A DNA stretch of 60,102 nucleotides from a virus (taxonomy: Duplodnaviria > Caudoviricetes): IMG/VR virus record IMGVR_UViG_3300009160_000047, positions 1-60,102 of that record. The stretch is one strand, 5' to 3'. Positions 1-60,102 of the stretch are shown here, piece by piece (within the stretch, counting starts at the first letter, position 1; every line of letters starts with the position of its first letter). Made by a program: the position numbers and the translations under genes. A model generated the notes under the pieces. That model had not been told where the DNA came from. It saw only the letters and a list, made by a program, of their open reading frames with translations, and ran no database searches.

Positions 1-166
1 CAGCATATCCAGTAGCAGATAACAAGCCACCCGCACCGCCACCGCCACCATAACCACCACCGCCACCACCCCCGCCAGCCACGACAAGGTACTCCACCGC
101 TGTTACAGGTGAATTGATGCCGTCACGCCCGACCGAAAGAATGCCGCCAACTCTATCAAGAGACAT
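1..166 (-). CDS. Glycine-rich tail-fibre-type protein, N-terminal part (runs off the window start)
   Basis: ATG at 166 after a GGGAGG RBS; reads MSLDRVGGILSVGRDGINSPVTAVEYLVVAGGGGGGGGYGGGGGAGG, the same VEYL(I/V)VAGGG..GGGGGAGG unit as 57335-59035. Confidence 0.8.
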   Translation of the reverse strand, partial: MSLDRVGGILSVGRDGINSPVTAVEYLVVAGGGGGGGGYGGGGGAGGLLSATGYA

Positions 167-178
167 AGTAGCCTCCCT

Positions 179-577
179 TTACGCTATGAGTTCGTAGCTA
201 ATGCTGTAAGTGATGCCGCTGGCTGTGCCGGATGTAACAGTGATTGATGTGCCTTCCATCAGATACAAAGCTGATGTCTTGTCCACAACAATCAAAGATG
301 CACCGACAGGCACAGAAACTGTAGAAGCAATTGGGTATGCCGTACCGCTACTAGGGGCCGAGCCTTGAGCTACTGCGCCGTTGGTGTAGATGCTTACAGT
401 TGTGTTCACTGCCGCAGAACCGCTTACATTTGCCGCCACGATCTGGTTAATCTTCATCACTGTACCGCTAGAAGCGGCGTTAGGAAGAAGCACTACGGCT
501 GTAGTTGCAGATGGTGTTAGATAGGTTGTTACACCGTAAATCGTGGTTGAACTGCCAGCAATATTTGGATTTGCCAT
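179..577 (-). CDS. Small virion/tail-associated structural protein
   Basis: 132 aa Ser/Thr/Ala-rich, beta-strand-like ORF with AAGGA RBS in the tail gene cluster. Confidence 0.6.
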   Translation of the reverse strand: MANPNIAGSSTTIYGVTTYLTPSATTAVVLLPNAASSGTVMKINQIVAANVSGSAAVNTTVSIYTNGAVAQGSAPSSGTAYPIASTVSVPVGASLIVVDKTSALYLMEGTSITVTSGTASGITYSISYELIA

Positions 578-586
578 GATGTTTCC

Positions 587-1405
587 TTAAAAGCCAAAGA
601 CGAGAGCCATTGCCACTGCTTGACCGCGAGTAGCGCCTGTTGCGGGAGCAGCTTGCCAACTTGGTAACACTCCTGCGCCATTACTTGTTAACAGATAGCC
701 TGTTGTGCCGGGGCCAATTGAGGCTTGAAAGTTACCTGTACTGGTTGTGCCTGAAAACACCACGCTGTAAGCGGTTGTAGTGGTTAGACCTGTACCGCCT
801 TGGTCTACACCAAGAGTTCCAGTAGACACCAAGTTTTTACTTGCGTCTGTAAAGACAGGCTTGCTGGCTGTAAGACCAGAGTCAAGGATGTTTCCAACAG
901 TCAGTTTAGTGCCATCAAACGTCATGTTTGCAGAAGCACCAAAAGCACCAGAGCTATTAAATTGAACCTGCGTGTTAGAGCCAGCAGCAGAACCACCGCC
1001 CACATTAACAAAGTTAGTGCCGTCCCAAGCCACGATAGCCCGTGTACCAGCCGCTACAGTTACGCCTGTTCCGGTTACACCTTGGACGGTAATTGACTGG
1101 GTACTGCTTTTGTTAATAACCACGTAGGTTTTAGACTGGGCAGGGACTGTAATTGTGCGAGTGACCGTGCCAGCAGCCGTCCACAGAATCACTGCATACT
1201 GGGAGCTATTAGCTGTTAACCCTGTACTAGCGTATGTGCCTGTGGTCAGAGTTAGCGTAATGTCTGCATCAGCAGAAATAGTCTGCGTACCAGCTACCGC
1301 AACGTCAACGATCTGAGAGATGGCGTTGTTGATTGTGTCGCCCCACTGACCAGACAGTGTGCCTGTAGCCGGGAGGGTTAGTCCGATTAGCGATGTATTT
1401 GCCAT
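587..1405 (-). CDS. Tail fibre/spike-like structural protein
   Basis: N-terminal G.L.LP..G..SG.WG..IN motif; AGSNTQVQFN.SG.FG and L.V.QGGTG motifs typical of phage fibres; C-terminal AVAMALVFG. Confidence 0.7.
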   Translation of the reverse strand: MANTSLIGLTLPATGTLSGQWGDTINNAISQIVDVAVAGTQTISADADITLTLTTGTYASTGLTANSSQYAVILWTAAGTVTRTITVPAQSKTYVVINKSSTQSITVQGVTGTGVTVAAGTRAIVAWDGTNFVNVGGGSAAGSNTQVQFNSSGAFGASANMTFDGTKLTVGNILDSGLTASKPVFTDASKNLVSTGTLGVDQGGTGLTTTTAYSVVFSGTTSTGNFQASIGPGTTGYLLTSNGAGVLPSWQAAPATGATRGQAVAMALVFGF

Positions 1406-1414
1406 CTATTGCTC

Positions 1415-2431
1415 CTACTGAGTAGAAATTTGTGTCCAACCGGGCGATTCCGTTGTATCAACAGCACCCCAGCCCGGTGTTTGCGGATTGCTGATATTTT
1501 GCCAGTTTGCGCTCTCTGTGTCATCTATTACTTCCCACAAATTACGCCCGCTGTTTGTGTCTGTAATAACCATCGTATCCGAGGTACTTACATTGTACGC
1601 AGTAGCCGCCTGTGGATTATCCGCGATAGCCGCAAGCTCTGCAATAAATTCTGTGTAATACGTTCCAACCGTTGTAGCGTCAGACGTAGCGATTGTCTCA
1701 ATGATCTCAGCCAGCCATGTAAACAACTGCTGTTCTGAGATAGCCATTGACTCGGTAATGTTACCCAAGAACGTGGCAACAGCCTCTTCAACTGTTGAGA
1801 TTGGGTTAGTCTCAGTAATAGAGACTGGGAAATTAGCCGTGGCAGACTCAGTTGTGCTTGTGGCTACAGAGTCAGATACCGTGGTTGTGTAAGCAGTAGT
1901 TGCCGTGTTTGAATCCGTCAGCGCCGCTGTTTCAGTAATATTTTTAGCAAACGTAGCCGCCACAGACTCAGTTGTAGAGGTAGCCGCAGTCTCAGTAATT
2001 GATTTGGCAAATGTTGCCGCCACCGCCTCAGTCGTTGAAGTAGCCGATGTTTCCGTAATTGATACTGGGAAGTTGGCTGTAGCCGACTCTGTGGTCGAGG
2101 TAACTGATGTTTCTGTTACCGCCCCTGCAAATGTCGCCGTAGCAGACTCGGTAGACGTAATTGCCGCCGTTTCTGTAACTGATCCCGCAAATGCAGTGAT
2201 TGCAGTTTGGCTATCAGATATAGCCGCTGTCTCAGTTATGGACGCATTAGCCGTGAACTGAACGGTCTGGGTTTCTTCAAACGGTGTTGTACCGCCCCAA
2301 AGACCAGACCCCCAAGTGTCTTGACCCCATGCCGTGGCTGTGGTGAGGGACTCGGTGACGCTGACTTCGTAGGTGGTTTCGCCACCCCAGCCAAGATCGC
2401 CCCAAGCATTATTGCCCCACCCATTAGCCAT
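1415..2431 (-). CDS. Thr/Ser/Ala-rich structural protein with ~20-aa tandem repeats
   Basis: N-terminal WG repeats, then about nine units resembling (V/K)SITETAATSTTESATANFP. Confidence 0.7.
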   Translation of the reverse strand: MANGWGNNAWGDLGWGGETTYEVSVTESLTTATAWGQDTWGSGLWGGTTPFEETQTVQFTANASITETAAISDSQTAITAFAGSVTETAAITSTESATATFAGAVTETSVTSTTESATANFPVSITETSATSTTEAVAATFAKSITETAATSTTESVAATFAKNITETAALTDSNTATTAYTTTVSDSVATSTTESATANFPVSITETNPISTVEEAVATFLGNITESMAISEQQLFTWLAEIIETIATSDATTVGTYYTEFIAELAAIADNPQAATAYNVSTSDTMVITDTNSGRNLWEVIDDTESANWQNISNPQTPGWGAVDTTESPGWTQISTQ

Positions 2432-2432
2432 A

Positions 2433-2996
2433 TCAGGTCAATGTAGCAGTGTAAGTAACAGCAATTGTGTCGCCAGAAACAACAGCTTTAGAACTAGAAA
2501 AGTCTCCAGCGGAGAACAATGTTCCAGTTGTTGAGTCTTTAGTTGCGCTACCACCAATGTTGATAAAACAACCTGCAACAGTGCCAGTGCTCGTGATAGA
2601 AAACGACACCGCAGAAGATGTTGTCTTGCTACCAGCAGAAGCCGCACTGAATGATGGCGTAGGACGGTTACCTGAGTACGTAGGAGCATTGGCTAGGCCA
2701 ACCTCTAACCATGTGGCGTGTGAGGCTTGCGTATCAGCTACAACCGCTGTTCCTGTACCTTTAAGACCCATCACAACTGCGCCGCCAGCGGTGTTACCCA
2801 GCGTGGTGTCTAGCGTAAAGTTCTTACCCACTGTAGTGACAAGGTTCTCAATATCATCAGACCATTTAACAAAACCATCTACGCTATAGCAAACGGCAGT
2901 GTAGTGACCTTGAATAGACATTGTGTCTTCAGGCATTGTGTTGTATTTGGTTGTGGCTTGCACCATGTCGGTGGCAGTCATTTTGTCGATAGTCAT
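2433..2996 (-). CDS. Virion structural protein (tail-associated)
   Basis: 187 aa; NLVTTVGKN and GTLFSAGDF..VVSGDTI motifs common in phage tail-region proteins; AGGAG RBS. Confidence 0.65.
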   Translation of the reverse strand: MTIDKMTATDMVQATTKYNTMPEDTMSIQGHYTAVCYSVDGFVKWSDDIENLVTTVGKNFTLDTTLGNTAGGAVVMGLKGTGTAVVADTQASHATWLEVGLANAPTYSGNRPTPSFSAASAGSKTTSSAVSFSITSTGTVAGCFINIGGSATKDSTTGTLFSAGDFSSSKAVVSGDTIAVTYTATLT

Positions 2997-3005
2997 GGAA
3001 GCTCC

Positions 3006-3431
3006 TTAAGAAAGTCTAATAAGCGCGGATGTACTAGTATCCGTAGGCATTGTTACAGTGAAAGTATTGACAGAAGTTTTGTCATTACCAAAGTCAAGAA
3101 CGCAAATAGCTGGTGCAGCACCGCCAACTTTATAAATTAATGCTCCACGGGCAGTAATTGAACCTGTCCAAGCAGGTGATGAAAACGTTACGTAGGCAAT
3201 GCTACCAGTTACGGTTGTTGCATAATTTAGTGTAGCAGTAACAGCCTGCCCAGTAGCCACGTAGTTACCACCTGAAGCTTCACCTACCGAGGTATACGTT
3301 GTTGTAGTCTCATCCAACGTAGCTGAATTGGTATACAAAGCTAGCTTAAAAGAATCTGTTGCAAAGTTAATCGTGCCTGTGGTCATGGCCACACGGAGAG
3401 TATTGCAAGAGTAGTTACCAGTAAAAGCCAT
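3006..3431 (-). CDS. Virion structural protein (tail-associated)
   Basis: FKLALYT, ITARGALIY and VLDFG.DKT motifs of a widespread phage structural family. Confidence 0.7.
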   Translation of the reverse strand: MAFTGNYSCNTLRVAMTTGTINFATDSFKLALYTNSATLDETTTTYTSVGEASGGNYVATGQAVTATLNYATTVTGSIAYVTFSSPAWTGSITARGALIYKVGGAAPAICVLDFGNDKTSVNTFTVTMPTDTSTSALIRLS

Positions 3432-4087
3432 TAGGTTACCTTCTGACGGTACTGGCCAGAACGATAAGCATCCTGACGCTCCATGCCATCTCCCAAACGT
3501 TTTGCAAGGCCGAGAGCTTCTTGGTATTTGGTGTTGTACAACGCCATCATGTCAGCCTCACCCTTCATGTAGGTGTAAGCCTCGACCAATGAACCATAGA
3601 GCAATACAGAATCAAAGTTGTCACCAAGCCAGGTTGTACCCGCAGTCACAATAGACTCTGGATAGAAATAGTAGTGCAACTCAACGTTGTAGTTGGCATC
3701 TGGTGTTGGGCCAAGAATAAAAGACAATTCAGCCGCGTTAGTAGACTGAGGGCCAAACAATGCGTAGTACTTTGGAATTTCTGTATCAGTTGGTAATGGA
3801 TACGCTTGACGGATGTAGTTAACGTCTTTGTTCAACAAGTATTCGTATGTACCATCAGTATCAATAACTGCCATGGAATAGACAGCTAAAAAATCATTAG
3901 GACAGGCTAAATATTTATTGTTAGCCGACATTACACCCGTCACATTCTTACGAATGGAAGGAAATTGAACGGTGTTGTAAATACGTTGCTCAGCTTGCTG
4001 AACAAACACAGGGATCTCCGCCACGAAGTTTGACTCCGTGTTCTCCGTGTATGCCTGAATATTGGCGCTAAGCTGCGTATAGTTCAT
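3431..4087 (-). CDS. Head-tail adaptor / tail tubular protein A-like
   Basis: AEQRIYN, P.YYA..G, GPTPD..Y.VEL.Y and LLYGSLVEA motifs; position in the structural cluster. Confidence 0.6.
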   Translation of the reverse strand: MNYTQLSANIQAYTENTESNFVAEIPVFVQQAEQRIYNTVQFPSIRKNVTGVMSANNKYLACPNDFLAVYSMAVIDTDGTYEYLLNKDVNYIRQAYPLPTDTEIPKYYALFGPQSTNAAELSFILGPTPDANYNVELHYYFYPESIVTAGTTWLGDNFDSVLLYGSLVEAYTYMKGEADMMALYNTKYQEALGLAKRLGDGMERQDAYRSGQYRQKVT

Positions 4088-4094
4088 TTAAACC

Positions 4095-4361
4095 TCAACC
4101 CATTGGGCCGCGTGCCATTACACCTTTAGTCGCCGCGCCTGTGCCGCGAATCTTGATGCCAGAAGTCTTTGGTGCTTTGTATGGATCACGGCTGATATTG
4201 CCAACGGACATATTTACATCGTTGGCAGTAAAGCGGTTACCGCCGTCATAGCCATTATTTTTAATATCCACGCCGGCTTTACCAGTCATGGTATGGGGTG
4301 GTGCATAGACTTTAGCATCGCCAACTTCTTTGCCCATCACTTTTTTGCTGAATTTAGCCAT
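4095..4361 (-). CDS. Small basic protein
   Basis: Start moved to ATG 4361 (MAKFSKK) after GAGG; C-terminal RGTGAATKG motif. Confidence 0.6.
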   Translation of the reverse strand: MAKFSKKVMGKEVGDAKVYAPPHTMTGKAGVDIKNNGYDGGNRFTANDVNMSVGNISRDPYKAPKTSGIKIRGTGAATKGVMARGPMG

Positions 4362-4362
4362 A

Positions 4363-4551
4363 TTAACCTCGCTTTTGATTAGCAATTTTAGCCAGACCAC
4401 GACCCATTTTCTTCATGTCGGCGTTTGTTTTGCCAACAGTATGTTTCTTGGGGCCATTCTCAATCCCCACAGTGGGTCCACTGTCACCGTAATTCTTACC
4501 GACTGTCTTGCCCTGTTTAGCAACGCCGTCTGCTGATCTTGTATACGCCAT
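4363..4551 (-). CDS. Small basic protein
   Basis: 62 aa Lys/Gly-rich; ADGVAKQGKT motif shared with neighbouring genes; AGGAG RBS. Confidence 0.6.
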   Translation of the reverse strand: MAYTRSADGVAKQGKTVGKNYGDSGPTVGIENGPKKHTVGKTNADMKKMGRGLAKIANQKRG

Positions 4552-4560
4552 ATTAAGCTC

Positions 4561-4989
4561 CTATGTAACTGTTACCGTAACTGTACCAAGTTCTATGGTT
4601 AAAACCAAATTATTTGGTGTTAATACTGCATCAAAAATTTGGGATCCACCAACTGGATTCCATCCCCACTGGAAAACCCGACTACCTGCTTCGGGATAAC
4701 CAAACTGATCTATACCTGTACCATTCGTATCATTGGTTTGAAGTCCACTTTGACCAGATACCAAATAGCTAACATCAGGCCTTGGCTCGCGCACAGCTTG
4801 TGGATCATTAACTGGGTACATACCCAATTGCAACTGCGGCTGATCAGGATCCCAACATTCGTGACAAACTTTAATTTTAAAAGGCTTAGTCTTAACTGTT
4901 TGCGTGCGTAATTCTTTGAGCATGTACCGCTGAGAACAACGATCACATTCTGCAATTGCATATTTACCGGACGCAAACCGATTAGGCAT
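4561..4989 (-). CDS. Zn-ribbon protein of the head-completion cluster
   Basis: CDRC...CHEC pairs and DPQAVREPRPD; likely start MPNRFASG at 4989 overlapping the upstream stop. Confidence 0.65.
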   Translation of the reverse strand: MPNRFASGKYAIAECDRCSQRYMLKELRTQTVKTKPFKIKVCHECWDPDQPQLQLGMYPVNDPQAVREPRPDVSYLVSGQSGLQTNDTNGTGIDQFGYPEAGSRVFQWGWNPVGGSQIFDAVLTPNNLVLTIELGTVTVTVT

Positions 4990-5908
4990 AGAACAAATTC
5001 CTTGGCACAAATCTCAAGGGTGCCGTCTCGCGGTCTTCCGACTGTGCTATGTCCCATTGCTGCTCATAATCGGCCTTTAGAGCCATTATTCTTTGCGGGT
5101 CTACGTCAGGTAGCTTCATGCTCAATTGAACGGCTAGACCGGCCACCATGCAGGGAATAAAGCGGAAAGGAATATCTTGAACAGATGTACCCGTACCCGC
5201 ATCTTGAATACGGCGCATGCGGTAATACACAAGGGTGTACTGATCGCCAGGGGAATTAGGCGTTGGCCAAATATTAATGGCAGGTATGTTCTGAATTGTC
5301 AGCGCTGCACCTGCTGTATGGCTTGCGGCAGTTGTATTGTTCTGTCCACGAGCACAATTAACTAGCTGGTTGCCAACAATATTGGGATAGCTAATTGTTT
5401 CGTTATCAATTTTGATAAAGCCAGCCGTAGATAAATTAGCAACTGAGGACACCGTAATAGATGTAGCCGTACTGTTAATTGTGCTACTTAGAGTTACTGT
5501 AGACAAATTCTCTTGGCCGGATTGGCGGTTAAACCACATCTGAATAGGGCGACCTTGAGCCAGCTTGTTAGGCAAGCTCATGTAGGTAGACTCAGAGATG
5601 CCGCTGATATTGATATCAATCTGGTTTGATGTACTGTTATTTTGGCGAATAACAGTATCCAGCAGGTTAATCGTATCAGCAGGCATAGGGTATATGGCCT
5701 GCCCTGTAACCAGCGGAATCTGTCCTTGTTCAACAGTCCAGAAATTTATGCCGCGATTTGCCCACTCAATCGTCAAAAGATTTAACGAACGGCGGGCTGT
5801 ACGAAAGTTATAGCCAGTACGAAGTTCTTGACCGCAACGCTCGAATGCCTCTTCAATGAGGTCATTCATGTCCAAATTAAAGGCAGTGGTTCCGGTAGTC
5901 TTAGCCAT
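4982..5908 (-). CDS. Head-tail connector/adaptor protein
   Basis: IEEAFERCG..ARRSLNLL..EWANRG, GRP.Q, WPTP and D.P.RF.PC..GLA motifs, with an inserted beta-rich ARGQNNTTAASH segment. Confidence 0.65.
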   Translation of the reverse strand: MAKTTGTTAFNLDMNDLIEEAFERCGQELRTGYNFRTARRSLNLLTIEWANRGINFWTVEQGQIPLVTGQAIYPMPADTINLLDTVIRQNNSTSNQIDINISGISESTYMSLPNKLAQGRPIQMWFNRQSGQENLSTVTLSSTINSTATSITVSSVANLSTAGFIKIDNETISYPNIVGNQLVNCARGQNNTTAASHTAGAALTIQNIPAINIWPTPNSPGDQYTLVYYRMRRIQDAGTGTSVQDIPFRFIPCMVAGLAVQLSMKLPDVDPQRIMALKADYEQQWDIAQSEDRETAPLRFVPRNLFYA

Positions 5909-6156
5909 TATTTTTTCGCAGTCTTAGCAGAGTTTACGAACGCTTGAGCAGTTGGCGCACCTTTGCTACCAGGTCTACGCATTTTCTCTTTAGAACCTGC
6001 GGCAATTCTTTTACGTTTTGCATTGATATTGGCATATAGTCCAACCTTTCCGCCATCGGCGTATTGAGTAAAATCCGTGTCATCTCGGCGAGGTTTTCTA
6101 GTCCCGCTGGGCATCTTAGAGGGGGAGATATCCCCCATTCCACGGCTTGCTCTCAT
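5908..6156 (-). CDS. Small basic protein
   Basis: 82 aa; GLYANINAKRKRI...GAPT..AF motif; YADGG. Confidence 0.6.
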   Translation of the reverse strand: MRASRGMGDISPSKMPSGTRKPRRDDTDFTQYADGGKVGLYANINAKRKRIAAGSKEKMRRPGSKGAPTAQAFVNSAKTAKK

Positions 6157-6158
6157 GG

Positions 6159-6779
6159 TTAAGCTCTTGTCTTTCCACGAATGGCAATACCATCCGCACG
6201 CTTAGAAGCAGAAGAAACCTTACCGCCAGACTTCATGCCGGTACTGCCCATGAATTTATTTTCATCTGACTTCTTTTTGATGCCGGTAAGAATGCGGTCT
6301 TGACCACGATCTGAAGCACCAGTTATGCGGCTTTTTAACTTGCCAAGCATAGAATCAAAATCAACTCCAGATTCGCGGTTGGTACGGTTCATACGATCAT
6401 ATGGAGTTTCGTACCTTGGGGCCGGCTTCTTATAACGGCTTTCTAAGCGAGCAGATTCATCACCCGTATCTGTAGTAGATTCTTTAGCTAAAGTGCGCAA
6501 AGGCATTTTTTCCTCACTGGCAGAACTACCACGGCGAGTCAAACCTTGCTGTTTGTTCATGTAATCACGCAAGCTCAAACCCGAATCTTCCAATTCTTTT
6601 TTGGAAACGCTACGAGCTTTAGCTGGAGCAGACTTAGGTGTAAATCTTGACACCGGCTCTGATTCCATATTGTCTTCAACAAACTTACGGGCGCGCGCAC
6701 GTGTTTCATCGTCAATATTGGGGTTCTCACCCTCAACAATGTCACCTTCTGCGTAGCGTTTCATCTTACGTGTTGCCAT
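6159..6779 (-). CDS. Charged low-complexity protein
   Basis: 206 aa ending MKSGGKVSSASKRADGIAIRGKTRA; AAGGA RBS. Confidence 0.65.
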   Translation of the reverse strand: MATRKMKRYAEGDIVEGENPNIDDETRARARKFVEDNMESEPVSRFTPKSAPAKARSVSKKELEDSGLSLRDYMNKQQGLTRRGSSASEEKMPLRTLAKESTTDTGDESARLESRYKKPAPRYETPYDRMNRTNRESGVDFDSMLGKLKSRITGASDRGQDRILTGIKKKSDENKFMGSTGMKSGGKVSSASKRADGIAIRGKTRA

Positions 6780-6788
6780 GATATGTCC

Positions 6789-7088
6789 TTAGCACTTTCC
6801 GCCACCGTACATGGTGATCATTGCGCCTTTAGTTTTGCCTTTGGTACAGCAACCATCAGCACGTTTAGATGCAGAGCTCACTGAGCCACCTTTTTTATAT
6901 CCCATGTCGCTAATTTTCTTGCGCGCATTAGCATCAACAACATTTTGTTTTGCTTCTTCAATTGCGTCAAAGTTATAAGGCTTTGGGATACCGCGAGACT
7001 CACGCTTCATTTCAGCGCTAGCCTCACGTTCGGCTTTTCTAGATGGCATCATGTCCATCATTTCATTTAATTTTTCACGGAGTGCCAT
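6789..7088 (-). CDS. Small basic protein
   Basis: 99 aa with YKKGGSVSSASKRADGCCTKGKTKG, paralogous to the C-terminus of 6159-6779. Confidence 0.65.
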   Translation of the reverse strand: MALREKLNEMMDMMPSRKAEREASAEMKRESRGIPKPYNFDAIEEAKQNVVDANARKKISDMGYKKGGSVSSASKRADGCCTKGKTKGAMITMYGGGKC

Positions 7089-7097
7089 GGTAATTCC

Positions 7098-7628
7098 TTA
7101 GCAGGTTTTGCCGCCACGTTTCATTGCAATCATTGTGCCCTTGGTTTTACCCTTGGTAGCAACGCCATTAATGCTAGGAGCAGCGGTTTTAACAGCACCC
7201 ATTTTTGAAGCAGCAATACCACCACTCTTCATTCCATTATGTGCTTTAGAAGCAGGTGCCGCAGCATGGGCCTTCAAAGAAGTAGCAATGCCACCCTTTT
7301 TCATGCCGTACTCAGCTTTTTCATGTTTAACCATGGATGCAGGCGCACCCTTTTTCTTCATGAAAGAAATTTCTTTTTTTGCCATTGCTTTAGATTCAGC
7401 CATATCGCCACCTTCTTTAAAGAGCGCCATTTTCCCGTGCTGGGTTTTTGGCTTGTTTACCTTTTGAACATCTGGACGTGTCATGCCGCCAGTACCAAAC
7501 TTCTTGCCTTTGTCAGCTTTGATGAACTCTTCACCAACGCTAGACTTAATACCAACTTTCTTAGCAAATGCAGGATTATTTGCAATTGCTGCCATAAAGT
7601 TGTGTTGTTTCTTGCTAGTTGAGGGCAC
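7098..7628 (-). CDS. Lys/Gly/Met-rich basic protein
   Basis: MPSTSKKQHNFMAAIA start; several MKxGG motifs. Confidence 0.65.
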   Translation of the reverse strand: MPSTSKKQHNFMAAIANNPAFAKKVGIKSSVGEEFIKADKGKKFGTGGMTRPDVQKVNKPKTQHGKMALFKEGGDMAESKAMAKKEISFMKKKGAPASMVKHEKAEYGMKKGGIATSLKAHAAAPASKAHNGMKSGGIAASKMGAVKTAAPSINGVATKGKTKGTMIAMKRGGKTC

Positions 7629-7863
7629 TTCTATGCTCCTTCATAAAGTCATCTATCTTGCTCTCAAGTCTATCTAACCTGGCCAGCACTCGATTAATGT
7701 CATTATGTACATCTGATTTGGTTACAAACTTCTCAGCATTTTCTTCACGAGTTTTGCTCAAAAGAATACTCAAGCGCTTCACTTCATCGTGAGACGCCTT
7801 TACCCAAAACATCAACAGAGCTGATGCAAAAGAGAGTATTACATTCCAAACCATTAGTTCCAT
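7615..7863 (-). CDS. Small membrane protein with coiled coil
   Basis: N-terminal hydrophobic helix, then FVTK.D...LDRLE.KID; holin-like or accessory role unresolved. Confidence 0.55.
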   Translation of the reverse strand: MELMVWNVILSFASALLMFWVKASHDEVKRLSILLSKTREENAEKFVTKSDVHNDINRVLARLDRLESKIDDFMKEHRSALN

Positions 7864-7864
7864 G

Positions 7865-8110
7865 TTAGCAATTCCAAGCTCTTAAAGATTTATTGATCCG
7901 TGAGTTTGGATCGTTGGCCGTCTTTTCGCTGGTCAGCTTCTTTTTCATTCCGCTCATCCTCGCACAGAAAGAGTCTCGCCGGGAGCCTCCTTCTGGCTGG
8001 GGACGTTTCAAGTTCATACCTTGCGCTTTGGCAGAGGCTCGCCCTTTGGCGTTCAAGCCGCCCTCTGGGTTCTTGCCTTCTTTCCTCTGCCATGCTGGAC
8101 TCTTAGCCAT
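7865..8110 (-). CDS. Small basic conserved phage protein (DUF6321-like)
   Basis: AWQRKEGKNPEGGLNAKGRAS..SFCARM..DPNSRINKSLRAWNC. Confidence 0.65.
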   Translation of the reverse strand: MAKSPAWQRKEGKNPEGGLNAKGRASAKAQGMNLKRPQPEGGSRRDSFCARMSGMKKKLTSEKTANDPNSRINKSLRAWNC

Positions 8111-8378
8111 AAAAAGCTACCGCAGTTACGCTTGCGCCAAGGGTAACAATTAAACTTGTTGCACACACTACACCTTCGCCGGGAAGCCAAATACTAGATG
8201 TACTGGCGGCGGCTACGGTAAAAGTAAATAATGTGGTTGTACCATCTTTAATGGCAATAGTTGTAGCGGCGGATGCGCTATACCATAAACCTTTAAATCT
8301 AGTGCGACCGTTATAGGCCGTAGTCGCAGTACTTGCTGGGCAATCTGCGCCTTTAACGTCTGTTTGCATCATAATCAA
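8103..8378 (-). CDS. Small virion structural protein
   Basis: 91 aa beta-rich, MQTDVK start and LPGEGV motif; AGGAG RBS. Confidence 0.6.
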   Translation of the reverse strand: MIMMQTDVKGADCPASTATTAYNGRTRFKGLWYSASAATTIAIKDGTTTLFTFTVAAASTSSIWLPGEGVVCATSLIVTLGASVTAVAFYG

Positions 8379-8386
8379 TCTCCTTT

Positions 8387-8406
8387 AAAAACGGGGCCGA
8401 AGCCCC
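8387..8406 (-). terminator. Rho-independent terminator
   Basis: Minus strand GGGGC-TTCG-GCCCC followed by GTTTTT. Confidence 0.75.
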
Positions 8407-8415
8407 TTGGGTTGA

Positions 8416-8934
8416 TTAAGCTGTACGAGTAAACACGTAAGCTGTTGCGCTAGAGAACATAATGGTAAAGCGACCAATGCCAGTTGCACCAGAAGCAATT
8501 GTCAGATCACCAAAACTACCAGCAGTGTCTGCGGCAGCAGTAGACAAGATACCGTTTGTAGCTACAGCAATAGTTACAGTTGATGCGCCAGCGGTGTTGT
8601 CAATGTACAAATCCAACACGGTACCAGCAGTAGCACCTAAAGCTGCACCAAGCAAAGTGCCGGTTGGCAAAGTAATGGTAGTCGCTGCGGCTGAAGTAGA
8701 GGTGATATAGCCTGTAGCAACTTGTGCTGCAGTGGCCGTTGCTGTGGCGTTAATTGCAGCAGTTGAAGAATGGTTTTCATTTCGATAAACCAAATTTGTA
8801 GTAGTCAAATTGGTTACGCTACTAGTAACGCCAAGAGTTGCCGTGGTAGTGACTGCGCCAGTATTTGCGTCAATTGAAACACTTTGGAAGCCATTCTGCG
8901 ACCGCACTGGGCCATTGAATGTGGTATTTGCCAT
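8416..8934 (-). CDS. Capsid decoration / head-fibre-like protein
   Basis: MANTTFNGPVRSQNGF start typical of the gene after the capsid gene in related phages; Thr/Ala-rich. Confidence 0.6.
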   Translation of the reverse strand: MANTTFNGPVRSQNGFQSVSIDANTGAVTTTATLGVTSSVTNLTTTNLVYRNENHSSTAAINATATATAAQVATGYITSTSAAATTITLPTGTLLGAALGATAGTVLDLYIDNTAGASTVTIAVATNGILSTAAADTAGSFGDLTIASGATGIGRFTIMFSSATAYVFTRTA

Positions 8935-8946
8935 GATATTTCCTTA

Positions 8947-9014
8947 CATACAAGTTAGGCACATTGATCTGTATGTCGTCAGCCGGGACTGTTCAATGCA
9001 CCGGATAAGCCCGG
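8947..9014 (-). ncRNA. Candidate structured 5'-leader RNA (two stems with loop-loop pairing)
   Basis: Stems 9010-9014/8983-8987 and 8969-8975/8947-8953; loops 8993-8999 and 8961-8967 are complementary; abuts the AAGGA RBS. Confidence 0.5.
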
Positions 9015-9033
9015 GTTAAAAGCAATATACAAC

Positions 9034-9060
9034 AAAAGAAAAGGGGGCACAAGCCCCCTT
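9034..9060 (-). terminator. Rho-independent terminator after the major capsid gene
   Basis: Minus strand AAGGGGGC-TTGT-GCCCCCTT followed by TTCTTTT. Confidence 0.8.
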
Positions 9061-9083
9061 ATTCAAATATTTCCTAAGAAATA

Positions 9084-9992
9084 TTATGCGCCGGCAGAGC
9101 CGTACATGCCAAGTGGATCGCTCCAGCCGAAGCTGTAACGCTCACGAGACTTGTAACGAACGTTACCTGTGTCAAAGTCACCGTCCATAGACTGAGCCAA
9201 AGGCGAACGCACAAAGTGCTTCATGCCGTTAGGTACGTCTGTAGTCAGGAACCAAGCATTGGTATCAGTCAAGAAGTGGTTAATGGTAAATCCACCAGGG
9301 ATAGAACCATTGTTCTTCAATGCATTAATATCGTTGTCAGCAGTAGACACACGCAATTCAGTCTCAAGCAAGCGAGTTGCTGTGAACTGTAATGCAGGTG
9401 GAACAACCAGCTTGTTAGGCTTAGCAGCGATCAACAAGCCACGCTCATCTGTCCACAAGCTAATTTGAATAACAGCGTTTTCCAACGATGTTTCATTCAA
9501 ATCAGCAGGGGTAGATGGGACGTTGCTGTTAGTGCCGCCAGACACCAAGGGGTGTGCAGAGTTAAACAAAGAAACGCCGTCACCACCAACATAAGCACTA
9601 GAGAAACCGTTGTTCAAAACAGCGGCAGCTTTAACTTGCTTAGTGTAGGCCATAGCGCGGGCTAAAGCCTTCGTGTAACGTGCAGACAATGAGTCATACA
9701 AGTTATCTTCGATAGCCTCTTCAGTCAAGCTGAAGCCCAAAGCAATGGTTTCGTGGTTGTATCGAGCAGTCCATGCTTCCTGCGCATTGTCATAAGCAAT
9801 GGCAGAACCCTCGTTTTTAACGGGGGCAGCAGAGAAACCAGATAGTTTTGTCTCTTCTTCAAAAGAACGCTCAGAGGTTTCGGTTTCATAAATTTCTTTA
9901 TGTTCCTCACCATATTTAGCGTACTCCAAACCGAACAAAGCGTTCAAGCCAGGGAGAAGTTCTTTAAGTAGTTGTGCGCGTGAAATAGCCAT
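9084..9992 (-). CDS. Major capsid protein (Mu gpT-like, HK97 fold)
   Basis: MAISRAQLLKELLPGLNALFGLEY, EEAIEDNLY, DGVSLF...HP and DFDTGNVRYK.RERYSFG motifs; followed by a terminator. Confidence 0.9.
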   Translation of the reverse strand: MAISRAQLLKELLPGLNALFGLEYAKYGEEHKEIYETETSERSFEEETKLSGFSAAPVKNEGSAIAYDNAQEAWTARYNHETIALGFSLTEEAIEDNLYDSLSARYTKALARAMAYTKQVKAAAVLNNGFSSAYVGGDGVSLFNSAHPLVSGGTNSNVPSTPADLNETSLENAVIQISLWTDERGLLIAAKPNKLVVPPALQFTATRLLETELRVSTADNDINALKNNGSIPGGFTINHFLTDTNAWFLTTDVPNGMKHFVRSPLAQSMDGDFDTGNVRYKSRERYSFGWSDPLGMYGSAGA

Positions 9993-10003
9993 GATTTAGC
10001 TCC

Positions 10004-10843
10004 TTAGACCGCAGTGGCAGTGTAATAGGAATGAGTGCCAAAGTTTAATTTGACTTTCACTTCTGGATACTGGGTGAAAACAATAGTGGACGCGCTAGGA
10101 ATAGCGGTCACACTGCCGGGAACTGCAATCGCAGCATTGATGGTCACTGTTGTTGCACCAGCAGCGGCAGCCGCAGACACAAACGAACCAGTCTCAATAA
10201 TTTGACCATTAGAGGCTAAGTAAGCCACATCAGTACCAACAACCAAGGCGCTAGGTAAGCCAGAGCCAGTCAGTGTAATGGTAGTAGAAGAAGACGAACC
10301 AGTTGCAGTAGTAACAATTGCAGTCTCTTCAACCAAACCAACTGCACGCAAGGCGAAGGTGGAAGTTGTAAGAGTTGCAGAGTACAAAGCAGCAACAGCA
10401 GAATTACCAGTGTTCACACTACCAGCATTTTGGATCAAACCGAAGTTTTGACCAATTACGGCAGTTGAAGCAGAGGCAATAACTGTGGTTGCAGAGCACA
10501 CCACTACTTTAAACACTGTGTCAGGATCATCACAAATGATAGCTTGTGCATCACCAGCCAAAGTGCCAGAAGGCCAATACTGAGCAAATTGTTTCTGCTT
10601 AGTGGTAGGGTTCGTGTAAGAGCAACCCAAGAACACACCAACCAAACCACCTGCTGTAGCATCAGTAGTTGAAGTATTTTTTACAATGGTTCCGCGAACA
10701 ATGTTCACAAGATCACCATAAAAAATGTTTGAAGCATAACCATACTGGATAGGTAAATTGCGGGTAGAACCAGCAAATACCTGACCACCGATCAGGTTGA
10801 TCGGCTTTAGGCCGTAGGGGGCCGAGACGACGGGATAAGCCAT
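10004..10843 (-). CDS. Capsid-associated (decoration/cement-like) protein
   Basis: APYGLKP, IFYGDLV, GVFLGCSY and DDP motifs; directly upstream of the capsid gene. Confidence 0.6.
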   Translation of the reverse strand: MAYPVVSAPYGLKPINLIGGQVFAGSTRNLPIQYGYASNIFYGDLVNIVRGTIVKNTSTTDATAGGLVGVFLGCSYTNPTTKQKQFAQYWPSGTLAGDAQAIICDDPDTVFKVVVCSATTVIASASTAVIGQNFGLIQNAGSVNTGNSAVAALYSATLTTSTFALRAVGLVEETAIVTTATGSSSSTTITLTGSGLPSALVVGTDVAYLASNGQIIETGSFVSAAAAAGATTVTINAAIAVPGSVTAIPSASTIVFTQYPEVKVKLNFGTHSYYTATAV

Positions 10844-10862
10844 TTAAGACTCCTTTTAAAAT

Positions 10863-11312
10863 TTAAGTACCTTTGCCAAAGGTAGACGAAGACTTACGCT
10901 CTTGGAAGAGCGGCATCCGCGCATCGCTTTGACGCATGAAACTGTTGTCTACGGCATCTGTCTGAGCTTGTGTTTGATTAGCGAAGTGTTGTGTACGCTG
11001 TTGAACAAAGTCAGTAGGTGTTTTGCAAAGCAACAATCCACCGATCTCAACGTTGTCGCGGTAGCGACTATTGGGATCAGCTAACAGTTTAAATTTGGGT
11101 TGTTCCTCAAGTGCAACGGGTTCCCAACCTTCACGGAGTTTGGCCGATAGGTTACGGGGGTCTGCCGCGTTTAACGTTGAGACACGAATCCAGCGATAGT
11201 TATACCCAGGCTGCTTGTCTGGCTCAGGTAAAATTTCAGGAAGCGCCCACTGCTTAGGACGCTCTTGTACATCGCGTGTGTCAAACTCTCTTGTAAGTCT
11301 TTTTTCAGCCAT
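10863..11312 (-). CDS. Conserved head-cluster protein
   Basis: W..P..LP.P...GY.YRWIR, LREGWEPV and GGLLLCK motifs. Confidence 0.6.
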   Translation of the reverse strand: MAEKRLTREFDTRDVQERPKQWALPEILPEPDKQPGYNYRWIRVSTLNAADPRNLSAKLREGWEPVALEEQPKFKLLADPNSRYRDNVEIGGLLLCKTPTDFVQQRTQHFANQTQAQTDAVDNSFMRQSDARMPLFQERKSSSTFGKGT

Positions 11313-12267
11313 TTTGGGCCTCCACTTTCAGGAACTCTTTCACGTATTGTTCGGGAGTAATTCCTAATTTTTTAATCGTATTCAACTGGCTCTGCTTAAG
11401 CTTCACCTTATTTGGAGATGTGCTACGGGCTACCGGGGCTACTACTGTGCTAGGTTTTGGCTTAGCAGGCTCAGTTTTTGCCGTTGATTCATTTGACGTC
11501 CTTTGGAAAACCTCGGGAAATCGTTGGCGTATTGTTTTGTCCAATTCACCATAGTATTCATCCGAGCCAACTGGAACTCCAGCATCCTTTAGATCTTCGT
11601 GAACACCTAAAGCATAAGCTGTCATACCCCTATTTTTGCCAAACCAGCCGTTGCGGGTCTGCCAATCTTCAGCCTTGTTGTCGGGCTTGGGAACAGGTTG
11701 TCGTTGCTCTTGACGCGGTTGTACTTCAAATTCCTCTTCTTGTAAAGGGGGTAACTTAAAGTTTTTAATCTGCATTAACTTGTAATTGACATTCTGTAGA
11801 GACTGCTGAGCCTCAATCATTTTGTCAGTATCGCCAGAATCATATGCCTCGCGGTATGCGCGCTTGGCCATTTCCAACTCCATGTTGGCGGCATTCTGTA
11901 CAGTGGCAACGTACTCTTTCTCACCATTGGTAAGAATAGTCTTAATACGTTTATTCTCTTGCAATAAACGCTGGGCTACGTTTATAGCCTCTTGTTGCTC
12001 ACGTAACGCGGATTCTTTCTCACGGCGTTCATCGTGCCAGACCTTACGCATTTGCTTGAGTTTAGTTTTGACCTCATCGTCATACTTATCAAGCTCATCT
12101 TTTTCCAGCTCTTCAACCAGAGGCTTAGGCATTGGCTCACGGCCACGGTCCTGAGCCGGCGTATCATCCTCAATTTCAATCTCAAACTCTGGCTCTTTAG
12201 CCTCATTCTTGGATTGACCTTGGGATTCGTCTGGAAATTTAAATTCTTCTTTTTCAAATTCAGGCAT
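11305..12267 (-). CDS. Capsid scaffolding protein
   Basis: Acidic coiled coil, W..RN.WFG, C-terminal KLGITPEQY; located between portal and capsid genes. Confidence 0.65.
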   Translation of the reverse strand: MPEFEKEEFKFPDESQGQSKNEAKEPEFEIEIEDDTPAQDRGREPMPKPLVEELEKDELDKYDDEVKTKLKQMRKVWHDERREKESALREQQEAINVAQRLLQENKRIKTILTNGEKEYVATVQNAANMELEMAKRAYREAYDSGDTDKMIEAQQSLQNVNYKLMQIKNFKLPPLQEEEFEVQPRQEQRQPVPKPDNKAEDWQTRNGWFGKNRGMTAYALGVHEDLKDAGVPVGSDEYYGELDKTIRQRFPEVFQRTSNESTAKTEPAKPKPSTVVAPVARSTSPNKVKLKQSQLNTIKKLGITPEQYVKEFLKVEAQNG

Positions 12268-12278
12268 TTTGTACTCCT

Positions 12279-12707
12279 TTATTTGCGTTTAATACCACGG
12301 GGATCATCAACAGTTCCTTCTACGGAATCATCGTTAATGATACGAAATTCTCGACCATGAATCACCAAGCGGGTTCCCGCATGAGGACGCACAAGAACGA
12401 AATCGCCTTTTTGACAATACGCGCCGTTTGGAAAGCGTGCAGGGTCTTTGTAGCAATCCGGCCCCATATCAACAACAAACAAGACAGTTGTGAGTGTCTC
12501 CTCATTGCGCATGGTTTCATCTGCTTTAATTAAACCAATCTCGCTGTCTTCAAATTCTTTCTCCGCCTCTGGGATGGCGCATAGAATTCGATAGCCAGAT
12601 GGCTTAGGTAGTTGTTTGCCTTTTTCCTCTGCGGTGGCAGTAAAATTGTAGGCTCCGACAACTTGCGGGTTGTTAGCGTCTGTAGCTAACAGGATGGAAC
12701 TAGTCAT
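12279..12707 (-). CDS. groES: GroES-like co-chaperonin
   Basis: P.GYRIL, V..MGPDCY, GDFVL...AG.R and FRIINDD.V motifs. Confidence 0.8.
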   Translation of the reverse strand: MTSSILLATDANNPQVVGAYNFTATAEEKGKQLPKPSGYRILCAIPEAEKEFEDSEIGLIKADETMRNEETLTTVLFVVDMGPDCYKDPARFPNGAYCQKGDFVLVRPHAGTRLVIHGREFRIINDDSVEGTVDDPRGIKRK

Positions 12708-12891
12708 CCATTTTCTCCATGGTTTGTTGCAGGTCTAGTGCATATCCTCGTGCGGTGAGTAGACCCTTGATCTCACCACAGAGTTTCTTGTACTCCTCAA
12801 AAGACTCCGCCCTACCTTCCGATAAGTAGTCTTTGAGTTGGGCAATCTTCTCGTCAGATTGCTTTACCAGTACTTCAATTACGTCCATCAT
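12700..12891 (-). CDS. Small conserved protein downstream of portal
   Basis: 63 aa; FEEYKKLCGEIKGL motif. Confidence 0.6.
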   Translation of the reverse strand: MMDVIEVLVKQSDEKIAQLKDYLSEGRAESFEEYKKLCGEIKGLLTARGYALDLQQTMEKMDD

Positions 12892-15350
12892 TCTTCCTTA
12901 GTTTGTTGAGAAGCTTGATTCATGCCGCGCTCTTGGCTTGCCTTATTTTGGTGTGTGTTTGACAGGTGAGTCAAAACTTCCACACTCTTATCCAGCAAGT
13001 GAGCCTGCTTAGTATTCTCCATTTGAGCCATAGCTCGGGCAGCTTCAATCTTCTGGCGCTGAGCTTCGATGGTCAGTTGCTCTTGTTTGAGTTGAGCATC
13101 TGTCGCATCCTTGGCCACTTTGCGTTGCTGCTCGGCCATCTTGATCTGCAACTCTTGTTGTTGCAATTGAACAAGCGGATCTTGAGTTTGTTGCTGGGCT
13201 TGCTGTTGAGCAGCCTGCTGTTGATTGCTCGCAAGTAGGCGCTGTGAAGCCTGAGCCAACAATGGCGCCAAACGTGCTTCTACTTCTGGATCCATGTTGA
13301 TATCTTCACCGGCCTCGTCTTTCTGAGGTGGCAAGCTCATACCTAGTTGCAATTCAATCTGCTTTCGGTACTCAAAGCCCAAGTGCTCATTAATGTGAGC
13401 CATCATGGCCTGCTGTAATTGCTGAGCCATTGGGTTGTTCTGGAGCAAAGACATAATCTTCGGATCTTGCATGGCCGACATGTGAACCATAATATGAGCC
13501 TGATGGTCTTGATACATAAACGCCTTGACCGGCTTCATCATCAATACATTCTGGTTCTCAGATACTGGATCTGTAGGCTTCTGGTCTTCTTCCATAGGAA
13601 CAAGCTTAGATGCATCTTTAATACCCAGCACCTCTAACATCTGACGATGCAACAAAGGCATGTTGTAGATCTGGGGTGACTGCTGAGCCAGTTGCATAAC
13701 CGCTTGGTATTGCACAATCTTTTGCGCCATGGTGGACGCATTAGGATCGCTGACAGGAATAACATAAACATCATCGTAGTCACTGCGCTTAGCTCTACGT
13801 GAGCCCTCAGTAGGTTGATATTCGTACTCTTCCGGCGTATATGCGGCAATGATATTTTTTAAGAGTTTTAACTCTTGCTTCATTGAGTAGTGAATGCGCG
13901 CCTGAACAGCGCTCATCACTTTTAACGTGCGCTCCAAAATAGCTAGCGTAGTTCCTACTGGGGCGTTAGCCGACATATCGCTAATCTGAAGATCTGCCGT
14001 ATTAGCAAAACGGCGACCCTCATCTACAATCTGGCCCAGCAAAGCCATCAATGTCTGGCTAGGTTCCTTGTATGGCAGAGGCAATAAGTTGTCGCGGATA
14101 GTTCCGCTAGGCACATCCACATCTCTCCACTCGCCTGGAGAAATAGGTGTATCGTCTCCCTTTACACGTAGGCCGCGAGCTTTAAAGCCGCCAGGTAAAT
14201 TACTTAAAGTACCAGCATCAACAAGCTGACGAATAAGAGAAGTGCCTGACTTAGCAAAAGCCCCAATGAGGTGGATGAGGCCAAAACAGTAGAAACCAAA
14301 CCCAGGAACGTAGCCGTAGTGGACATAGTGCTGGCGCTTTTGATAGGTTTCATCGTTTTCCTCCCAGTTACGGCGCACGGCCAAAACTTTGTTGGAGCCT
14401 TTTTCAACAGTTACGATGTATGGTAATTTAATACCTGTAGGCTCACCATCTTCCTCGTGCTCATAGCCTGGAAGATCTAAATCTACGCTCATCTCAAGAA
14501 GCTTATAGCGGTTATCAGTTGTGGCTCTAAAGCCCATCTTTTCCGCAATCTTCTTCTCTACTTCGTCTAGCACATTCTCTGGATCGCCCAGATCAATGTC
14601 TCGGTAAAAGCCAGCCACTTGTAAACGGCGCAGCTCATTCTCAGTTTTACGCATTACATGGGTAACACGCTCAGCCGTTTCTAAGTTACTTGCGCCATAA
14701 GGAACAACCAAGTCTTCTGCCGGCACAAACAGAGAAACCTGACGCTCCATGTGAGGATCGTAGTAGACCTTTTTAAAAGCATTACCAGACAGACCTAAGC
14801 CCCACAGCATGCGCTCATGCTCGGGACGGAACTCAGTCATTACATCGGTCAGCTGATAGTTCATGTCATCTTGGACACGAACCGCAGAAGCTTTTTTCTC
14901 GGGGGTTTCTTTGCCAATGATCTGAGTCTTGACGGGCCCAGCAGCGGGGAACGTACTCATCATTGTTTCGGCTTGGAACTTAACCAGAGCCTCGGACAAT
15001 AGGGGGTGATAAACGCCGCATGCACCTTCCCATGGCTCTGTTCTTTCCTCAATCTTCATACCCAAAAGTTCAAGACCATCTACATAGGTCTGCATCCAGT
15101 CTTTACGGCTGCCAATGTCATCATCAAAGTCACTGGCCAACTCACTGGCCAAGGTTTCCAGTGCGCTTTCGTCCAAGTACTCAGCCAAGTTAGCGTCAAA
15201 CTCATCGCCGCCTTCTAACTTCTCTGGGCCAATAGCAATCTCTAGCTCGGTTATTTCAACCTCGGGTTCCATCTCAATTTCAATCTCTGGAACATCCGCC
15301 AGGGCTTCTAATCCCAGTGGTGCTTGGTACAGTGCCTTATCTATAGCCAT
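12888..15350 (-). CDS. Portal protein
   Basis: 820 aa; SRKDW..TY..GL, HPLL.EA..FQA, GNAFKKVY, GFGFY..GL; Gln-rich C-terminal barrel helix; directly after TerL. Confidence 0.85.
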   Translation of the reverse strand: MAIDKALYQAPLGLEALADVPEIEIEMEPEVEITELEIAIGPEKLEGGDEFDANLAEYLDESALETLASELASDFDDDIGSRKDWMQTYVDGLELLGMKIEERTEPWEGACGVYHPLLSEALVKFQAETMMSTFPAAGPVKTQIIGKETPEKKASAVRVQDDMNYQLTDVMTEFRPEHERMLWGLGLSGNAFKKVYYDPHMERQVSLFVPAEDLVVPYGASNLETAERVTHVMRKTENELRRLQVAGFYRDIDLGDPENVLDEVEKKIAEKMGFRATTDNRYKLLEMSVDLDLPGYEHEEDGEPTGIKLPYIVTVEKGSNKVLAVRRNWEENDETYQKRQHYVHYGYVPGFGFYCFGLIHLIGAFAKSGTSLIRQLVDAGTLSNLPGGFKARGLRVKGDDTPISPGEWRDVDVPSGTIRDNLLPLPYKEPSQTLMALLGQIVDEGRRFANTADLQISDMSANAPVGTTLAILERTLKVMSAVQARIHYSMKQELKLLKNIIAAYTPEEYEYQPTEGSRRAKRSDYDDVYVIPVSDPNASTMAQKIVQYQAVMQLAQQSPQIYNMPLLHRQMLEVLGIKDASKLVPMEEDQKPTDPVSENQNVLMMKPVKAFMYQDHQAHIMVHMSAMQDPKIMSLLQNNPMAQQLQQAMMAHINEHLGFEYRKQIELQLGMSLPPQKDEAGEDINMDPEVEARLAPLLAQASQRLLASNQQQAAQQQAQQQTQDPLVQLQQQELQIKMAEQQRKVAKDATDAQLKQEQLTIEAQRQKIEAARAMAQMENTKQAHLLDKSVEVLTHLSNTHQNKASQERGMNQASQQTKEE

Positions 15351-15358
15351 ATGTTTCC

Positions 15359-16864
15359 TTAATAATATGCAACTTTTCGGCGGTAAACCTGCTCATCTTC
15401 TTCATCAGTGTTTAACCTCAAAAAACCGCCCTGTCTAAAACGAATTAAAGCCTGTGTGCTTGAGTCTACCAAGTCATCGTGAGCCGCATTAGGAAAAGAC
15501 GCCATCTGCTCAATCAATTCATGCGCCCACCGAGTATCCGGAGCCCATACTTTACCCGACCTAAAGAGATCCGTCACGGAATTTATACGCACAAACTTAT
15601 CATTTCCACGAACCGGTGTGTATTCCTGTACAGGTACGCCCATTCTCCTCATCTCAAAGATTAACGGGGATCCAGCCGCTTTAGCTTCAATGATACAAGT
15701 GTCCGGCTCCCAAATGTTGTACATCTCAAAAGCTTTTTCCTTGAGTTCCGGAAACTCTAGCCTCTCTTGGTACGCTTCCAGCAAAATGACGTTCACATTT
15801 TTAGGATCTTCGTCCATGTGGAACACACCCCACACCGTACAAGCCGAATAGTCGCTTCTTTCCGACTTGGTAAACGCAGTATCCCAGCTCTGAATTACGT
15901 ATTCACATGACGGCGGTCTATCTCTCTCCCAAATCTTCCACCATTCTCTCTTTACTAAAGCTCCTTCTTCGCCAGTTGGTTTTTGTTGGTACTGGGCGTT
16001 CCACTTGGATACTGGTAATTCCTCTTTCAAGGCTTCTAATTCGTCAATAGACCAGAATTCAGGCCATAAGGGGTTACCACTAGGCATAATTGCGGGTAAT
16101 TCAATCAATTCCCACTCCTCACCTTTCTCCCTTTTAAGCGCATCTTGTAATACTCGCCCCGTTAAATCGGCTTCTCCCCAGCGAGTCATCACAATCACAA
16201 TAGCGCCGCCTGGTTGAAGACGCTGTCTAGGTCCCGAGGTGTACCACTCATACACTTTCTGGTAAATTTCCGGATTACCAGAAGCCGCCGCAGCCTCTTG
16301 TTCCGAGTGCGGATCGTCAATGATCAACAAATCGGCACCTTTACCAGTCACAGTACCCCCTACACCAATAGCAAAGTACTCTCCATTCTTATTCGTAGCC
16401 CAGCGACCCGCAGCTTTACTGTCCTGACGTAACTTAACCCCTGGAAACACACTCGCATATTGTTCCGAGTCCACTAAGTTCCTGACCTTACGTCCAAAAC
16501 CAACCGCTAGATCAGCCGTGTTAGAGCACTGGATTACTTTCTTGGCGGGGTTCTTGCCTAAAAACCAGCTAGGCAATAAATAGCTAGCAAACTCAGACTT
16601 AGTATGTCTCGGCGGCATGTTAATAATCACCCGCTTCATCTCACCTTTAGCAATAGCCTCAAACTTCTTAGCCATCAAAGCATGGTGACGACCATGCACA
16701 AAGCCCGGCCACATCATCTTTACGTACTCCATAAAGCTAACCTGAGCTTTCTCCCTCTCTATAGCCGCTTGATAAACCTTTACCTCATCAATCAGCTTTT
16801 CATACATAGCCGGATCTAGCTTATCTAACAGCCTTTCTAAGTCTTCTGCGGTATTGGCTATCAT
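15359..16864 (-). CDS. terL: Terminase large subunit
   Basis: Walker A-like MPPRHTKS, Walker B LLIIDDP, MTRW, YQQ.P, nuclease SWDTA and HDDLVD. Confidence 0.92.
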   Translation of the reverse strand: MIANTAEDLERLLDKLDPAMYEKLIDEVKVYQAAIEREKAQVSFMEYVKMMWPGFVHGRHHALMAKKFEAIAKGEMKRVIINMPPRHTKSEFASYLLPSWFLGKNPAKKVIQCSNTADLAVGFGRKVRNLVDSEQYASVFPGVKLRQDSKAAGRWATNKNGEYFAIGVGGTVTGKGADLLIIDDPHSEQEAAAASGNPEIYQKVYEWYTSGPRQRLQPGGAIVIVMTRWGEADLTGRVLQDALKREKGEEWELIELPAIMPSGNPLWPEFWSIDELEALKEELPVSKWNAQYQQKPTGEEGALVKREWWKIWERDRPPSCEYVIQSWDTAFTKSERSDYSACTVWGVFHMDEDPKNVNVILLEAYQERLEFPELKEKAFEMYNIWEPDTCIIEAKAAGSPLIFEMRRMGVPVQEYTPVRGNDKFVRINSVTDLFRSGKVWAPDTRWAHELIEQMASFPNAAHDDLVDSSTQALIRFRQGGFLRLNTDEEDEQVYRRKVAYY

Positions 16865-17154
16865 TCAATATCCCTAAAGTTAATGTACACAGGACGAATA
16901 CTGCGCCGGCCAGCTACTCTCTTTACTACTCCTAACTTAACCAATCTATCCACAATATCCTTGGTATTCCCGATACCTGTTTTCCCACGCACATCCGCAA
17001 TCTGCCGCAAAGTCGGCGAACACCCATACTTCTTCCACCACTCATCCACAATGATAAAAACATCCTTCTGAACCGGACTCATATCCTTCTCCATACACTC
17101 GTCATAACTCATCTCCCGCCGTCTTATCATGCCTCTGTTAATCATTATTTCCAT
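16861..17154 (-). CDS. LexA-type winged-helix DNA-binding protein (no protease domain)
   Basis: MSPVQKDVF..V..W.KKYGCSPTLRQIA......V.RL.KLG...R resembles the LexA N-terminal domain. Confidence 0.65.
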   Translation of the reverse strand: MEIMINRGMIRRREMSYDECMEKDMSPVQKDVFIIVDEWWKKYGCSPTLRQIADVRGKTGIGNTKDIVDRLVKLGVVKRVAGRRSIRPVYINFRDIE

Positions 17155-17171
17155 ATACTGCCTATTTTTTA

Positions 17172-17210
17172 AGCAATGGTAACGCTTACCATTGGGGTGG
17201 GTTAACCCTA
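17172..17210 (+). repeat. Dispersed two-palindrome element, copy 1
   Basis: AGCAATGGTAACGCTTACCATTGGGGTGGGTTAACCCTA; near-identical copies at 35131 (inverted) and 45670. Confidence 0.9.
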
Positions 17211-17245
17211 TGTTTTCTAGTTTTCAAAATATATATACCCCACCC

Positions 17246-17986
17246 CTATTTTGCTTGGAATGATGACGGGGGGTCTTTCCAAAAATCATCATCTGGGTCG
17301 CTCTCTGGGAAAGAAGTACCCCCATCCGGTTTTTCTTCTGACACTTCGAGTGGAATACTATGTAGGTGAGAGGGGGGACTCCTACTTGGCAAATCGGGGG
17401 GTGGGGGGTCAGCCTGGGCAGCAGGCGCATCCGCCAACGGGGCGGGCTCCAACTCAGCCAATAGAGAGTCGGCATCTTTTACAGTTACATCCGTTACAGT
17501 TCCATGCACTAATGTTCTAAGCTTGTCCAATAGCTGAGCCCGTGCGTCCGTGCTCGATGTGATGTGCTCTACCACCTTACGTTCTGTAAAGGCCGAAACT
17601 TCCGTAACAGTCCCGAGCACCTTAGCCGCCGCCGTGATCTGACCGGCTTTGCTCTCCGGATCTGTGATCACCTTGACTAAGGAATGAATGACGAGGGAGC
17701 GCAAGTGTTCGGGCGTATGATATGCCTTCGCACTTTCAGCCAGTCGGATAGCTTCTATCTCCCGAGCTATTCCCGCATGCTTTTTAAGATCACTTGCCGC
17801 ATTGCCGGCGGTCTTCGCTCTTTTGGTCGTTACGTTATAGGCCTGTCTATAACTACCGGCTCCGGTTTCCCCTTGGGCGACCAAACGGGCAAAGGTTTTC
17901 TGTTTGTGTGTGAGCTTTCCCTTTACACCTAGTATTTGGTCTATTGGGACTTGCTCTAATGCCTCTCTTACTTGAGCCCTTTTCAT
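17246..17986 (-). CDS. terS: Terminase small subunit
   Basis: LT.KQ..FA..V..G....SYR.AY HTH-like start and A.KVLG; located upstream of terL. Confidence 0.7.
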   Translation of the reverse strand: MKRAQVREALEQVPIDQILGVKGKLTHKQKTFARLVAQGETGAGSYRQAYNVTTKRAKTAGNAASDLKKHAGIAREIEAIRLAESAKAYHTPEHLRSLVIHSLVKVITDPESKAGQITAAAKVLGTVTEVSAFTERKVVEHITSSTDARAQLLDKLRTLVHGTVTDVTVKDADSLLAELEPAPLADAPAAQADPPPPDLPSRSPPSHLHSIPLEVSEEKPDGGTSFPESDPDDDFWKDPPSSFQAK

Positions 17987-18040
17987 ACTGTTTCGCTCCG
18001 CTTTATTGAATGCCGCCCATCATACAGAACAAAGCCGGAA

Positions 18041-18151
18041 CTGTCACCAATGCGACAACCTGGCGGGTAATTATATGGTATGCGAGCCGGTTTTGCCTCT
18101 GAAAATTGATTGATTCCCCATGCTGCAGCCTGTCGCCAATGTGACTGACAG
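18041..18151 (+). promoter_or_regulatory. Operator-like inverted repeats CTGTCRC-N4-GYGAC (two copies) upstream of the early operon
   Basis: CTGTCACCAATGCGACA at 18041 and GCCTGTCGCCAATGTGACTGACAG at 18128; TTGACA at 18157. Confidence 0.6.
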
Positions 18152-18217
18152 ACCTATTGACAACTGTCAGCATTGCCTTCTGTAGTACCCCATTAACGAA
18201 ACAAAGGAAACCGCCAC

Positions 18218-18796
18218 ATGAAAGAATCAGCACTTATTAGACAAGCCCGCCGAGAACTGGCGCAGTGCGAGAAGGATATAAACGCCGGCATCCACAGAGA
18301 GATAAATGGTGCCGAACTGAGCCGCCGCCGAGCTTTAATTGCACACGAAAAAACCCGCCCGCTTTACCTTATCGCTTGCTCCGGCTCGAAGCTGGACAAG
18401 CCCGCCAAAGCCCGAGATTTGTATCAGGGACAAGCTTTTAAATTTGCCATGGAAGCCGCCGCCCGAGCCGGTGCCGATGTTTTGATTCTCTCCGCCCTGC
18501 ATGGTGCCGTTGATCCGGACGCCGTCCTAAACCCCTATAACGTCACACTGTCAGACATGACCCAAGCCGACCGCCAAGCTTGGGCGCAACGCACCGCCGC
18601 CGAGCTTGAGCCGTATCAGGGACGAGCCGTCACAGTGCTAGCCGGTGCCAACTATGCAGCCGCTTGCACAGACCTAGACGCCGCCTATCCGCTCGCCGGC
18701 CTCGGGATCGGTCAGCAGCTTGCCGTTTTAAAGAATTACAAAAAGAAGCCGGAGCCTGCCGGACAGATTCAACAATTAGCCCTTGAACTTAATTGA
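18218..18796 (+). CDS. DUF6884-like protein (first early gene)
   Basis: LIACS..K....A.DLY.G, ILSA.HG, PY...L, LAG..Y and PL.GLGIGQQL motifs. Confidence 0.7.
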   Translation: MKESALIRQARRELAQCEKDINAGIHREINGAELSRRRALIAHEKTRPLYLIACSGSKLDKPAKARDLYQGQAFKFAMEAAARAGADVLILSALHGAVDPDAVLNPYNVTLSDMTQADRQAWAQRTAAELEPYQGRAVTVLAGANYAAACTDLDAAYPLAGLGIGQQLAVLKNYKKKPEPAGQIQQLALELN

Positions 18797-18807
18797 AAGA
18801 AACCACC

Positions 18808-18990
18808 ATGACAAACAATGAAATCATTCTCTCTATGTACCGGAACCATTACGCCACTTGGGAAATTCTCGCTCACATGATGATTAGAGAAGTAAGACGC
18901 CCCGAGGCTATTCGAACCATTACAAAAGCCCTCCGCCTAAAGCCGGACGAAGTGACCGCCATGCTCGATTCATTCGAAAACAACATTTAA
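18808..18990 (+). CDS. Hypothetical early protein
   Basis: ATG 18808 after GAAAGAAACCACC; 60 aa. Confidence 0.55.
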   Translation: MTNNEIILSMYRNHYATWEILAHMMIREVRRPEAIRTITKALRLKPDEVTAMLDSFENNI

Positions 18991-18999
18991 GGAAAAACC

Positions 19000-19146
19000 A
19001 TGCAATCAAATATTTTCAACATCAAAGACAACTTGCGCCACTTTGGGTTTCATTACGTCCTATGGGCGGAAGGCCTAAGCATTCGAACCCTTTACAACTT
19101 ATGGATTGCCGCCGGAATGATCCGCCACGAATCAAAAACCAACTGA
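19000..19146 (+). CDS. Hypothetical early protein (48 aa, below ORF-track cutoff)
   Basis: AAGGAAAAACC-ATG; MQSNIFNIKDNLRHFGFHYVLWAEG... Confidence 0.55.
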   Translation: MQSNIFNIKDNLRHFGFHYVLWAEGLSIRTLYNLWIAAGMIRHESKTN

Positions 19147-19156
19147 AAGAACCACC

Positions 19157-19345
19157 ATGAAAAACCTCCCGAAATCACTCCACACAATCACCGCTTGGGT
19201 GAATGTCGCCCGCTTTTTAGCAAAGCAAAACGGACTCTCACCCAATAACGCCGCTCATGCAGCCGCTCACGTTTTGAGACTGGATGAAATGACCGACACC
19301 CACGAATTAAGAGCCGCCGTAATTAAACAACTTGAAAGAGCCTAA
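19157..19345 (+). CDS. Hypothetical early protein
   Basis: 62 aa; GAAAGAACCACC-ATG leader. Confidence 0.55.
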   Translation: MKNLPKSLHTITAWVNVARFLAKQNGLSPNNAAHAAAHVLRLDEMTDTHELRAAVIKQLERA

Positions 19346-19348
19346 ACC

Positions 19349-19687
19349 ATGACCTCCCTCAGAGACTTAAACCAAATGATCAACGCCGAAATTTTCACAC
19401 CCGACGACCTGACTTATGCCGTTGACACCCTCGCAGACATTCGAGCCCAAATAGCCGAACTGAAAGCCCGTGAAGACACCTTCAAAGCCGTATTGATCGC
19501 CGCCGGACATGCCGCCGTTGACGGAACCGCTCACAGAGCCGCCGTGATCCAAGAACAAAGAACATCGACCGACTGGCAAGCAATTGCCACCAAGTTAAAC
19601 GCAAGCCGCCAACTGATCACCGCCCACACATCGACCGGTGAGCCCTTCTACAAAATCAGACTTTCAGCCCGAAAGGTTTCAGCATGA
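19349..19687 (+). CDS. Hypothetical early protein (coiled coil plus DW motif)
   Basis: VD.LA.I.A.IA.LK..E..K and R...DW..IA, a pattern seen in small phage early proteins. Confidence 0.55.
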   Translation: MTSLRDLNQMINAEIFTPDDLTYAVDTLADIRAQIAELKAREDTFKAVLIAAGHAAVDGTAHRAAVIQEQRTSTDWQAIATKLNASRQLITAHTSTGEPFYKIRLSARKVSA

Positions 19688-19863
19688 AAATCACGATCCA
19701 AGTAAAAACAATTTATGGCAATCGGGTAATTTATCCAAAGGATGAAACCGCCCAAGCATTCGCCAAAATTGCCGGCACTAAAACCCTCACTCTCGAAGCC
19801 CTGCGCCTAATCCAAGGCCTAGGCTATGAAATCACCGAACACAAAGAAAGCTTCAAATTATGA
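19684..19863 (+). CDS. Conserved small phage protein (59 aa, below ORF-track cutoff)
   Basis: MKITIQVKTIYGNRVIYP...AFAKIAGTKTLT...LGYEI; ATGA overlaps at both ends. Confidence 0.65.
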   Translation: MKITIQVKTIYGNRVIYPKDETAQAFAKIAGTKTLTLEALRLIQGLGYEITEHKESFKL

Positions 19864-20249
19864 AAACCCTCGACCTTAATTTTTACACCGACCCCGCTCA
19901 CGGATGGCTTGAAGTGAAACGCTCGCACCTTATCGCCCTCGGGATTGAAGAGCAAATTAGCCGTTATTCATACGAACACGGCGCAAGGGTCTACCTTGAA
20001 GAAGACAACGACATGAGCCGCTTTATGGAAGCAGCAGCCGCCGCCGGATGGACAATTAAAACCGCCGACTTTCACAATGACGCCGAAAGCTTTATCAGGC
20101 TTTTAAAAGGTTACCAATCGACCGCCGCCAGCCGCCAATCTATCGCCGCTTTTTACGATAACAACCCTAATTTAACCCTCGCCGATTTGTCCCGCTTTAC
20201 CGGTCAATCGGTGCCCACCCTCAAGAAATTTTTAATGGAGCGCAAATAA
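19860..20249 (+). CDS. Conserved early protein with C-terminal HTH-like segment
   Basis: F.TDPAHGWL.V, ISRYSY and YLEED motifs; C-terminal LTLADLSRFTGQSVPTLKK. Confidence 0.6.
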   Translation: MKTLDLNFYTDPAHGWLEVKRSHLIALGIEEQISRYSYEHGARVYLEEDNDMSRFMEAAAAAGWTIKTADFHNDAESFIRLLKGYQSTAASRQSIAAFYDNNPNLTLADLSRFTGQSVPTLKKFLMERK

Positions 20250-20992
20250 TGAACCCCTTAGGATATATCGCTTATGAGGGAAAGAGCCTCATTGATAAGA
20301 GCCCAATTGTCGTTATCGTGACCGCCCTCAATAGCAGCGCAAACAGTAAAACCGGAAATATGGTACAGACCTTTATTATCCGGTCGGACGTTGACCCAGT
20401 GACCGCCGCCCAAACAGGGCAAGATTTTGCAATCTGCGGAGCTTGCCGGCACCGCCCCAAGGCCGCAAAAATTACCGGTGAGCCGCCGTGTTATGTGAAC
20501 AAGGGACACGCCCCTTTACAGGTCTTTAAAGCATACAAAAGGGGAAGGTATACCAAAGCCACACCGGCGCAAATTAAAGCCGCCCTATCCGGTCGGATTG
20601 TGCGCCTAGGCACCTACGGAGACCCCTTCGCCGCACCAGTGGCAATGTGGGAAGAAATCATTAAAGACGCCGCCGGACACACCGGCTACACCCACCAATG
20701 GAAGCGCACCGGTTTTGACGTTGACCGGTGGAAAAAATTAGTAATGGCAAGCGCAGACAATTTAGACGATGCAGCCTTCGCCAACTTAAACGGAATGCGA
20801 GCCTTTAGGGTTTCAATTGGAAACGACCGACAAGCCGCCGAGACGATTTGTCCCGCCAGTTCAGAAGCCGGAAAGAAAACCACCTGCGCCAATTGCCAAT
20901 TGTGCGCCGGCACCACCAAAGCCGCCCGAGACATTGTGATTCAAGATCACGCCGCCGGTTATCGCAAACGCATAGAAATAATGAAAGCTTGA
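20249..20992 (+). CDS. Cys-rich Fe-S / radical-SAM-like phage protein (gp88-like)
   Basis: N.KTG, CGAC...CYV, RLGTYGDP, GYTHQW, MAS.D and CPA...CANCQLC motifs. Confidence 0.6.
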   Translation: MNPLGYIAYEGKSLIDKSPIVVIVTALNSSANSKTGNMVQTFIIRSDVDPVTAAQTGQDFAICGACRHRPKAAKITGEPPCYVNKGHAPLQVFKAYKRGRYTKATPAQIKAALSGRIVRLGTYGDPFAAPVAMWEEIIKDAAGHTGYTHQWKRTGFDVDRWKKLVMASADNLDDAAFANLNGMRAFRVSIGNDRQAAETICPASSEAGKKTTCANCQLCAGTTKAARDIVIQDHAAGYRKRIEIMKA

Positions 20993-20995
20993 ACC

Positions 20996-21223
20996 ATGCA
21001 AAAACTAATGAAAGCAAAATTCGCCGGTATTTGTTCCCGCACTGGAGCCCGAATCAATAAAGGGGATGAAATCATTTTCGACACCTACACCCGAACCGCC
21101 TACATCACAAACGAAGACGACACGCCCCGCATAAACTCAATTCGCTTTGGGGATAAAACTTTTTACCGGAACGCAAAAGGCCGGTGTATTGACGCACCAT
21201 GTTGCGGCTGCTGCACTATTTGA
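20996..21223 (+). CDS. Small Cys-rich protein
   Basis: AKF.G.C..TG..I.KGD and RN..GRC.DAPCCGCCT. Confidence 0.65.
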   Translation: MQKLMKAKFAGICSRTGARINKGDEIIFDTYTRTAYITNEDDTPRINSIRFGDKTFYRNAKGRCIDAPCCGCCTI

Positions 21224-21252
21224 AAACCAGGTTTTACCAGGTTATTTAACAC

Positions 21253-21390
21253 ATGAAAAAACACACAAAAAACCGAGACGAAAGAATTATGCGGCGGGCA
21301 CAATCCGCCCTTGATTTTCTTTCCGTTTTACTCATTGCCGGCGCATTGACTGTCGGAGCCCTTAAATATTTTGACGTTCTAACACCATGA
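21253..21390 (+). CDS. Small membrane protein (45 aa)
   Basis: Basic N-terminus then hydrophobic LDFLSVLLIAGALTVGAL; ATGA overlap with the next ORF. Confidence 0.5.
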   Translation: MKKHTKNRDERIMRRAQSALDFLSVLLIAGALTVGALKYFDVLTP

Positions 21391-21557
21391 AACACACTGA
21401 AAACGATTACATCAAAGCCGGCTTTAGATTTGAGAAGGGGCAAACCCCCGCCGAAAACCTGCGAGCCATGATTGAGATGGAAACAATAGACGACCGGTCG
21501 GAAGCCCGCCGCCTAATCGAACAAGGCCGGCACGAAGCCCGCCTGTCGCATAAGTGA
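21387..21557 (+). CDS. Hypothetical protein (56 aa)
   Basis: MKHTENDYIKAGFRFEKG...EARRLIEQGRHEAR; translationally coupled to the upstream ORF. Confidence 0.55.
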   Translation: MKHTENDYIKAGFRFEKGQTPAENLRAMIEMETIDDRSEARRLIEQGRHEARLSHK

Positions 21558-21580
21558 CTGACAGGGGCACATGGTGCCCC
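21541..21580 (+). promoter_or_regulatory. Repeat of the 18128 operator-like site plus a GC hairpin
   Basis: GCCTGTCGCATAAGTGACTGACAG (21/24 identical to 18128) followed by GGGGCAC-ATG-GTGCCCC. Confidence 0.6.
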
Positions 21581-21620
21581 GACAATTCAAAAACTTCAAC
21601 AACCCAAGAAGGGAAAAACC

Positions 21621-22154
21621 ATGCTCGAAACTGTAGAAAAACAAGCCCCCACCACCACAGGAGGAGGCAAAAAAATACAACTAAAAAACCTCAAGCATTC
21701 CGATTTCGCCAGTCAGGAAACGTATTGCTTCGAGGCTAGCGTATACATTGACGGAAAGAAAGCAGGCACTGTATCAAACCAAGGATGTGGAGGTTGCCAC
21801 TCATACCACCCCAACACCCTGTACCAACTGCTAAAGGCGGAGGCGGATAAATTACCACCGCATGAGTGGAGGCTTAATGAGGAGGTGCTAACGATCCAAC
21901 CCGATGCAGACACCATCATCAGCGAATTAGTAACCGAAGCCCTTGCAATCAAAGACCTAAAGTCCGGCATGAGGAGGCGCATTCTATTCATTGGTGAGAA
22001 CGGCGAAGTCTTTGAAACCCAAGCAATGACGGCGGCGGCACTTGCCGTTCAATTAGTACGAAAAGACCTGTACGAAAAACTCAAAACGAAAACGATTCTC
22101 AATCTCTTACCTTTCCCCGAAGCTTTATCAATTTACATCAAAGGAGAAAAATAA
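21621..22154 (+). CDS. Conserved hypothetical phage protein
   Basis: LKN.K....SQET.CF.AS.Y.DGKK.G.V.N.G.GG motif. Confidence 0.6.
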   Translation: MLETVEKQAPTTTGGGKKIQLKNLKHSDFASQETYCFEASVYIDGKKAGTVSNQGCGGCHSYHPNTLYQLLKAEADKLPPHEWRLNEEVLTIQPDADTIISELVTEALAIKDLKSGMRRRILFIGENGEVFETQAMTAAALAVQLVRKDLYEKLKTKTILNLLPFPEALSIYIKGEK

Positions 22155-22531
22155 TGGGCTTTACTTCAAAATGTTGTGCCAAGACAAATTTACCGGTTTT
22201 AAATCAATACAAGGGACACCCCGAATTTAGTGAGGTGGTCGCCCTGCTGCCCGATGGTCGGATCATCAAAGGATCTTATGACGGCTATTGCAGGGTAGAT
22301 GGGGAGGACGTGAAAGAAACGCCCGAGGGCAAGTGGATATGGGAGAAGGTTAAATTTGTCCTAGCCCCGCACTACAACGGCGAAACCTACAACGAACTAC
22401 CCAAGTCACATGATGAACTCGCACAGGGTCACTTCATGGCTGACGAATTCTTAGACCACTGTAGACAGGTGGGCTCATTTAAAAATCGTGCCGCTTATGT
22501 GCGGGCTTTCAAAAAATACGCAAACTGGTAA
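22154..22531 (+). CDS. Conserved hypothetical phage protein
   Basis: MG..S..C, G.YDGY.RV and QG.F motifs; AGGAG RBS. Confidence 0.6.
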   Translation: MGFTSKCCAKTNLPVLNQYKGHPEFSEVVALLPDGRIIKGSYDGYCRVDGEDVKETPEGKWIWEKVKFVLAPHYNGETYNELPKSHDELAQGHFMADEFLDHCRQVGSFKNRAAYVRAFKKYANW

Positions 22532-22544
22532 AAGGAAAACTATC

Positions 22545-23057
22545 ATGCCAAACTGGTGCTCAAACTCTCTCAAACTTACTGCAGCAACCGACAGTAACCG
22601 CAAGCTTCTAGATGAGCTGGAAAAGCAATTCGACAGTAGCGACAAGGCCGTAATTTTCGACATGATCAAACCCACACCCTTACACCTGCTCGAAGGGCAA
22701 GGTTGGTACGACTGGCGAATAAAAAACTGGGGCACAAAATGGGACGCAACAATCATCTCAGCATTTCGCAAAGACGATACGGCATTCCTTTATTTTGAGA
22801 CGGCATGGGCTCCCCCAATTGAGATCTATAAGGTGCTTGAGGAGGAGGGATTCAAAGTGGAGGCAACCTATGTAGAGCAGGGTATGGCATACGCCGGCTA
22901 CTATAAAGACGGCACAGATTTTACAGACGACAAACCCAAGTTCCTGCAAAACCTGTATGACGAAGAAACGGATACCTTTAACGAAGATCCCGCCGATATG
23001 GAGGCTTACTTCAGAGAGGCCGGATTTGAACATTCACCATCAACATACGGAGGCTGA
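22545..23057 (+). CDS. DUF1281/YubB-like ferredoxin-fold protein
   Basis: MPNWC.N, WYDWR..NWGTKWD and F.TAW.PP signature. Confidence 0.75.
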   Translation: MPNWCSNSLKLTAATDSNRKLLDELEKQFDSSDKAVIFDMIKPTPLHLLEGQGWYDWRIKNWGTKWDATIISAFRKDDTAFLYFETAWAPPIEIYKVLEEEGFKVEATYVEQGMAYAGYYKDGTDFTDDKPKFLQNLYDEETDTFNEDPADMEAYFREAGFEHSPSTYGG

Positions 23058-23058
23058 C

Positions 23059-23277
23059 ATGAAAACATCAGAACGCTTTGCCGTCAACGAATGGCTCTCA
23101 GAATACCCAAGCGATACGACCTTTGACGTGATCATGGACTTAATCCGTGATGATGATGAGTCGGTTATTCCTTGGGAATTAGTCGAACACTATCCTGCAG
23201 CAGACCTCATAGAAGTTATTTACAACACAAAAATTCACTTTGAAACAGTAACCAAATCAACCACTGAGGATAAATGA
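23059..23277 (+). CDS. Hypothetical acidic protein
   Basis: GGAGG RBS, ATG 23059. Confidence 0.55.
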   Translation: MKTSERFAVNEWLSEYPSDTTFDVIMDLIRDDDESVIPWELVEHYPAADLIEVIYNTKIHFETVTKSTTEDK

Positions 23278-23278
23278 A

Positions 23279-23479
23279 ATGACTGCAATGACTAAAACAC
23301 AGATGGTAAACGCCTGTGCTGATTACGAAACGGATTGGTTCTTTGATAGAGAACCCGAGGAGCAAAGGGAGGTGTTCCGACACATCCAAGTGCATGGGTT
23401 TGCAGGGTTCGCCAATTTCACTGACAACAATTTGTTTGCATCTTGCGTGGACAAGGGCACATTCTTAATGGAGGAATGA
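23279..23479 (+). CDS. Hypothetical protein
   Basis: 66 aa, GAGG RBS. Confidence 0.55.
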   Translation: MTAMTKTQMVNACADYETDWFFDREPEEQREVFRHIQVHGFAGFANFTDNNLFASCVDKGTFLMEE

Positions 23480-23480
23480 A

Positions 23481-23675
23481 ATGACCACAGAATGGACGCA
23501 CGACCCTTGGCATGACAAATACTTTAGGCCGGATCCAAAGTATTACTACGAGCCCCAGACTGAAGCTGAACGCATGGCTTACATAAAGAAATGGGATAAG
23601 TTCAAGCCGACCACAGGCGAAGAGTGGTGCCTAAAAAACAACTACGAAGTTTGGAAAAGGAAGCAAGCAAAATGA
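23481..23675 (+). CDS. Hypothetical Trp/Tyr-rich protein
   Basis: 64 aa, GGAGG RBS. Confidence 0.55.
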   Translation: MTTEWTHDPWHDKYFRPDPKYYYEPQTEAERMAYIKKWDKFKPTTGEEWCLKNNYEVWKRKQAK

Positions 23676-23854
23676 AAACTTATACAGGCACAGTTGTCTA
23701 CAGTATTTTTCACGATGTAACAGTTACAGTTCCTGACGATGCAGACAGGGATGATATTGAGTTTGCAATACTTGAATATTTTGATCAACATGATCTAAAG
23801 AGCAAACCTGAAGATACACACGCAAACGTATTTGATGTTGAGGAGGAAGTATGA
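23672..23854 (+). CDS. Hypothetical acidic protein
   Basis: MKTYTGTVVY start at an ATGA overlap. Confidence 0.5.
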   Translation: MKTYTGTVVYSIFHDVTVTVPDDADRDDIEFAILEYFDQHDLKSKPEDTHANVFDVEEEV

Positions 23855-24000
23855 AAGTCAAAGAACTAATAGCACAACTGCAAGAGTGCAACCCCGAACT
23901 TGAAGTCTACAGTTGGAATGATCACGAAATACACGAAATTTATTATGTTGATGGCGGCATGGATGAGTGGGTTCATCTTAACTTGGGAGAAAGACAATGA
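23851..24000 (+). CDS. Small protein with MKVKELI..L...P N-terminus (49 aa)
   Basis: GAGGAGG RBS; common small phage protein start motif. Confidence 0.55.
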   Translation: MKVKELIAQLQECNPELEVYSWNDHEIHEIYYVDGGMDEWVHLNLGERQ

Positions 24001-24176
24001 AAACTTACAAAGTAACTACCAAGCTGACAACGTACTTTTATGAGCACGTTGAGGCTGAGAATGAAGATGAAGCGTATGCCATAGCCAAGAACATGGATGC
24101 AGGGGGATTTATCCCTGTCGATCAGGGTGTTGGAGGCGATTGGTCTATTGACAAAGTTTATGAGGTAACACTATGA
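23997..24176 (+). CDS. Small acidic protein (59 aa)
   Basis: MKTYKV...VEAENEDEA motif; ATGA overlaps. Confidence 0.55.
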   Translation: MKTYKVTTKLTTYFYEHVEAENEDEAYAIAKNMDAGGFIPVDQGVGGDWSIDKVYEVTL

Positions 24177-24388
24177 AACCATGGCACCAATATACTGAAG
24201 AGGGGATTGCCGGACTGGCTGCCGAAGCATTGAATGTAGCGGTCGCCCACATCCAAGACAGACTGGGTGTGGACACCGGCGACTTTGCCGGCTTGTACTT
24301 CTCAGGCACCCGAGAGGAAGCAATGGAGGCGGTACTCAAGCAGTACATAGAGCAAGAGATCCATTGGAATCAGGAGCTCACAACATGA
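24173..24388 (+). CDS. Hypothetical protein
   Basis: IQ..LGV.TGD.AG..FSG motif; GAGG RBS. Confidence 0.55.
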   Translation: MKPWHQYTEEGIAGLAAEALNVAVAHIQDRLGVDTGDFAGLYFSGTREEAMEAVLKQYIEQEIHWNQELTT

Positions 24389-25005
24389 AGGTTCTAGTAG
24401 CCTGTGAATACTCAGGTGTGGTGCGTGATGCCTTTACCAAGGCCGGACACGATGCCACATCCTGCGATCTGCTGCCGTCTGAATCCCCACATGGAAAGCA
24501 TTTCCAAGGGGATGTGATGGAGATCCTGGAAAAAGATTGGGATCTTTTAATTGCCCATCCACCATGCACTTACCTGTGCGTGTCAGGCATTCATTGGAAC
24601 AATAAACGACCCGAGAGAGCAGCTCAAACCGAAGAGGCTTTGAAATTTGTGGAGGCTTTGCTCAATGCCGACATTCCAAAGATCTGTCTTGAGAATCCCA
24701 TCGGCGTGATATCCACCCGCATCCGCAAGCCCACCCAAATCATTCAGCCGTATCAATACGGACATGATGCGAGCAAGCAAACCTGTCTCTGGCTGAAAAA
24801 TTTACCACCCCTGCAGCCAACCCAGTTTGTTGAGCCACGCATTGTGACCACACCCAGTGGAAAAAAAGCCAATAGATGGGGCAACCAGTGCGACAACTAC
24901 GGCCATGACAGTCTGCCGCCTAGCGCAGATCGATGGAAGATTAGAAGTGCAACATACCAAGGCATTGCCGATGCCATGGTGAACCAATGGGGAGGCTTAG
25001 CATGA
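24385..25005 (+). CDS. Short C5-cytosine DNA methyltransferase
   Basis: VLVACE.SG (motif I variant), HPPC catalytic motif, ENP, K.T.LW and RS.T..GIA.AM. Confidence 0.8.
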   Translation: MKVLVACEYSGVVRDAFTKAGHDATSCDLLPSESPHGKHFQGDVMEILEKDWDLLIAHPPCTYLCVSGIHWNNKRPERAAQTEEALKFVEALLNADIPKICLENPIGVISTRIRKPTQIIQPYQYGHDASKQTCLWLKNLPPLQPTQFVEPRIVTTPSGKKANRWGNQCDNYGHDSLPPSADRWKIRSATYQGIADAMVNQWGGLA

Positions 25006-25136
25006 TTCAATACATCTTCATACTGACGGAGGAGGGCGACTTTGTAGCCGCCTATACCACCCGAGAGAAGGCCGAGCTGGAAGCCCTAGAATCACGGCTC
25101 CTCAACTGGCACATCATCGAAGCAAGGTTACGCTAG
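25002..25136 (+). CDS. Hypothetical protein (44 aa)
   Basis: GGAGG RBS and ATGA overlap; last gene of the plus-strand block. Confidence 0.45.
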   Translation: MIQYIFILTEEGDFVAAYTTREKAELEALESRLLNWHIIEARLR

Positions 25137-25950
25137 TGCCCATCGCTTTGATCAGGGACTGACCCGCTCGGAACAGTCCCACTCTTAGATGAGTATCGTT
25201 AAAGTCCTCGCCAACGACATCACTCATCCAGTAAGGCCAACCAATCTCTTTGGCTACTCTCTCACCAGTCCCACTCTCATCATTGTCTGTCACAAGGAAC
25301 CCGCTCTCTAGTGAGGAGGCGACCTTCTTCATATTCCCTGCGCTGAAGCAAACATGGATGTTGTACCTGCGCTTATAGGACTTTAGGACATGACGCACAG
25401 ACAAGGCCGTAGCGTAACCCTCGCAAAGAATGTGCAAGCCCTTGTTATCGAAGCAAAACTCTGCATCTGAGGTGCGCTGCCCAAACAAAAACTTCTTGCC
25501 GCCGGCCTCATCGATGACCTGACAACCCACCAATCTACCTGCGACACGCATTGGGATTAGTAAATAGTGGAGGCCATTGAGGACATAGATATTGCCTTCC
25601 TCTTCCTCAAAACCCTTGGCTTTTAGATATGGGTGGCGACCATAACCTGACTGCTTGAGCATGACCGCCGCCTTGGTAGCCGCTTCTCTTTGCATGAGGA
25701 GGCGATCATCATCTGCCTTGCGAGCAAGCTTGACGAACTTGTCTGAGTTGGTATTGTTACCATCGCTCTTCCATACGGACACCTCTACATCAGTAGCATG
25801 GTTCTGCACATAGCCGTGATCACCCATGAACTTGACGGCACCATTTCTTTTGCGTGGTTTATCCTGAGTTGGATATCTTTTCCACACCCCGACTGGCGGG
25901 TAATGATCGAGGAGGATGCCGTGTGCAGCACAAAAGTTTAGGAAGTCCAT
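25114..25950 (-). CDS. Toprim-domain DNA primase
   Basis: HPYL..KG, LIPM, CEGYATA, FSAGN and DND..G motifs. Confidence 0.8.
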   Translation of the reverse strand: MDFLNFCAAHGILLDHYPPVGVWKRYPTQDKPRKRNGAVKFMGDHGYVQNHATDVEVSVWKSDGNNTNSDKFVKLARKADDDRLLMQREAATKAAVMLKQSGYGRHPYLKAKGFEEEEGNIYVLNGLHYLLIPMRVAGRLVGCQVIDEAGGKKFLFGQRTSDAEFCFDNKGLHILCEGYATALSVRHVLKSYKRRYNIHVCFSAGNMKKVASSLESGFLVTDNDESGTGERVAKEIGWPYWMSDVVGEDFNDTHLRVGLFRAGQSLIKAMGTSVTLLR

Positions 25951-27437
25951 TAACGCTTACCTCTCTTGATCGCCCGAATGTAAGCCCGCTTCTTTGCTTC
26001 CACAAACTTAGTTACTTCCATGCTTGGCATGCTGACGTTGTCGCTCAGGTTCATAGGCCAAACCCCAAACTTATCTTTGTAAGTATGAGCCGCCCAACCT
26101 GGGGACTTGCCTTCGTTGGCTACAAACCATTGGAGTTGTGACCACCACACCTGTTTGTTGGCGCGCGACATCATTGCTAGCTCTTCCATTTCTCCTGGAA
26201 GCACAGACAAAACATTCTTTCTCTCTTTGACAAAGCCGCAATGCGAGCAGGACTCTGCATGCCGAGGCATATAGGCCTGACACTTGGGGCACTTAGCCTC
26301 CTGCTTTTCCTTCTCTGTCGGTTCCTTTTTTGCCTTCTCTTTGCCCTCGTCTAATGAATGAACGCCGTTCTCATAGACATCCTCCCAGTCCTCACGAAAA
26401 CGGAGGTAATTACCTGAATGATCAAGCCACACGGCATAAGGCTTATCGTCTGGGTTTGCCTGATTGCTTCGCATGACACGACCCATCTGCTGAATATGGG
26501 AAGACAAAGACTTGCTGAATGGGCGGGCTGATACGCCGATCATTACGTCAGGCACATCAAAACCTTTGGTCAGGATATCCGTGGCAATCAGGCCATGAAT
26601 CTCTGTATCAGGCTTGGCAAAGTCCTCGATGACCTGCTTCTTAAACTCGTCATCATCTTTGTAGCTGATCGAGATAAAGTTATAACCCTGCTCTGCGAAC
26701 TTACGCATAAGATCGGTGCCATGGTTTACGCCTGAGCAAAAGACAATCGTTTTGCGTGGGCGGTTAAAGATCTGATGTGTAAGCTTGATCCACTCTGTAA
26801 CGATGTCGCCTGTGATCTTCATGCCTCGATCAGTGGCTTCCTTCTGTGACCATTCACCGGCTACTTTCTTTGCGCCAGTCATGTCAATCTCTTTGGCAAC
26901 GAACACCTTCAGTGGAACCAACACACCCCGATCGACCAAATGTTTGGTGGTAACTGAGGAGACTACGTGATCATAGACCCGACCCAGTCCCTTGGTGAAA
27001 GGGGTGGCGGTCAGGCCAATGACCTTCACATCAGGATTGTTCTTGATGAACTCGATTGTTTGATCTCTGGTCTGGTGGCATTCATCCACGATCAAAAGCT
27101 GAAGGCCAGGAAAATCTCCACGCTTCTCTAACGTCTGGGCAGAGCAGACCTGAATGCTTTCGTAAGGTCTAAACCTCCAATGACCTGACTGTAATACGCC
27201 ATGCTCGATGCTGTATTTTTCAAGACGCTGACTGGTTTGATCGCACAGAACGATACGATCCAAGATCATTGCCGCCTTGTTACCCTTCTCTTTTGTGGCA
27301 CGTAGTAGCTCGATGGCCATCTCTGTTTTGCCTGCGCCTGTGGGTGCGTAAAGTATTTGACTACGTAGTCCTGCTGCAAATCCTTTGCGAAGACTATCCA
27401 AGATATGGGACTGGTAGTCCCTGAGTATTAGTGACAT
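25950..27437 (-). CDS. Superfamily 2 DNA helicase with C-terminal Zn finger
   Basis: LRDYQ, APTGAGKT, DECH, TATP, GFD.P, QQMGR..R; CPKC...CSHC. Confidence 0.9.
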   Translation of the reverse strand: MSLILRDYQSHILDSLRKGFAAGLRSQILYAPTGAGKTEMAIELLRATKEKGNKAAMILDRIVLCDQTSQRLEKYSIEHGVLQSGHWRFRPYESIQVCSAQTLEKRGDFPGLQLLIVDECHQTRDQTIEFIKNNPDVKVIGLTATPFTKGLGRVYDHVVSSVTTKHLVDRGVLVPLKVFVAKEIDMTGAKKVAGEWSQKEATDRGMKITGDIVTEWIKLTHQIFNRPRKTIVFCSGVNHGTDLMRKFAEQGYNFISISYKDDDEFKKQVIEDFAKPDTEIHGLIATDILTKGFDVPDVMIGVSARPFSKSLSSHIQQMGRVMRSNQANPDDKPYAVWLDHSGNYLRFREDWEDVYENGVHSLDEGKEKAKKEPTEKEKQEAKCPKCQAYMPRHAESCSHCGFVKERKNVLSVLPGEMEELAMMSRANKQVWWSQLQWFVANEGKSPGWAAHTYKDKFGVWPMNLSDNVSMPSMEVTKFVEAKKRAYIRAIKRGKR

Positions 27438-27483
27438 AAGAATTCCTCTACTGGGACACAAGCCCCCCAGCTTGGGCTATGGA

Positions 27484-28314
27484 TTACTTGGCTTTCAATT
27501 GCTTCTGCAAATAGACCACTTGCTTTTTAAGCTGAGCGTTCTCTGCTTGGAATTGATCACGGCTAATCTTCACAGAGTTCAGCTCAATCGTTAGTTGCCA
27601 GACCTCCTCTCGAAGCTCGGCAATTATTCTGCCGGCAAGATCAGGATCTGCTGAACCTTTGACGGCCAACTGATCGGATAGCTTCTCATTCTCTTGAACC
27701 AAGAAGTCGATAGCTTCCTGTTGCTTGCCGTCATCCACAGGTGTAGCAGGAGTAGCAGGTGTAGCAACGTCAAATGTTTTGACTGGCTTCTCAGGCTTGG
27801 TCACGCGAGTCTTAACTTCACCATCTTTGTTTACAAACTTAACCTTCTCGGGCACCTTACCTACACGCAACTTTGCCACCGTTACATGGGACACATCGCA
27901 GATCCGGCCAATCTCACGATTGCTCCACTCACTCCATTCAAAGTCTTCGATCAACTCTTTGGCATTGTTAAGCTTGTCTTGCAAAGTAGGGGGCAGACCG
28001 TGCAGATTGTTTGCAATCTTGCTGTACAGAATGGCATCACGCAATAAGCCATTGGTAACTTTGCACTTGATAGATGCTTTGCCAATCTTGCGTGTGGCGT
28101 GATAGCGGTGAAAGCCATCGGCTAACCAGTACTCTTTGCCATCAAAGAATGCGGTGACTGGACTGTATTCCACATCATCCTTCATCTTCTCAAAGATATC
28201 TTCGACATGACTCTCGTCAATCTTCAGTCGTGATTGTGTGCCGCCGCTAATGTTCAGCGCATCAAGAGACAAAGTCTTTACTGTAAATACCAGTTTGCTT
28301 GGGTCGTAATTCAT
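27484..28314 (-). CDS. ParB/Srx N-terminal domain protein with HTH and coiled coil
   Basis: LADGFHRY.A, N..HGLP, WSNREI.R.C.VSH.TV...R; C-terminal leucine zipper. Confidence 0.75.
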   Translation of the reverse strand: MNYDPSKLVFTVKTLSLDALNISGGTQSRLKIDESHVEDIFEKMKDDVEYSPVTAFFDGKEYWLADGFHRYHATRKIGKASIKCKVTNGLLRDAILYSKIANNLHGLPPTLQDKLNNAKELIEDFEWSEWSNREIGRICDVSHVTVAKLRVGKVPEKVKFVNKDGEVKTRVTKPEKPVKTFDVATPATPATPVDDGKQQEAIDFLVQENEKLSDQLAVKGSADPDLAGRIIAELREEVWQLTIELNSVKISRDQFQAENAQLKKQVVYLQKQLKAK

Positions 28315-28484
28315 TTATTTTCCTTGTTAGATATGTAGCCAAGATAGAAATATCTCCACTTGGTTTGTATATTGGATGATTTGTATCGGGTTTTAGCCCA
28401 CTCGTAGCTTAGGCCTCGCAACGCCAAGATCTCTTCGAATCTTTGGCGTATCTCTTCGACTTGATTCTTGGGCTTTAGCGACAT
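28311..28484 (-). CDS. Hypothetical protein
   Basis: MSLKPK start; Y....IQ.KWRYF..G motif. Confidence 0.55.
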   Translation of the reverse strand: MSLKPKNQVEEIRQRFEEILALRGLSYEWAKTRYKSSNIQTKWRYFYLGYISNKENK

Positions 28485-28645
28485 AAGACCAAGCCCACAA
28501 CTAAGCCTATGAAAAAAGTGATCCACGGAATCATTATGGTGTCGGTGTCAGCCTCGATCTTGTTCGGACCCTCTATCCATTCGAAGTAGTCCTGGGGAAA
28601 TGCTTCCTGCATGGTGCGTGGAAAGCGGCGTTCTGTATCGTTCAT
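28475..28645 (-). CDS. Small membrane protein (56 aa)
   Basis: AGGAG RBS; RRFPRT..EAF followed by a C-terminal hydrophobic helix. Confidence 0.6.
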   Translation of the reverse strand: MNDTERRFPRTMQEAFPQDYFEWIEGPNKIEADTDTIMIPWITFFIGLVVGLVLCR

Positions 28646-28741
28646 CTTTTCTCCTTTGTAAATAGGTGCAACTAATTATACATAATGTTATCTCGTTTGC
28701 AACCCACCAATTAATTAATTCTTTTTGGCAAAGCACTTCGC

Positions 28742-29245
28742 TCACGCTACCCCTTTCAATAGTTCTTGCAGTTGTTTCAATTTCTGTGCACTGGTGGAGT
28801 TCTCTTGGATCTCTGCCTCGATCTCAAGTGCCACGTTCTCTAGCTCTGTGGCCATCGCCTTCATCTGTGCAGCCAACCCGTTGGCTTTCTCTGAAAGGCT
28901 GATCAATCTGTCCAAGTTGGATTGCTTGATCTGAGTTACTGGTTTGCTTGTAGCCATGGTTTTTTCCTTTGTTTCTTCTATAAATTTGTCGAATGTTGTT
29001 GTCTCTTTTACTTCTATGCGGATAAAAGATCCGCGCTCAGGCTCTTGGATAAGGCCTTGTCGTTTCAATGTGTCCAAGCAACCAATGATTGCCTTGGAGT
29101 CCCGCATGCTGTAGCCCAGTCTGCTTATCTCTGCAATGATCTGAGTAGAAGTCCATGCCTCAGATACAGGCACTGCTTCGTAGACCTTCTTGACTGGCGC
29201 ATTCAAGACGTTAAACATCTGCTTAAACCTAGTCTGACTTATCAT
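28742..29245 (-). CDS. Winged-helix plus coiled-coil protein
   Basis: KVYEAVP..E.W....I and GCL..L...GLI.E...G.F motifs. Confidence 0.6.
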   Translation of the reverse strand: MISQTRFKQMFNVLNAPVKKVYEAVPVSEAWTSTQIIAEISRLGYSMRDSKAIIGCLDTLKRQGLIQEPERGSFIRIEVKETTTFDKFIEETKEKTMATSKPVTQIKQSNLDRLISLSEKANGLAAQMKAMATELENVALEIEAEIQENSTSAQKLKQLQELLKGVA

Positions 29246-30866
29246 TTTTCATCTCCTTTATTTCTAAGTCTTGTTCAGCTCTTTCAAGTAAATATTTCCT
29301 CCAATCTTCGTGTTCTAAAACTTTTTGTATTTGTTCTCGGCTCCACAGGAACATGTGCCTATCCTCAAAACCATCTAAGACTTTGAACAACGTATCTTCA
29401 GGGAAGTTATATGGACTGGCGAATAAATCCATGTACCTGAACGAACCTGCTGAAATATCGTGATTCTCAAATGGCTTCTCTGGACGCTTCATGTGGCTAG
29501 TTGTAAACAGGTACTTGATACCTGACTCCACAAAGTTGGTAAGCACCTTGTAGGTTTCCACGTAGGGCATATGGAACAGAAAATCCCGACACAACATCAG
29601 GTCTGCCATGGGGTACTTGTCCTCTACCAAATTGGTATAGACAAACTTCATCTTTGGATTGTCTTTGTACTTCTCTTTAAGCTCTTCTATTAGAGCTTGC
29701 ACAATATCAGCACCAACATAATCTATGTCGGACTGCTCCAAGACCTTGGCCATCCAGTTCAGGTCGCCGCATGGCGCATCGAATACAGACTTAATCTCAA
29801 ACTGCTCGAACAACTTGGGCAATTCCTGACGCAATCGTTCTGTATGTTTCAGCGTAGATGACGGCCCACTAACTGTTTCACCAGAGCCCCAACCCTTCTT
29901 CTCAAAGATCTTTGTGAACTTTTCTTCCATGGTCTGCTGCTTATCCCAGTACAACCTTGATGCCCGACCCTTGGCTTTCTTATTAAAGTAGTCCACACCT
30001 GAGAAATCAATGTAGTCCTGAACAGATCTGACTGATCCCAACCCATAGATACCCATGTCTTTGCCATGGATCAAAGCCTCCAGTCTGTCTGTCGCACGTT
30101 GCTGCATGGTTGCCCAGTGCTCAGCACGTTTTGTAGTGACTTCCTTATCCCAATGTCTAGGACGTTCGCCGCCTTTTGATTTGGCATAAAGATGGTAGAT
30201 GGGCATGTCAGGCACATGGAAAATATCCCAACCATGCGTATACGCGCGCAACGCTATAGCTTGCTCTTCGCCATTGAAGTACATATAAGGATCGTATGGA
30301 ATCTCATATACAAACTTGCCTAGCGTGAACAGGCAACCTGCGCCTACGTGAACTCCAGGAATGATGTCGGTTGTGTCTACTGGAGAAGCAACAAACTTCA
30401 GCTTGGAATTCTTTGGATCAAAATCATCCGCAATAATGTGAACCGATGTGCCACGGAAGATGTGCTTGGTAACAATTCCATTCTCACGCTCGTATGAGTT
30501 TGGGTAACTGGACACAATGAACTTCGGGCTAATCTCGGCGCACTTCTCAGCCGCTTTGATGAATCTCTCATCCCAGTCCTGCTCAAATATCATGTGTGCA
30601 TCGATCTGGAAAAACCAATCCTCATCGTTGTACATGGACATGCAGACTGATCTCGCCCAACAGGCACCACGGGATTCGTGTGGGTTAACACCAAGGTAGC
30701 GCACATTCTTATGGTCAGGCGTGATCTTGATGCGCTTACCCAGTTCGCTCTGCTCCACCACTCCAAAGAATAAATCGTTTGGATATTTGGATTTCTTGAT
30801 GGCATCATTTATTGTGTGCCCCAATAGCACATCAGAGTAGGAGGCAATGCTTACAAAGATGCTCAT
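29229..30866 (-). CDS. GT60-like (GlcNAc) glycosyltransferase fused to a class I SAM methyltransferase
   Basis: IFVSIASY.D, SRGACWAR, QIDAHM.F...WD, F.GEE..LRA.THG.D, YGLG..RS; C-terminal SG.SS, FDAPCGD.NW, G.DIV, CRD...H. Confidence 0.8.
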   Translation of the reverse strand: MSIFVSIASYSDVLLGHTINDAIKKSKYPNDLFFGVVEQSELGKRIKITPDHKNVRYLGVNPHESRGACWARSVCMSMYNDEDWFFQIDAHMIFEQDWDERFIKAAEKCAEISPKFIVSSYPNSYERENGIVTKHIFRGTSVHIIADDFDPKNSKLKFVASPVDTTDIIPGVHVGAGCLFTLGKFVYEIPYDPYMYFNGEEQAIALRAYTHGWDIFHVPDMPIYHLYAKSKGGERPRHWDKEVTTKRAEHWATMQQRATDRLEALIHGKDMGIYGLGSVRSVQDYIDFSGVDYFNKKAKGRASRLYWDKQQTMEEKFTKIFEKKGWGSGETVSGPSSTLKHTERLRQELPKLFEQFEIKSVFDAPCGDLNWMAKVLEQSDIDYVGADIVQALIEELKEKYKDNPKMKFVYTNLVEDKYPMADLMLCRDFLFHMPYVETYKVLTNFVESGIKYLFTTSHMKRPEKPFENHDISAGSFRYMDLFASPYNFPEDTLFKVLDGFEDRHMFLWSREQIQKVLEHEDWRKYLLERAEQDLEIKEMKNDKSD

Positions 30867-31063
30867 TTCTTAAGGCTCCGCACATAGGCGGCAAAGCTTG
30901 CCGTTGTATCTCCGCCGTTTTTCATGGCGTCAAACTCTTTAGCCACCTCCTCAAGGGTGTCGTTGCGGATCTTGTTAGAGATGGGATTAAGCTGTTTCTG
31001 AATCATCTGACGCTTGCGCCATCCCAAGGCTTTTTCCCATACGTTTAGTTGTGCTTCGCTCAT
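30863..31063 (-). CDS. Hypothetical protein
   Basis: RN..LEEVA.EF..M..GDT.ASFA.YVR motif. Confidence 0.6.
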   Translation of the reverse strand: MSEAQLNVWEKALGWRKRQMIQKQLNPISNKIRNDTLEEVAKEFDAMKNGGDTTASFAAYVRSLKK

Positions 31064-31214
31064 TTTTTTCCTTTCGATATTCCAACACTTCATTAAGTAA
31101 CTTCTCCATTTGATCTGCTGCCATCAAATGAAATGGAGTGATTGGTTTGTGGCTAGCAATTGAACGCATCATGGCAATAGTTGTCCTTGCCGTGGTTTCA
31201 CTCAGCTTTGCCAT
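30987..31214 (-). CDS. Hypothetical protein
   Basis: AGGAG RBS; its C-terminus overlaps the next gene. Confidence 0.45.
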   Translation of the reverse strand: MAKLSETTARTTIAMMRSIASHKPITPFHLMAADQMEKLLNEVLEYRKEKNERSTTKRMGKSLGMAQASDDSETA

Positions 31215-31452
31215 CAGTCTTCTCCTTCAGGCGTATTCTTAGTATGCGGTTCTCTTGCAAAGCATCCTCTAGCATGCGGAGGTGCTCTTGGTGGCGGTCT
31301 TCCATAACTTTGACCAGCTTCTGGAAGTCGTTGTCCCACTGGCTCATCTTGGCCGACAGAATCTTGGCGTGGTACCAAACATACTCATTGGTAATGCCTT
31401 CGACAGTAACGCTGTCTTTAATTTCATATTGTTTTAATGCTTCTGGAATCAT
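31198..31452 (-). CDS. Hypothetical coiled-coil protein
   Basis: AGGAG RBS; 84 aa. Confidence 0.55.
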   Translation of the reverse strand: MIPEALKQYEIKDSVTVEGITNEYVWYHAKILSAKMSQWDNDFQKLVKVMEDRHQEHLRMLEDALQENRILRIRLKEKTDGKAE

Positions 31453-31625
31453 GGTTTCTCCTTAGTTTCTTCAATCACAACAGGGCCGTTAAACATAGCC
31501 ATGCCCAACTGTCCAAGCATGACCGACTTCAATCGTTCTCGATCTTCTTCTGGAAACTCAGAGGCAACGTCATCCATGATTTTCAGAATGTCTTGTGCCA
31601 TTTTTTGTGGTGTGATGATGCTCAT
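31449..31625 (-). CDS. Hypothetical protein (58 aa)
   Basis: MSIITPQKMAQDIL...; ATGA overlaps at both ends. Confidence 0.55.
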   Translation of the reverse strand: MSIITPQKMAQDILKIMDDVASEFPEEDRERLKSVMLGQLGMAMFNGPVVIEETKEKP

Positions 31626-31948
31626 GTGTTCATCTCCAGTGTGTTAATTTGGTCAATAATCCATTGGCAATCTTTGCGCAAGCCTTCAAAGAGCGGCGTG
31701 TCTTCCTTCTGAATCTTGCCCTGTGCGTTGTACATTTCAAAAAGATCATCGTAAACGTCTTTAAGTTTGATGTGAACCTTGATAGATACCTCCGTCTCTA
31801 GATCCCAAATCACTTTCAAAGTCTCAATAACCTCTGAGAAATCCTCTTCGGATTGGTTCGATGCGTAGAAATAAAACTTAAAGTTTCCTTCCGAGTCAAT
31901 TACTCCTGTTTGAGGTATCTCATCTATCTCAAATTCAATTGGCTTCAT
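31622..31948 (-). CDS. Hypothetical acidic protein
   Basis: AGGAG RBS; 108 aa. Confidence 0.55.
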   Translation of the reverse strand: MKPIEFEIDEIPQTGVIDSEGNFKFYFYASNQSEEDFSEVIETLKVIWDLETEVSIKVHIKLKDVYDDLFEMYNAQGKIQKEDTPLFEGLRKDCQWIIDQINTLEMNT

Positions 31949-32187
31949 GTATTTTTCTCCTTGAGTTTGGCTTCCGCCCTGTATACGACATCTTCCATTG
32001 ACTTTGCTTCGCCCAAAATTGTTTTAACTTCTGCGCCTGTCAAGTCCCTCCATTCACGCTGCTCATATAGCGGCACCTCTTTCCACCAACCACCCTCATG
32101 GTTTGGCCAGTCCTGTTTGGTATGTGTTATCACTGGATGTTTTTCATCACCATCACATATATACAGCCATGCTTTTGGTTCGTTCAT
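31945..32187 (-). CDS. Small protein ending in a W..LT..E...EAKLKEKNT module
   Basis: EP.AW...PLY..REW..LT and AEAKLKEKNT. Confidence 0.65.
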   Translation of the reverse strand: MNEPKAWLYICDGDEKHPVITHTKQDWPNHEGGWWKEVPLYEQREWRDLTGAEVKTILGEAKSMEDVVYRAEAKLKEKNT

Positions 32188-32366
32188 GGCTTCTCCTTAA
32201 AGTCATCGATAGCCGTACAGCCACGCTCCATACAGGCGGGCTCAAGGTCAGGTATGTGCTTGTCAATTACGTCAGCTATCTTGGTACGCAACAGGGCACT
32301 CGCGTGAAACAGCACGGCGATATTCATCAGCTCCTCAACAAGCGGTTTTGATTGTGAGTATTTCAT
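32184..32366 (-). CDS. Hypothetical protein
   Basis: 60 aa; ATGA overlaps. Confidence 0.55.
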   Translation of the reverse strand: MKYSQSKPLVEELMNIAVLFHASALLRTKIADVIDKHIPDLEPACMERGCTAIDDFKEKP

Positions 32367-32518
32367 GTATTTTTCTCCTTTAGTTTTGCTTCGATGGCTC
32401 TATAAAAATGACCCCAACCATCCATTGACTCAATCCACTGTTGCCACAACTGGTGCTGCTCCTCCTCTGTCAGGCCTCTCCAAGGGCGCACGTAGTCTTG
32501 AATGTCATCGTCATCCAT
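32363..32518 (-). CDS. Small protein ending in a W.GLT.EE...AIEAKLKEKNT module (51 aa)
   Basis: MDDDDIQDYVRPWRGLTEEEQ...RAIEAKLKEKNT; AGGAG RBS. Confidence 0.65.
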   Translation of the reverse strand: MDDDDIQDYVRPWRGLTEEEQHQLWQQWIESMDGWGHFYRAIEAKLKEKNT

Positions 32519-32526
32519 AGTTGCTC

Positions 32527-33132
32527 CTAATAAAAACGCCCGAAATTAGGCTCTTTGTTGTATTTGTTGACGTAGTCTTCCCACGATACTGCAAAGTCTT
32601 CGCACGTAAACAAACTAATAAGTTGCTTGTAACCCAGGTAGTTTTGTGCATGCCCGTACTGGGTCTTGTCCACCATTGCTACGTAGTGCTCAGCAGTTGG
32701 AAGACCAAATGCATGCAAAGTTCTCACGGCAATTTTTAATGTGCCTTGTGATCCCGCTAAATCATCCACCAAAAGCAACGGCTTGCCAGTCACTCTGCCT
32801 TCGGTGAAATTCATCAGGCCGTATACCTTGCGTGATTTCTTAACCGACAACATAGGCTCACCAAGTACAGCCGACATCGCAAGCCCAAGCGGAACACCGG
32901 CATCCTCACAGGCAACGATCTGCACGTTTTTATCCGGCAGACCTTGAACCAGTAACTCGCCCGCAGTTAACAAAAACTTGGGATCGAACAGGCATCTGCG
33001 CAAATAGAACTGCCACCTATAACTCATGTTCGGGGCTTTCGCAGGAATGTCTGGAAGATGCGGCGGCACCCTGTAAATTCCCCTGTGGTCAATCTCTGAA
33101 CGCAAGTACTCCAGCTTCTCAAGATTTGTCAT
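32527..33132 (-). CDS. Type I phosphoribosyltransferase (orotate-PRT-like)
   Basis: PRPP-binding LLLVDDL.GS.GT, E.AGVPL and KKSRKVYG loop. Confidence 0.7.
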   Translation of the reverse strand: MTNLEKLEYLRSEIDHRGIYRVPPHLPDIPAKAPNMSYRWQFYLRRCLFDPKFLLTAGELLVQGLPDKNVQIVACEDAGVPLGLAMSAVLGEPMLSVKKSRKVYGLMNFTEGRVTGKPLLLVDDLAGSQGTLKIAVRTLHAFGLPTAEHYVAMVDKTQYGHAQNYLGYKQLISLFTCEDFAVSWEDYVNKYNKEPNFGRFY

Positions 33133-33400
33133 TTTTTTCCATGCTGATAATGAACTCTTGCATATGAATCAGCGCATGGTTATAGGCAATTTGATACATT
33201 GGATTAGGATCCTCTGAATCAAACAAAGCATCGATGGTGTCAAGCGTTGCTTTACGGTAATGCTGCAGGACTAACTTGGCAAAACGTCCAAGGTGTTCGG
33301 TTAACTCATGGTCTTCCTGAGTGGACGGACTATAGGCTTCATCGTCTTTGACATAAAACCCAGACTGTTTAGCCAGTTCAATGATTTTATCTTGAGTCAT
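33119..33400 (-). CDS. Hypothetical protein
   Basis: MTQD.II..A.Q.G...L.RFA.LV motif. Confidence 0.6.
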   Translation of the reverse strand: MTQDKIIELAKQSGFYVKDDEAYSPSTQEDHELTEHLGRFAKLVLQHYRKATLDTIDALFDSEDPNPMYQIAYNHALIHMQEFIISMEKNDKS

Positions 33401-33600
33401 TCTTGCCTCGCATCCATCATGGCGTCTGCATACTGATAGGCCACAATAGCCGCATCGTTTATGTTGTACGACTCGGCCTCGTTCATCTCTTGAATTGCCA
33501 TTGGTAAAGCCTTGGCCGCAAAGTAGTCACGCAAGGTCATGCCTATATCGAATTCGTCATGACTCATAGCGTTAGTCGGGAAGGCTGGAATTGTTTTCAT
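33397..33600 (-). CDS. Conserved small phage protein (GMTLRDYFAA family)
   Basis: PAFP...GMTLRDYFAAKA...AY..ADAM..AR. Confidence 0.75.
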   Translation of the reverse strand: MKTIPAFPTNAMSHDEFDIGMTLRDYFAAKALPMAIQEMNEAESYNINDAAIVAYQYADAMMDARQE

Positions 33601-33833
33601 GCGTTCTCCTTTATGGCTTTGGCCAAGACATCAATCGATACAGAAATGTTATTGATTGCATCTGCAATGCTCTCTAAACCTTCTCTATGTACCTCTGCAA
33701 TTTCTTGCATACCTTCTTTATGCACAACACCAAGGGCTTCAATTGCACCCATAGAAGTCATTGCATCACCATTGCCTAAATAACAGGCAGCTTTAATAAT
33801 TGCATCAGCAATTTGGTTTCTATCTTCATTCAT
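33597..33833 (-). CDS. Hypothetical protein
   Basis: LG.GDA.T.MGAIEAL motif. Confidence 0.55.
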   Translation of the reverse strand: MNEDRNQIADAIIKAACYLGNGDAMTSMGAIEALGVVHKEGMQEIAEVHREGLESIADAINNISVSIDVLAKAIKENA

Positions 33834-33854
33834 AGTGGACTTTCTTCATGGTTA

Positions 33855-34154
33855 TCAGGGTTGAACTTGGGCACTTTTGTACCCTTGTCTTTTGGATTTG
33901 GAAATGGTGGAAACGGCCATGTCATCTACGTTCTCCGGTCTAGGACAATCTTCTGGCGGCACAACCACGCACCACACAGCTGCATACTGTTTTCTCGGAA
34001 CAGCTTCCCATCTATCAATGTAGGCATCAGGCATAGCGCGTATGATCTTTTTAATGTTCGCCTTATCACGCTTCACCGCCCACACGATCTGCTCTAACGT
34101 CATTCCATCACTGTTCGTTCTGAGTAATGCTCTAATCTCTTGCGTACAGTTCAT
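33855..34154 (-). CDS. Hypothetical wHTH-like protein
   Basis: IR.LL...DG.T..QI, MPD.YIDRW and AVW.VV..PE.CP.P motifs. Confidence 0.65.
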   Translation of the reverse strand: MNCTQEIRALLRTNSDGMTLEQIVWAVKRDKANIKKIIRAMPDAYIDRWEAVPRKQYAAVWCVVVPPEDCPRPENVDDMAVSTISKSKRQGYKSAQVQP

Positions 34155-34390
34155 TGACGTCTCATATCTTCTTTAAATACCGCCAGTGCTTCGTTCTGGA
34201 TATCACGCACAACATAGTCAGCCAGGAAGCCAATCATCTCTATGTCCTTGTGCGTTACAGAAACAAGTTCCATTGACTCAGCATAGTCTGGCTCAATCTT
34301 TAATCCATTCTCAGCAGAACCAATCTCAGCCGGCAAGTAATCCAGCGTACAGTCAAGCTCCACATCAGCTCTCGTAAATATATATCTCAT
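34151..34390 (-). CDS. Hypothetical protein, first gene of the leftward operon
   Basis: AGGAG RBS; L.C.L.Y.P.E.GS...G...EPDY motif. Confidence 0.6.
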   Translation of the reverse strand: MRYIFTRADVELDCTLDYLPAEIGSAENGLKIEPDYAESMELVSVTHKDIEMIGFLADYVVRDIQNEALAVFKEDMRRQ

Positions 34391-34416
34391 AATATCTCCT
34401 TGAAGTTGGGATGTGT

Positions 34417-34444
34417 ATATTACTGCAAAAAAGTACACTGTCAA
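34417..34444 (-). promoter_or_regulatory. Sigma70-type promoter
   Basis: TTGACA-16 bp-TAATAT upstream of 34390. Confidence 0.6.
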
Positions 34445-34452
34445 CAGGTATA

Positions 34453-35080
34453 AGAAAATAAATGTAGGTGCTACATTCTTGGTGGACTGCTAGGCTCTGT
34501 GGACATGGTTCTGCCTAGGGGAGAGGCGTTCTCCCTTTGGCATACTTCCACATTCTCGGAGCCACTGGCTGAGTATCTTGTGGGCTGATCTTCTTCTAAG
34601 TCCAATCAGCATCGAGCACTTTGCACAACTTAGTTGTGTCTAGCATGGCCGCTCGAACCTTCGCTGTAAGCCGCAGGACTTGAACCCACGGGCAACAAAG
34701 GCAATTCCCCCATATGCGCTTGCAACTTCTTTGCGCAATTTCACAACAGATAAGAACGTCGTAGGATTGGTGGACTGCGGTCTACGCCTTGCGGCCTCCA
34801 ACGCTTCCCTCATGCCAATCCAAAACCCGATAGAGTTCTGTCGCTAGTTGTCGTAGGAGGAGAGACTGGGACTGCTCACATGTAGCAGTGTTTTTCAAAA
34901 CATTTCGTCCACTCAGGAGTTGCCGGCGCTAACCCGACAAACAATCCCAGTCTCAAAAACAAAAAAGCCGTTTACAACTGCGTCCGGTCGGAGCCTTGCT
35001 TAATATCTCTCCCCACAGAAAGCATTAAGTAAAGCGGAACGCATGTGTAAACGGCCTCAATCATTGCCTCCGACAGCAAC
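34453..35080 (-). ncRNA. Candidate structured non-coding RNA cluster / leader
   Basis: No ORF of 60 aa or more; several nested stems including two perfect 10-bp closing helices; promoter upstream and terminator-like U-tracts. Confidence 0.55.
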
Positions 35081-35086
35081 AACGTG

Positions 35087-35116
35087 TTTATATCACAGAA
35101 TAAATTTACCTGTCAA
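35087..35116 (-). promoter_or_regulatory. Sigma70-type promoter reading into the structured region
   Basis: TTGACA-18 bp-TATAAA with TGn extension; -35 overlapped by the inverted repeat CTGTCA-N6-TGACAG (35110-35127). Confidence 0.55.
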
Positions 35117-35130
35117 CTAGGTGACAGTAT

Positions 35131-35168
35131 TAGGGTTTACCCACCCAAATGGTAATATTACCATTGCT
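35131..35168 (-). repeat. Dispersed two-palindrome element, copy 2 (inverted)
   Basis: Reverse complement reads AGCAATGGTAATATTACCATTTGGGTGGGTAAACCCTA. Confidence 0.9.
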
Positions 35169-35169
35169 A

Positions 35170-35973
35170 TTAGTCCCCGCAAAAGCAGGCAATACCCTCC
35201 TCAGTGGAGGCAAACATATCCATTTGCTCCGTGGCAAATTTCATCATCTGCGAATAGCTAGGGCGATCACTACGGAATGTGCCGCCTATGGCATGCTCCT
35301 GCTTTGCCCACCACAGGGCTCGATCTGGGTTATCCCGAATGATGCTAAGCACTTGGTTGGGGCCCTTAAGAAAGCACAGGTCACAGTTGCCAAGGTTGGT
35401 AACACCAGACTGGAACTTAAGCCCCAGGTCAAATGAGTTGGCCTTCCAAAATTCTTGTACATCGAGCTGGCTAAAGTTTGCATCAATCAAGGGGGTGCGG
35501 TTACCCTGCCTAAGCTTGGCAGCTCTGCGCTTTTCATCCGCCCTGATCCCAAGCATCTGCTCAAACTCTTCTACGCCCCTAGACAACATGTATTTCTGGA
35601 TGGGAATAACCTTTAGATCAGACGTACAAAAGCGCGCAACAGGGTTGGGCAGGTAGCTACGCTTGTTAATCAGGGCTGAGAACGGCTCACCATCCCGACT
35701 GGCTGTCTCGTAGTCCACCTCTTTCCAGCGATCCTTGGTCAGTTCAGCCGGCTGATATTCAAGCCAATGGATCTTGACGTTCCAGGCCTTTGCGCAATCA
35801 TTAACGAACTTAAGTGTGGCCTCATCCTCCTTACCAGTGTTGGCAAAGCAAACAATAGCTTCCTCGGGCAAGCTCATGTCGTGAGCCTCCAAGACCTTAT
35901 AAAGCATGAAGGCGGAGGTACGGCCACCCGAAAAGGATATGACCGTGGGCTCATCTATGTGGAAGGGATTCAT
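35170..35973 (-). CDS. PAPS-reductase-family (PP-loop) protein
   Basis: SFSGGRTS PP-loop, FANTGKE, RFCT..LK, GIRADE and GNC..CFLK. Confidence 0.8.
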   Translation of the reverse strand: MNPFHIDEPTVISFSGGRTSAFMLYKVLEAHDMSLPEEAIVCFANTGKEDEATLKFVNDCAKAWNVKIHWLEYQPAELTKDRWKEVDYETASRDGEPFSALINKRSYLPNPVARFCTSDLKVIPIQKYMLSRGVEEFEQMLGIRADEKRRAAKLRQGNRTPLIDANFSQLDVQEFWKANSFDLGLKFQSGVTNLGNCDLCFLKGPNQVLSIIRDNPDRALWWAKQEHAIGGTFRSDRPSYSQMMKFATEQMDMFASTEEGIACFCGD

Positions 35974-35985
35974 TTTGCACCTTTG

Positions 35986-36011
35986 AAAAAAGCGGGAGCC
36001 TCAGCCCCCGC
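35986..36011 (-). terminator. Rho-independent terminator
   Basis: Minus strand GCGGGGGC-TGAG-GCTCCCGC-TTTTTT. Confidence 0.7.
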
Positions 36012-36072
36012 AAACTCAAACCCAACAAAGGAAAGCAAACACGGCAACTGCAATCACCGTGAAACTATCCTA

Positions 36073-36357
36073 TCAGAGTTTGTTTAAAAAAACAATTGCT
36101 TCATCAACCGAATTAACAATAACCAAGGGCCCACCAGTCCACTCCATGAAGAACTTCTCCTCCGCGTCAGTCAACTTCCTAGCCGATGGAACCTTATTTC
36201 CATCCTTGACTTCCATCAAAATAGTCCTCCCTTGATAACCCACAAGCAAGTCAGGCAGTCCTCCGCCTTGGGTTACCACACGGACAGTAGCGCCGGCCTT
36301 ACGGAGGGCGCTCACTATCTCATTTTGATTGTCATCTATTCGGGCTGCGTATCTCAT
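36073..36357 (-). CDS. VRR-NUC-like / Holliday-junction-resolvase-type nuclease
   Basis: MRYAARID.NQ.EIV.ALR, G.PDLLVG, EVKDG and KLT..E..F; start set to ATG 36357. Confidence 0.75.
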   Translation of the reverse strand: MRYAARIDDNQNEIVSALRKAGATVRVVTQGGGLPDLLVGYQGRTILMEVKDGNKVPSARKLTDAEEKFFMEWTGGPLVIVNSVDEAIVFLNKL

Positions 36358-36364
36358 GAAAAAT

Positions 36365-36409
36365 ATTATAACAGGTAGTTGTTGACACTTGCAATATGTG
36401 TGGTATATT
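36365..36409. promoter_or_regulatory. Overlapping divergent sigma70 promoters
   Basis: Plus: TTGACA(36382)-16-TATATT with TGn extension; minus: TTGCAA(36394)-18-TATAAT. Confidence 0.6.
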
Positions 36410-36436
36410 TCTTTTCCCAAAACAAAAGGAAAGCAA

Positions 36437-36682
36437 ATGATCCAAGATCGTAGACTGCAAATTGACATAGAAGGCGGGAAAGACTTAGCTTCAAAAATTG
36501 TTGAGCTCGTGCAAAACAGAGACGATGATTTTGGCACCGCTATATCAGGCATGGCCATAGCCTATGCAACTCTTTGTGTAGCCGAAGGTATAAAGCTGCA
36601 CGACTGCATGGAATTAGTTATGACCATTTACAAAAACACCAAAGTAATTGATCAGGATGGTAATGATGTTGACCTGTCCTGA
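36437..36682 (+). CDS. Hypothetical protein
   Basis: AAAGGA RBS, ATG 36437. Confidence 0.55.
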   Translation: MIQDRRLQIDIEGGKDLASKIVELVQNRDDDFGTAISGMAIAYATLCVAEGIKLHDCMELVMTIYKNTKVIDQDGNDVDLS

Positions 36683-36872
36683 TTGCGGCATACCAAACCC
36701 AGACGACTGGCACACCTGCGTACAGTATGAGAACAACCAGAAGGTAGAAAAACAAATCAAACTGTTGCAGATGCAAGTTGAAAATCTACATGAACGAATG
36801 TCAGGCGTGGAGCAAATGATTCAGGCCTACGGGAAAGAACTACTGTTTCGAGCACCTTGGAAAGAACAATGA
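36663..36872 (+). CDS. Small Zn-finger plus coiled-coil protein
   Basis: CPDC...H.C followed by a heptad pattern. Confidence 0.55.
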   Translation: MMLTCPDCGIPNPDDWHTCVQYENNQKVEKQIKLLQMQVENLHERMSGVEQMIQAYGKELLFRAPWKEQ

Positions 36873-37780
36873 AACTCACTAACAAATTTAATCTGCCTCA
36901 GACGTTTGTCAATGTAATCCAACGACCTACGTACTCAAAAGGTAAAGCACACATCTCTGCTACAGAGATCATTAACTCGCCACGTATTGTCCAGTTGAAA
37001 AAGAAACACTGGGAAGAGATCGAGCAAGACGCAAGCGAGATGGTGTGGTCACTGTTCGGCTCTGCTGTACACAACATCTTGGAACACGGCAAGGACGATC
37101 ATCACATTGTTGAAGAGCGTCTGCACCTGGAGTTTGATGGTTGGAAGATTTCCGGCGCCATCGATCTACAGGAAGTAGAACCAAACGGCACAATCTCAAT
37201 CAGCGATTACAAAGTTACCGGTGCGTGGGCTGTAATGAATGAGAAGGAAGATTGGCACCGCCAGCTCAACATCTATGCGTGGATGGTAGAGAAGGTCAAG
37301 AAGGTACCAGTCGGTAAGCTTCAGATCATTGCGATCATTCGTGACTGGTCTGCCCGTGATGCCAGCACCAAGGAAGGTTATCCACAATCACCAGTGGCCA
37401 CAATTGATATCCCACTCTGGTCATTCGAAGACCGTGAGGCTTATGTTTCCCTGCGCATCGATGACCATGGCGCGGCACTCTTTGAGATGGAAACAGACGG
37501 CGAGATAACTGACTGCACATCTGAAGAGATGTGGGAAAAGAAAACAACGTATGCATTGAAGAAAAATGCAAATGTTCGAGCAACCAGTGTTCATCCAACA
37601 CTGGTGGAAGCAGAAGATGCACTGGCGAAAGCTGTCGGTGCAGCAAAGAAGAACGAATCCTTTTCAATAGAGATTCGCCAAGGAGAAAGAACGCGATGCA
37701 AAGGCTATTGCCAAGTGTCGCAGTTCTGCAAACAGTATCAAACTTACTTAACCAAAGAGGAAGAAAATGTCAGTTCATAA
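36869..37780 (+). CDS. PD-(D/E)XK exonuclease (RecE/Cas4-like)
   Basis: G.AVH..LE, E.R, SG.ID, DYK, QLN.Y and C-terminal RC..YC....FC. Confidence 0.8.
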   Translation: MKLTNKFNLPQTFVNVIQRPTYSKGKAHISATEIINSPRIVQLKKKHWEEIEQDASEMVWSLFGSAVHNILEHGKDDHHIVEERLHLEFDGWKISGAIDLQEVEPNGTISISDYKVTGAWAVMNEKEDWHRQLNIYAWMVEKVKKVPVGKLQIIAIIRDWSARDASTKEGYPQSPVATIDIPLWSFEDREAYVSLRIDDHGAALFEMETDGEITDCTSEEMWEKKTTYALKKNANVRATSVHPTLVEAEDALAKAVGAAKKNESFSIEIRQGERTRCKGYCQVSQFCKQYQTYLTKEEENVSS

Positions 37781-38477
37781 AAAGCTAATGCAAGCTCGGA
37801 TTAAACTCCAAGCTACAGAGATGAAGAAGTCAGGCCTGAATAAGTTCGCCGGCTACTCATATTTTGAATTGGGAGACTTTGTTCCACCCATCCAAAAGAT
37901 CTTTAATGATCTTGGCCTATGCGGCGTGGTGTCGTTCAGCACCGAGTACGCACAGCTATGCATTACAGACGTAGAAGACGGCACAGTCATTGTGATCACC
38001 TCACCCATGGCAGAGGCCAATCTGAAGGGCGCACACCCCATCCAAAACCTAGGCGCTGTCGAGAGTTACCAACGCCGTTACCTTTGGATGACTGCCATGG
38101 AGATAGTCGAGCATGACGTTATCGACTCTGCTCCTGCGGCTGAACCAAAGCCCGCACCTAAGCCAGAGCCTAAGCCTGAGCCTAAGCCTGAGCCTAAGCC
38201 CGCACCCAAGCCGCCGGTTAAGATGCAAGGTGGCGAAGGTCCTTGGCAACTAAAGGTAACCACCGAACCAGGCGCAGAAGTAGGCGACTGGATTGGGATC
38301 GTAGTGGACGCTGCCCGCCATGGTCTTGCTCAGGCGGGATCGGAGAAGGACGTAATGGATCTATTCAAAATTAACCGAGGTATCTTTGACAAGCTCAAAG
38401 AGTTCTCAGTCGATGACCACGCCAATTTAATGGCAGATTTCAAAACCAAAAAAGACACACTGAAAGGAAACGTGTAA
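37767..38477 (+). CDS. erf: ERF-family single-strand annealing protein
   Basis: K...N.F..Y.Y.EL.D and Q..G...SY.RRY; Pro/Glu/Lys linker. Confidence 0.8.
   Translation: MSVHKKLMQARIKLQATEMKKSGLNKFAGYSYFELGDFVPPIQKIFNDLGLCGVVSFSTEYAQLCITDVEDGTVIVITSPMAEANLKGAHPIQNLGAVESYQRRYLWMTAMEIVEHDVIDSAPAAEPKPAPKPEPKPEPKPEPKPAPKPPVKMQGGEGPWQLKVTTEPGAEVGDWIGIVVDAARHGLAQAGSEKDVMDLFKINRGIFDKLKEFSVDDHANLMADFKTKKDTLKGNV
38142..38213 (+). repeat. 12-bp tandem repeat encoding a PKPE/PKPA linker
   Basis: Units such as CCTAAGCCTGAG, about six copies. Confidence 0.85.
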
Positions 38478-38764
38478 TGGCTACTTATCCAAACAAAGGC
38501 AAACTGTCTGTCAATTCATACAAGACAAAAGACAATCAGCCAGACCACAAGGGCGAGATCGTAATGCTACGTAGCACCCTGAAAGAGCTTATGGAAGAGC
38601 ATGATGGCGACGAGATTGTTATCAAGCTGTCAGGCTACAACGCAGATGGCCAGTACGGCGCATGGATCAAGCTGTCTTGGAATAACTTCAAGCCGGCAGA
38701 CCCTGCTTCGCCACGTAAGCCTGTGCAGGAAGCCCCATTAAAAGACGAGGACATTCCGTTCTAA
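38477..38764 (+). CDS. SSB-like protein
   Basis: N..K..NQPD..G and acidic C-terminal EDIPF tail; follows erf. Confidence 0.6.
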   Translation: MATYPNKGKLSVNSYKTKDNQPDHKGEIVMLRSTLKELMEEHDGDEIVIKLSGYNADGQYGAWIKLSWNNFKPADPASPRKPVQEAPLKDEDIPF

Positions 38765-38766
38765 TC

Positions 38767-39186
38767 ATGGAAACGATTCAATACGAAGCCGTTAAGGTTG
38801 CATTGAAGCAGGACAGGACAGGCTTTATGCTGACCATGTCCATCCACCCTGACGAGATCCCTGAGAAGTTAATCAGGGATTTCGTTGGTGCCCGCTATCA
38901 GGTTGTCATGGTACGCCTGAATGGTGACGAACAACCCATGAACCGTGGTGAGGAATATGGGATTGACCCAGTCAAGCTGGCCGCTATGCTCTGTAAAGAT
39001 AAGTACTTTCACCGCTTCTTAGTTGAGTCTGGTGAGGTCTTTGATCTAGGAGAAGAGCCGGCCACAGAGTGGTTGCGTGAAAAACTTCTTGTTCAATCTC
39101 GCTCTGAGATCCGCGAGAGCCCACAAAAAGCTCGACTACTTTTACAAATCAATGAGACTTATAAAGCATGGAAACAAAACGCCTAA
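38767..39186 (+). CDS. Conserved hypothetical protein
   Basis: HPD..P..L.RD.VG.RY, LC.D..F..FL and SR.E motifs. Confidence 0.6.
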   Translation: METIQYEAVKVALKQDRTGFMLTMSIHPDEIPEKLIRDFVGARYQVVMVRLNGDEQPMNRGEEYGIDPVKLAAMLCKDKYFHRFLVESGEVFDLGEEPATEWLREKLLVQSRSEIRESPQKARLLLQINETYKAWKQNA

Positions 39187-39485
39187 TCCCATATTCAGTC
39201 CATCTGCCCGAGCCTATCTACAAGAAGCTTAAAGCAGCCGCCGGCGAACGCAAGGCCTCCTCACTTGTCCGTGATGCCATCACGATGATTGTTGAGGGTG
39301 GCCCTCTGTACGCCAGCGGCTACAACAAAGCCGTTCAAGACGCTGTCAATATTGTCAAGGCAGACAAGGCTACATCTGGCATGATCATCGGTGGCAAGGA
39401 AGTGACAGCAGTCCTTGTCAATAAGATGCTCAAGCTACAAATGAAGGAGAAGTCTAGTGGCACGAAAAAATCCAGAGGGAATTGA
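39168..39485 (+). CDS. Ribbon-helix-helix DNA-binding protein
   Basis: YSVHLP..IY.KLK..A....S.LVRDAI. Confidence 0.6.
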   Translation: METKRLIPYSVHLPEPIYKKLKAAAGERKASSLVRDAITMIVEGGPLYASGYNKAVQDAVNIVKADKATSGMIIGGKEVTAVLVNKMLKLQMKEKSSGTKKSRGN

Positions 39486-39654
39486 AGCCCTGCGCCCCAA
39501 GATCAAACCGCCTTCTATAGATGAGCTAACTCTGTTGGACTTCTATGCCGCCTACACAATCACCCTAGCCGGTAAGGGTGACGATCAGCAAGTGGCCAAG
39601 GAAGCATTTGATCTGGCAGAAGCCATGTTAAAAGAGAGAGCTATACGCCTATGA
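39457..39654 (+). CDS. Small protein related to the TLRDYFAA family
   Basis: LTLLDFYAA...AFDLAEAML.ER. Confidence 0.55.
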   Translation: MARKNPEGIEALRPKIKPPSIDELTLLDFYAAYTITLAGKGDDQQVAKEAFDLAEAMLKERAIRL

Positions 39655-39923
39655 ACAACACACTGACGGCCAAACATAGGGATCATCTAGCCAATGTAAA
39701 GTCTTTGCCTTGCTCTGTCTGTGATCAACCAGGCCCTAGTGATGCCCACCATGTAAAGCAGGGCTTGCAGTACACCTGCGTAGCCCTGTGTAAAGACTGC
39801 CATCAGGGCAGCTTCATGGGATGGCACGGCCAGAAGCGGGCGTGGGCTATTAGAAAGATGGACGAGATCGATGCACTCAACGTCACCATTGAGCGCCTCT
39901 TAAATCTGAGCCGTTTCTCTTAG
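39651..39923 (+). CDS. HNH-like Zn-binding nuclease (DUF968/Ref-like)
   Basis: LPCSVC....AHH and LC..CH.G..G.HG. Confidence 0.65.
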   Translation: MNNTLTAKHRDHLANVKSLPCSVCDQPGPSDAHHVKQGLQYTCVALCKDCHQGSFMGWHGQKRAWAIRKMDEIDALNVTIERLLNLSRFS

Positions 39924-42900
39924 CTTCTTAAGATTAATTCCCTTAAGCATCTTCTCTTCAGAGTCTCGCAACTGTTTGATGCGGGACTCTTTTACATCTG
40001 AAGGCAGATTAGAGTTGGTGATCATACTAATCGATTTACGGATCGTACTCAGCTGAGTATTGATCGTATTGACCATCGGCGCCAATCCCAAGCGGGCACG
40101 AACCTTCTCATCCTTGATGTAATCTTTGATGTCTTCAGGGTTGCGCTGCTTCAGATCTGTCAGCGTATTAGCCGCACGATCAACCTCTTCCTTCAAAGCA
40201 AAGAAGTCTTTCTTCAAGCCAGACTCATACTCTTTGGTAATAAATCCACTGGCATTAGGAATCGTGGCCAACGCATCCTGCATCGAGATCGATGGACGTG
40301 GCGTATTGGGGCTGGTGATGTTCCACAGGAAAGGGTTGGTTGCATACAACACCAAGCCACCGGCAGAGCCAAACATTCCACGAATAAAATGATCGACTGC
40401 AATCGGAGAAACTAAGTTTGATCGACCCAAGACCTTGGCCAACTCGGATGTACTATCCTCAAACTGGCGTTCCAACTCTTTCTTTTTCTGGTATGTACCA
40501 ATCAAAGGTTTCTGCTGGAAGAAGTCATAGTTAATTCCAATTTCTACCAAAGGCTTGATAGCCTGTGGGACTGGCGTAGGACTCAGAACAGAAGAGGCTA
40601 ACAAAGACTTCAATGACGCACGGAACTTGGCACCATCAGAGTAGCCCTTGTCTGTCAGGATCATGTAGGTGTGCTCAGCCACAACCTTGGGCAAGGCATA
40701 CAGATCGGCGCGCAGAGGGATAGACATACCAGTGCCAGGAATCATCAACAGACGATCACGGGTAGGCGTAGGCTTCTTCAGATAGTCCTCATCATCGCCG
40801 TTCATCATTGCGTACAGAACTGACAAGGTAAAGACCGAAGCCGTAGTGTTAAACAAAACCTTATAAGCCGCATCACGCTGGGTAGGTGATGTACCTACCC
40901 CCGTTATGGTGCGGTACGCCACATTCTGAGCCGTAAGGTATGCGTTAAAGAACGGAATTACTTGGCCGGCAAGGTTCAACATCTTGCTACTACCACGGCG
41001 GCGCACGTTAAAGATCTCGAACGCTTTCTCAAGAGCCTCTGCTTGGGATAGGCCTTGATCTCTAGCGGCGGTATAGGTAGCCTGACGCACAGCATTATCA
41101 GAAGCCATGGCAAAGTGGCCAAGCTTATCTTTAACCTTACCCCACAAACCCTTTGCCGGCTTCAAGCCTGCGGCAATCTCAGTATCAAGGCGAACCATGG
41201 CCGAACTAAAGTCACGCACACCCACAACACCAAAGTTCTTCAGCTCTTCGTGAGCCGTACTCTTGCCGCGTAAGGTCTGGATGAATTCTTTAACGGCGCG
41301 GAAAGGAATGGTTAATGCAAACTGAGGCTTTAAGCCGGATGAGAACATCGCAGCAAACGAATCCTGCGGCACCTGAGACACGGCGAATAAAGGATTCAAG
41401 ACCACGGAGTTACGCAATATGTCGGATAGCTTGGCTGCCCAACGGATGGTAGGAATGGAGACAGACTCCAAGCCCTGGAAGGCCTGCATGAACATGGGGT
41501 CAGCCATGTCATAGTAGCTCTCTTGCCCATCTTTCCAGACACGAACAACGTTATCACCGTCCTTCATGCTCTCTACTTTCTTGGCCAGTCCAACAGACTC
41601 AGCCGTAGTAGCAAGGGACAAGGCAGAACGATTGCGCACGGAACGATTGACGGCGTATTGCGTCCAACGAACCATGTTGTCAAAGATGTCGTTAACAGGC
41701 TTGGCAGATCCTTTTAGGCGGCGCTCTTTAGCCTGCACCTGCAAGCTACGCATGAACTCTTTGGGACCCTTACCCTCTTCAAGCTGATCCTCACGATAGA
41801 ATGGTACATAGTCTGCGTTGCTCAGAAGGAACTCTGCTTCCTCCTCAGTCCACAATCCAGACTCAACCAGTTTATCAACAGCGTTGCCACGGATGCCGTT
41901 CCAGATCTTCACAGCATCATTCAGCTCAGGCATCAGCTCAAACTGAGTCATGCCTCCACGGATCTGAGCGTCATCCATATGGATGTACTTTTCCTTCTGC
42001 CGCATATTGGAGGCCTTCTCGCTAAGAGCGCTGGCCTTGACGGGATTACCCTTGGCACGCTCCTCGGCGGCGGCATCACGAAGCTCTTGAACCTGAGCCT
42101 CTAATTGATTGTTGAACTCAATTAAAGACTTTGTGCGCTTAGCCTCAAAAGCCGTATGGGCGGCAAGCTCGATCTGAGCTTTGTCCAATCCATACTTGGC
42201 ACCAATCTCATCCAGCTTCTGCGACAAGGTAATGATGTTGTTCTTATCCTCAACACCCTCCCACTTGTGCAACTCTTTGTTGTACTTGATGTCGCCCATC
42301 CGCAAGAACAGATTGGCAATAGCATCAGAGTGGAACGTCTGGCTCAAACTTGTGTTCAACAATAAGCCAATCTTTTCCTCTTGACCTATCGAACTGGCCA
42401 TGATTTCACGGCGAATCTGGTTGTTCAGCGCGGCATCGCTAGAGAAAGCCCATGTCTGAATCTGATCAGAGAAGCGGCGGAATCCATCACGGGCAGCTTC
42501 AGCCGTAGCCTTTGGATTGTCCTTAGCGTTATCCCATGACTGCTTAATCTTCTCTGCATAACCTGGCTCTGGTGGCTTAACGTCACGACCCATACCGGAG
42601 AGAATCTCCATGGCCTGCTGACCCACAGAAGTTGGGGTACCAGCCCCCTTGAATAAAGACTGTTGGAATGGCGCTTGAGGTTTAGATGGTTTGGCCGGAG
42701 CTTTAGGCTTAGGTGCTCCTAGTTGAACACCTTGCGCCTTCATGGCCGTATCAATATCTTTAACATCAATGTCAAGAATTTCATTGGTAGTCTTCATCAG
42801 ACGATCAAGCGCAGACTCAAACTCTGGACTGATACCAAGCATTCTGCGAACAACTTCTACAATCTTGTCGAATGCAGTCTTATCGCCAACCTTAATCGTA

Positions 42901-45900
42901 GACAGCCACTTTTGGAAGTCTCTATCTTCTAAGCCCCAAGCCAACAACTCATCTGGGCTTTCAAGGTTGTTTGTTTGATCCTTGTAGACCTTCATCATGG
43001 ACTCAGGCAAAGTCTTGTTTTTAACTTGCTTGTTAAATTCAGCAACAACAGTTCTAAAAAGACTGTTAAGTTCTTTGACCGCAGGATGTGTGGCTGGCAG
43101 AAAATGGTTCTGCAAACGTGTTGCCGTATGCATGAACTCATGCAGCACAGTCTCATAATTCATGCCCGATGGGTAGCCTAGCTGATTGTCTAAAACAGGT
43201 ACACCATTCAGATCAATCCTGATTTGCGTACCCTTGGCATCTTTACCCGCTAAAAATGAAGCAACGCCTTGAGCTCTATAAAGTTTTTTGCTACGACTAT
43301 CGCCGCCTTGAACTTCAAATGTAAATTCAACGCCTTGCTTCTCAAGAGCCCGAACAACATTCAAAGCCTTCTGAGCAAAGTATTTCTCCGCATCATTGCG
43401 AGCGTTTCTGACAGTCCACTGACCCATCTCTATAAATGACTTACCAGTAAGCTCATCTTGAATGCGCCGCGCCTCAGGGGTCACGACAATATTTGATGGG
43501 CCCTTGTTGGCTGAGTAAAGAAACTCTTCCCTTGGGGCAAACTCAACATTCTTAGCCAACACAAAGCGGCCTATCTGAATGGCGTCGTCGGCGGCTACCA
43601 CGGGCCGCTTGGTTGCTCGGTCATAGAAGTATGAATGACGCAACGGATCAAAGCTAACCTGTGACCATGACTTATCTTTCAATAAGCGCTGAACCATTGC
43701 ATATGCTTCTTTAGGTGTAATGTTGACCCAGTTACCTTCCATCGTTTGCTGGGGTGATTTGTTACCTTGGGGCGTTACATTGCCTTCCTTGCTAATCGTC
43801 GGCTCAGCCTGAGTGGCCACCTTCATGGCAGCCTTTTCATTACGGATAGAAAACTTTACATTCTGTATACGGGCAACACTGGAATAACTGATGGGTGATT
43901 TAGGATTATTTTCTGGATGGATGGCAACAACACTGCCCGTCATGCCAAGAGCTTTAGAACGGTCAAGCGCTTTAATATCCATACGCAAACCAACCGGCGT
44001 ACCATCAGCAATTGGCGCATTTATTTTAGGTAGCTGGTTAGACTGCAGCACTTCCTTCATGTCAGCCGTAGCCATGGGTGGCTCAGGGTTTGGAATCGTT
44101 TCAATAGGCATGTAAGCATCTACATACTCATCATATTGTTTTTTGGTAATACGGCCCGCTTGTAATTCACGGGCAGCCAACACAACTTGTTGATTGCGGT
44201 TTTCTTTTAGTTTAAAGCCTTCTGGAGGCTTAAGCTCAGGCGGAGCTTTGCTCCCTGCTGGTTTGGCAGTCGTTTCGGCAGGTGTCTGCTTTTGAGGCTT
44301 CTCTTCTTTTACTTCTTTTGTTCCCGCTGTCTCTTTACCTCCTCCAGCAGTTCCAGTCTCTCCTTCGGTGGAAGTTTCTCCAGCAGCTTGATCAATTCTT
44401 GCTTGTTCATCTATAGCCTCCTGTATCAGAATGTTAATTTCTTCGGTAGACAAATATCTATCAATAAGTCTCAGCACCTCATCATGTCGCAAGTTGGCCT
44501 GCTGAATAATCTGCTGACTCTGGAACGGCATGTTCTGGTTCGTGCGCAACAAATTACGGATGTACTCAGTTGCTTGGTACTCCCTATCTGAAGCGCCCAC
44601 CGCATCTTCTCTCGCACTAATTTGAGCACCAAGATGAAGATTAGGGGGTAGGAATTCATTAAGCAAGCCATCGGCAACAATGTCGTCTAAGCTGGCACCA
44701 CCAGTATTGCTGATCAGCTTCTTGTCTGCATCACTGTCCTTATCGCCAAACTCGGATAGCTCAGCCGGATCAAGACGGCCAGCCAAGATCCTGCGCAGGT
44801 TCGTACCGCTACGCTTTGCATGGAAGATCTGACTGCGGATCTCTTTCTCTTGTTCTTTAAGAGCTTTAATAGTTGCGCGGTCTTCTTCTTTAGTCTCTTG
44901 ATCTATTGGAGCCTTAGCCTTCTGACCAGGAATATTCTCATACGCCACAGGGCCAGGTGGGGGCTCTAAGTCCTCCTCAACTGGAGGTACTTCTTCTTCA
45001 GTTTTGGCTTCTTGCTTAACAGCCTCAACCAATCCCTCTTGCTCCAAAATCTTACGCTTGGCAAGTTCATTGGCCAAAGGGTCTGGACTATAGACAGTGT
45101 TTTGAATCTCTTTGATACGCTTTTTCTTAGCCGTCTCTGCCGCCTTAATCTCATCAGCCTGACGCTTACGAGTGGCACCAAGCATTTCCTGATTGGTTGT
45201 GGCAGGACTTGCAAAGCCAGCCATCTTACTCATAGCAGTAGGCTTAGCAGGCGTGATCTCAGCCGGCGCCTCTTCAATAACCTGTGGTTGTTGCTCAGCA
45301 AACTGATCCAGCAGGCGCTGCTTCATAATCTGATTGGCAACAGGATCATTGCTGTAGACAGTATTATTGATCTCTTTGATCTGATCTTGGATCTGCTTTT
45401 GGCGAGCTTTCTCAGCCGCAGCCTGTTCACGTTGTTGCTGTTTAACGGCGGCTTGCTGATCGGCACGAACCTGACCCATCATCTGCAAGTTACCACCGGC
45501 AGGCGTAGCAAAGCCCTGCATAGAGCGAGCACGCTCCTGAGCATCAGCCATGCGTTGCTCTTCTGCCATCTGCTGCGCCAAGCGTCTTTGCTCATCGGCT
45601 TGGATCGCTTCTTCTCTCATCGCCAAAGCACGATTAGCATCCATCCCTTGCGGAGGTGCTGAAAAAATAGGCAATGGTAATGTTTCCATTGGGGTGGGTA
45701 AACCCTTAGATTCATCGATTGGTTGTGGTATCGCAGGCTTACCAGCTAAACCTCTAGCCGCAGCACCACCAAGACCGCCAATTGTTGCGGCACCAGCAAA
45801 TGCTTCTTTGTATTCTCTATAAGCATCTTCCGTATCAAGCGGTAAGCCGGCCTGATAGCGCTCAGCCATCTGCTCCAAAACCTCGGTAGGAGCTTCAGCA

Positions 45901-46628
45901 ATAACACCCAAAGTAGCACCAGTCGTAATTCGACCTGGCAACGATTGACCAGTACGCTTGGCCAACTCAGCTAACGCTTCACTGCCAAGAATCTTATTGG
46001 GGAACTTGCCCAATCCTGTAAGAAACTTATCAGCAAAGAAACCAATAGGAGCCGTGGCCGCAGCTACAGCCGCCGCTTTTCCTGGTGCTAACGTCTCACC
46101 GGTAGCGCCCTCTGTAGCTTGACGGCGCATGAACTGGCCAAACTGTTGGGTGCCATATGTACCAATACCAGCAAGCAAACCACCTAGTGGCGATGTGAAT
46201 GGGGTTACAGCAGCCGCAGCGGCCAGTGGCACAGCCATGCTTGGGGCATTCGAAAGGATCTGCTCGGAGATATAAGACGGTAGCTTCTTCAGGACTTCAA
46301 TAGCCCCGTCTTTGCCGTAAGTCTTTTCTAGCTCTTCGTAAGTGATGGCTTGAATAGGCTTTTGCTGTTGCTCTTGCGCACGAATGGCTGCGGCTTGGCG
46401 GCCTGCCTCTTCCTTCTGACCCAGAGCGGCTCGGCCACCCAACTCAATACCGGCCAAGCTTTCGGGGATCTGTTCTAAGCCAGTCTGTAAAGCCTGCTTG
46501 GAGCGCTCCATAAAACCTGGCGCTGGCTTCTTAAGAATGTCGGTTTCAATTGCATTGATGATGTCCTCTTGGGACATGCTGTCAGGAAAGTTAACCTGAC
46601 CAACACCCGGCACATTGACAATAGGCAT
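39900..46628 (-). CDS. Giant internal virion / ejection protein (polyvalent-protein type)
   Basis: 2242 aa; V.FPD.MS N-terminus, EA.TE..Q..ER, HEFMH metallopeptidase motif, YVPFYR, and an LPD38-like C-terminus (PF.NA, KP..E...N.DFF, DH.IRG..G). Confidence 0.75.
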   Translation of the reverse strand: MPIVNVPGVGQVNFPDSMSQEDIINAIETDILKKPAPGFMERSKQALQTGLEQIPESLAGIELGGRAALGQKEEAGRQAAAIRAQEQQQKPIQAITYEELEKTYGKDGAIEVLKKLPSYISEQILSNAPSMAVPLAAAAAVTPFTSPLGGLLAGIGTYGTQQFGQFMRRQATEGATGETLAPGKAAAVAAATAPIGFFADKFLTGLGKFPNKILGSEALAELAKRTGQSLPGRITTGATLGVIAEAPTEVLEQMAERYQAGLPLDTEDAYREYKEAFAGAATIGGLGGAAARGLAGKPAIPQPIDESKGLPTPMETLPLPIFSAPPQGMDANRALAMREEAIQADEQRRLAQQMAEEQRMADAQERARSMQGFATPAGGNLQMMGQVRADQQAAVKQQQREQAAAEKARQKQIQDQIKEINNTVYSNDPVANQIMKQRLLDQFAEQQPQVIEEAPAEITPAKPTAMSKMAGFASPATTNQEMLGATRKRQADEIKAAETAKKKRIKEIQNTVYSPDPLANELAKRKILEQEGLVEAVKQEAKTEEEVPPVEEDLEPPPGPVAYENIPGQKAKAPIDQETKEEDRATIKALKEQEKEIRSQIFHAKRSGTNLRRILAGRLDPAELSEFGDKDSDADKKLISNTGGASLDDIVADGLLNEFLPPNLHLGAQISAREDAVGASDREYQATEYIRNLLRTNQNMPFQSQQIIQQANLRHDEVLRLIDRYLSTEEINILIQEAIDEQARIDQAAGETSTEGETGTAGGGKETAGTKEVKEEKPQKQTPAETTAKPAGSKAPPELKPPEGFKLKENRNQQVVLAARELQAGRITKKQYDEYVDAYMPIETIPNPEPPMATADMKEVLQSNQLPKINAPIADGTPVGLRMDIKALDRSKALGMTGSVVAIHPENNPKSPISYSSVARIQNVKFSIRNEKAAMKVATQAEPTISKEGNVTPQGNKSPQQTMEGNWVNITPKEAYAMVQRLLKDKSWSQVSFDPLRHSYFYDRATKRPVVAADDAIQIGRFVLAKNVEFAPREEFLYSANKGPSNIVVTPEARRIQDELTGKSFIEMGQWTVRNARNDAEKYFAQKALNVVRALEKQGVEFTFEVQGGDSRSKKLYRAQGVASFLAGKDAKGTQIRIDLNGVPVLDNQLGYPSGMNYETVLHEFMHTATRLQNHFLPATHPAVKELNSLFRTVVAEFNKQVKNKTLPESMMKVYKDQTNNLESPDELLAWGLEDRDFQKWLSTIKVGDKTAFDKIVEVVRRMLGISPEFESALDRLMKTTNEILDIDVKDIDTAMKAQGVQLGAPKPKAPAKPSKPQAPFQQSLFKGAGTPTSVGQQAMEILSGMGRDVKPPEPGYAEKIKQSWDNAKDNPKATAEAARDGFRRFSDQIQTWAFSSDAALNNQIRREIMASSIGQEEKIGLLLNTSLSQTFHSDAIANLFLRMGDIKYNKELHKWEGVEDKNNIITLSQKLDEIGAKYGLDKAQIELAAHTAFEAKRTKSLIEFNNQLEAQVQELRDAAAEERAKGNPVKASALSEKASNMRQKEKYIHMDDAQIRGGMTQFELMPELNDAVKIWNGIRGNAVDKLVESGLWTEEEAEFLLSNADYVPFYREDQLEEGKGPKEFMRSLQVQAKERRLKGSAKPVNDIFDNMVRWTQYAVNRSVRNRSALSLATTAESVGLAKKVESMKDGDNVVRVWKDGQESYYDMADPMFMQAFQGLESVSIPTIRWAAKLSDILRNSVVLNPLFAVSQVPQDSFAAMFSSGLKPQFALTIPFRAVKEFIQTLRGKSTAHEELKNFGVVGVRDFSSAMVRLDTEIAAGLKPAKGLWGKVKDKLGHFAMASDNAVRQATYTAARDQGLSQAEALEKAFEIFNVRRRGSSKMLNLAGQVIPFFNAYLTAQNVAYRTITGVGTSPTQRDAAYKVLFNTTASVFTLSVLYAMMNGDDEDYLKKPTPTRDRLLMIPGTGMSIPLRADLYALPKVVAEHTYMILTDKGYSDGAKFRASLKSLLASSVLSPTPVPQAIKPLVEIGINYDFFQQKPLIGTYQKKKELERQFEDSTSELAKVLGRSNLVSPIAVDHFIRGMFGSAGGLVLYATNPFLWNITSPNTPRPSISMQDALATIPNASGFITKEYESGLKKDFFALKEEVDRAANTLTDLKQRNPEDIKDYIKDEKVRARLGLAPMVNTINTQLSTIRKSISMITNSNLPSDVKESRIKQLRDSEEKMLKGINLKKLRETAQI
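45670..45707 (+). repeat. Dispersed two-palindrome element, copy 3 (inside a CDS)
   Basis: GGCAATGGTAATGTTTCCATTGGGGTGGGTAAACCCTT; 33/38 identical to copy 2. Confidence 0.85.
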
Positions 46629-46636
46629 GGCAATCC

Positions 46637-48658
46637 TTAACGCAGTGTTTTTGTACTAGGATCATAAGTCAAAACGCCACTTGAACCACCTGTTTCCGCA
46701 ACATCATAGCCAAGCTTTTTCATAAGCGACTGATAGCGACGACCTTGAGTGGTATTACCCATTAAAGTCTGGTTAATTAATTTCTGACGTTCAGCGGCAA
46801 TTTCTGCTGCAGATTTACCAATAGACTCAAGCGCGGCCAACTTACCAGATGCATCAATAGATTTTCCAATCTGCGCTTCAATTCCGGCGGCAAGTTTCTC
46901 CATGCCCTCACGCTCAGATGCTTGTTGGCGGGCAGAGCTAACCTTAAGTGATTCGGCTTTTGACTCCTTCTTCTGCGCAAGATCGGCTGTATGCATCTTG
47001 TCATAAAGTTCCGCACGAGTAAGACCCAGCATGCCTTGCTGTAAAGCACGATCATCAGCAGATGCTTGTTTCTGTCCCGCCAAGTAAGCGGCAATACCTT
47101 GTCCTGCACCCTGACCAATGTTTGCACCGGCATAACGAGATGTACCGCCCATCATGCCAAGACCAGCTTGCAAGAGAGCCAAATATTTATTCTGCTCTTT
47201 GTCTTTAGCAAGCTCTCCTCTGCGGTCTTTAAGATACGCAGCATACTCACCAATGAAGTTACCCATTGGATCAACACTCGCAGGTGCTTCAGGTGCGGCA
47301 GGCTGTCCTTCTGGAACCGCCTCGGTAGACATTGGCTCCATGGGTGGACGATTCTTCAAACGCTGGATCTCTTGCTGAACATCAGCAGGAGACATGGCAG
47401 GAGCTACTGGCTTTCCACCTTGAGGAGCGGTGCCAAGCGTCATAGGCATCTTACGGCGCCTCTCCAACTCAGCATCTTCACCTTCATTCAGATCGCCAGA
47501 ACGTAGCAAGGCAGGCAAGCCAACACCCATGCCACCAATACCAGGACGTAACTTACTTGCACCTTGCTTTAGATATTCCATGAAAGATAATGGCTTAGCC
47601 GCCTCTGCTGCCGCCGCTGGTGCCGCAGGTGGCACCTTAGAGAATGCATCACGCGCCTGCTCCATACGCAACTTGCGGCGCATAAAGTCAGCAACCTCTT
47701 CCTTGGACATATTAAAGATGTCAGCAATACCGCCACCATCAAAGTGAACCTCACCACCACCAGCCATGTCAGCAGAGTACTTCTGCGTCTCACGTGGCAA
47801 CTTAGCCGGATCAGCTCCAGCCATCAGCCATTTGTCAGTATTACCAGGACCCCAGTTGTAAGCAATAGCCGCCAACTTGGTGTCACCATACTTGTTCATC
47901 ATCTTTCCAAAGTACTCACGACCCACGCGGGCTAAGTCATCAGCATCACCTTCTTTGGCAGGACGAATTCCATAGCCAGGATCACGAGCCGTTCCAGGCA
48001 TGACCTGCATCTCACCCTGAGCACCCTTAGGAGAAGTCAACAAGTTACCTTGTTTGTCAAAGCGGCGACCGCCACTCTCTTTCATCATGATCTTGTTAAT
48101 CAGATCACCATCTGGAGTACCCTCTTTGGTAAGCTGGGTAATGCCTTCGCTACGGGTCTGCTTGGGTTGATCGCCAACCTTAGAAGAAACCTCACGCTTG
48201 GTTTGCATTGCTTTAGAAATGCCAACTGGCAAAGCACCAAGACCTGCCATCTCTTCGTATTCACTATTAGAAGCAAGACGGCGGCGCAACATATCAAACA
48301 ATTGCTGCTCATCTTTGCTCATGTCAAGGCCATCATCCTCTTCTTCTTCATCGGCATAGCCACCATCGGCAAAAGCAACAATGCCGCCGGGCGCATAAGA
48401 CTCTTCAGGAAGGTTGGAAGGCAAGCCTTGTAAGCCAGTGGCCATCTCAGCCTGATCTAAGACTTCTTGGGCAATAGGCGGCTGCCCTTGTTGCATGCCA
48501 CCCATCAAGGCTTTGCTCTTTTGCAGCTCCTGCGTCTTCTGCTGAATAAGAGGGATGCCGATGTAAGCGGGAACAGTACCATTCTGCACGCCGGCAGTCA
48601 GCATATCAATTGAATATGCGTTTGGATTAGCAATAATTTTCTGTGCAATACCGTTCAT
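46637..48658 (-). CDS. Internal virion protein with lytic transglycosylase (SLT) domain
   Basis: ESGG, SPKGA.G.MQVMP.T, AYN.GPG and ET.KY motifs. Confidence 0.8.
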   Translation of the reverse strand: MNGIAQKIIANPNAYSIDMLTAGVQNGTVPAYIGIPLIQQKTQELQKSKALMGGMQQGQPPIAQEVLDQAEMATGLQGLPSNLPEESYAPGGIVAFADGGYADEEEEDDGLDMSKDEQQLFDMLRRRLASNSEYEEMAGLGALPVGISKAMQTKREVSSKVGDQPKQTRSEGITQLTKEGTPDGDLINKIMMKESGGRRFDKQGNLLTSPKGAQGEMQVMPGTARDPGYGIRPAKEGDADDLARVGREYFGKMMNKYGDTKLAAIAYNWGPGNTDKWLMAGADPAKLPRETQKYSADMAGGGEVHFDGGGIADIFNMSKEEVADFMRRKLRMEQARDAFSKVPPAAPAAAAEAAKPLSFMEYLKQGASKLRPGIGGMGVGLPALLRSGDLNEGEDAELERRRKMPMTLGTAPQGGKPVAPAMSPADVQQEIQRLKNRPPMEPMSTEAVPEGQPAAPEAPASVDPMGNFIGEYAAYLKDRRGELAKDKEQNKYLALLQAGLGMMGGTSRYAGANIGQGAGQGIAAYLAGQKQASADDRALQQGMLGLTRAELYDKMHTADLAQKKESKAESLKVSSARQQASEREGMEKLAAGIEAQIGKSIDASGKLAALESIGKSAAEIAAERQKLINQTLMGNTTQGRRYQSLMKKLGYDVAETGGSSGVLTYDPSTKTLR

Positions 48659-49896
48659 TTTGCCCCCGCAGTCAAAGCGTTACGCAAACCAAGGGAGTCA
48701 ATGCCTCGGCCTTTTTGCTCTTTAATAGCTCCACCTTTTTTCTTCATCAACCCGTAAGCACCGGCGGCGGCAGTACCCAGACCTGCAATCTGTGAAGTCA
48801 TACTAGGCGCAGCTTGGTACTGAGTAGTAGTCATACCAGGCACAGCGTAACCACGCAACAAAGCGTTGTACTGGTTGTAAGCCTGCATAGGAGCCTGCTG
48901 CTGGTTGGCGTAGTTCTGGATAGCCTGATTGATGATCTGCTGTTCCTGAGCCTGTTGCTGGCCACCAACTTGTTGTTGCAATCCAAGGATGCCTTGCTGT
49001 GCAGCTAACTGCTGATTACCAATATTGGCCAAACCAGCACCAGCTTGACCTGCCATGCCATAACCCTGTTGGGCTGTATTTAAACCTTGAAGGCCAAGGC
49101 CGGCGCCATATTGCATATTCTGCAAGGCACCTTGATACGCGGCCTGCTGTCCTTGTAACTGGTTGTTGTTCATCAAAGACTGTAGAGAACGATTGGCTTC
49201 AGCATTTTCAAGAGCTTGACGGCTACCACCAAAAGCACCGGACTTAGTTGCTTGTGCTTGTCGTTGTGTTCTAGCTATGTCAGCTTGACGTTGTGCAGCT
49301 TGATTCTGCACATCAACTACATTCTGCATGTAAGGCGACATAAAAGCACCAACGGCATTGCTTGCATCGTATGTGCCGGTGGTAGGGTTGTAGACGTTAC
49401 TTGTAGCGCCTAAGTAATCTCTGCCCATACCCTGTGCTTGCTGCGCAGTTCCAAGAGCGCCCATACCGCCCATTCCAGTTAAACCAGTTGCTTGGTTGTA
49501 CTGACCAGGCATCTGCAAGTTAGCAGCGTTGTACTGAACTTGTTGTTGCAACGGACTGAAGCCGGCTACATAATTTCTTGGATCAGTGCTATACGGTTTG
49601 AACGCATCAGTTTTAACGCCCGTAACATTCTTTACCGGTTGGCCAGCTTCATTAAGCATGGGCTTACCAGTATCTGGATCCATCGCGGCTTTTGTATTAA
49701 ACAGCTCTTCCATGGAGCCAGCAAGCACAGTCTCTACTTGAGGACGAAGCCAGTCAGGAATGTTAGATGTGTTGGTCGTTGAGGATGTTGGGCCACCACC
49801 ACCGCCGCCATAGATTATGCGACCGCCTTCTTTTCGGGTTACGGAATCACCAAGGGGCTCACCCATGGCATAGAGTTGTCTGCGTGAATAGCTCAT
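48655..49896 (-). CDS. Ejection/pilot protein (Gln/Gly-rich)
   Basis: Leader followed by GGGGGG; MSPY.QNV, GAFGGSR; C-terminal GLGTAAAGAYG. Confidence 0.65.
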   Translation of the reverse strand: MSYSRRQLYAMGEPLGDSVTRKEGGRIIYGGGGGGPTSSTTNTSNIPDWLRPQVETVLAGSMEELFNTKAAMDPDTGKPMLNEAGQPVKNVTGVKTDAFKPYSTDPRNYVAGFSPLQQQVQYNAANLQMPGQYNQATGLTGMGGMGALGTAQQAQGMGRDYLGATSNVYNPTTGTYDASNAVGAFMSPYMQNVVDVQNQAAQRQADIARTQRQAQATKSGAFGGSRQALENAEANRSLQSLMNNNQLQGQQAAYQGALQNMQYGAGLGLQGLNTAQQGYGMAGQAGAGLANIGNQQLAAQQGILGLQQQVGGQQQAQEQQIINQAIQNYANQQQAPMQAYNQYNALLRGYAVPGMTTTQYQAAPSMTSQIAGLGTAAAGAYGLMKKKGGAIKEQKGRGIDSLGLRNALTAGAK

Positions 49897-50324
49897 ATTA
49901 GTACCTCAACAAGGGTATTTCTGGGTTCAAAGTTATAGCGTTTCCAGAGGCGAACGATTGCATCACGTCCATACCCCTGTATTTTCGTTGCACCGCGCAG
50001 TTTTAACAAGGCTTTAAACTGGTCAAAAGTATCTTGACTAGAAATAAGTTTACCGCCAATAGCCGTCACAAATGCTACCCGATGCATGGGGTAGTTGATA
50101 AACGAGATTGTAGTAGCGCCCTGTATTTCGCCCTCTTCGCTTACTGCTACAACAAGCAGCCAAGCGCCATTAGTAAGAAAGCTTTGAATGTGATCAGCCG
50201 TGTAGTCATGGGCCCAATCAGGGAAGTCACCACCTTTTGTCATGGCTTCTTCAATGAACGGCTTTACCATAGGCCAAACTTGCTGGACATAATTAGTTTC
50301 AACATGGCGAATTTTTAAGCTCAT
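49893..50324 (-). CDS. GNAT-fold-like virion assembly protein
   Basis: W..V...I, V..IGG, G...I.G.GR..RL..R..F; sits directly upstream of the pilot gene. Confidence 0.5.
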   Translation of the reverse strand: MSLKIRHVETNYVQQVWPMVKPFIEEAMTKGGDFPDWAHDYTADHIQSFLTNGAWLLVVAVSEEGEIQGATTISFINYPMHRVAFVTAIGGKLISSQDTFDQFKALLKLRGATKIQGYGRDAIVRLWKRYNFEPRNTLVEVLI

Positions 50325-51769
50325 TTAGGCAGTTTCTTAATTAGGTCAAAAATACCGTTAGACATGGCAAGTTGTTTTTGCTGCACTGTTTGCGGTGCTT
50401 GCGCCTTTTGTGGCTGCTGTACATCGGTAAAGCTAAACGGAGTTTGTATAGGTGGATTTTTACCGTACACACTAAAAGGTGTATTTAGTCCTGTTGTGCG
50501 TCCGTAGTACGCATTCTCCAAATCTGTTGGTGTTAATCCAACCGCACGCATTTCTCTTAGCACTGCATTCATATCCGCGCCTTTTGGCGAACCATCAGGA
50601 TATGTTTGCGCCATTTGCCTATCAGCCATGTCACGCAAGTTTTGATTAAGTGCATCAATACCTTGGCGACTTGAAGCATAGTTGTAACCGGCAGATGTAG
50701 GAACATCTTGTCCGTAATTACTTACATTGAACATTGTCAATGGGTTAGCGTAGTTCTGATACTGCGAACGATATATACCTGTCCTAGGAACTGGCGTGCT
50801 TGTAGGCGGCGGCGTGCTTGTAGGGGGCGGTGTACGCCGTATAGTAATCGTAGGACGTGGAGTAAACGTAGGAGGATCAGTCCACCATGTTGGCGGCTCT
50901 TCCGTAGGTGGCTCCGTTGGGGGTTCTTCGGTTGGAGGATCAGTTGGCGGCTCTTCAGACCACGTATCGGTTGGCGGGTCAGTTGGAGGTTCTCCAGTCC
51001 TTGTTTCAGTTTCAGTTTCAGTCTCAGTCTCAGTTTCAGTTTCAGTTTCGGTACTAGTGTCAGTTGGATCAGTCCAAGGCGGGTCAGTAAATGGAGTAAA
51101 ACTAAATGTATCAGTTACTACATCTGTTTGTGTTGGACGTTCAGCAGTTATGATAATTTCAGAAACAAATTCAGATTCAGTTTCGGTTTCCCAGTCAGTT
51201 ATCAGAATGTTCTGAGTACTAATTAAATTGGTACCCCAATCAACAGGCGTTGCTGATGGACGCTCTCCAGTAATAATTATTTCAGAAATATCATCAGTAT
51301 TGCCTTCAGTCGTCCAATCTGTTATTAGGATGTTCTCAGTGCTTACTAAATCGTTGCCCCAGTCAAAAGTAACTTCTGGAGGGCGGTCTGTCGTAATAAT
51401 AATTTCAGGTATGTTGTCGTCATCACCACCCCGCCAGTCGCCCCCCGGGTCATCGCCCCAGCCGCCGCCACCCTCTAATGAAATAGATGAAAAATCATCG
51501 TCACCCATTTCAAACTGAGGCAATCCTGTAATGGGATTAATTGTTCCTGATCCACCCATGCGTTTAAGCATGCGTGCTTCTTGCGGATTAATGTGAGCAA
51601 GTATGGTATCGCCATTTTGCCCAAACCTAGCTAAGTCTCTTATCTCGCCTTTATCAAACCCAGTGATGCGGCCACCAGTGCCGTACCTAACTACAGGTTC
51701 GCCAGAGCCTAAATTGGTTTCGTCCTGACTCTCAAGGGTTTGCCCGAATGCTATCCCGCCATTTGCCAT
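50321..51769 (-). CDS. Acidic Thr/Pro-rich mucin-like virion protein
   Basis: Start MANGGIA after AGGAG; G.NGDT.LAHINP.EA..LK..GGSGTINP.TGLP motif, then EIIIT repeats, TETETE and PPT tracts. Confidence 0.7.
   Translation of the reverse strand: MANGGIAFGQTLESQDETNLGSGEPVVRYGTGGRITGFDKGEIRDLARFGQNGDTILAHINPQEARMLKRMGGSGTINPITGLPQFEMGDDDFSSISLEGGGGWGDDPGGDWRGGDDDNIPEIIITTDRPPEVTFDWGNDLVSTENILITDWTTEGNTDDISEIIITGERPSATPVDWGTNLISTQNILITDWETETESEFVSEIIITAERPTQTDVVTDTFSFTPFTDPPWTDPTDTSTETETETETETETETETRTGEPPTDPPTDTWSEEPPTDPPTEEPPTEPPTEEPPTWWTDPPTFTPRPTITIRRTPPPTSTPPPTSTPVPRTGIYRSQYQNYANPLTMFNVSNYGQDVPTSAGYNYASSRQGIDALNQNLRDMADRQMAQTYPDGSPKGADMNAVLREMRAVGLTPTDLENAYYGRTTGLNTPFSVYGKNPPIQTPFSFTDVQQPQKAQAPQTVQQKQLAMSNGIFDLIKKLPK
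51003..51050 (+). repeat. Hexamer microsatellite (GT(T/C)TCA)n encoding (TE)n
   Basis: Eight consecutive hexamers. Confidence 0.85.
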
Positions 51770-51779
51770 GCTATTCTCC

Positions 51780-52793
51780 TTATGCGGGTAAATACTTACG
51801 TGGCTGGATTTGTCGGCCTTGCTTTGAATTGCCAGTACGGGCATTGCGTACTTTGTTCATCATGGAATAAAGCTGCTTAGCACCCGCATCAGTCGAGCCA
51901 TTACCCAAATGAGAAACAACATCGGCTGGCTCAACGAATTCTCCATCAGCTAAACGTGCCGGTTGCTTACCACCAATGGTAGCGGGAATGTCGTCAGACA
52001 TGCCATCGCCAGGACCTTTAAGCATGCGGCCACCATCAGAGTAGCTACCCAAACCTGCAATACCGCCGCCGCTTGCGTAGCTGTATGGCTGATATGCGCC
52101 AGGATCAAATCTATATTGGCTAAGCGCTCCGCTGTACGGCTTCTTTTTAGGCATGCCGCCACGCAACTGATCGGACACCATACCAATACCAGCAATTCCA
52201 GCACCGCCAGCAAGAAGTTGTTGCTTAGGAGTCAAGCTATTAAACCACTCCTTGGCACTACCCATCATGCTTGGACTACCTTTTGCTGCTGCTTGAGACA
52301 TAGCACCAGACGGCGCGCTAAGACCCATTTGACTTGTAGCTGGGCCACCAGCCACCTCAAATCCAGGCATTGTTCCAGCTTTAGCTAATCCGGAAATACC
52401 AGTAGACGCAGAAGGTGCCGCTGAAGAAATAGAGTAATCCACTGGACCCATGTACCCAGGAATCGTGCTAGCACTAAGACCAGGCGTTGCAGAACCAGCA
52501 GTAGCCGCTAAACTTTGAGTACCCGCAGAAGTGGCCGCAGGGGCCGCTCCAGGCATGGCGCCACTAGACGCAGAGCCGGCACTACCAAACATGGCGCCGC
52601 CGGCACCACCCATCAGGCCGCCAATTAAAGCGCCCTGTAATGGGTCTTTGCCTTGTAAAATTGACGAACCACCACCCACAGCAGCGCCGGTCATCATGGC
52701 CTCTAACAGAGCCGCCTCGCCAACACCCCCACCAATGTAGAGATTACGTGTGCCATCACGTCTGTAGCCGTTGAATTTATTGGGGATAAGCAT
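51780..52793 (-). CDS. Gly/Ala-rich internal virion protein
   Basis: Hydrophobic Gly-rich N-terminal region; C-terminal GPGDGMSD.IPA...ARL.DGEFV.PADVVS.LGNGS..AGA. Confidence 0.65.
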   Translation of the reverse strand: MLIPNKFNGYRRDGTRNLYIGGGVGEAALLEAMMTGAAVGGGSSILQGKDPLQGALIGGLMGGAGGAMFGSAGSASSGAMPGAAPAATSAGTQSLAATAGSATPGLSASTIPGYMGPVDYSISSAAPSASTGISGLAKAGTMPGFEVAGGPATSQMGLSAPSGAMSQAAAKGSPSMMGSAKEWFNSLTPKQQLLAGGAGIAGIGMVSDQLRGGMPKKKPYSGALSQYRFDPGAYQPYSYASGGGIAGLGSYSDGGRMLKGPGDGMSDDIPATIGGKQPARLADGEFVEPADVVSHLGNGSTDAGAKQLYSMMNKVRNARTGNSKQGRQIQPRKYLPA

Positions 52794-52826
52794 GGGTAAG
52801 GTGCTCCTTGAATTATGTGGATATTA

Positions 52827-53489
52827 TCATGTTGGTAACGCAGACACAAATGAAAGTGTAGCAATGGCTGATGGGACTGCTGGTCGCGTGGGGCTTGCAC
52901 TAGCGGGGTATTGCTCAATAGAAACACCCGTGTCAGTCGTTCTCCACACTATCTCAACATAGTCAGTCGCATTTAAACTTACAAAATAATTAAGCGCTGC
53001 AATAATGTGATAGGGATCACCAACGGATTTTCTTGGGGCCAAACCAAAACGGCTGTTTGAGTTGGCCACGTTTGTGTTATTGACTCGAAACCAAATGTCC
53101 ACATCTTGAGTGGCGTTTGTAGTGTTTGTCAGTTGAATAGAAAACTGCAAGTTGTAAAGTCCGGCATTGGCTACAGTAATTCTGCTATTGCTAGCTACAG
53201 TTACACCATTTGAAAAATCTGTGGTGTTAAATGTGACTGGGTAGGCAACAGTTGTGCTGACAGCCACTTGGTCTGTGGAATCTTGAAATGCTCCGTAAGG
53301 TAAGCGTATTCCAGCGCCACCAGTAGATGTGACCAACTGAGCCAACAAGTTATCCAGCCGATTGAAGTACAAACGCAAAACGTTATTTAGCTGATCAATA
53401 TACTGCTGGCTATATTCCCTTGTTGCCAATGGCAAACTAGGAGCCGCAATCCTGCTAAGCTCTGTTTCGGATGTAATGATGTAGCTCAT
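52827..53489 (-). CDS. Tail-associated protein with C1q/TNF-like C-terminal domain
   Basis: AP.LP.A..EY, LRLYFN.LD; G.YN.QFS.Q and L.A.DYVE. Confidence 0.6.
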   Translation of the reverse strand: MSYIITSETELSRIAAPSLPLATREYSQQYIDQLNNVLRLYFNRLDNLLAQLVTSTGGAGIRLPYGAFQDSTDQVAVSTTVAYPVTFNTTDFSNGVTVASNSRITVANAGLYNLQFSIQLTNTTNATQDVDIWFRVNNTNVANSNSRFGLAPRKSVGDPYHIIAALNYFVSLNATDYVEIVWRTTDTGVSIEQYPASASPTRPAVPSAIATLSFVSALPT

Positions 53490-55591
53490 CGTCTACCGTC
53501 CGGCCTAATATCAATACGAGTTGCACCAAGTTGCCATTGAGTTCCAAGTTGGTTAGAGCCTACTTTTAAAATCATTTGACGGCCACGCACGCGGGTATAG
53601 ACCTGACCCGTAAAACCTTCAGTAATTGTGTATGAAGCACCAGTTAATTTATCCACATTAGCTGCTACAGGCGTACCTGTTCCTGAACCCGAGTTGACCA
53701 TAGGGTACAAAGTCATCGTAAGTTGTGGTGTTGGGCTTGCGTCAGAACCTGAGAAAGTCAAGTCTGGCAACATACGCCAGATAAAACCAAAGTTGTTACC
53801 GTCACCAATATCGAACTCAGACGAAGAAATATAAGCATCAATTGCAACTGGCGTACCTGTTCCGTTGTCATCGTTACCGTATTCTTGATTAACAATATTA
53901 CCTGTTGTAGCTGTTAATGGGTTTGCAGCAATAGGGTAATCCCTTAGACCAGAATCTAGCCAAGCCGTGCGATTCATTGTGCCGTAGTACCAAGTATTTT
54001 CAAGGTAGTTGTACACCACATACTTATCAATCGCTGTGGCATTTGCAGAGCAATAGAAGAACCAGACTTCATTGAAGCCTTCATTGGTACTGGCAAAACA
54101 TTGCTGGTTTTGCCCCAAGTTAATGTCTTGATAAACATATTTACGCAGGTCGCAGTTCAACGTGTTAACTCGGCCATCGTAGGAATAGAACTTATCTGTT
54201 CCCATCCAGTACACCACGCCAGAAGCCTGTGCAATAGAGTTTTGGCTCAAAATAGAAATGTTGTCACCCAAGAGTTGGACACCCCAGACGTATGGGGGTC
54301 CAAGGTATTGCAAGGAATATAGCGTGGAGTCAGTCCAAACTACAATCTCCTGACGGGTCTGGATGGCCGTAATGATTTCTGAGCCGTGTGATAAGCGCAC
54401 ACTACCCGCTTGGTTAGTAGCAGAAGGCGTCCAATCAACAACAGATTCTTGGTCAGACCAACGAATTAACATTGGGTCTTGCGTAGTAGGTGTATCAGAA
54501 TTTTGATCGTTTGTACCAAAAGCAAACACAAAGCGACTCACATCAGACACATACAGGAAGTTCTGCATTAATGGCACATCAGAAGCCCCGTACATAGACG
54601 TAACGGGAATGGCATTAGGTAGGATATAGTGAGTACCTGACTGAGTTCCAGAGGTATTAATAGCCGAGCCGCCAGCAGTTAAAGACAGGTTAAATGATGT
54701 TCCACCAGTGCCTTTAACGTAGTACGTAGTTCCCGTAATCAAGCCTGTAGGAAGTGCGGATGGATAACCCGTGTTTGTTAATTTTACTGGGGTGTTTTCC
54801 ATCAAACTAATGGAAGAAGTTACCACCGCAGGCGTAGCAATAGTTACTGTAAATGTAGCTGGCGACAAGCCAAAAGCAGCGTTCCAATAATAAAGCGGGC
54901 TACCACGGTATCCAAGAATCAAATCTTGGCCAAAGTTATTCTGGTTCCACAGGCGCAAACCTGATGTAGATGTAGCACCATAACCCCAAGTACCAGCACC
55001 CCAAGCACCCGCACCCCAGCCAGTTAGCGGGACTTCTGCGGATAAACCAGTGTTAATTTGATACACGGCACGAACCGTTGTACCTCCGCCCGTTGCGCCA
55101 GATGTGGCAGCAGATGAGGCTGTGATGTTGTATGAATCAGAATCAATTACAGTAAGCTGATATTCATTATTAAGATTTAGCCCACCCACTGTGGCCACGT
55201 TGCTAAATGTTACAAAGTCTCCAGTTACTGCCCCATGAGCTACATCAACGACTAAAACCGTTGTACTTGTATTGGTGGTGGTAAATGGATTGCTTAATAC
55301 TGCAGCATCACGGATTGGCGTAATGTCGTAATAGTTACCGCCGTTTTCCAGATAAAACTTTAGATTTGTACCTACACCAAGCAGGTTAAGGTTGGCTAGC
55401 GTAATCCAGTTCCACAAAGAACGGCAGGTTCCCAAAAAACTAGAGATTGAAATGCGCGCCCAGCCACCAATCTTTTCAGGTGTGCCTTGACGAAAACGTA
55501 CCTTATCGGATTGATACCAGCCACCCTCATTGGTATAACGAGTATTTTCACGGTTGACGCCCGGCTTAAACAGAACTTTTTGTAATGGCAT
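53486..55591 (-). CDS. Tail nozzle / tail tubular protein B-like
   Basis: 701 aa; PG.NRE.T, VRFR.G.PEKIGGW, IRWSDQE, NEVWFFY, R.RGRQ and C-terminal DGRR. Confidence 0.7.
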   Translation of the reverse strand: MPLQKVLFKPGVNRENTRYTNEGGWYQSDKVRFRQGTPEKIGGWARISISSFLGTCRSLWNWITLANLNLLGVGTNLKFYLENGGNYYDITPIRDAAVLSNPFTTTNTSTTVLVVDVAHGAVTGDFVTFSNVATVGGLNLNNEYQLTVIDSDSYNITASSAATSGATGGGTTVRAVYQINTGLSAEVPLTGWGAGAWGAGTWGYGATSTSGLRLWNQNNFGQDLILGYRGSPLYYWNAAFGLSPATFTVTIATPAVVTSSISLMENTPVKLTNTGYPSALPTGLITGTTYYVKGTGGTSFNLSLTAGGSAINTSGTQSGTHYILPNAIPVTSMYGASDVPLMQNFLYVSDVSRFVFAFGTNDQNSDTPTTQDPMLIRWSDQESVVDWTPSATNQAGSVRLSHGSEIITAIQTRQEIVVWTDSTLYSLQYLGPPYVWGVQLLGDNISILSQNSIAQASGVVYWMGTDKFYSYDGRVNTLNCDLRKYVYQDINLGQNQQCFASTNEGFNEVWFFYCSANATAIDKYVVYNYLENTWYYGTMNRTAWLDSGLRDYPIAANPLTATTGNIVNQEYGNDDNGTGTPVAIDAYISSSEFDIGDGNNFGFIWRMLPDLTFSGSDASPTPQLTMTLYPMVNSGSGTGTPVAANVDKLTGASYTITEGFTGQVYTRVRGRQMILKVGSNQLGTQWQLGATRIDIRPDGRR

Positions 55592-55594
55592 CGG

Positions 55595-56038
55595 TTAATC
55601 CAACAAAGCGCACTCAGCCGTGCGGCGTTTTAACAAGCCTGGCAGTACCTTACCGCCACCCTTAGTCCAGAGCATCAGTTGTTCTTTTGCCCCTTCCCAA
55701 TCATTGGCATTGATTTTCCTCTTTAACGTGGAAGTCTGCAAGCGTCCTGTGCCCAAGTTATAACAAAAATCCACAATGGCATTGCACTTACGAACGTCAG
55801 TAATCAGGCCGGGGCAGTTACGCAGAACACCGGGTAAATACGTATGCTCAAGCTCAATCATTAAAAGCGCCCTTGCCGTGGGTTCATCCATTGGGGCATC
55901 TTCTAAAGTTACCTTGCGCTTGTCTGCGTAGTAGGTAGAACCATAGCCGATGGTAGCCACGCCCGCCGGACATAAATACGGCTTGGCGCGGTAGCCCTCA
56001 AACTGACGGCACAGAGCAGCGGCTAACTCTAGGTTCAT
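55595..56038 (-). CDS. Endolysin, GH24 lysozyme
   Basis: FEG....Y.CPAG..TIGYG.T, F.YNLG and L.GL..RR..E motifs. Confidence 0.9.
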   Translation of the reverse strand: MNLELAAALCRQFEGYRAKPYLCPAGVATIGYGSTYYADKRKVTLEDAPMDEPTARALLMIELEHTYLPGVLRNCPGLITDVRKCNAIVDFCYNLGTGRLQTSTLKRKINANDWEGAKEQLMLWTKGGGKVLPGLLKRRTAECALLD

Positions 56039-56529
56039 ATGCCGCGCTGTTTGAGAGTTCTATCGAGGAACCAATAGTTAATAGTCCCAGACAACAGGGC
56101 CGAGAAGTCAGGTGTCATCATGGTTTTAAACACTTCTACGGCTGGCGCTCCGGCAAGCCATGCGTTCCATGCAAACCAAACATGAATGAACGACCAGACA
56201 AACAGCACCCAATACGTTACTACTGGGCGTACAGAAGCTGACAGACTAGCCACCCAGCCGCCTGCGGCTTTGACCATCTCAGCTTGCTGGGTGATGGCGT
56301 TGTTAAAGGCGTCCATCACTCCAACGTCCATTGCAGCTTCCCGTTGAGCGCCAATCTCAGCCAGCTTTTGCTGACCACGAAGCGTCTCAAGTTCACACTG
56401 GCGGGCAAACATAGCAAGCTCATGCTGGCGCTCATTCTTTTTGTCAAAGAACTTTAAGACTTCAGGAGCCATGCGGAACAAGCCGCCAAACACTGAACCC
56501 AGAATACCGCCACTTAATATGTCTAACAT
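56035..56529 (-). CDS. Holin-like membrane protein
   Basis: N-terminal hydrophobic segment, HEL, SVRP..TY plus TM helix, WF..R; adjacent to the lysozyme gene. Confidence 0.55.
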   Translation of the reverse strand: MLDILSGGILGSVFGGLFRMAPEVLKFFDKKNERQHELAMFARQCELETLRGQQKLAEIGAQREAAMDVGVMDAFNNAITQQAEMVKAAGGWVASLSASVRPVVTYWVLFVWSFIHVWFAWNAWLAGAPAVEVFKTMMTPDFSALLSGTINYWFLDRTLKQRGI

Positions 56530-56804
56530 TTGTGATCCTTTTTCTCTTCATTTTGCATCAGTTTGATACCAGACAGGAACCCAATCATGCCGCCGATAAG
56601 AGTAGAAAAAGCGGGTGAAATCATCTTGAATATCTCTGCGTTGTCCACTTCTTTGGCCCAAAGGCCAAGCATAAAGCTGATTACCATAGCCAAAACAGAG
56701 ATGCACAGGGTGGTGCTTACCATCAGCGTGACCCACAAGGTCAGCTTGTCTTTGGTGTCCATTGACACTCTCTTCACTGGTCTGGGTATCGGCTTTCTGG
56801 TCAT
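56523..56804 (-). CDS. Two-TM membrane protein (lysis cassette)
   Basis: Two hydrophobic helices; PAF.T..GG.IG.L.G motif. Confidence 0.6.
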   Translation of the reverse strand: MTRKPIPRPVKRVSMDTKDKLTLWVTLMVSTTLCISVLAMVISFMLGLWAKEVDNAEIFKMISPAFSTLIGGMIGFLSGIKLMQNEEKKDHKC

Positions 56805-57040
56805 ACATAAATATCCAGCTTACGGTTAGTAAAAATCTCAAGGCTAAGTTGGTTGCGTTCCGCCTTCTTTACGTACAACTCAAACTCAAGATCGTCAATT
56901 TTGTCTTTCACTTTTTTCATCTTCAAAGCCTGCGCGTATTCTTCTTCAAGCCGCTGCGCCCTGCGTTCAAGCGCATCTGTCTTAGTTGGGTCGCCTCCCG
57001 GCTGAACCATTGGATACCACTTGTGTATGGGCGGAATCAT
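56801..57040 (-). CDS. Hypothetical protein
   Basis: 79 aa; ATGA overlaps; C-terminal LDIYV. Confidence 0.5.
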   Translation of the reverse strand: MIPPIHKWYPMVQPGGDPTKTDALERRAQRLEEEYAQALKMKKVKDKIDDLEFELYVKKAERNQLSLEIFTNRKLDIYV

Positions 57041-57327
57041 TTCTTTTCACGTTCAAGTGCATCTTTATATCCATGAACAACTTTGTTACGTAGCCATGTG
57101 GAATCTGCTGTACCTGCCCACTCTGCTAAATTGTTCCAGATCACCATGTATTCTGTTGACTTGCAATGGCTGGCATTCTGATCGAGCCACGCCATCATTT
57201 CTCTGTGCCGTATGGTTGGATCGTGAACGGTGTAGGCTATTCCATAAAACTCGCGCACATGACAGCCACTCTTGGCTACGGCTCCAACTAGCCCCAACAG
57301 CAACAGTAGCAGGAGGAGCCAGCGCAT
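57037..57327 (-). CDS. Exported small protein with signal peptide
   Basis: MRWLLLLLLLLGLVGAVA signal; two Cys; HDP..RH and W.G.AD. Confidence 0.6.
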   Translation of the reverse strand: MRWLLLLLLLLGLVGAVAKSGCHVREFYGIAYTVHDPTIRHREMMAWLDQNASHCKSTEYMVIWNNLAEWAGTADSTWLRNKVVHGYKDALEREKK

Positions 57328-57334
57328 ACATTGG

Positions 57335-59035
57335 TTAGCTCCACTTGATGATTACGATGCCAGAGCCGCCATTAGAGCCTTTATTTCCACCGCCAGAACC
57401 TGCAGGGGCTCCGCCTCCGCCCCCACCTCCGCCAGTGTTAGCTTGACCTGCGGTACTTGTACCTTTGAAACCGGGGCTTCCAACACCGGAATCACCATTT
57501 CCACCACCGCCAGAACCGCCAGTAGATGGGCTTCCATCGGAACGAGCGCCACCACCACCGCCACCTGCGTAAGTTGTAGAAGTTCCAGTGATAGATGAGG
57601 CTGTACCAGCGCCTCCGTTACCACCAGATTGACCCGAACCAGCCGTGCCTGCGGCGCTTGCGCCGCCTCCACCACCACCACCTCGGTTGCCCCCTGCGCC
57701 ACCAGCATTACCTTGCCCTGATGGAGAAGCCGTGCCACCAGCATTTCCAGCACCATTTGATCCACCGCCAGAACCGCCACTTGCGGGTGGGTATGTATTT
57801 GCACCGCCAGTACCGCCAGAACCTCCGGCTCCGCCTCCTGTTGAGGTAATAGAACTAAAAACAGAGTTACTACCACTTGTAGCCGCAACAAAGCCAATAT
57901 CGCTTGGGTTAGCCCCAAAACCACCAGCACCAACCGTTACTGTATATGTTGTACCCGCAGTTACTGAAAATCCTGTAGCTGTAAGGAAACCACCCGCACC
58001 ACCACCACCAGAAGTGAAATCCGTTGTAGTTGAAGAGTTTGCACCACCGCCGCCACCACCAGCAACGACTAAGTATTGAACCTGAGTTGCACCAGCAGGG
58101 GCTGTCCATGTGTTAGACGAAAAAAATACGATTGTGTTTGCACTTGTAATAAAGTCAGTTGGCGTTGTTGGAGCCAATGTGCCTGAAGATGTAAACGTAT
58201 GAACGACATTACCAGCGGCATAGGTTACTGTGCCACCAGTGAAATATTGAATTGAGCCGGGGTAGCGAAGAATGACAATTCCTGAACCGCCTGCGCCTGA
58301 GTTTGATGCTGTGGCTGAACCGCTTCCACCACCACCACCAGTGTTTGCAGTTCCAGCAGTACCGGGGTTTGCGGCAGAACCCCCACCGCCTACACCGCCC
58401 GCTCCGCCACCACTACCTACGCCAGCACCTCCTCCACCGCCACCATAGGTAGTTACAGTGCCAGAAATTGCACTTGCAATGCCAGCCCCACCATTGCCGC
58501 CAATATTAGTATATGGATTTACTAATCCAACTGTTCCTGCTCCACCACCACCACTACCTGCACTACTTCCGTTTCCAGTATTGTTACCTCCAGCATTACC
58601 TTGACCAGAAGTGCCTGCGCCGCCTGATGTACCATCATCACCACCACCACCGCCAGAACCGCCGGGGCCACCATCAGTGTTATAAGCGCCGCCATAACCA
58701 CCACCCAAAGCAACAATACGGCCTGTGTATGCACCTGATGTTGTTGAATCAAAAACTGAATTAAACCCAACAGTTCCGTTTACGTTAGACCCGCCAGAAG
58801 CCGCCGCACCGCCACCACCAACAGTAACAAAGTAAGAAGTTCCAGATGTAATACCCGCATAACCAGCAAGTACGCCACCCGCTCCACCACCACCGCCGTG
58901 CCAGCGTGATCCGCCACTTCCACCACCAGCAACAATCAAATACTCAACAACAGACGGAGGAACGCCCGTCCAATTCAGGTTTTTGACCGCCTGACTGACT
59001 TGACTCAGTGTCCACATTCCGCTGTATTGAGGCAT
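57335..59035 (-). CDS. Glycine-rich tail fibre protein (two Gly-rich domains)
   Basis: Two units, each YL.VAGGG ... GQGNAGG ... Y.GGGGG ... ANTGGGGG ... GGSGIVI. Confidence 0.8.
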   Translation of the reverse strand: MPQYSGMWTLSQVSQAVKNLNWTGVPPSVVEYLIVAGGGSGGSRWHGGGGGAGGVLAGYAGITSGTSYFVTVGGGGAAASGGSNVNGTVGFNSVFDSTTSGAYTGRIVALGGGYGGAYNTDGGPGGSGGGGGDDGTSGGAGTSGQGNAGGNNTGNGSSAGSGGGGAGTVGLVNPYTNIGGNGGAGIASAISGTVTTYGGGGGGAGVGSGGGAGGVGGGGSAANPGTAGTANTGGGGGSGSATASNSGAGGSGIVILRYPGSIQYFTGGTVTYAAGNVVHTFTSSGTLAPTTPTDFITSANTIVFFSSNTWTAPAGATQVQYLVVAGGGGGGANSSTTTDFTSGGGGAGGFLTATGFSVTAGTTYTVTVGAGGFGANPSDIGFVAATSGSNSVFSSITSTGGGAGGSGGTGGANTYPPASGGSGGGSNGAGNAGGTASPSGQGNAGGAGGNRGGGGGGGASAAGTAGSGQSGGNGGAGTASSITGTSTTYAGGGGGGARSDGSPSTGGSGGGGNGDSGVGSPGFKGTSTAGQANTGGGGGGGGAPAGSGGGNKGSNGGSGIVIIKWS

Positions 59036-59047
59036 CTCTTGCTCCGA

Positions 59048-59407
59048 TTAAACTGTTGGTGCTACAAACTCAACCCAAGAAGTTGTGGGTTCATCCCATG
59101 TAAACATCTTACCTTCTATAACGGGCATAGCTGTAGGTGCGCCCCACTGACAAGTGTTTTCGTTCAACAACCAAGACGCATAGGGCTTGGGAGGAATAAA
59201 TGCATCACGAACTGAATCGTAGCTATAGCCCAAACCTGCGTAGTTAAAACGGAGAGGTCTGCCCTCTGGATGCTGTCCACCCTGTGTACGATATGAGGTT
59301 TGCACCCACTCGCTAGGATCGCCCCAGTGTCCCAAAGCTAAGGTTTCTGCATCAATCACAATTACTTGATCTACGATGCCGTTAGTTATATGTGCGTAGT
59401 GCGCCAT
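59048..59407 (-). CDS. Tail-fibre-associated small protein
   Basis: MAH(F/Y)A, W.QTSY, R.NYAG.GY.YD..RDAFI.PKP..SW motifs typically found next to Gly-rich fibre genes. Confidence 0.7.
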   Translation of the reverse strand: MAHYAHITNGIVDQVIVIDAETLALGHWGDPSEWVQTSYRTQGGQHPEGRPLRFNYAGLGYSYDSVRDAFIPPKPYASWLLNENTCQWGAPTAMPVIEGKMFTWDEPTTSWVEFVAPTV

Positions 59408-60044
59408 TTTCAGTCCTTTCGGTGATTAAAGAATATTTCCATTCCGCCATTGTTTTGGCGTTTTTACTGGAGTTGCAAAATAAACATAATGGTTGCAGAT
59501 TTCCGATGCTGTGTCTACCACCACGAGCAACAGGAATGATATGGTCAATTGTTACATTCTCCATAGTGCCGCAGTGAGCGCATGGTGATGCGTACAAACG
59601 GATCAATTCTTTTTCAGTTACCTGAAAGATGCCATTGCCACGCAACTTTGCCCTGCGTTTGTGCGACTTCTCTGCCATCTTGGGCAAATGATTAAGCCGA
59701 TGCTTTTCTAGTATTGCTTTGATCGCCTCTGGGTTTGCTAAACGCCATGCTTTTTTGACAGCCAAATGATGCTCAATGTTTTTAGAATACTGCCGTCTAC
59801 CAGCTTCACGGACTTTCTCAGGGTTATTCTTACGCCACTTCTTTAAGTGTTCGTACTGTTCCGCCTGATGTGCTTTTTGGTAAGCCGCCCGTTTCACTTT
59901 GACAGTCGCTTTGTTGTCAATGTAATACTGTTTTCTTTGCGTTAATTGGCACTGTTTACACGAAGACGCATACCTATCCCTGTCCTTGTAGAACAAGTCC
60001 ACTGATTTCTCAGTTTGGCATTTGGTACAGGTCTTAGTGTTCAT
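59382..60044 (-). CDS. HNH homing endonuclease
   Basis: N-terminal CTKC...CKQC; C-terminal CAHC...DHIIP..RGG.H...NL..LC..CNSSK. Confidence 0.85.
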   Translation of the reverse strand: MNTKTCTKCQTEKSVDLFYKDRDRYASSCKQCQLTQRKQYYIDNKATVKVKRAAYQKAHQAEQYEHLKKWRKNNPEKVREAGRRQYSKNIEHHLAVKKAWRLANPEAIKAILEKHRLNHLPKMAEKSHKRRAKLRGNGIFQVTEKELIRLYASPCAHCGTMENVTIDHIIPVARGGRHSIGNLQPLCLFCNSSKNAKTMAEWKYSLITERTENGALRTYN

Positions 60045-60102
60045 TAGAAAATGATTGAACCTGAAGATGTGAATGTGTAAATCTGATAGCCGTCAGAATA
60101 AC
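60044..60102 (-). CDS. C-terminus of a glycine-rich tail-fibre-type protein (enters from the window end)
   Basis: Reads ..YSDGYQIYTFTSSGSIIF*, matching the HTFTSSGT end of the Gly-rich domain; TAATG overlap with the HNH start. Confidence 0.7.
   Translation of the reverse strand, partial: YSDGYQIYTFTSSGSIIF

Follow-up and report, generated by a model that had tools for sequence, protein, structure and literature searches.

A predicted leftward non-coding RNA operon with a large conserved RNA ahead of the replication genes of lake-water phages

Large RNAs with many helices and invariant unpaired bases are rare, and those of known function are mostly ribozymes or core cellular machines. The C4 RNA of phage P1 shares with the CI RNA of P4 an origin in an untranslated transcript, the use of complementary boxes, and a position ahead of the replication genes. 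According to the account in PMC4825925, the P4 CI RNA arises by cleavage of a transcript that is not translated, and it brings about termination when it pairs with seqA and seqC, one site located upstream and the other downstream of it. The GOLLD and ROOL RNAs are described as large many-helix RNAs of phages and environmental (lake, rumen) sequence, sometimes adjoining tRNA genes with which they are perhaps co-transcribed (PMC5737381). For RNA-DNA hybrids, the pairing of an rG stretch of the ColE1 RNA with a dC stretch of the template is reported as essential, and the T4 origins oriF and oriG as using R-loops (PMC4412123).

We analysed a 60,102-nt stretch of viral DNA (the window; Caudoviricetes, IMG/VR record IMGVR_UViG_3300009160_000047). 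In a greedy gene list its largest gene gap lies at 34445-35169, and the runner-up (23058-23278) measures 221 nt. Since the gap contains no ORF of at least 60 aa and the indels between aligned homologues have lengths that are not multiples of three, the stretch is non-coding. An earlier reading made from the letters alone (the sequence-only reading) had singled out this largest ORF-free gap as a candidate structured non-coding RNA array on the minus strand with its own promoter; its coordinates all proved correct against the sequence, and the conserved folds and promoter found in homologues agree with its proposal. The leftward promoter that it had marked at 35116-35087 is followed on the minus strand by three RNA modules, termed module a, module c and the large RNA (Table 1). 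Among 48 distinct upstream regions from homologous loci, 33 have a match of at least 10/12 on the RNA strand and 1 has such a match on the opposite strand; the position and strand of the promoter are conserved among relatives. A general promoter scan missed it because the scan demands a -10 hexamer ending in T. Judged from the homologues, the array appears to be real and to consist of three independently conserved folded modules. We propose, at a probability of roughly 0.55, that the locus is a leftward non-coding RNA operon in which module a is attenuator-like and the large RNA acts on its own, with its fold coupled to the junction at its 3' end.

Table 1. Positions of the RNA array and neighbouring elements in the window
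Feature	Position	Strand	Basis or remark
Sigma-70-like promoter of the RNA operon, TTGACA-N18-TATAAA	35087..35116	-	Read from sequence; score 11/12
Module a, whole	35082-34955	-	5' hairpin and long U-tailed hairpin
Module a 5' hairpin, loop GUCGGAG at 35068-35074	35061..35082	-	Predicted fold; loop word pairs with 34987-34993
Module a long hairpin, then terminator-like UUUUUUGUUUUU	34955..35058	-	Predicted fold
Module c, junction motif of ~93 nt	34862..34954	-	Predicted fold, z = -3.8 (200 shuffles)
Large structured RNA, 365 nt	34480..34844	-	Homologue alignment A3, covariation, strand test
T-arm-like hairpin CCGUGGG-UUCAAGU-CCUGCGG on a 9-bp helix	34671..34691	-	Helices 9 and 10
Direct repeat, internal copy CCGAGAAUGUGG	34548..34559	-	Directly 3' of invariant GGCUCC
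Direct repeat, 3'-junction copy CCAAGAAUGUAG	34471..34482	-	Overlaps 5' arm of terminal hairpin
Terminal hairpin AAUGUAG-CAC-CUACAUU with U-rich tail	34450..34477	-	Predicted fold; weak terminator-like site
Separate promoter-like site TTGACA-N16-TAATAT	34417..34444	-	10/12; conserved in close relatives; serves downstream small ORFs

The array lies between recombination genes and replication genes. Among 54 homologous loci the neighbours include exonuclease (31), Hjc-like nuclease (25), Erf (20) and helicase (13) genes; the genomic position of the large RNA is fixed, with recombination genes on one side and replication genes on the other. The unit, made up of the promoter and an untranslated folded RNA of ~0.5-0.64 kb, precedes the replication genes both in the window and in relatives, a position that makes the switch on the replication operon suggested by the sequence-only reading plausible. 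Contigs from RNA libraries of four runs in four studies fell on the stretch, namely a 1400-nt contig (X1) over 33826-34891 and short contigs (X2, X4, X9) within 34659-35009. These runs had been picked by searching with the stretch itself, and the contigs show neither strand nor ends, are not evidence of expression, cannot rank it, and mean nothing where they leave parts uncovered.

Comparison with known RNA families gave no relative. Rfam 15 had no match in the window at gathering score; at E up to 10 the segment 34300-35250 returned only three chance miRNA/scaRNA matches (at most 19.4 bits), and 13 homologous loci returned only chance miRNA, snoRNA and sRNA matches besides the true tRNAs of neighbouring loci. 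In the window and these 13 loci there was no match to the models of GOLLD, ROOL, group I and group II introns, known riboswitch aptamers or RNAI. ARAGORN found neither tRNA nor tmRNA in the window, nor over the RNA in 12 and 54 homologous loci. Within the literature, judged mainly at the level of abstracts, no described RNA of the kind of the large RNA was found. The large RNA, which is absent from Rfam 15, thus appears by its sequence and predicted structure to belong to no described family and to represent a new RNA class; "categorically new" applies here to the RNA family, not to the mechanism.

The homologues of the large RNA all lie in viral or metagenome contigs. They were found in 54 viral contigs and in 96 of 119 metagenome matches, the other 23 matches of the metagenome pattern scan being chance. 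A blastn comparison of the region with 50,697 phage records gave no match, and exact matching to two patterns found no large RNA in 185,579 species genomes. Two species-genome pattern scans gave 0 and then 3 hits, all 3 of them chance (nhmmer negative, coding-like sequence). Within the reach of these searches the large RNA appears to be phage-specific and abundant in lake viromes and metagenomes, and the group that carries the RNA operon appears to be a family of lake-water phages of roughly 60 kb. Of 80 fetched relatives of the PAPS-reductase gene only one (L013) had the large RNA downstream, so the large RNA and that gene are not linked.

The large RNA appears to be the main product of the array. 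Homologues were gathered with nhmmer and aligned with MAFFT (alignment A3, 34 sequences). The predicted structure opens with a 5' domain (34844-34743), followed by a small hairpin; UGGGG/CUCCG closes the multi-helix domain at its centre, and the last part is a 3' domain that terminates in UCCACCA. Its 89 pairs in 17 helices were 90.6% paired in the 34 homologues, compared with 78.3% in shuffles and 40-44% with slid partners. The sequence-only reading had named covariation among homologues as a check on the array, and 60 of the 89 pairs in these sequences showed compensatory changes with both sides altered. The covariation score was 0.424, against 0.198 in a shuffle control that ignores the relatedness of the sequences (0/500 reached the score) and 0.09-0.12 with slid partners. 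The columns of helices 8, 15 and 16 are nearly invariant and hence carry little weight either way, and many unpaired bases are invariant as well. For the helix closing the 3' domain, RNAalifold offered an alternative that pairs a G-run with CCACC, which makes the structure of this domain ambiguous. Because the paired columns contain 369 G-U cells and 60 A-C cells, the RNA is read from the minus strand. Taken together, these results indicate a conserved fold for the large RNA, which is a good candidate for structural study.

The hairpins that the sequence-only reading had listed as modules d and e and as a T-loop stood at the positions it gave, with GGATTGG at 34764-34770 and CCAATCC at 34815-34821 for module d; they are not separate items, all of them being parts of the one 365-nt RNA. 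The 12-mer TTGGTGGACTGC that it had seen repeated is present at 34479 and 34767. Another of its checks, folding energy against shuffled controls, separated the parts of the array. The whole region folded better than shuffles (minus strand z = -5.0, plus strand z = -3.9, 20 shuffles each), as did module a (-50.7 kcal/mol, z = -5.4, equalled by 0/200 shuffles), module c, and the 3' domain together with the terminator (z = -3.7, 200 shuffles), whereas the 5' domain (z = -0.5) and the T-loop hairpin (z = -1.3) were no better than their 200 shuffles each. The support for the latter two therefore comes from covariation, not from folding energy.

The large RNA has features in common with tRNA and tmRNA, namely a canonical T-arm sequence (G-UUCAAGU-C) and UCCACCA words like a tRNA 3' end. 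Of two T-loop-like words noted earlier, the first (GGTTCAAGTCC, minus strand, inside 34671-34691) is conserved, and the second is not conserved in relatives. The canonical word occurs in 17 of the 34 A3 sequences and in 36 of 85 distinct sequences, and other lineages have different loops; about half of the homologues have replaced the T-loop, unlike tRNA or tmRNA. The T-arm (34691-34671) runs on into CUUACAGCG... instead of an acceptor strand and CCA, and the CCACCA words are base-paired within helices of the predicted structure. As a search pattern the T-loop was off target, hitting five tail-fibre-like coding stretches and one unrelated locus (L089).

Module a is predicted to be a pseudoknotted hairpin with a U-tail. 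The stem noted earlier, GCCGTTTACA at 34967-34976 with TGTAAACGGC at 35046-35055, is there; it forms the basal stem GGCCGUUUACA/UGUAAACGGC of the long hairpin, whose 3' side carries the bulge CUCCGAC at 34987-34993. The 7-mers in this bulge and in the loop of the 5' hairpin are reverse complements, just as the sequence-only reading had observed. Relatives share the architecture in the homologous loci compared. Among 46 distinct modules a, a loop-bulge word pair of 7-8 bp stands at the same place in 24, with 13 different words, and 6 further modules have a fixed 8-bp pair. Compensated word changes occurred even in 3 of 7 relatives whose large RNAs are 97-99.5% identical (L281 by eye). From these comparisons the loop-bulge pairing is real and kept through compensatory change, and such rapid yet always compensated change resembles a specificity determinant.

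We consider that module a is probably a leaky terminator or attenuator, in which the lineage-specific loop-bulge pairing would set the read-through of transcription into the large RNA. Since the gap from the U-tract of module a to the large RNA is only ~20-35 nt in relatives, a second promoter between them is excluded there. The locus resembles P4 CI in its predicted untranslated, promoter-driven phage transcript ahead of replication genes, with short complementary boxes on one transcript beside a termination signal (PMC4825925). Module a could be an immunity RNA of the P4 CI or P1 C4 type, a hairpin processed to a small RNA that acts in trans, its bulge pairing with the loop word of transcripts still being made and forcing early termination, giving lineage-specific control of early or replication genes. 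The fast, always compensated change of the pairing words even among near-identical relatives, the U-tract at the end of the hairpin and the precedent of termination through seqA and seqC (PMC4825925) would fit such a role. However, the kinship with P1 C4, c4-a1b1 and P4 CI that had been suggested earlier found no Rfam match, either at gathering score or, for the C4 and c4-a1b1 models, at E up to 10 in 34300-35250 and the 13 homologous loci. We found one loop-bulge pair and no second complementary box for module a, where P4 CI and P1 C4 have two; the pairing is possible within a single molecule and may be purely intramolecular, so that trans action is not required; and a PHROGs scan of 42 window proteins showed no lysogeny genes. 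The P4 CI and P1 C4 systems also have no counterpart of the 365-nt RNA. An immunity RNA is therefore an unlikely description of module a, which may nonetheless operate on comparable lines, and the leaky attenuator is the reading that we follow below.

Module c is conserved across relatives. Its stem, GAGACTGGGA at 34862-34871 with TCCCAGTCTC at 34945-34954, was correctly seen earlier; as RNA this outer stem, GAGACUGGGA/UCCCAGUCUC, surrounds a hairpin with the invariant GGGUUAGCGCC (34925-34935), and the module also carries a conserved CACUGCU(N)AUGUGAGC. The 11-mer GGGUUAGCGCC is present in 50 of 303 fetched loci and lies on the same strand as the large RNA in the loci compared (L253, L257, L259). 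The hairpin stem covaries among homologues, and the outer stem shows compensated differences among 25 distinct copies by eye.

The large RNA carries a direct repeat, with one copy internal and one at its 3' junction. The 6-13 nt that follow the internal GGCUCC(G/A) are identical to the 6-13 nt that follow the 3' CCACCA, and in 49 of 56 distinct pairs the internal copy shares a word of at least 6 nt with the non-template strand of the junction. The longest common word averaged 6.62 nt, against 4.23 nt for permuted partners (0/1000 reached the observed mean), in a permutation test that ignores the relatedness of the sequences. Mutual information between paired columns of the two copies was up to 1.0; the repeat changes in sequence between lineages and is matched within each. 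The cores are mostly purine- and G-rich. In the window the repeat has only 2 exact copies, plus 4 with one mismatch, against 1.1 expected, and with just 2 exact copies it was rejected as a genome-wide promoter-like motif.

The search for a complementary partner of the repeat found no consistent exact words within -700 to +400 nt or 4 kb on either side, nothing consistent from mutual information on 43 sequences or from a pairing-column scan on 85 sequences, and no partner in the RNA or across the whole window. The words of module a are not linked to the repeat core either; among close relatives these words vary and the core is constant. The two copies are ~75 nt apart, and the segment between them ends in inverted GUGGA and UCCAC, which form a helix that is 81% paired in the 34 homologues. 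The GUGG/CCAC helix covers the invariant end of the repeat and leaves the identity of the variable 5-9 nt in front of it unexplained.

Repeats at this spacing with inverted ends superficially resemble a target duplication with terminal inverted repeats, and HNH endonuclease genes adjoin the large RNA in at least 13 of the 54 loci. The RNA fold might then be without function, the locus being either a pure DNA-level element (origin repeats, an attachment site, a packaging site) or else an intron or mobile element. This is very improbable. The G-U excess places the constraint on one transcribed strand, the compensated pairs are spread over the whole length of the RNA, and a single ancient insertion would not give a repeat that differs between lineages and is matched within each. 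No exons flank the RNA, upstream of which lie the promoter and a U-tailed hairpin, and the group I and II intron models are unmatched.

The junction differs among lineages: most relatives have the ribosome-binding region of the following gene there, the window a terminator arm. An ORF starts within 25 nt of the end of the large RNA in 30 of 54 loci, and relatives have no terminator between the large RNA and the next ORF. In the window the terminal hairpin, which the sequence-only reading had placed at 34461-34477 and which is there in the sequence, was missed by a terminator scan because its stem has merely 2 G-C pairs; it is restricted to the close relatives of the window. Past it and the separate promoter-like site, the first small ORF begins at 34390. 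Because a terminator and a new promoter precede the next gene, translational coupling cannot be the role of the large RNA in the window. The unit might be a giant cis-acting, riboswitch-like leader of ~0.6 kb that senses a ligand, protein or tRNA and has no role as a free RNA. The close ORF starts in relatives would suit such a leader, as would the repeat, which around the CCAC element looks like a Shine-Dalgarno sequence coupled to an anti-anti-Shine-Dalgarno copy. Against it stand the terminator and promoter just described, the unmatched aptamers and the variation of the downstream gene among lineages (HNH endonuclease, DUF5710 protein and others), so that a leader pure and simple seems a poor bet.

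The sequence-only reading had named a replication origin as its alternative, and in the form of a primer RNA this idea gains some support from the co-varying direct repeat. A promoter-driven structured transcript would form a persistent RNA-DNA hybrid that starts DNA synthesis, as in ColE1 RNA II and at the T4 origins; the hybrid would be anchored where the helicase and primase genes begin, through annealing of the internal copy to the template DNA of the 3' junction. Because the internal copy equals the non-template junction DNA and is therefore complementary to the template strand, covariation of the repeat without a third RNA partner would be explained. The locus resembles ColE1 RNA II and the T4 origins in its predicted structured untranslated transcript of ~0.5 kb with a strong promoter, placed in the window and relatives upstream of the replication genes, and its purine- and G-rich segment matching a downstream site recalls the essential rG-dC contact of ColE1, with the R-loops of oriF and oriG as further precedent as described in PMC4412123. 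However, an opposing antisense promoter was not found (1 of 48 upstream regions at 10/12 or better), and, unlike ColE1 RNA II, the locus has no evident antisense RNA I partner and no sequence similarity to it. A terminator follows the large RNA in the window, unlike in ColE1 RNA II or the T4 origin transcripts, and its arm is formed by the junction copy, so that transcription may stop there; in the 30 loci with a close ORF the junction coincides with the region where translation of a gene starts. No composition switch was seen at the array in the window, and priming seems to need a less elaborate RNA than one of 17 helices in which many unpaired bases are invariant. On balance a primer or origin RNA appears unlikely.

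For the large RNA we favor, tentatively and at somewhat less than even odds, a stable compact RNA that acts on its own and whose fold is also coupled to events at the 3' junction. It might serve as a scaffold, decoy or ribozyme-like RNA, comparable to GOLLD and ROOL. A single-stranded linker would repeat the junction sequence, and the GUGG past the linker would pair with the CCAC immediately ahead of the junction; because of this arrangement, the fold could govern exposure of the junction. A bolder and rather doubtful version is that a copy of the 3' flank within the folded core of the large RNA serves as a kind of guide and seats the RNA on the template DNA of the junction. The large RNA would then be a self-anchoring primer RNA that primes or licenses phage replication, or would act catalytically at the junction, and each lineage would have private control of it through the rapidly evolving loop-bulge pair of module a. 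We found no precedent that explains a direct repeat co-varying with its own 3' flank without RNA-DNA contact. The repeat or the pairing in module a could reveal a new phage control of early gene expression or replication.

Among described RNAs, the large RNA is like GOLLD and ROOL in being a large many-helix phage RNA without assigned function from environmental sequence, as far as these are portrayed in PMC5737381. Unlike them, it is shorter (365 nt), stands behind a pseudoknotted U-tailed hairpin and carries the direct repeat co-varying with its own 3' flank. As to the tRNA neighbours of GOLLD and ROOL, the large RNA lies beside tRNA genes in a few loci, only 2 of the 54 and also L084, L099 and L234.

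The minus strand of the gene-free stretch encodes a large RNA of 365 nt that belongs to a new family of large structured phage RNA and is accompanied by two further undescribed motifs. The stretch lacks any ORF of 60 or more amino acids, occurs once in the window and, as the sequence-only reading had it, is the largest gap in the gene list; the words and coordinates of that reading were all correct when checked against the sequence. Folded as RNA, the minus strand reached -229.2 kcal/mol (z = -5.0) and the plus strand -205.4 kcal/mol (z = -3.9), each against 20 shuffles. With 200 shuffles each, the two folded units upstream of the large RNA, module a (z = -5.4) and module c (z = -3.8), and the 3' domain with the terminal hairpin (z = -3.7) folded better than the shuffles, and the 5' domain of the large RNA (z = -0.5) and its T-loop hairpin (z = -1.3) folded no better. 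The interpretation of the stretch as an array of RNAs was right, and its modules d and e, T-loop and 12-mer repeat are real; these had been listed as separate items, however, and all of them are parts of the one large RNA. No Rfam family matched the large RNA, whether in the window or among 13 of its homologues, and the proposed kinship with the C4 or CI RNAs found no support, although module a may act in a comparable manner. No tRNA or tmRNA was detected in the large RNA by ARAGORN, and literature searches, mostly at the level of title and abstract, turned up no description of this RNA family. Four RNA-library runs gave contigs on the stretch, but since these runs were selected with this same stretch and the contigs show neither strand nor ends, expression is simply not contradicted by them.

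The stretch had no DNA-level match in the phage collection, in which all relatives of the adjacent PAPS-reductase gene were less than 60% identical. Synteny of this gene gave 80 loci, only one of which (L013) had a homologue of the stretch, over its 3' two-thirds. The L013 alignment showed conserved blocks with compensated stems between them, and pattern scans built from these blocks, followed by nhmmer, returned 26 distinct homologues. A sharper pattern produced 54 viral contigs with 4-kb flanks (54 of 54 confirmed by nhmmer, 50 full length), a set with 43 distinct sequences including the window. A metagenome scan gave at least 119 matches; among the matches listed, 96 were true homologues (82 full length, 59 distinct, 42 new) and 23 were chance matches. 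Two pattern scans across bacteria and archaea (185,579 species, one genome each) gave no true homologue. Within the reach of exact patterns, the large RNA is one of phages from aquatic, mostly lake, communities. A T-loop pattern match was also seen in one fetched locus (L089:560-760), in AT-rich intergenic sequence that precedes a sigma-factor-like ORF; ARAGORN found no tRNA there, and nhmmer no similarity to the large RNA.

RNAalifold predicted 72 pairs for 20 sequences of the large RNA, 40 of them with compensatory changes. The structure that we curated on 34 aligned sequences has 89 pairs in 17 helices and was 90.6% paired, compared with 78.3% for column shuffles and 40-44% for slid partners. 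The covariation score for these 34 sequences was 0.424, against 0.198 for shuffles (0 of 500 reached 0.424) and 0.09-0.12 for slid partners, with two-sided changes in 60 of the 89 pairs. Every pair of helices 1, 9, 11, 13, 14 and 17 and of the single-pair helix 5 was compensated, as were all but one in helix 3; helices 2, 8, 12, 15 and 16 are near-invariant and thus neither supported nor contradicted by covariation. The excess of G-U cells (369) over A-C cells (60) assigns the constraint to the minus strand of the window. Blocks that are both unpaired and invariant include CUAUCGGGUU, UACNACGUUC, GAAG, UAGAC...GAAAG, GGCUCC and AGGCA. A T-arm-like hairpin sits on a 9-bp helix. In 17 of the 34 aligned and 36 of 85 distinct sequences its loop has the canonical tRNA T-loop word; the remaining ones have shorter or GNRA-like loops. 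Such a distribution is more in keeping with a swappable tertiary-contact module than with tRNA mimicry.

In every lineage, the 6-13 nt after the invariant internal GGCUCC(G/A) are repeated in the 6-13 nt after the 3' (U/C)CACCA. The repeated word differs between lineages (AGAAUGU, GGAUGUG, GGGGUGUGUAAAU, GGAAGU, GGGAGU, CAGGGAA, CAGUGUG, UCGUGGAAG, UCAGUGGUA, UCGGUGGA, CUGAUA, UAGUGGAA and others), and the variable internal columns 318-321 each had their top mutual information, up to 1.0, with their own 3' counterpart. Among 56 distinct pairs of copies, 49 shared at least 6 nt, and the longest shared word averaged 6.62 nt, compared with 4.23 nt for permuted partners (reached in 0 of 1000 permutations). 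The mismatches between copies were lopsided, with internal G and junction A 71 times and the reverse twice, and coincided with paired positions of the internal copy (CUCCG with the G-run, GUGG with CCAC); internal structure can thus account for this bias. The GUGGA/UCCAC helix accounts for the invariant end of the repeat and leaves its variable core without explanation.

Three readings of the repeat were considered. In a ColE1-like reading (PMC4412123), the internal copy would pair at the junction, either with the DNA template strand or with an antisense RNA. Alternatively, one lineage-specific factor may bind both copies, the internal one mimicking the junction; or the copies may be alternative strands of a switch, for which no other strand was recognised. 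A search for a complementary third element found none. Direct inspection of the window showed that the internal copy can base-pair with the terminal hairpin's 3' arm over 7 bp including one G-U, and could therefore be an antiterminator there; the terminal hairpin is absent in other lineages. The repeat word is not a common motif of the window. CCRAGAAUGURG has six matches, including the two exact copies, against 1.1 expected by chance. The one-mismatch copies are at 1765, 12201, 21779 and 41573.

Module a consists of a small hairpin with GUCGGAG in the loop, followed by a long hairpin with basal stem GGCCGUUUACA/UGUAAACGGC, a 3'-side bulge CUCCGAC and a U6GU5 tail, a layout kept in relatives immediately upstream of the large RNA. 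The complementarity of a 7-mer to this bulge had been noticed from the sequence alone and was borne out by a scripted search of 46 distinct modules, 24 of which had a word pair of 7-8 bp at the same place, in 13 different compensated words. In 22 of these 24 the paired words preceded the basal stem by 10-14 nt and its return strand by 9-12 nt; in the other two the script had misplaced the stem. A different type, represented by six modules, has a fixed pair of 8 bp (GGCUUGGU/ACCAAGCC); in two modules a pair of 7 bp or longer lay at another place, and three yielded nothing above chance-level 6-mers. The script missed the basal stem in 11, in 5 of which the pair was visible by eye. A single pair is weak, being equalled in length in 0-11 of 100 shuffles; the case for a real pairing is made by its constant position and the large number of compensated words. 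Seven relatives have a large RNA 97-99.5% identical to that of the window; three of them carried a different compensated word (GUAGGAA, GUAGUGA and, judged by eye in L281, GUCGUAG), indicating that the pair evolves fast. Since only about 20-35 nt separate the U-tract of module a from the large RNA in relatives, we infer that the large RNA arises by read-through of the module a hairpin. A second 5' module type of about 150 nt, with conserved blocks AACGG(N)UUGGUAACCCGUUGUAG, GAGCGGGCUUCGUCAAAGCU and UAUGCGGCAACCAAGCCUAAAGCUCGU, replaces the window-type module a in L257, L253, L255, L283, L275, L247, L267, L249 and L297; the loci scanned gave no Rfam match for it.

Module c has an outer stem around a hairpin with the invariant GGGUUAGCGCC and the conserved CACUGCU(N)AUGUGAGC. 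Its 11-mer was present in 50 of the 303 fetched loci, some without the large RNA and some with two copies, and lay on the large RNA's strand in the loci compared (L253, L257, L259). The hairpin had two-sided changes at 4 of 6 pairs, in 7-13 of 22 aligned copies; compensated differences in the outer stems were judged by eye and escaped the automatic alignment. Most relatives have module c ahead of the module a promoter, not between module a and the large RNA. Tandem module c-like units were seen at L253:3687-3803, L257:4280-4396, L300 and L248/L277, the second, with outer stem GCAUGGGG...CCCCAGCC, directly after the first; the module a promoter of these phages is thus preceded by arrays of the ~100-nt motif. 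In a contig from RNA-library run X4 (window 34834-34957), the 5' end of the large RNA is joined to module a and 28 other letters replace the 122 nt of module c, a natural variant that has no module c here.

Of 48 distinct upstream regions, 33 had a promoter-like site (TTGACA-N16-18-TATAAT, 10 or more of 12 positions matched) on the strand of the large RNA and 160-285 nt ahead of it; the opposite strand had such a site in 1 of the 48. Downstream of the large RNA, the window has a weak hairpin with a U-rich tail and, beyond it, a further promoter-like site, that of the small ORFs. In other lineages, 30 of 54 loci have an ORF start no more than 25 nt from the end of the large RNA. At least 13 of these downstream ORFs form one cluster, and all four of its kind scanned against Pfam were HNH endonucleases; another scanned ORF had a DUF5710 domain. 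The position of the large RNA is constant, between divergent recombination genes and replication genes, and its neighbours in the 54 loci included genes for exonuclease (31), Hjc-like nuclease (25), Erf (20), PAPS reductase (14) and helicase (13). No RNA-binding protein, reverse transcriptase or other obvious partner was consistently adjacent, and tRNA genes lay beside it in few loci only.

Features of the window, with genes from PHROG and Pfam scans
Feature	Position	Strand or direction	Placement and remarks
structural block	from ~17 kb	leftward	PHROG/Pfam
major head protein	9084-9992		structural block
portal	12888-15350		structural block
large terminase	15359-16864		structural block
rightward block	18-25 kb	rightward	
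early and replication block	after the 18-25 kb block, up to the gene-free stretch	leftward	
primase	25114-25950	leftward	early/replication block
helicase	25950-27461	leftward	early/replication block
ParB-like protein	27484-28314	leftward	early/replication block
glycosyl- and methyltransferase	29229-30866	-	GlcNAc-type glycosyltransferase fused to methyltransferase domain (Pfam and PHROG)
phosphoribosyltransferase	32527-33132	leftward	early/replication block
many small ORFs	up to 34390		early/replication block, then gene-free stretch
gene-free stretch	34445-35169		
terminal hairpin	34450-34477	-	
large RNA	34844-34480	-	
module c	34954-34862	-	
module a	35082-34955	-	
promoter of module a	35116-35087	-	TTGACA-N18-TATAAA
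PAPS-reductase-like gene	35170-35973		next after gene-free stretch
Hjc-like nuclease	36073-36357		
divergent promoters	~36365-36409		
recombination block	after the divergent promoters	rightward	
exonuclease	36857-37780	rightward	recombination block
Erf	37767-38477	+	recombination block

The virus record is linear, 60,102 bp long and complete or nearly so (CheckV completeness estimate 95). The glycosyltransferase-methyltransferase fusion may, with the nearby PAPS-reductase-like, ParB-like and phosphoribosyltransferase genes, constitute a DNA- or nucleotide-modification set. The Erf-like annealing protein has a run of PKPEPK-type repeats mid-protein. An ORF of 2242 aa at 39900-46628 (minus strand) had only weak PHROG matches, to groups of unknown function; it adjoins virion/ejection-protein genes and is probably a giant internal virion protein.
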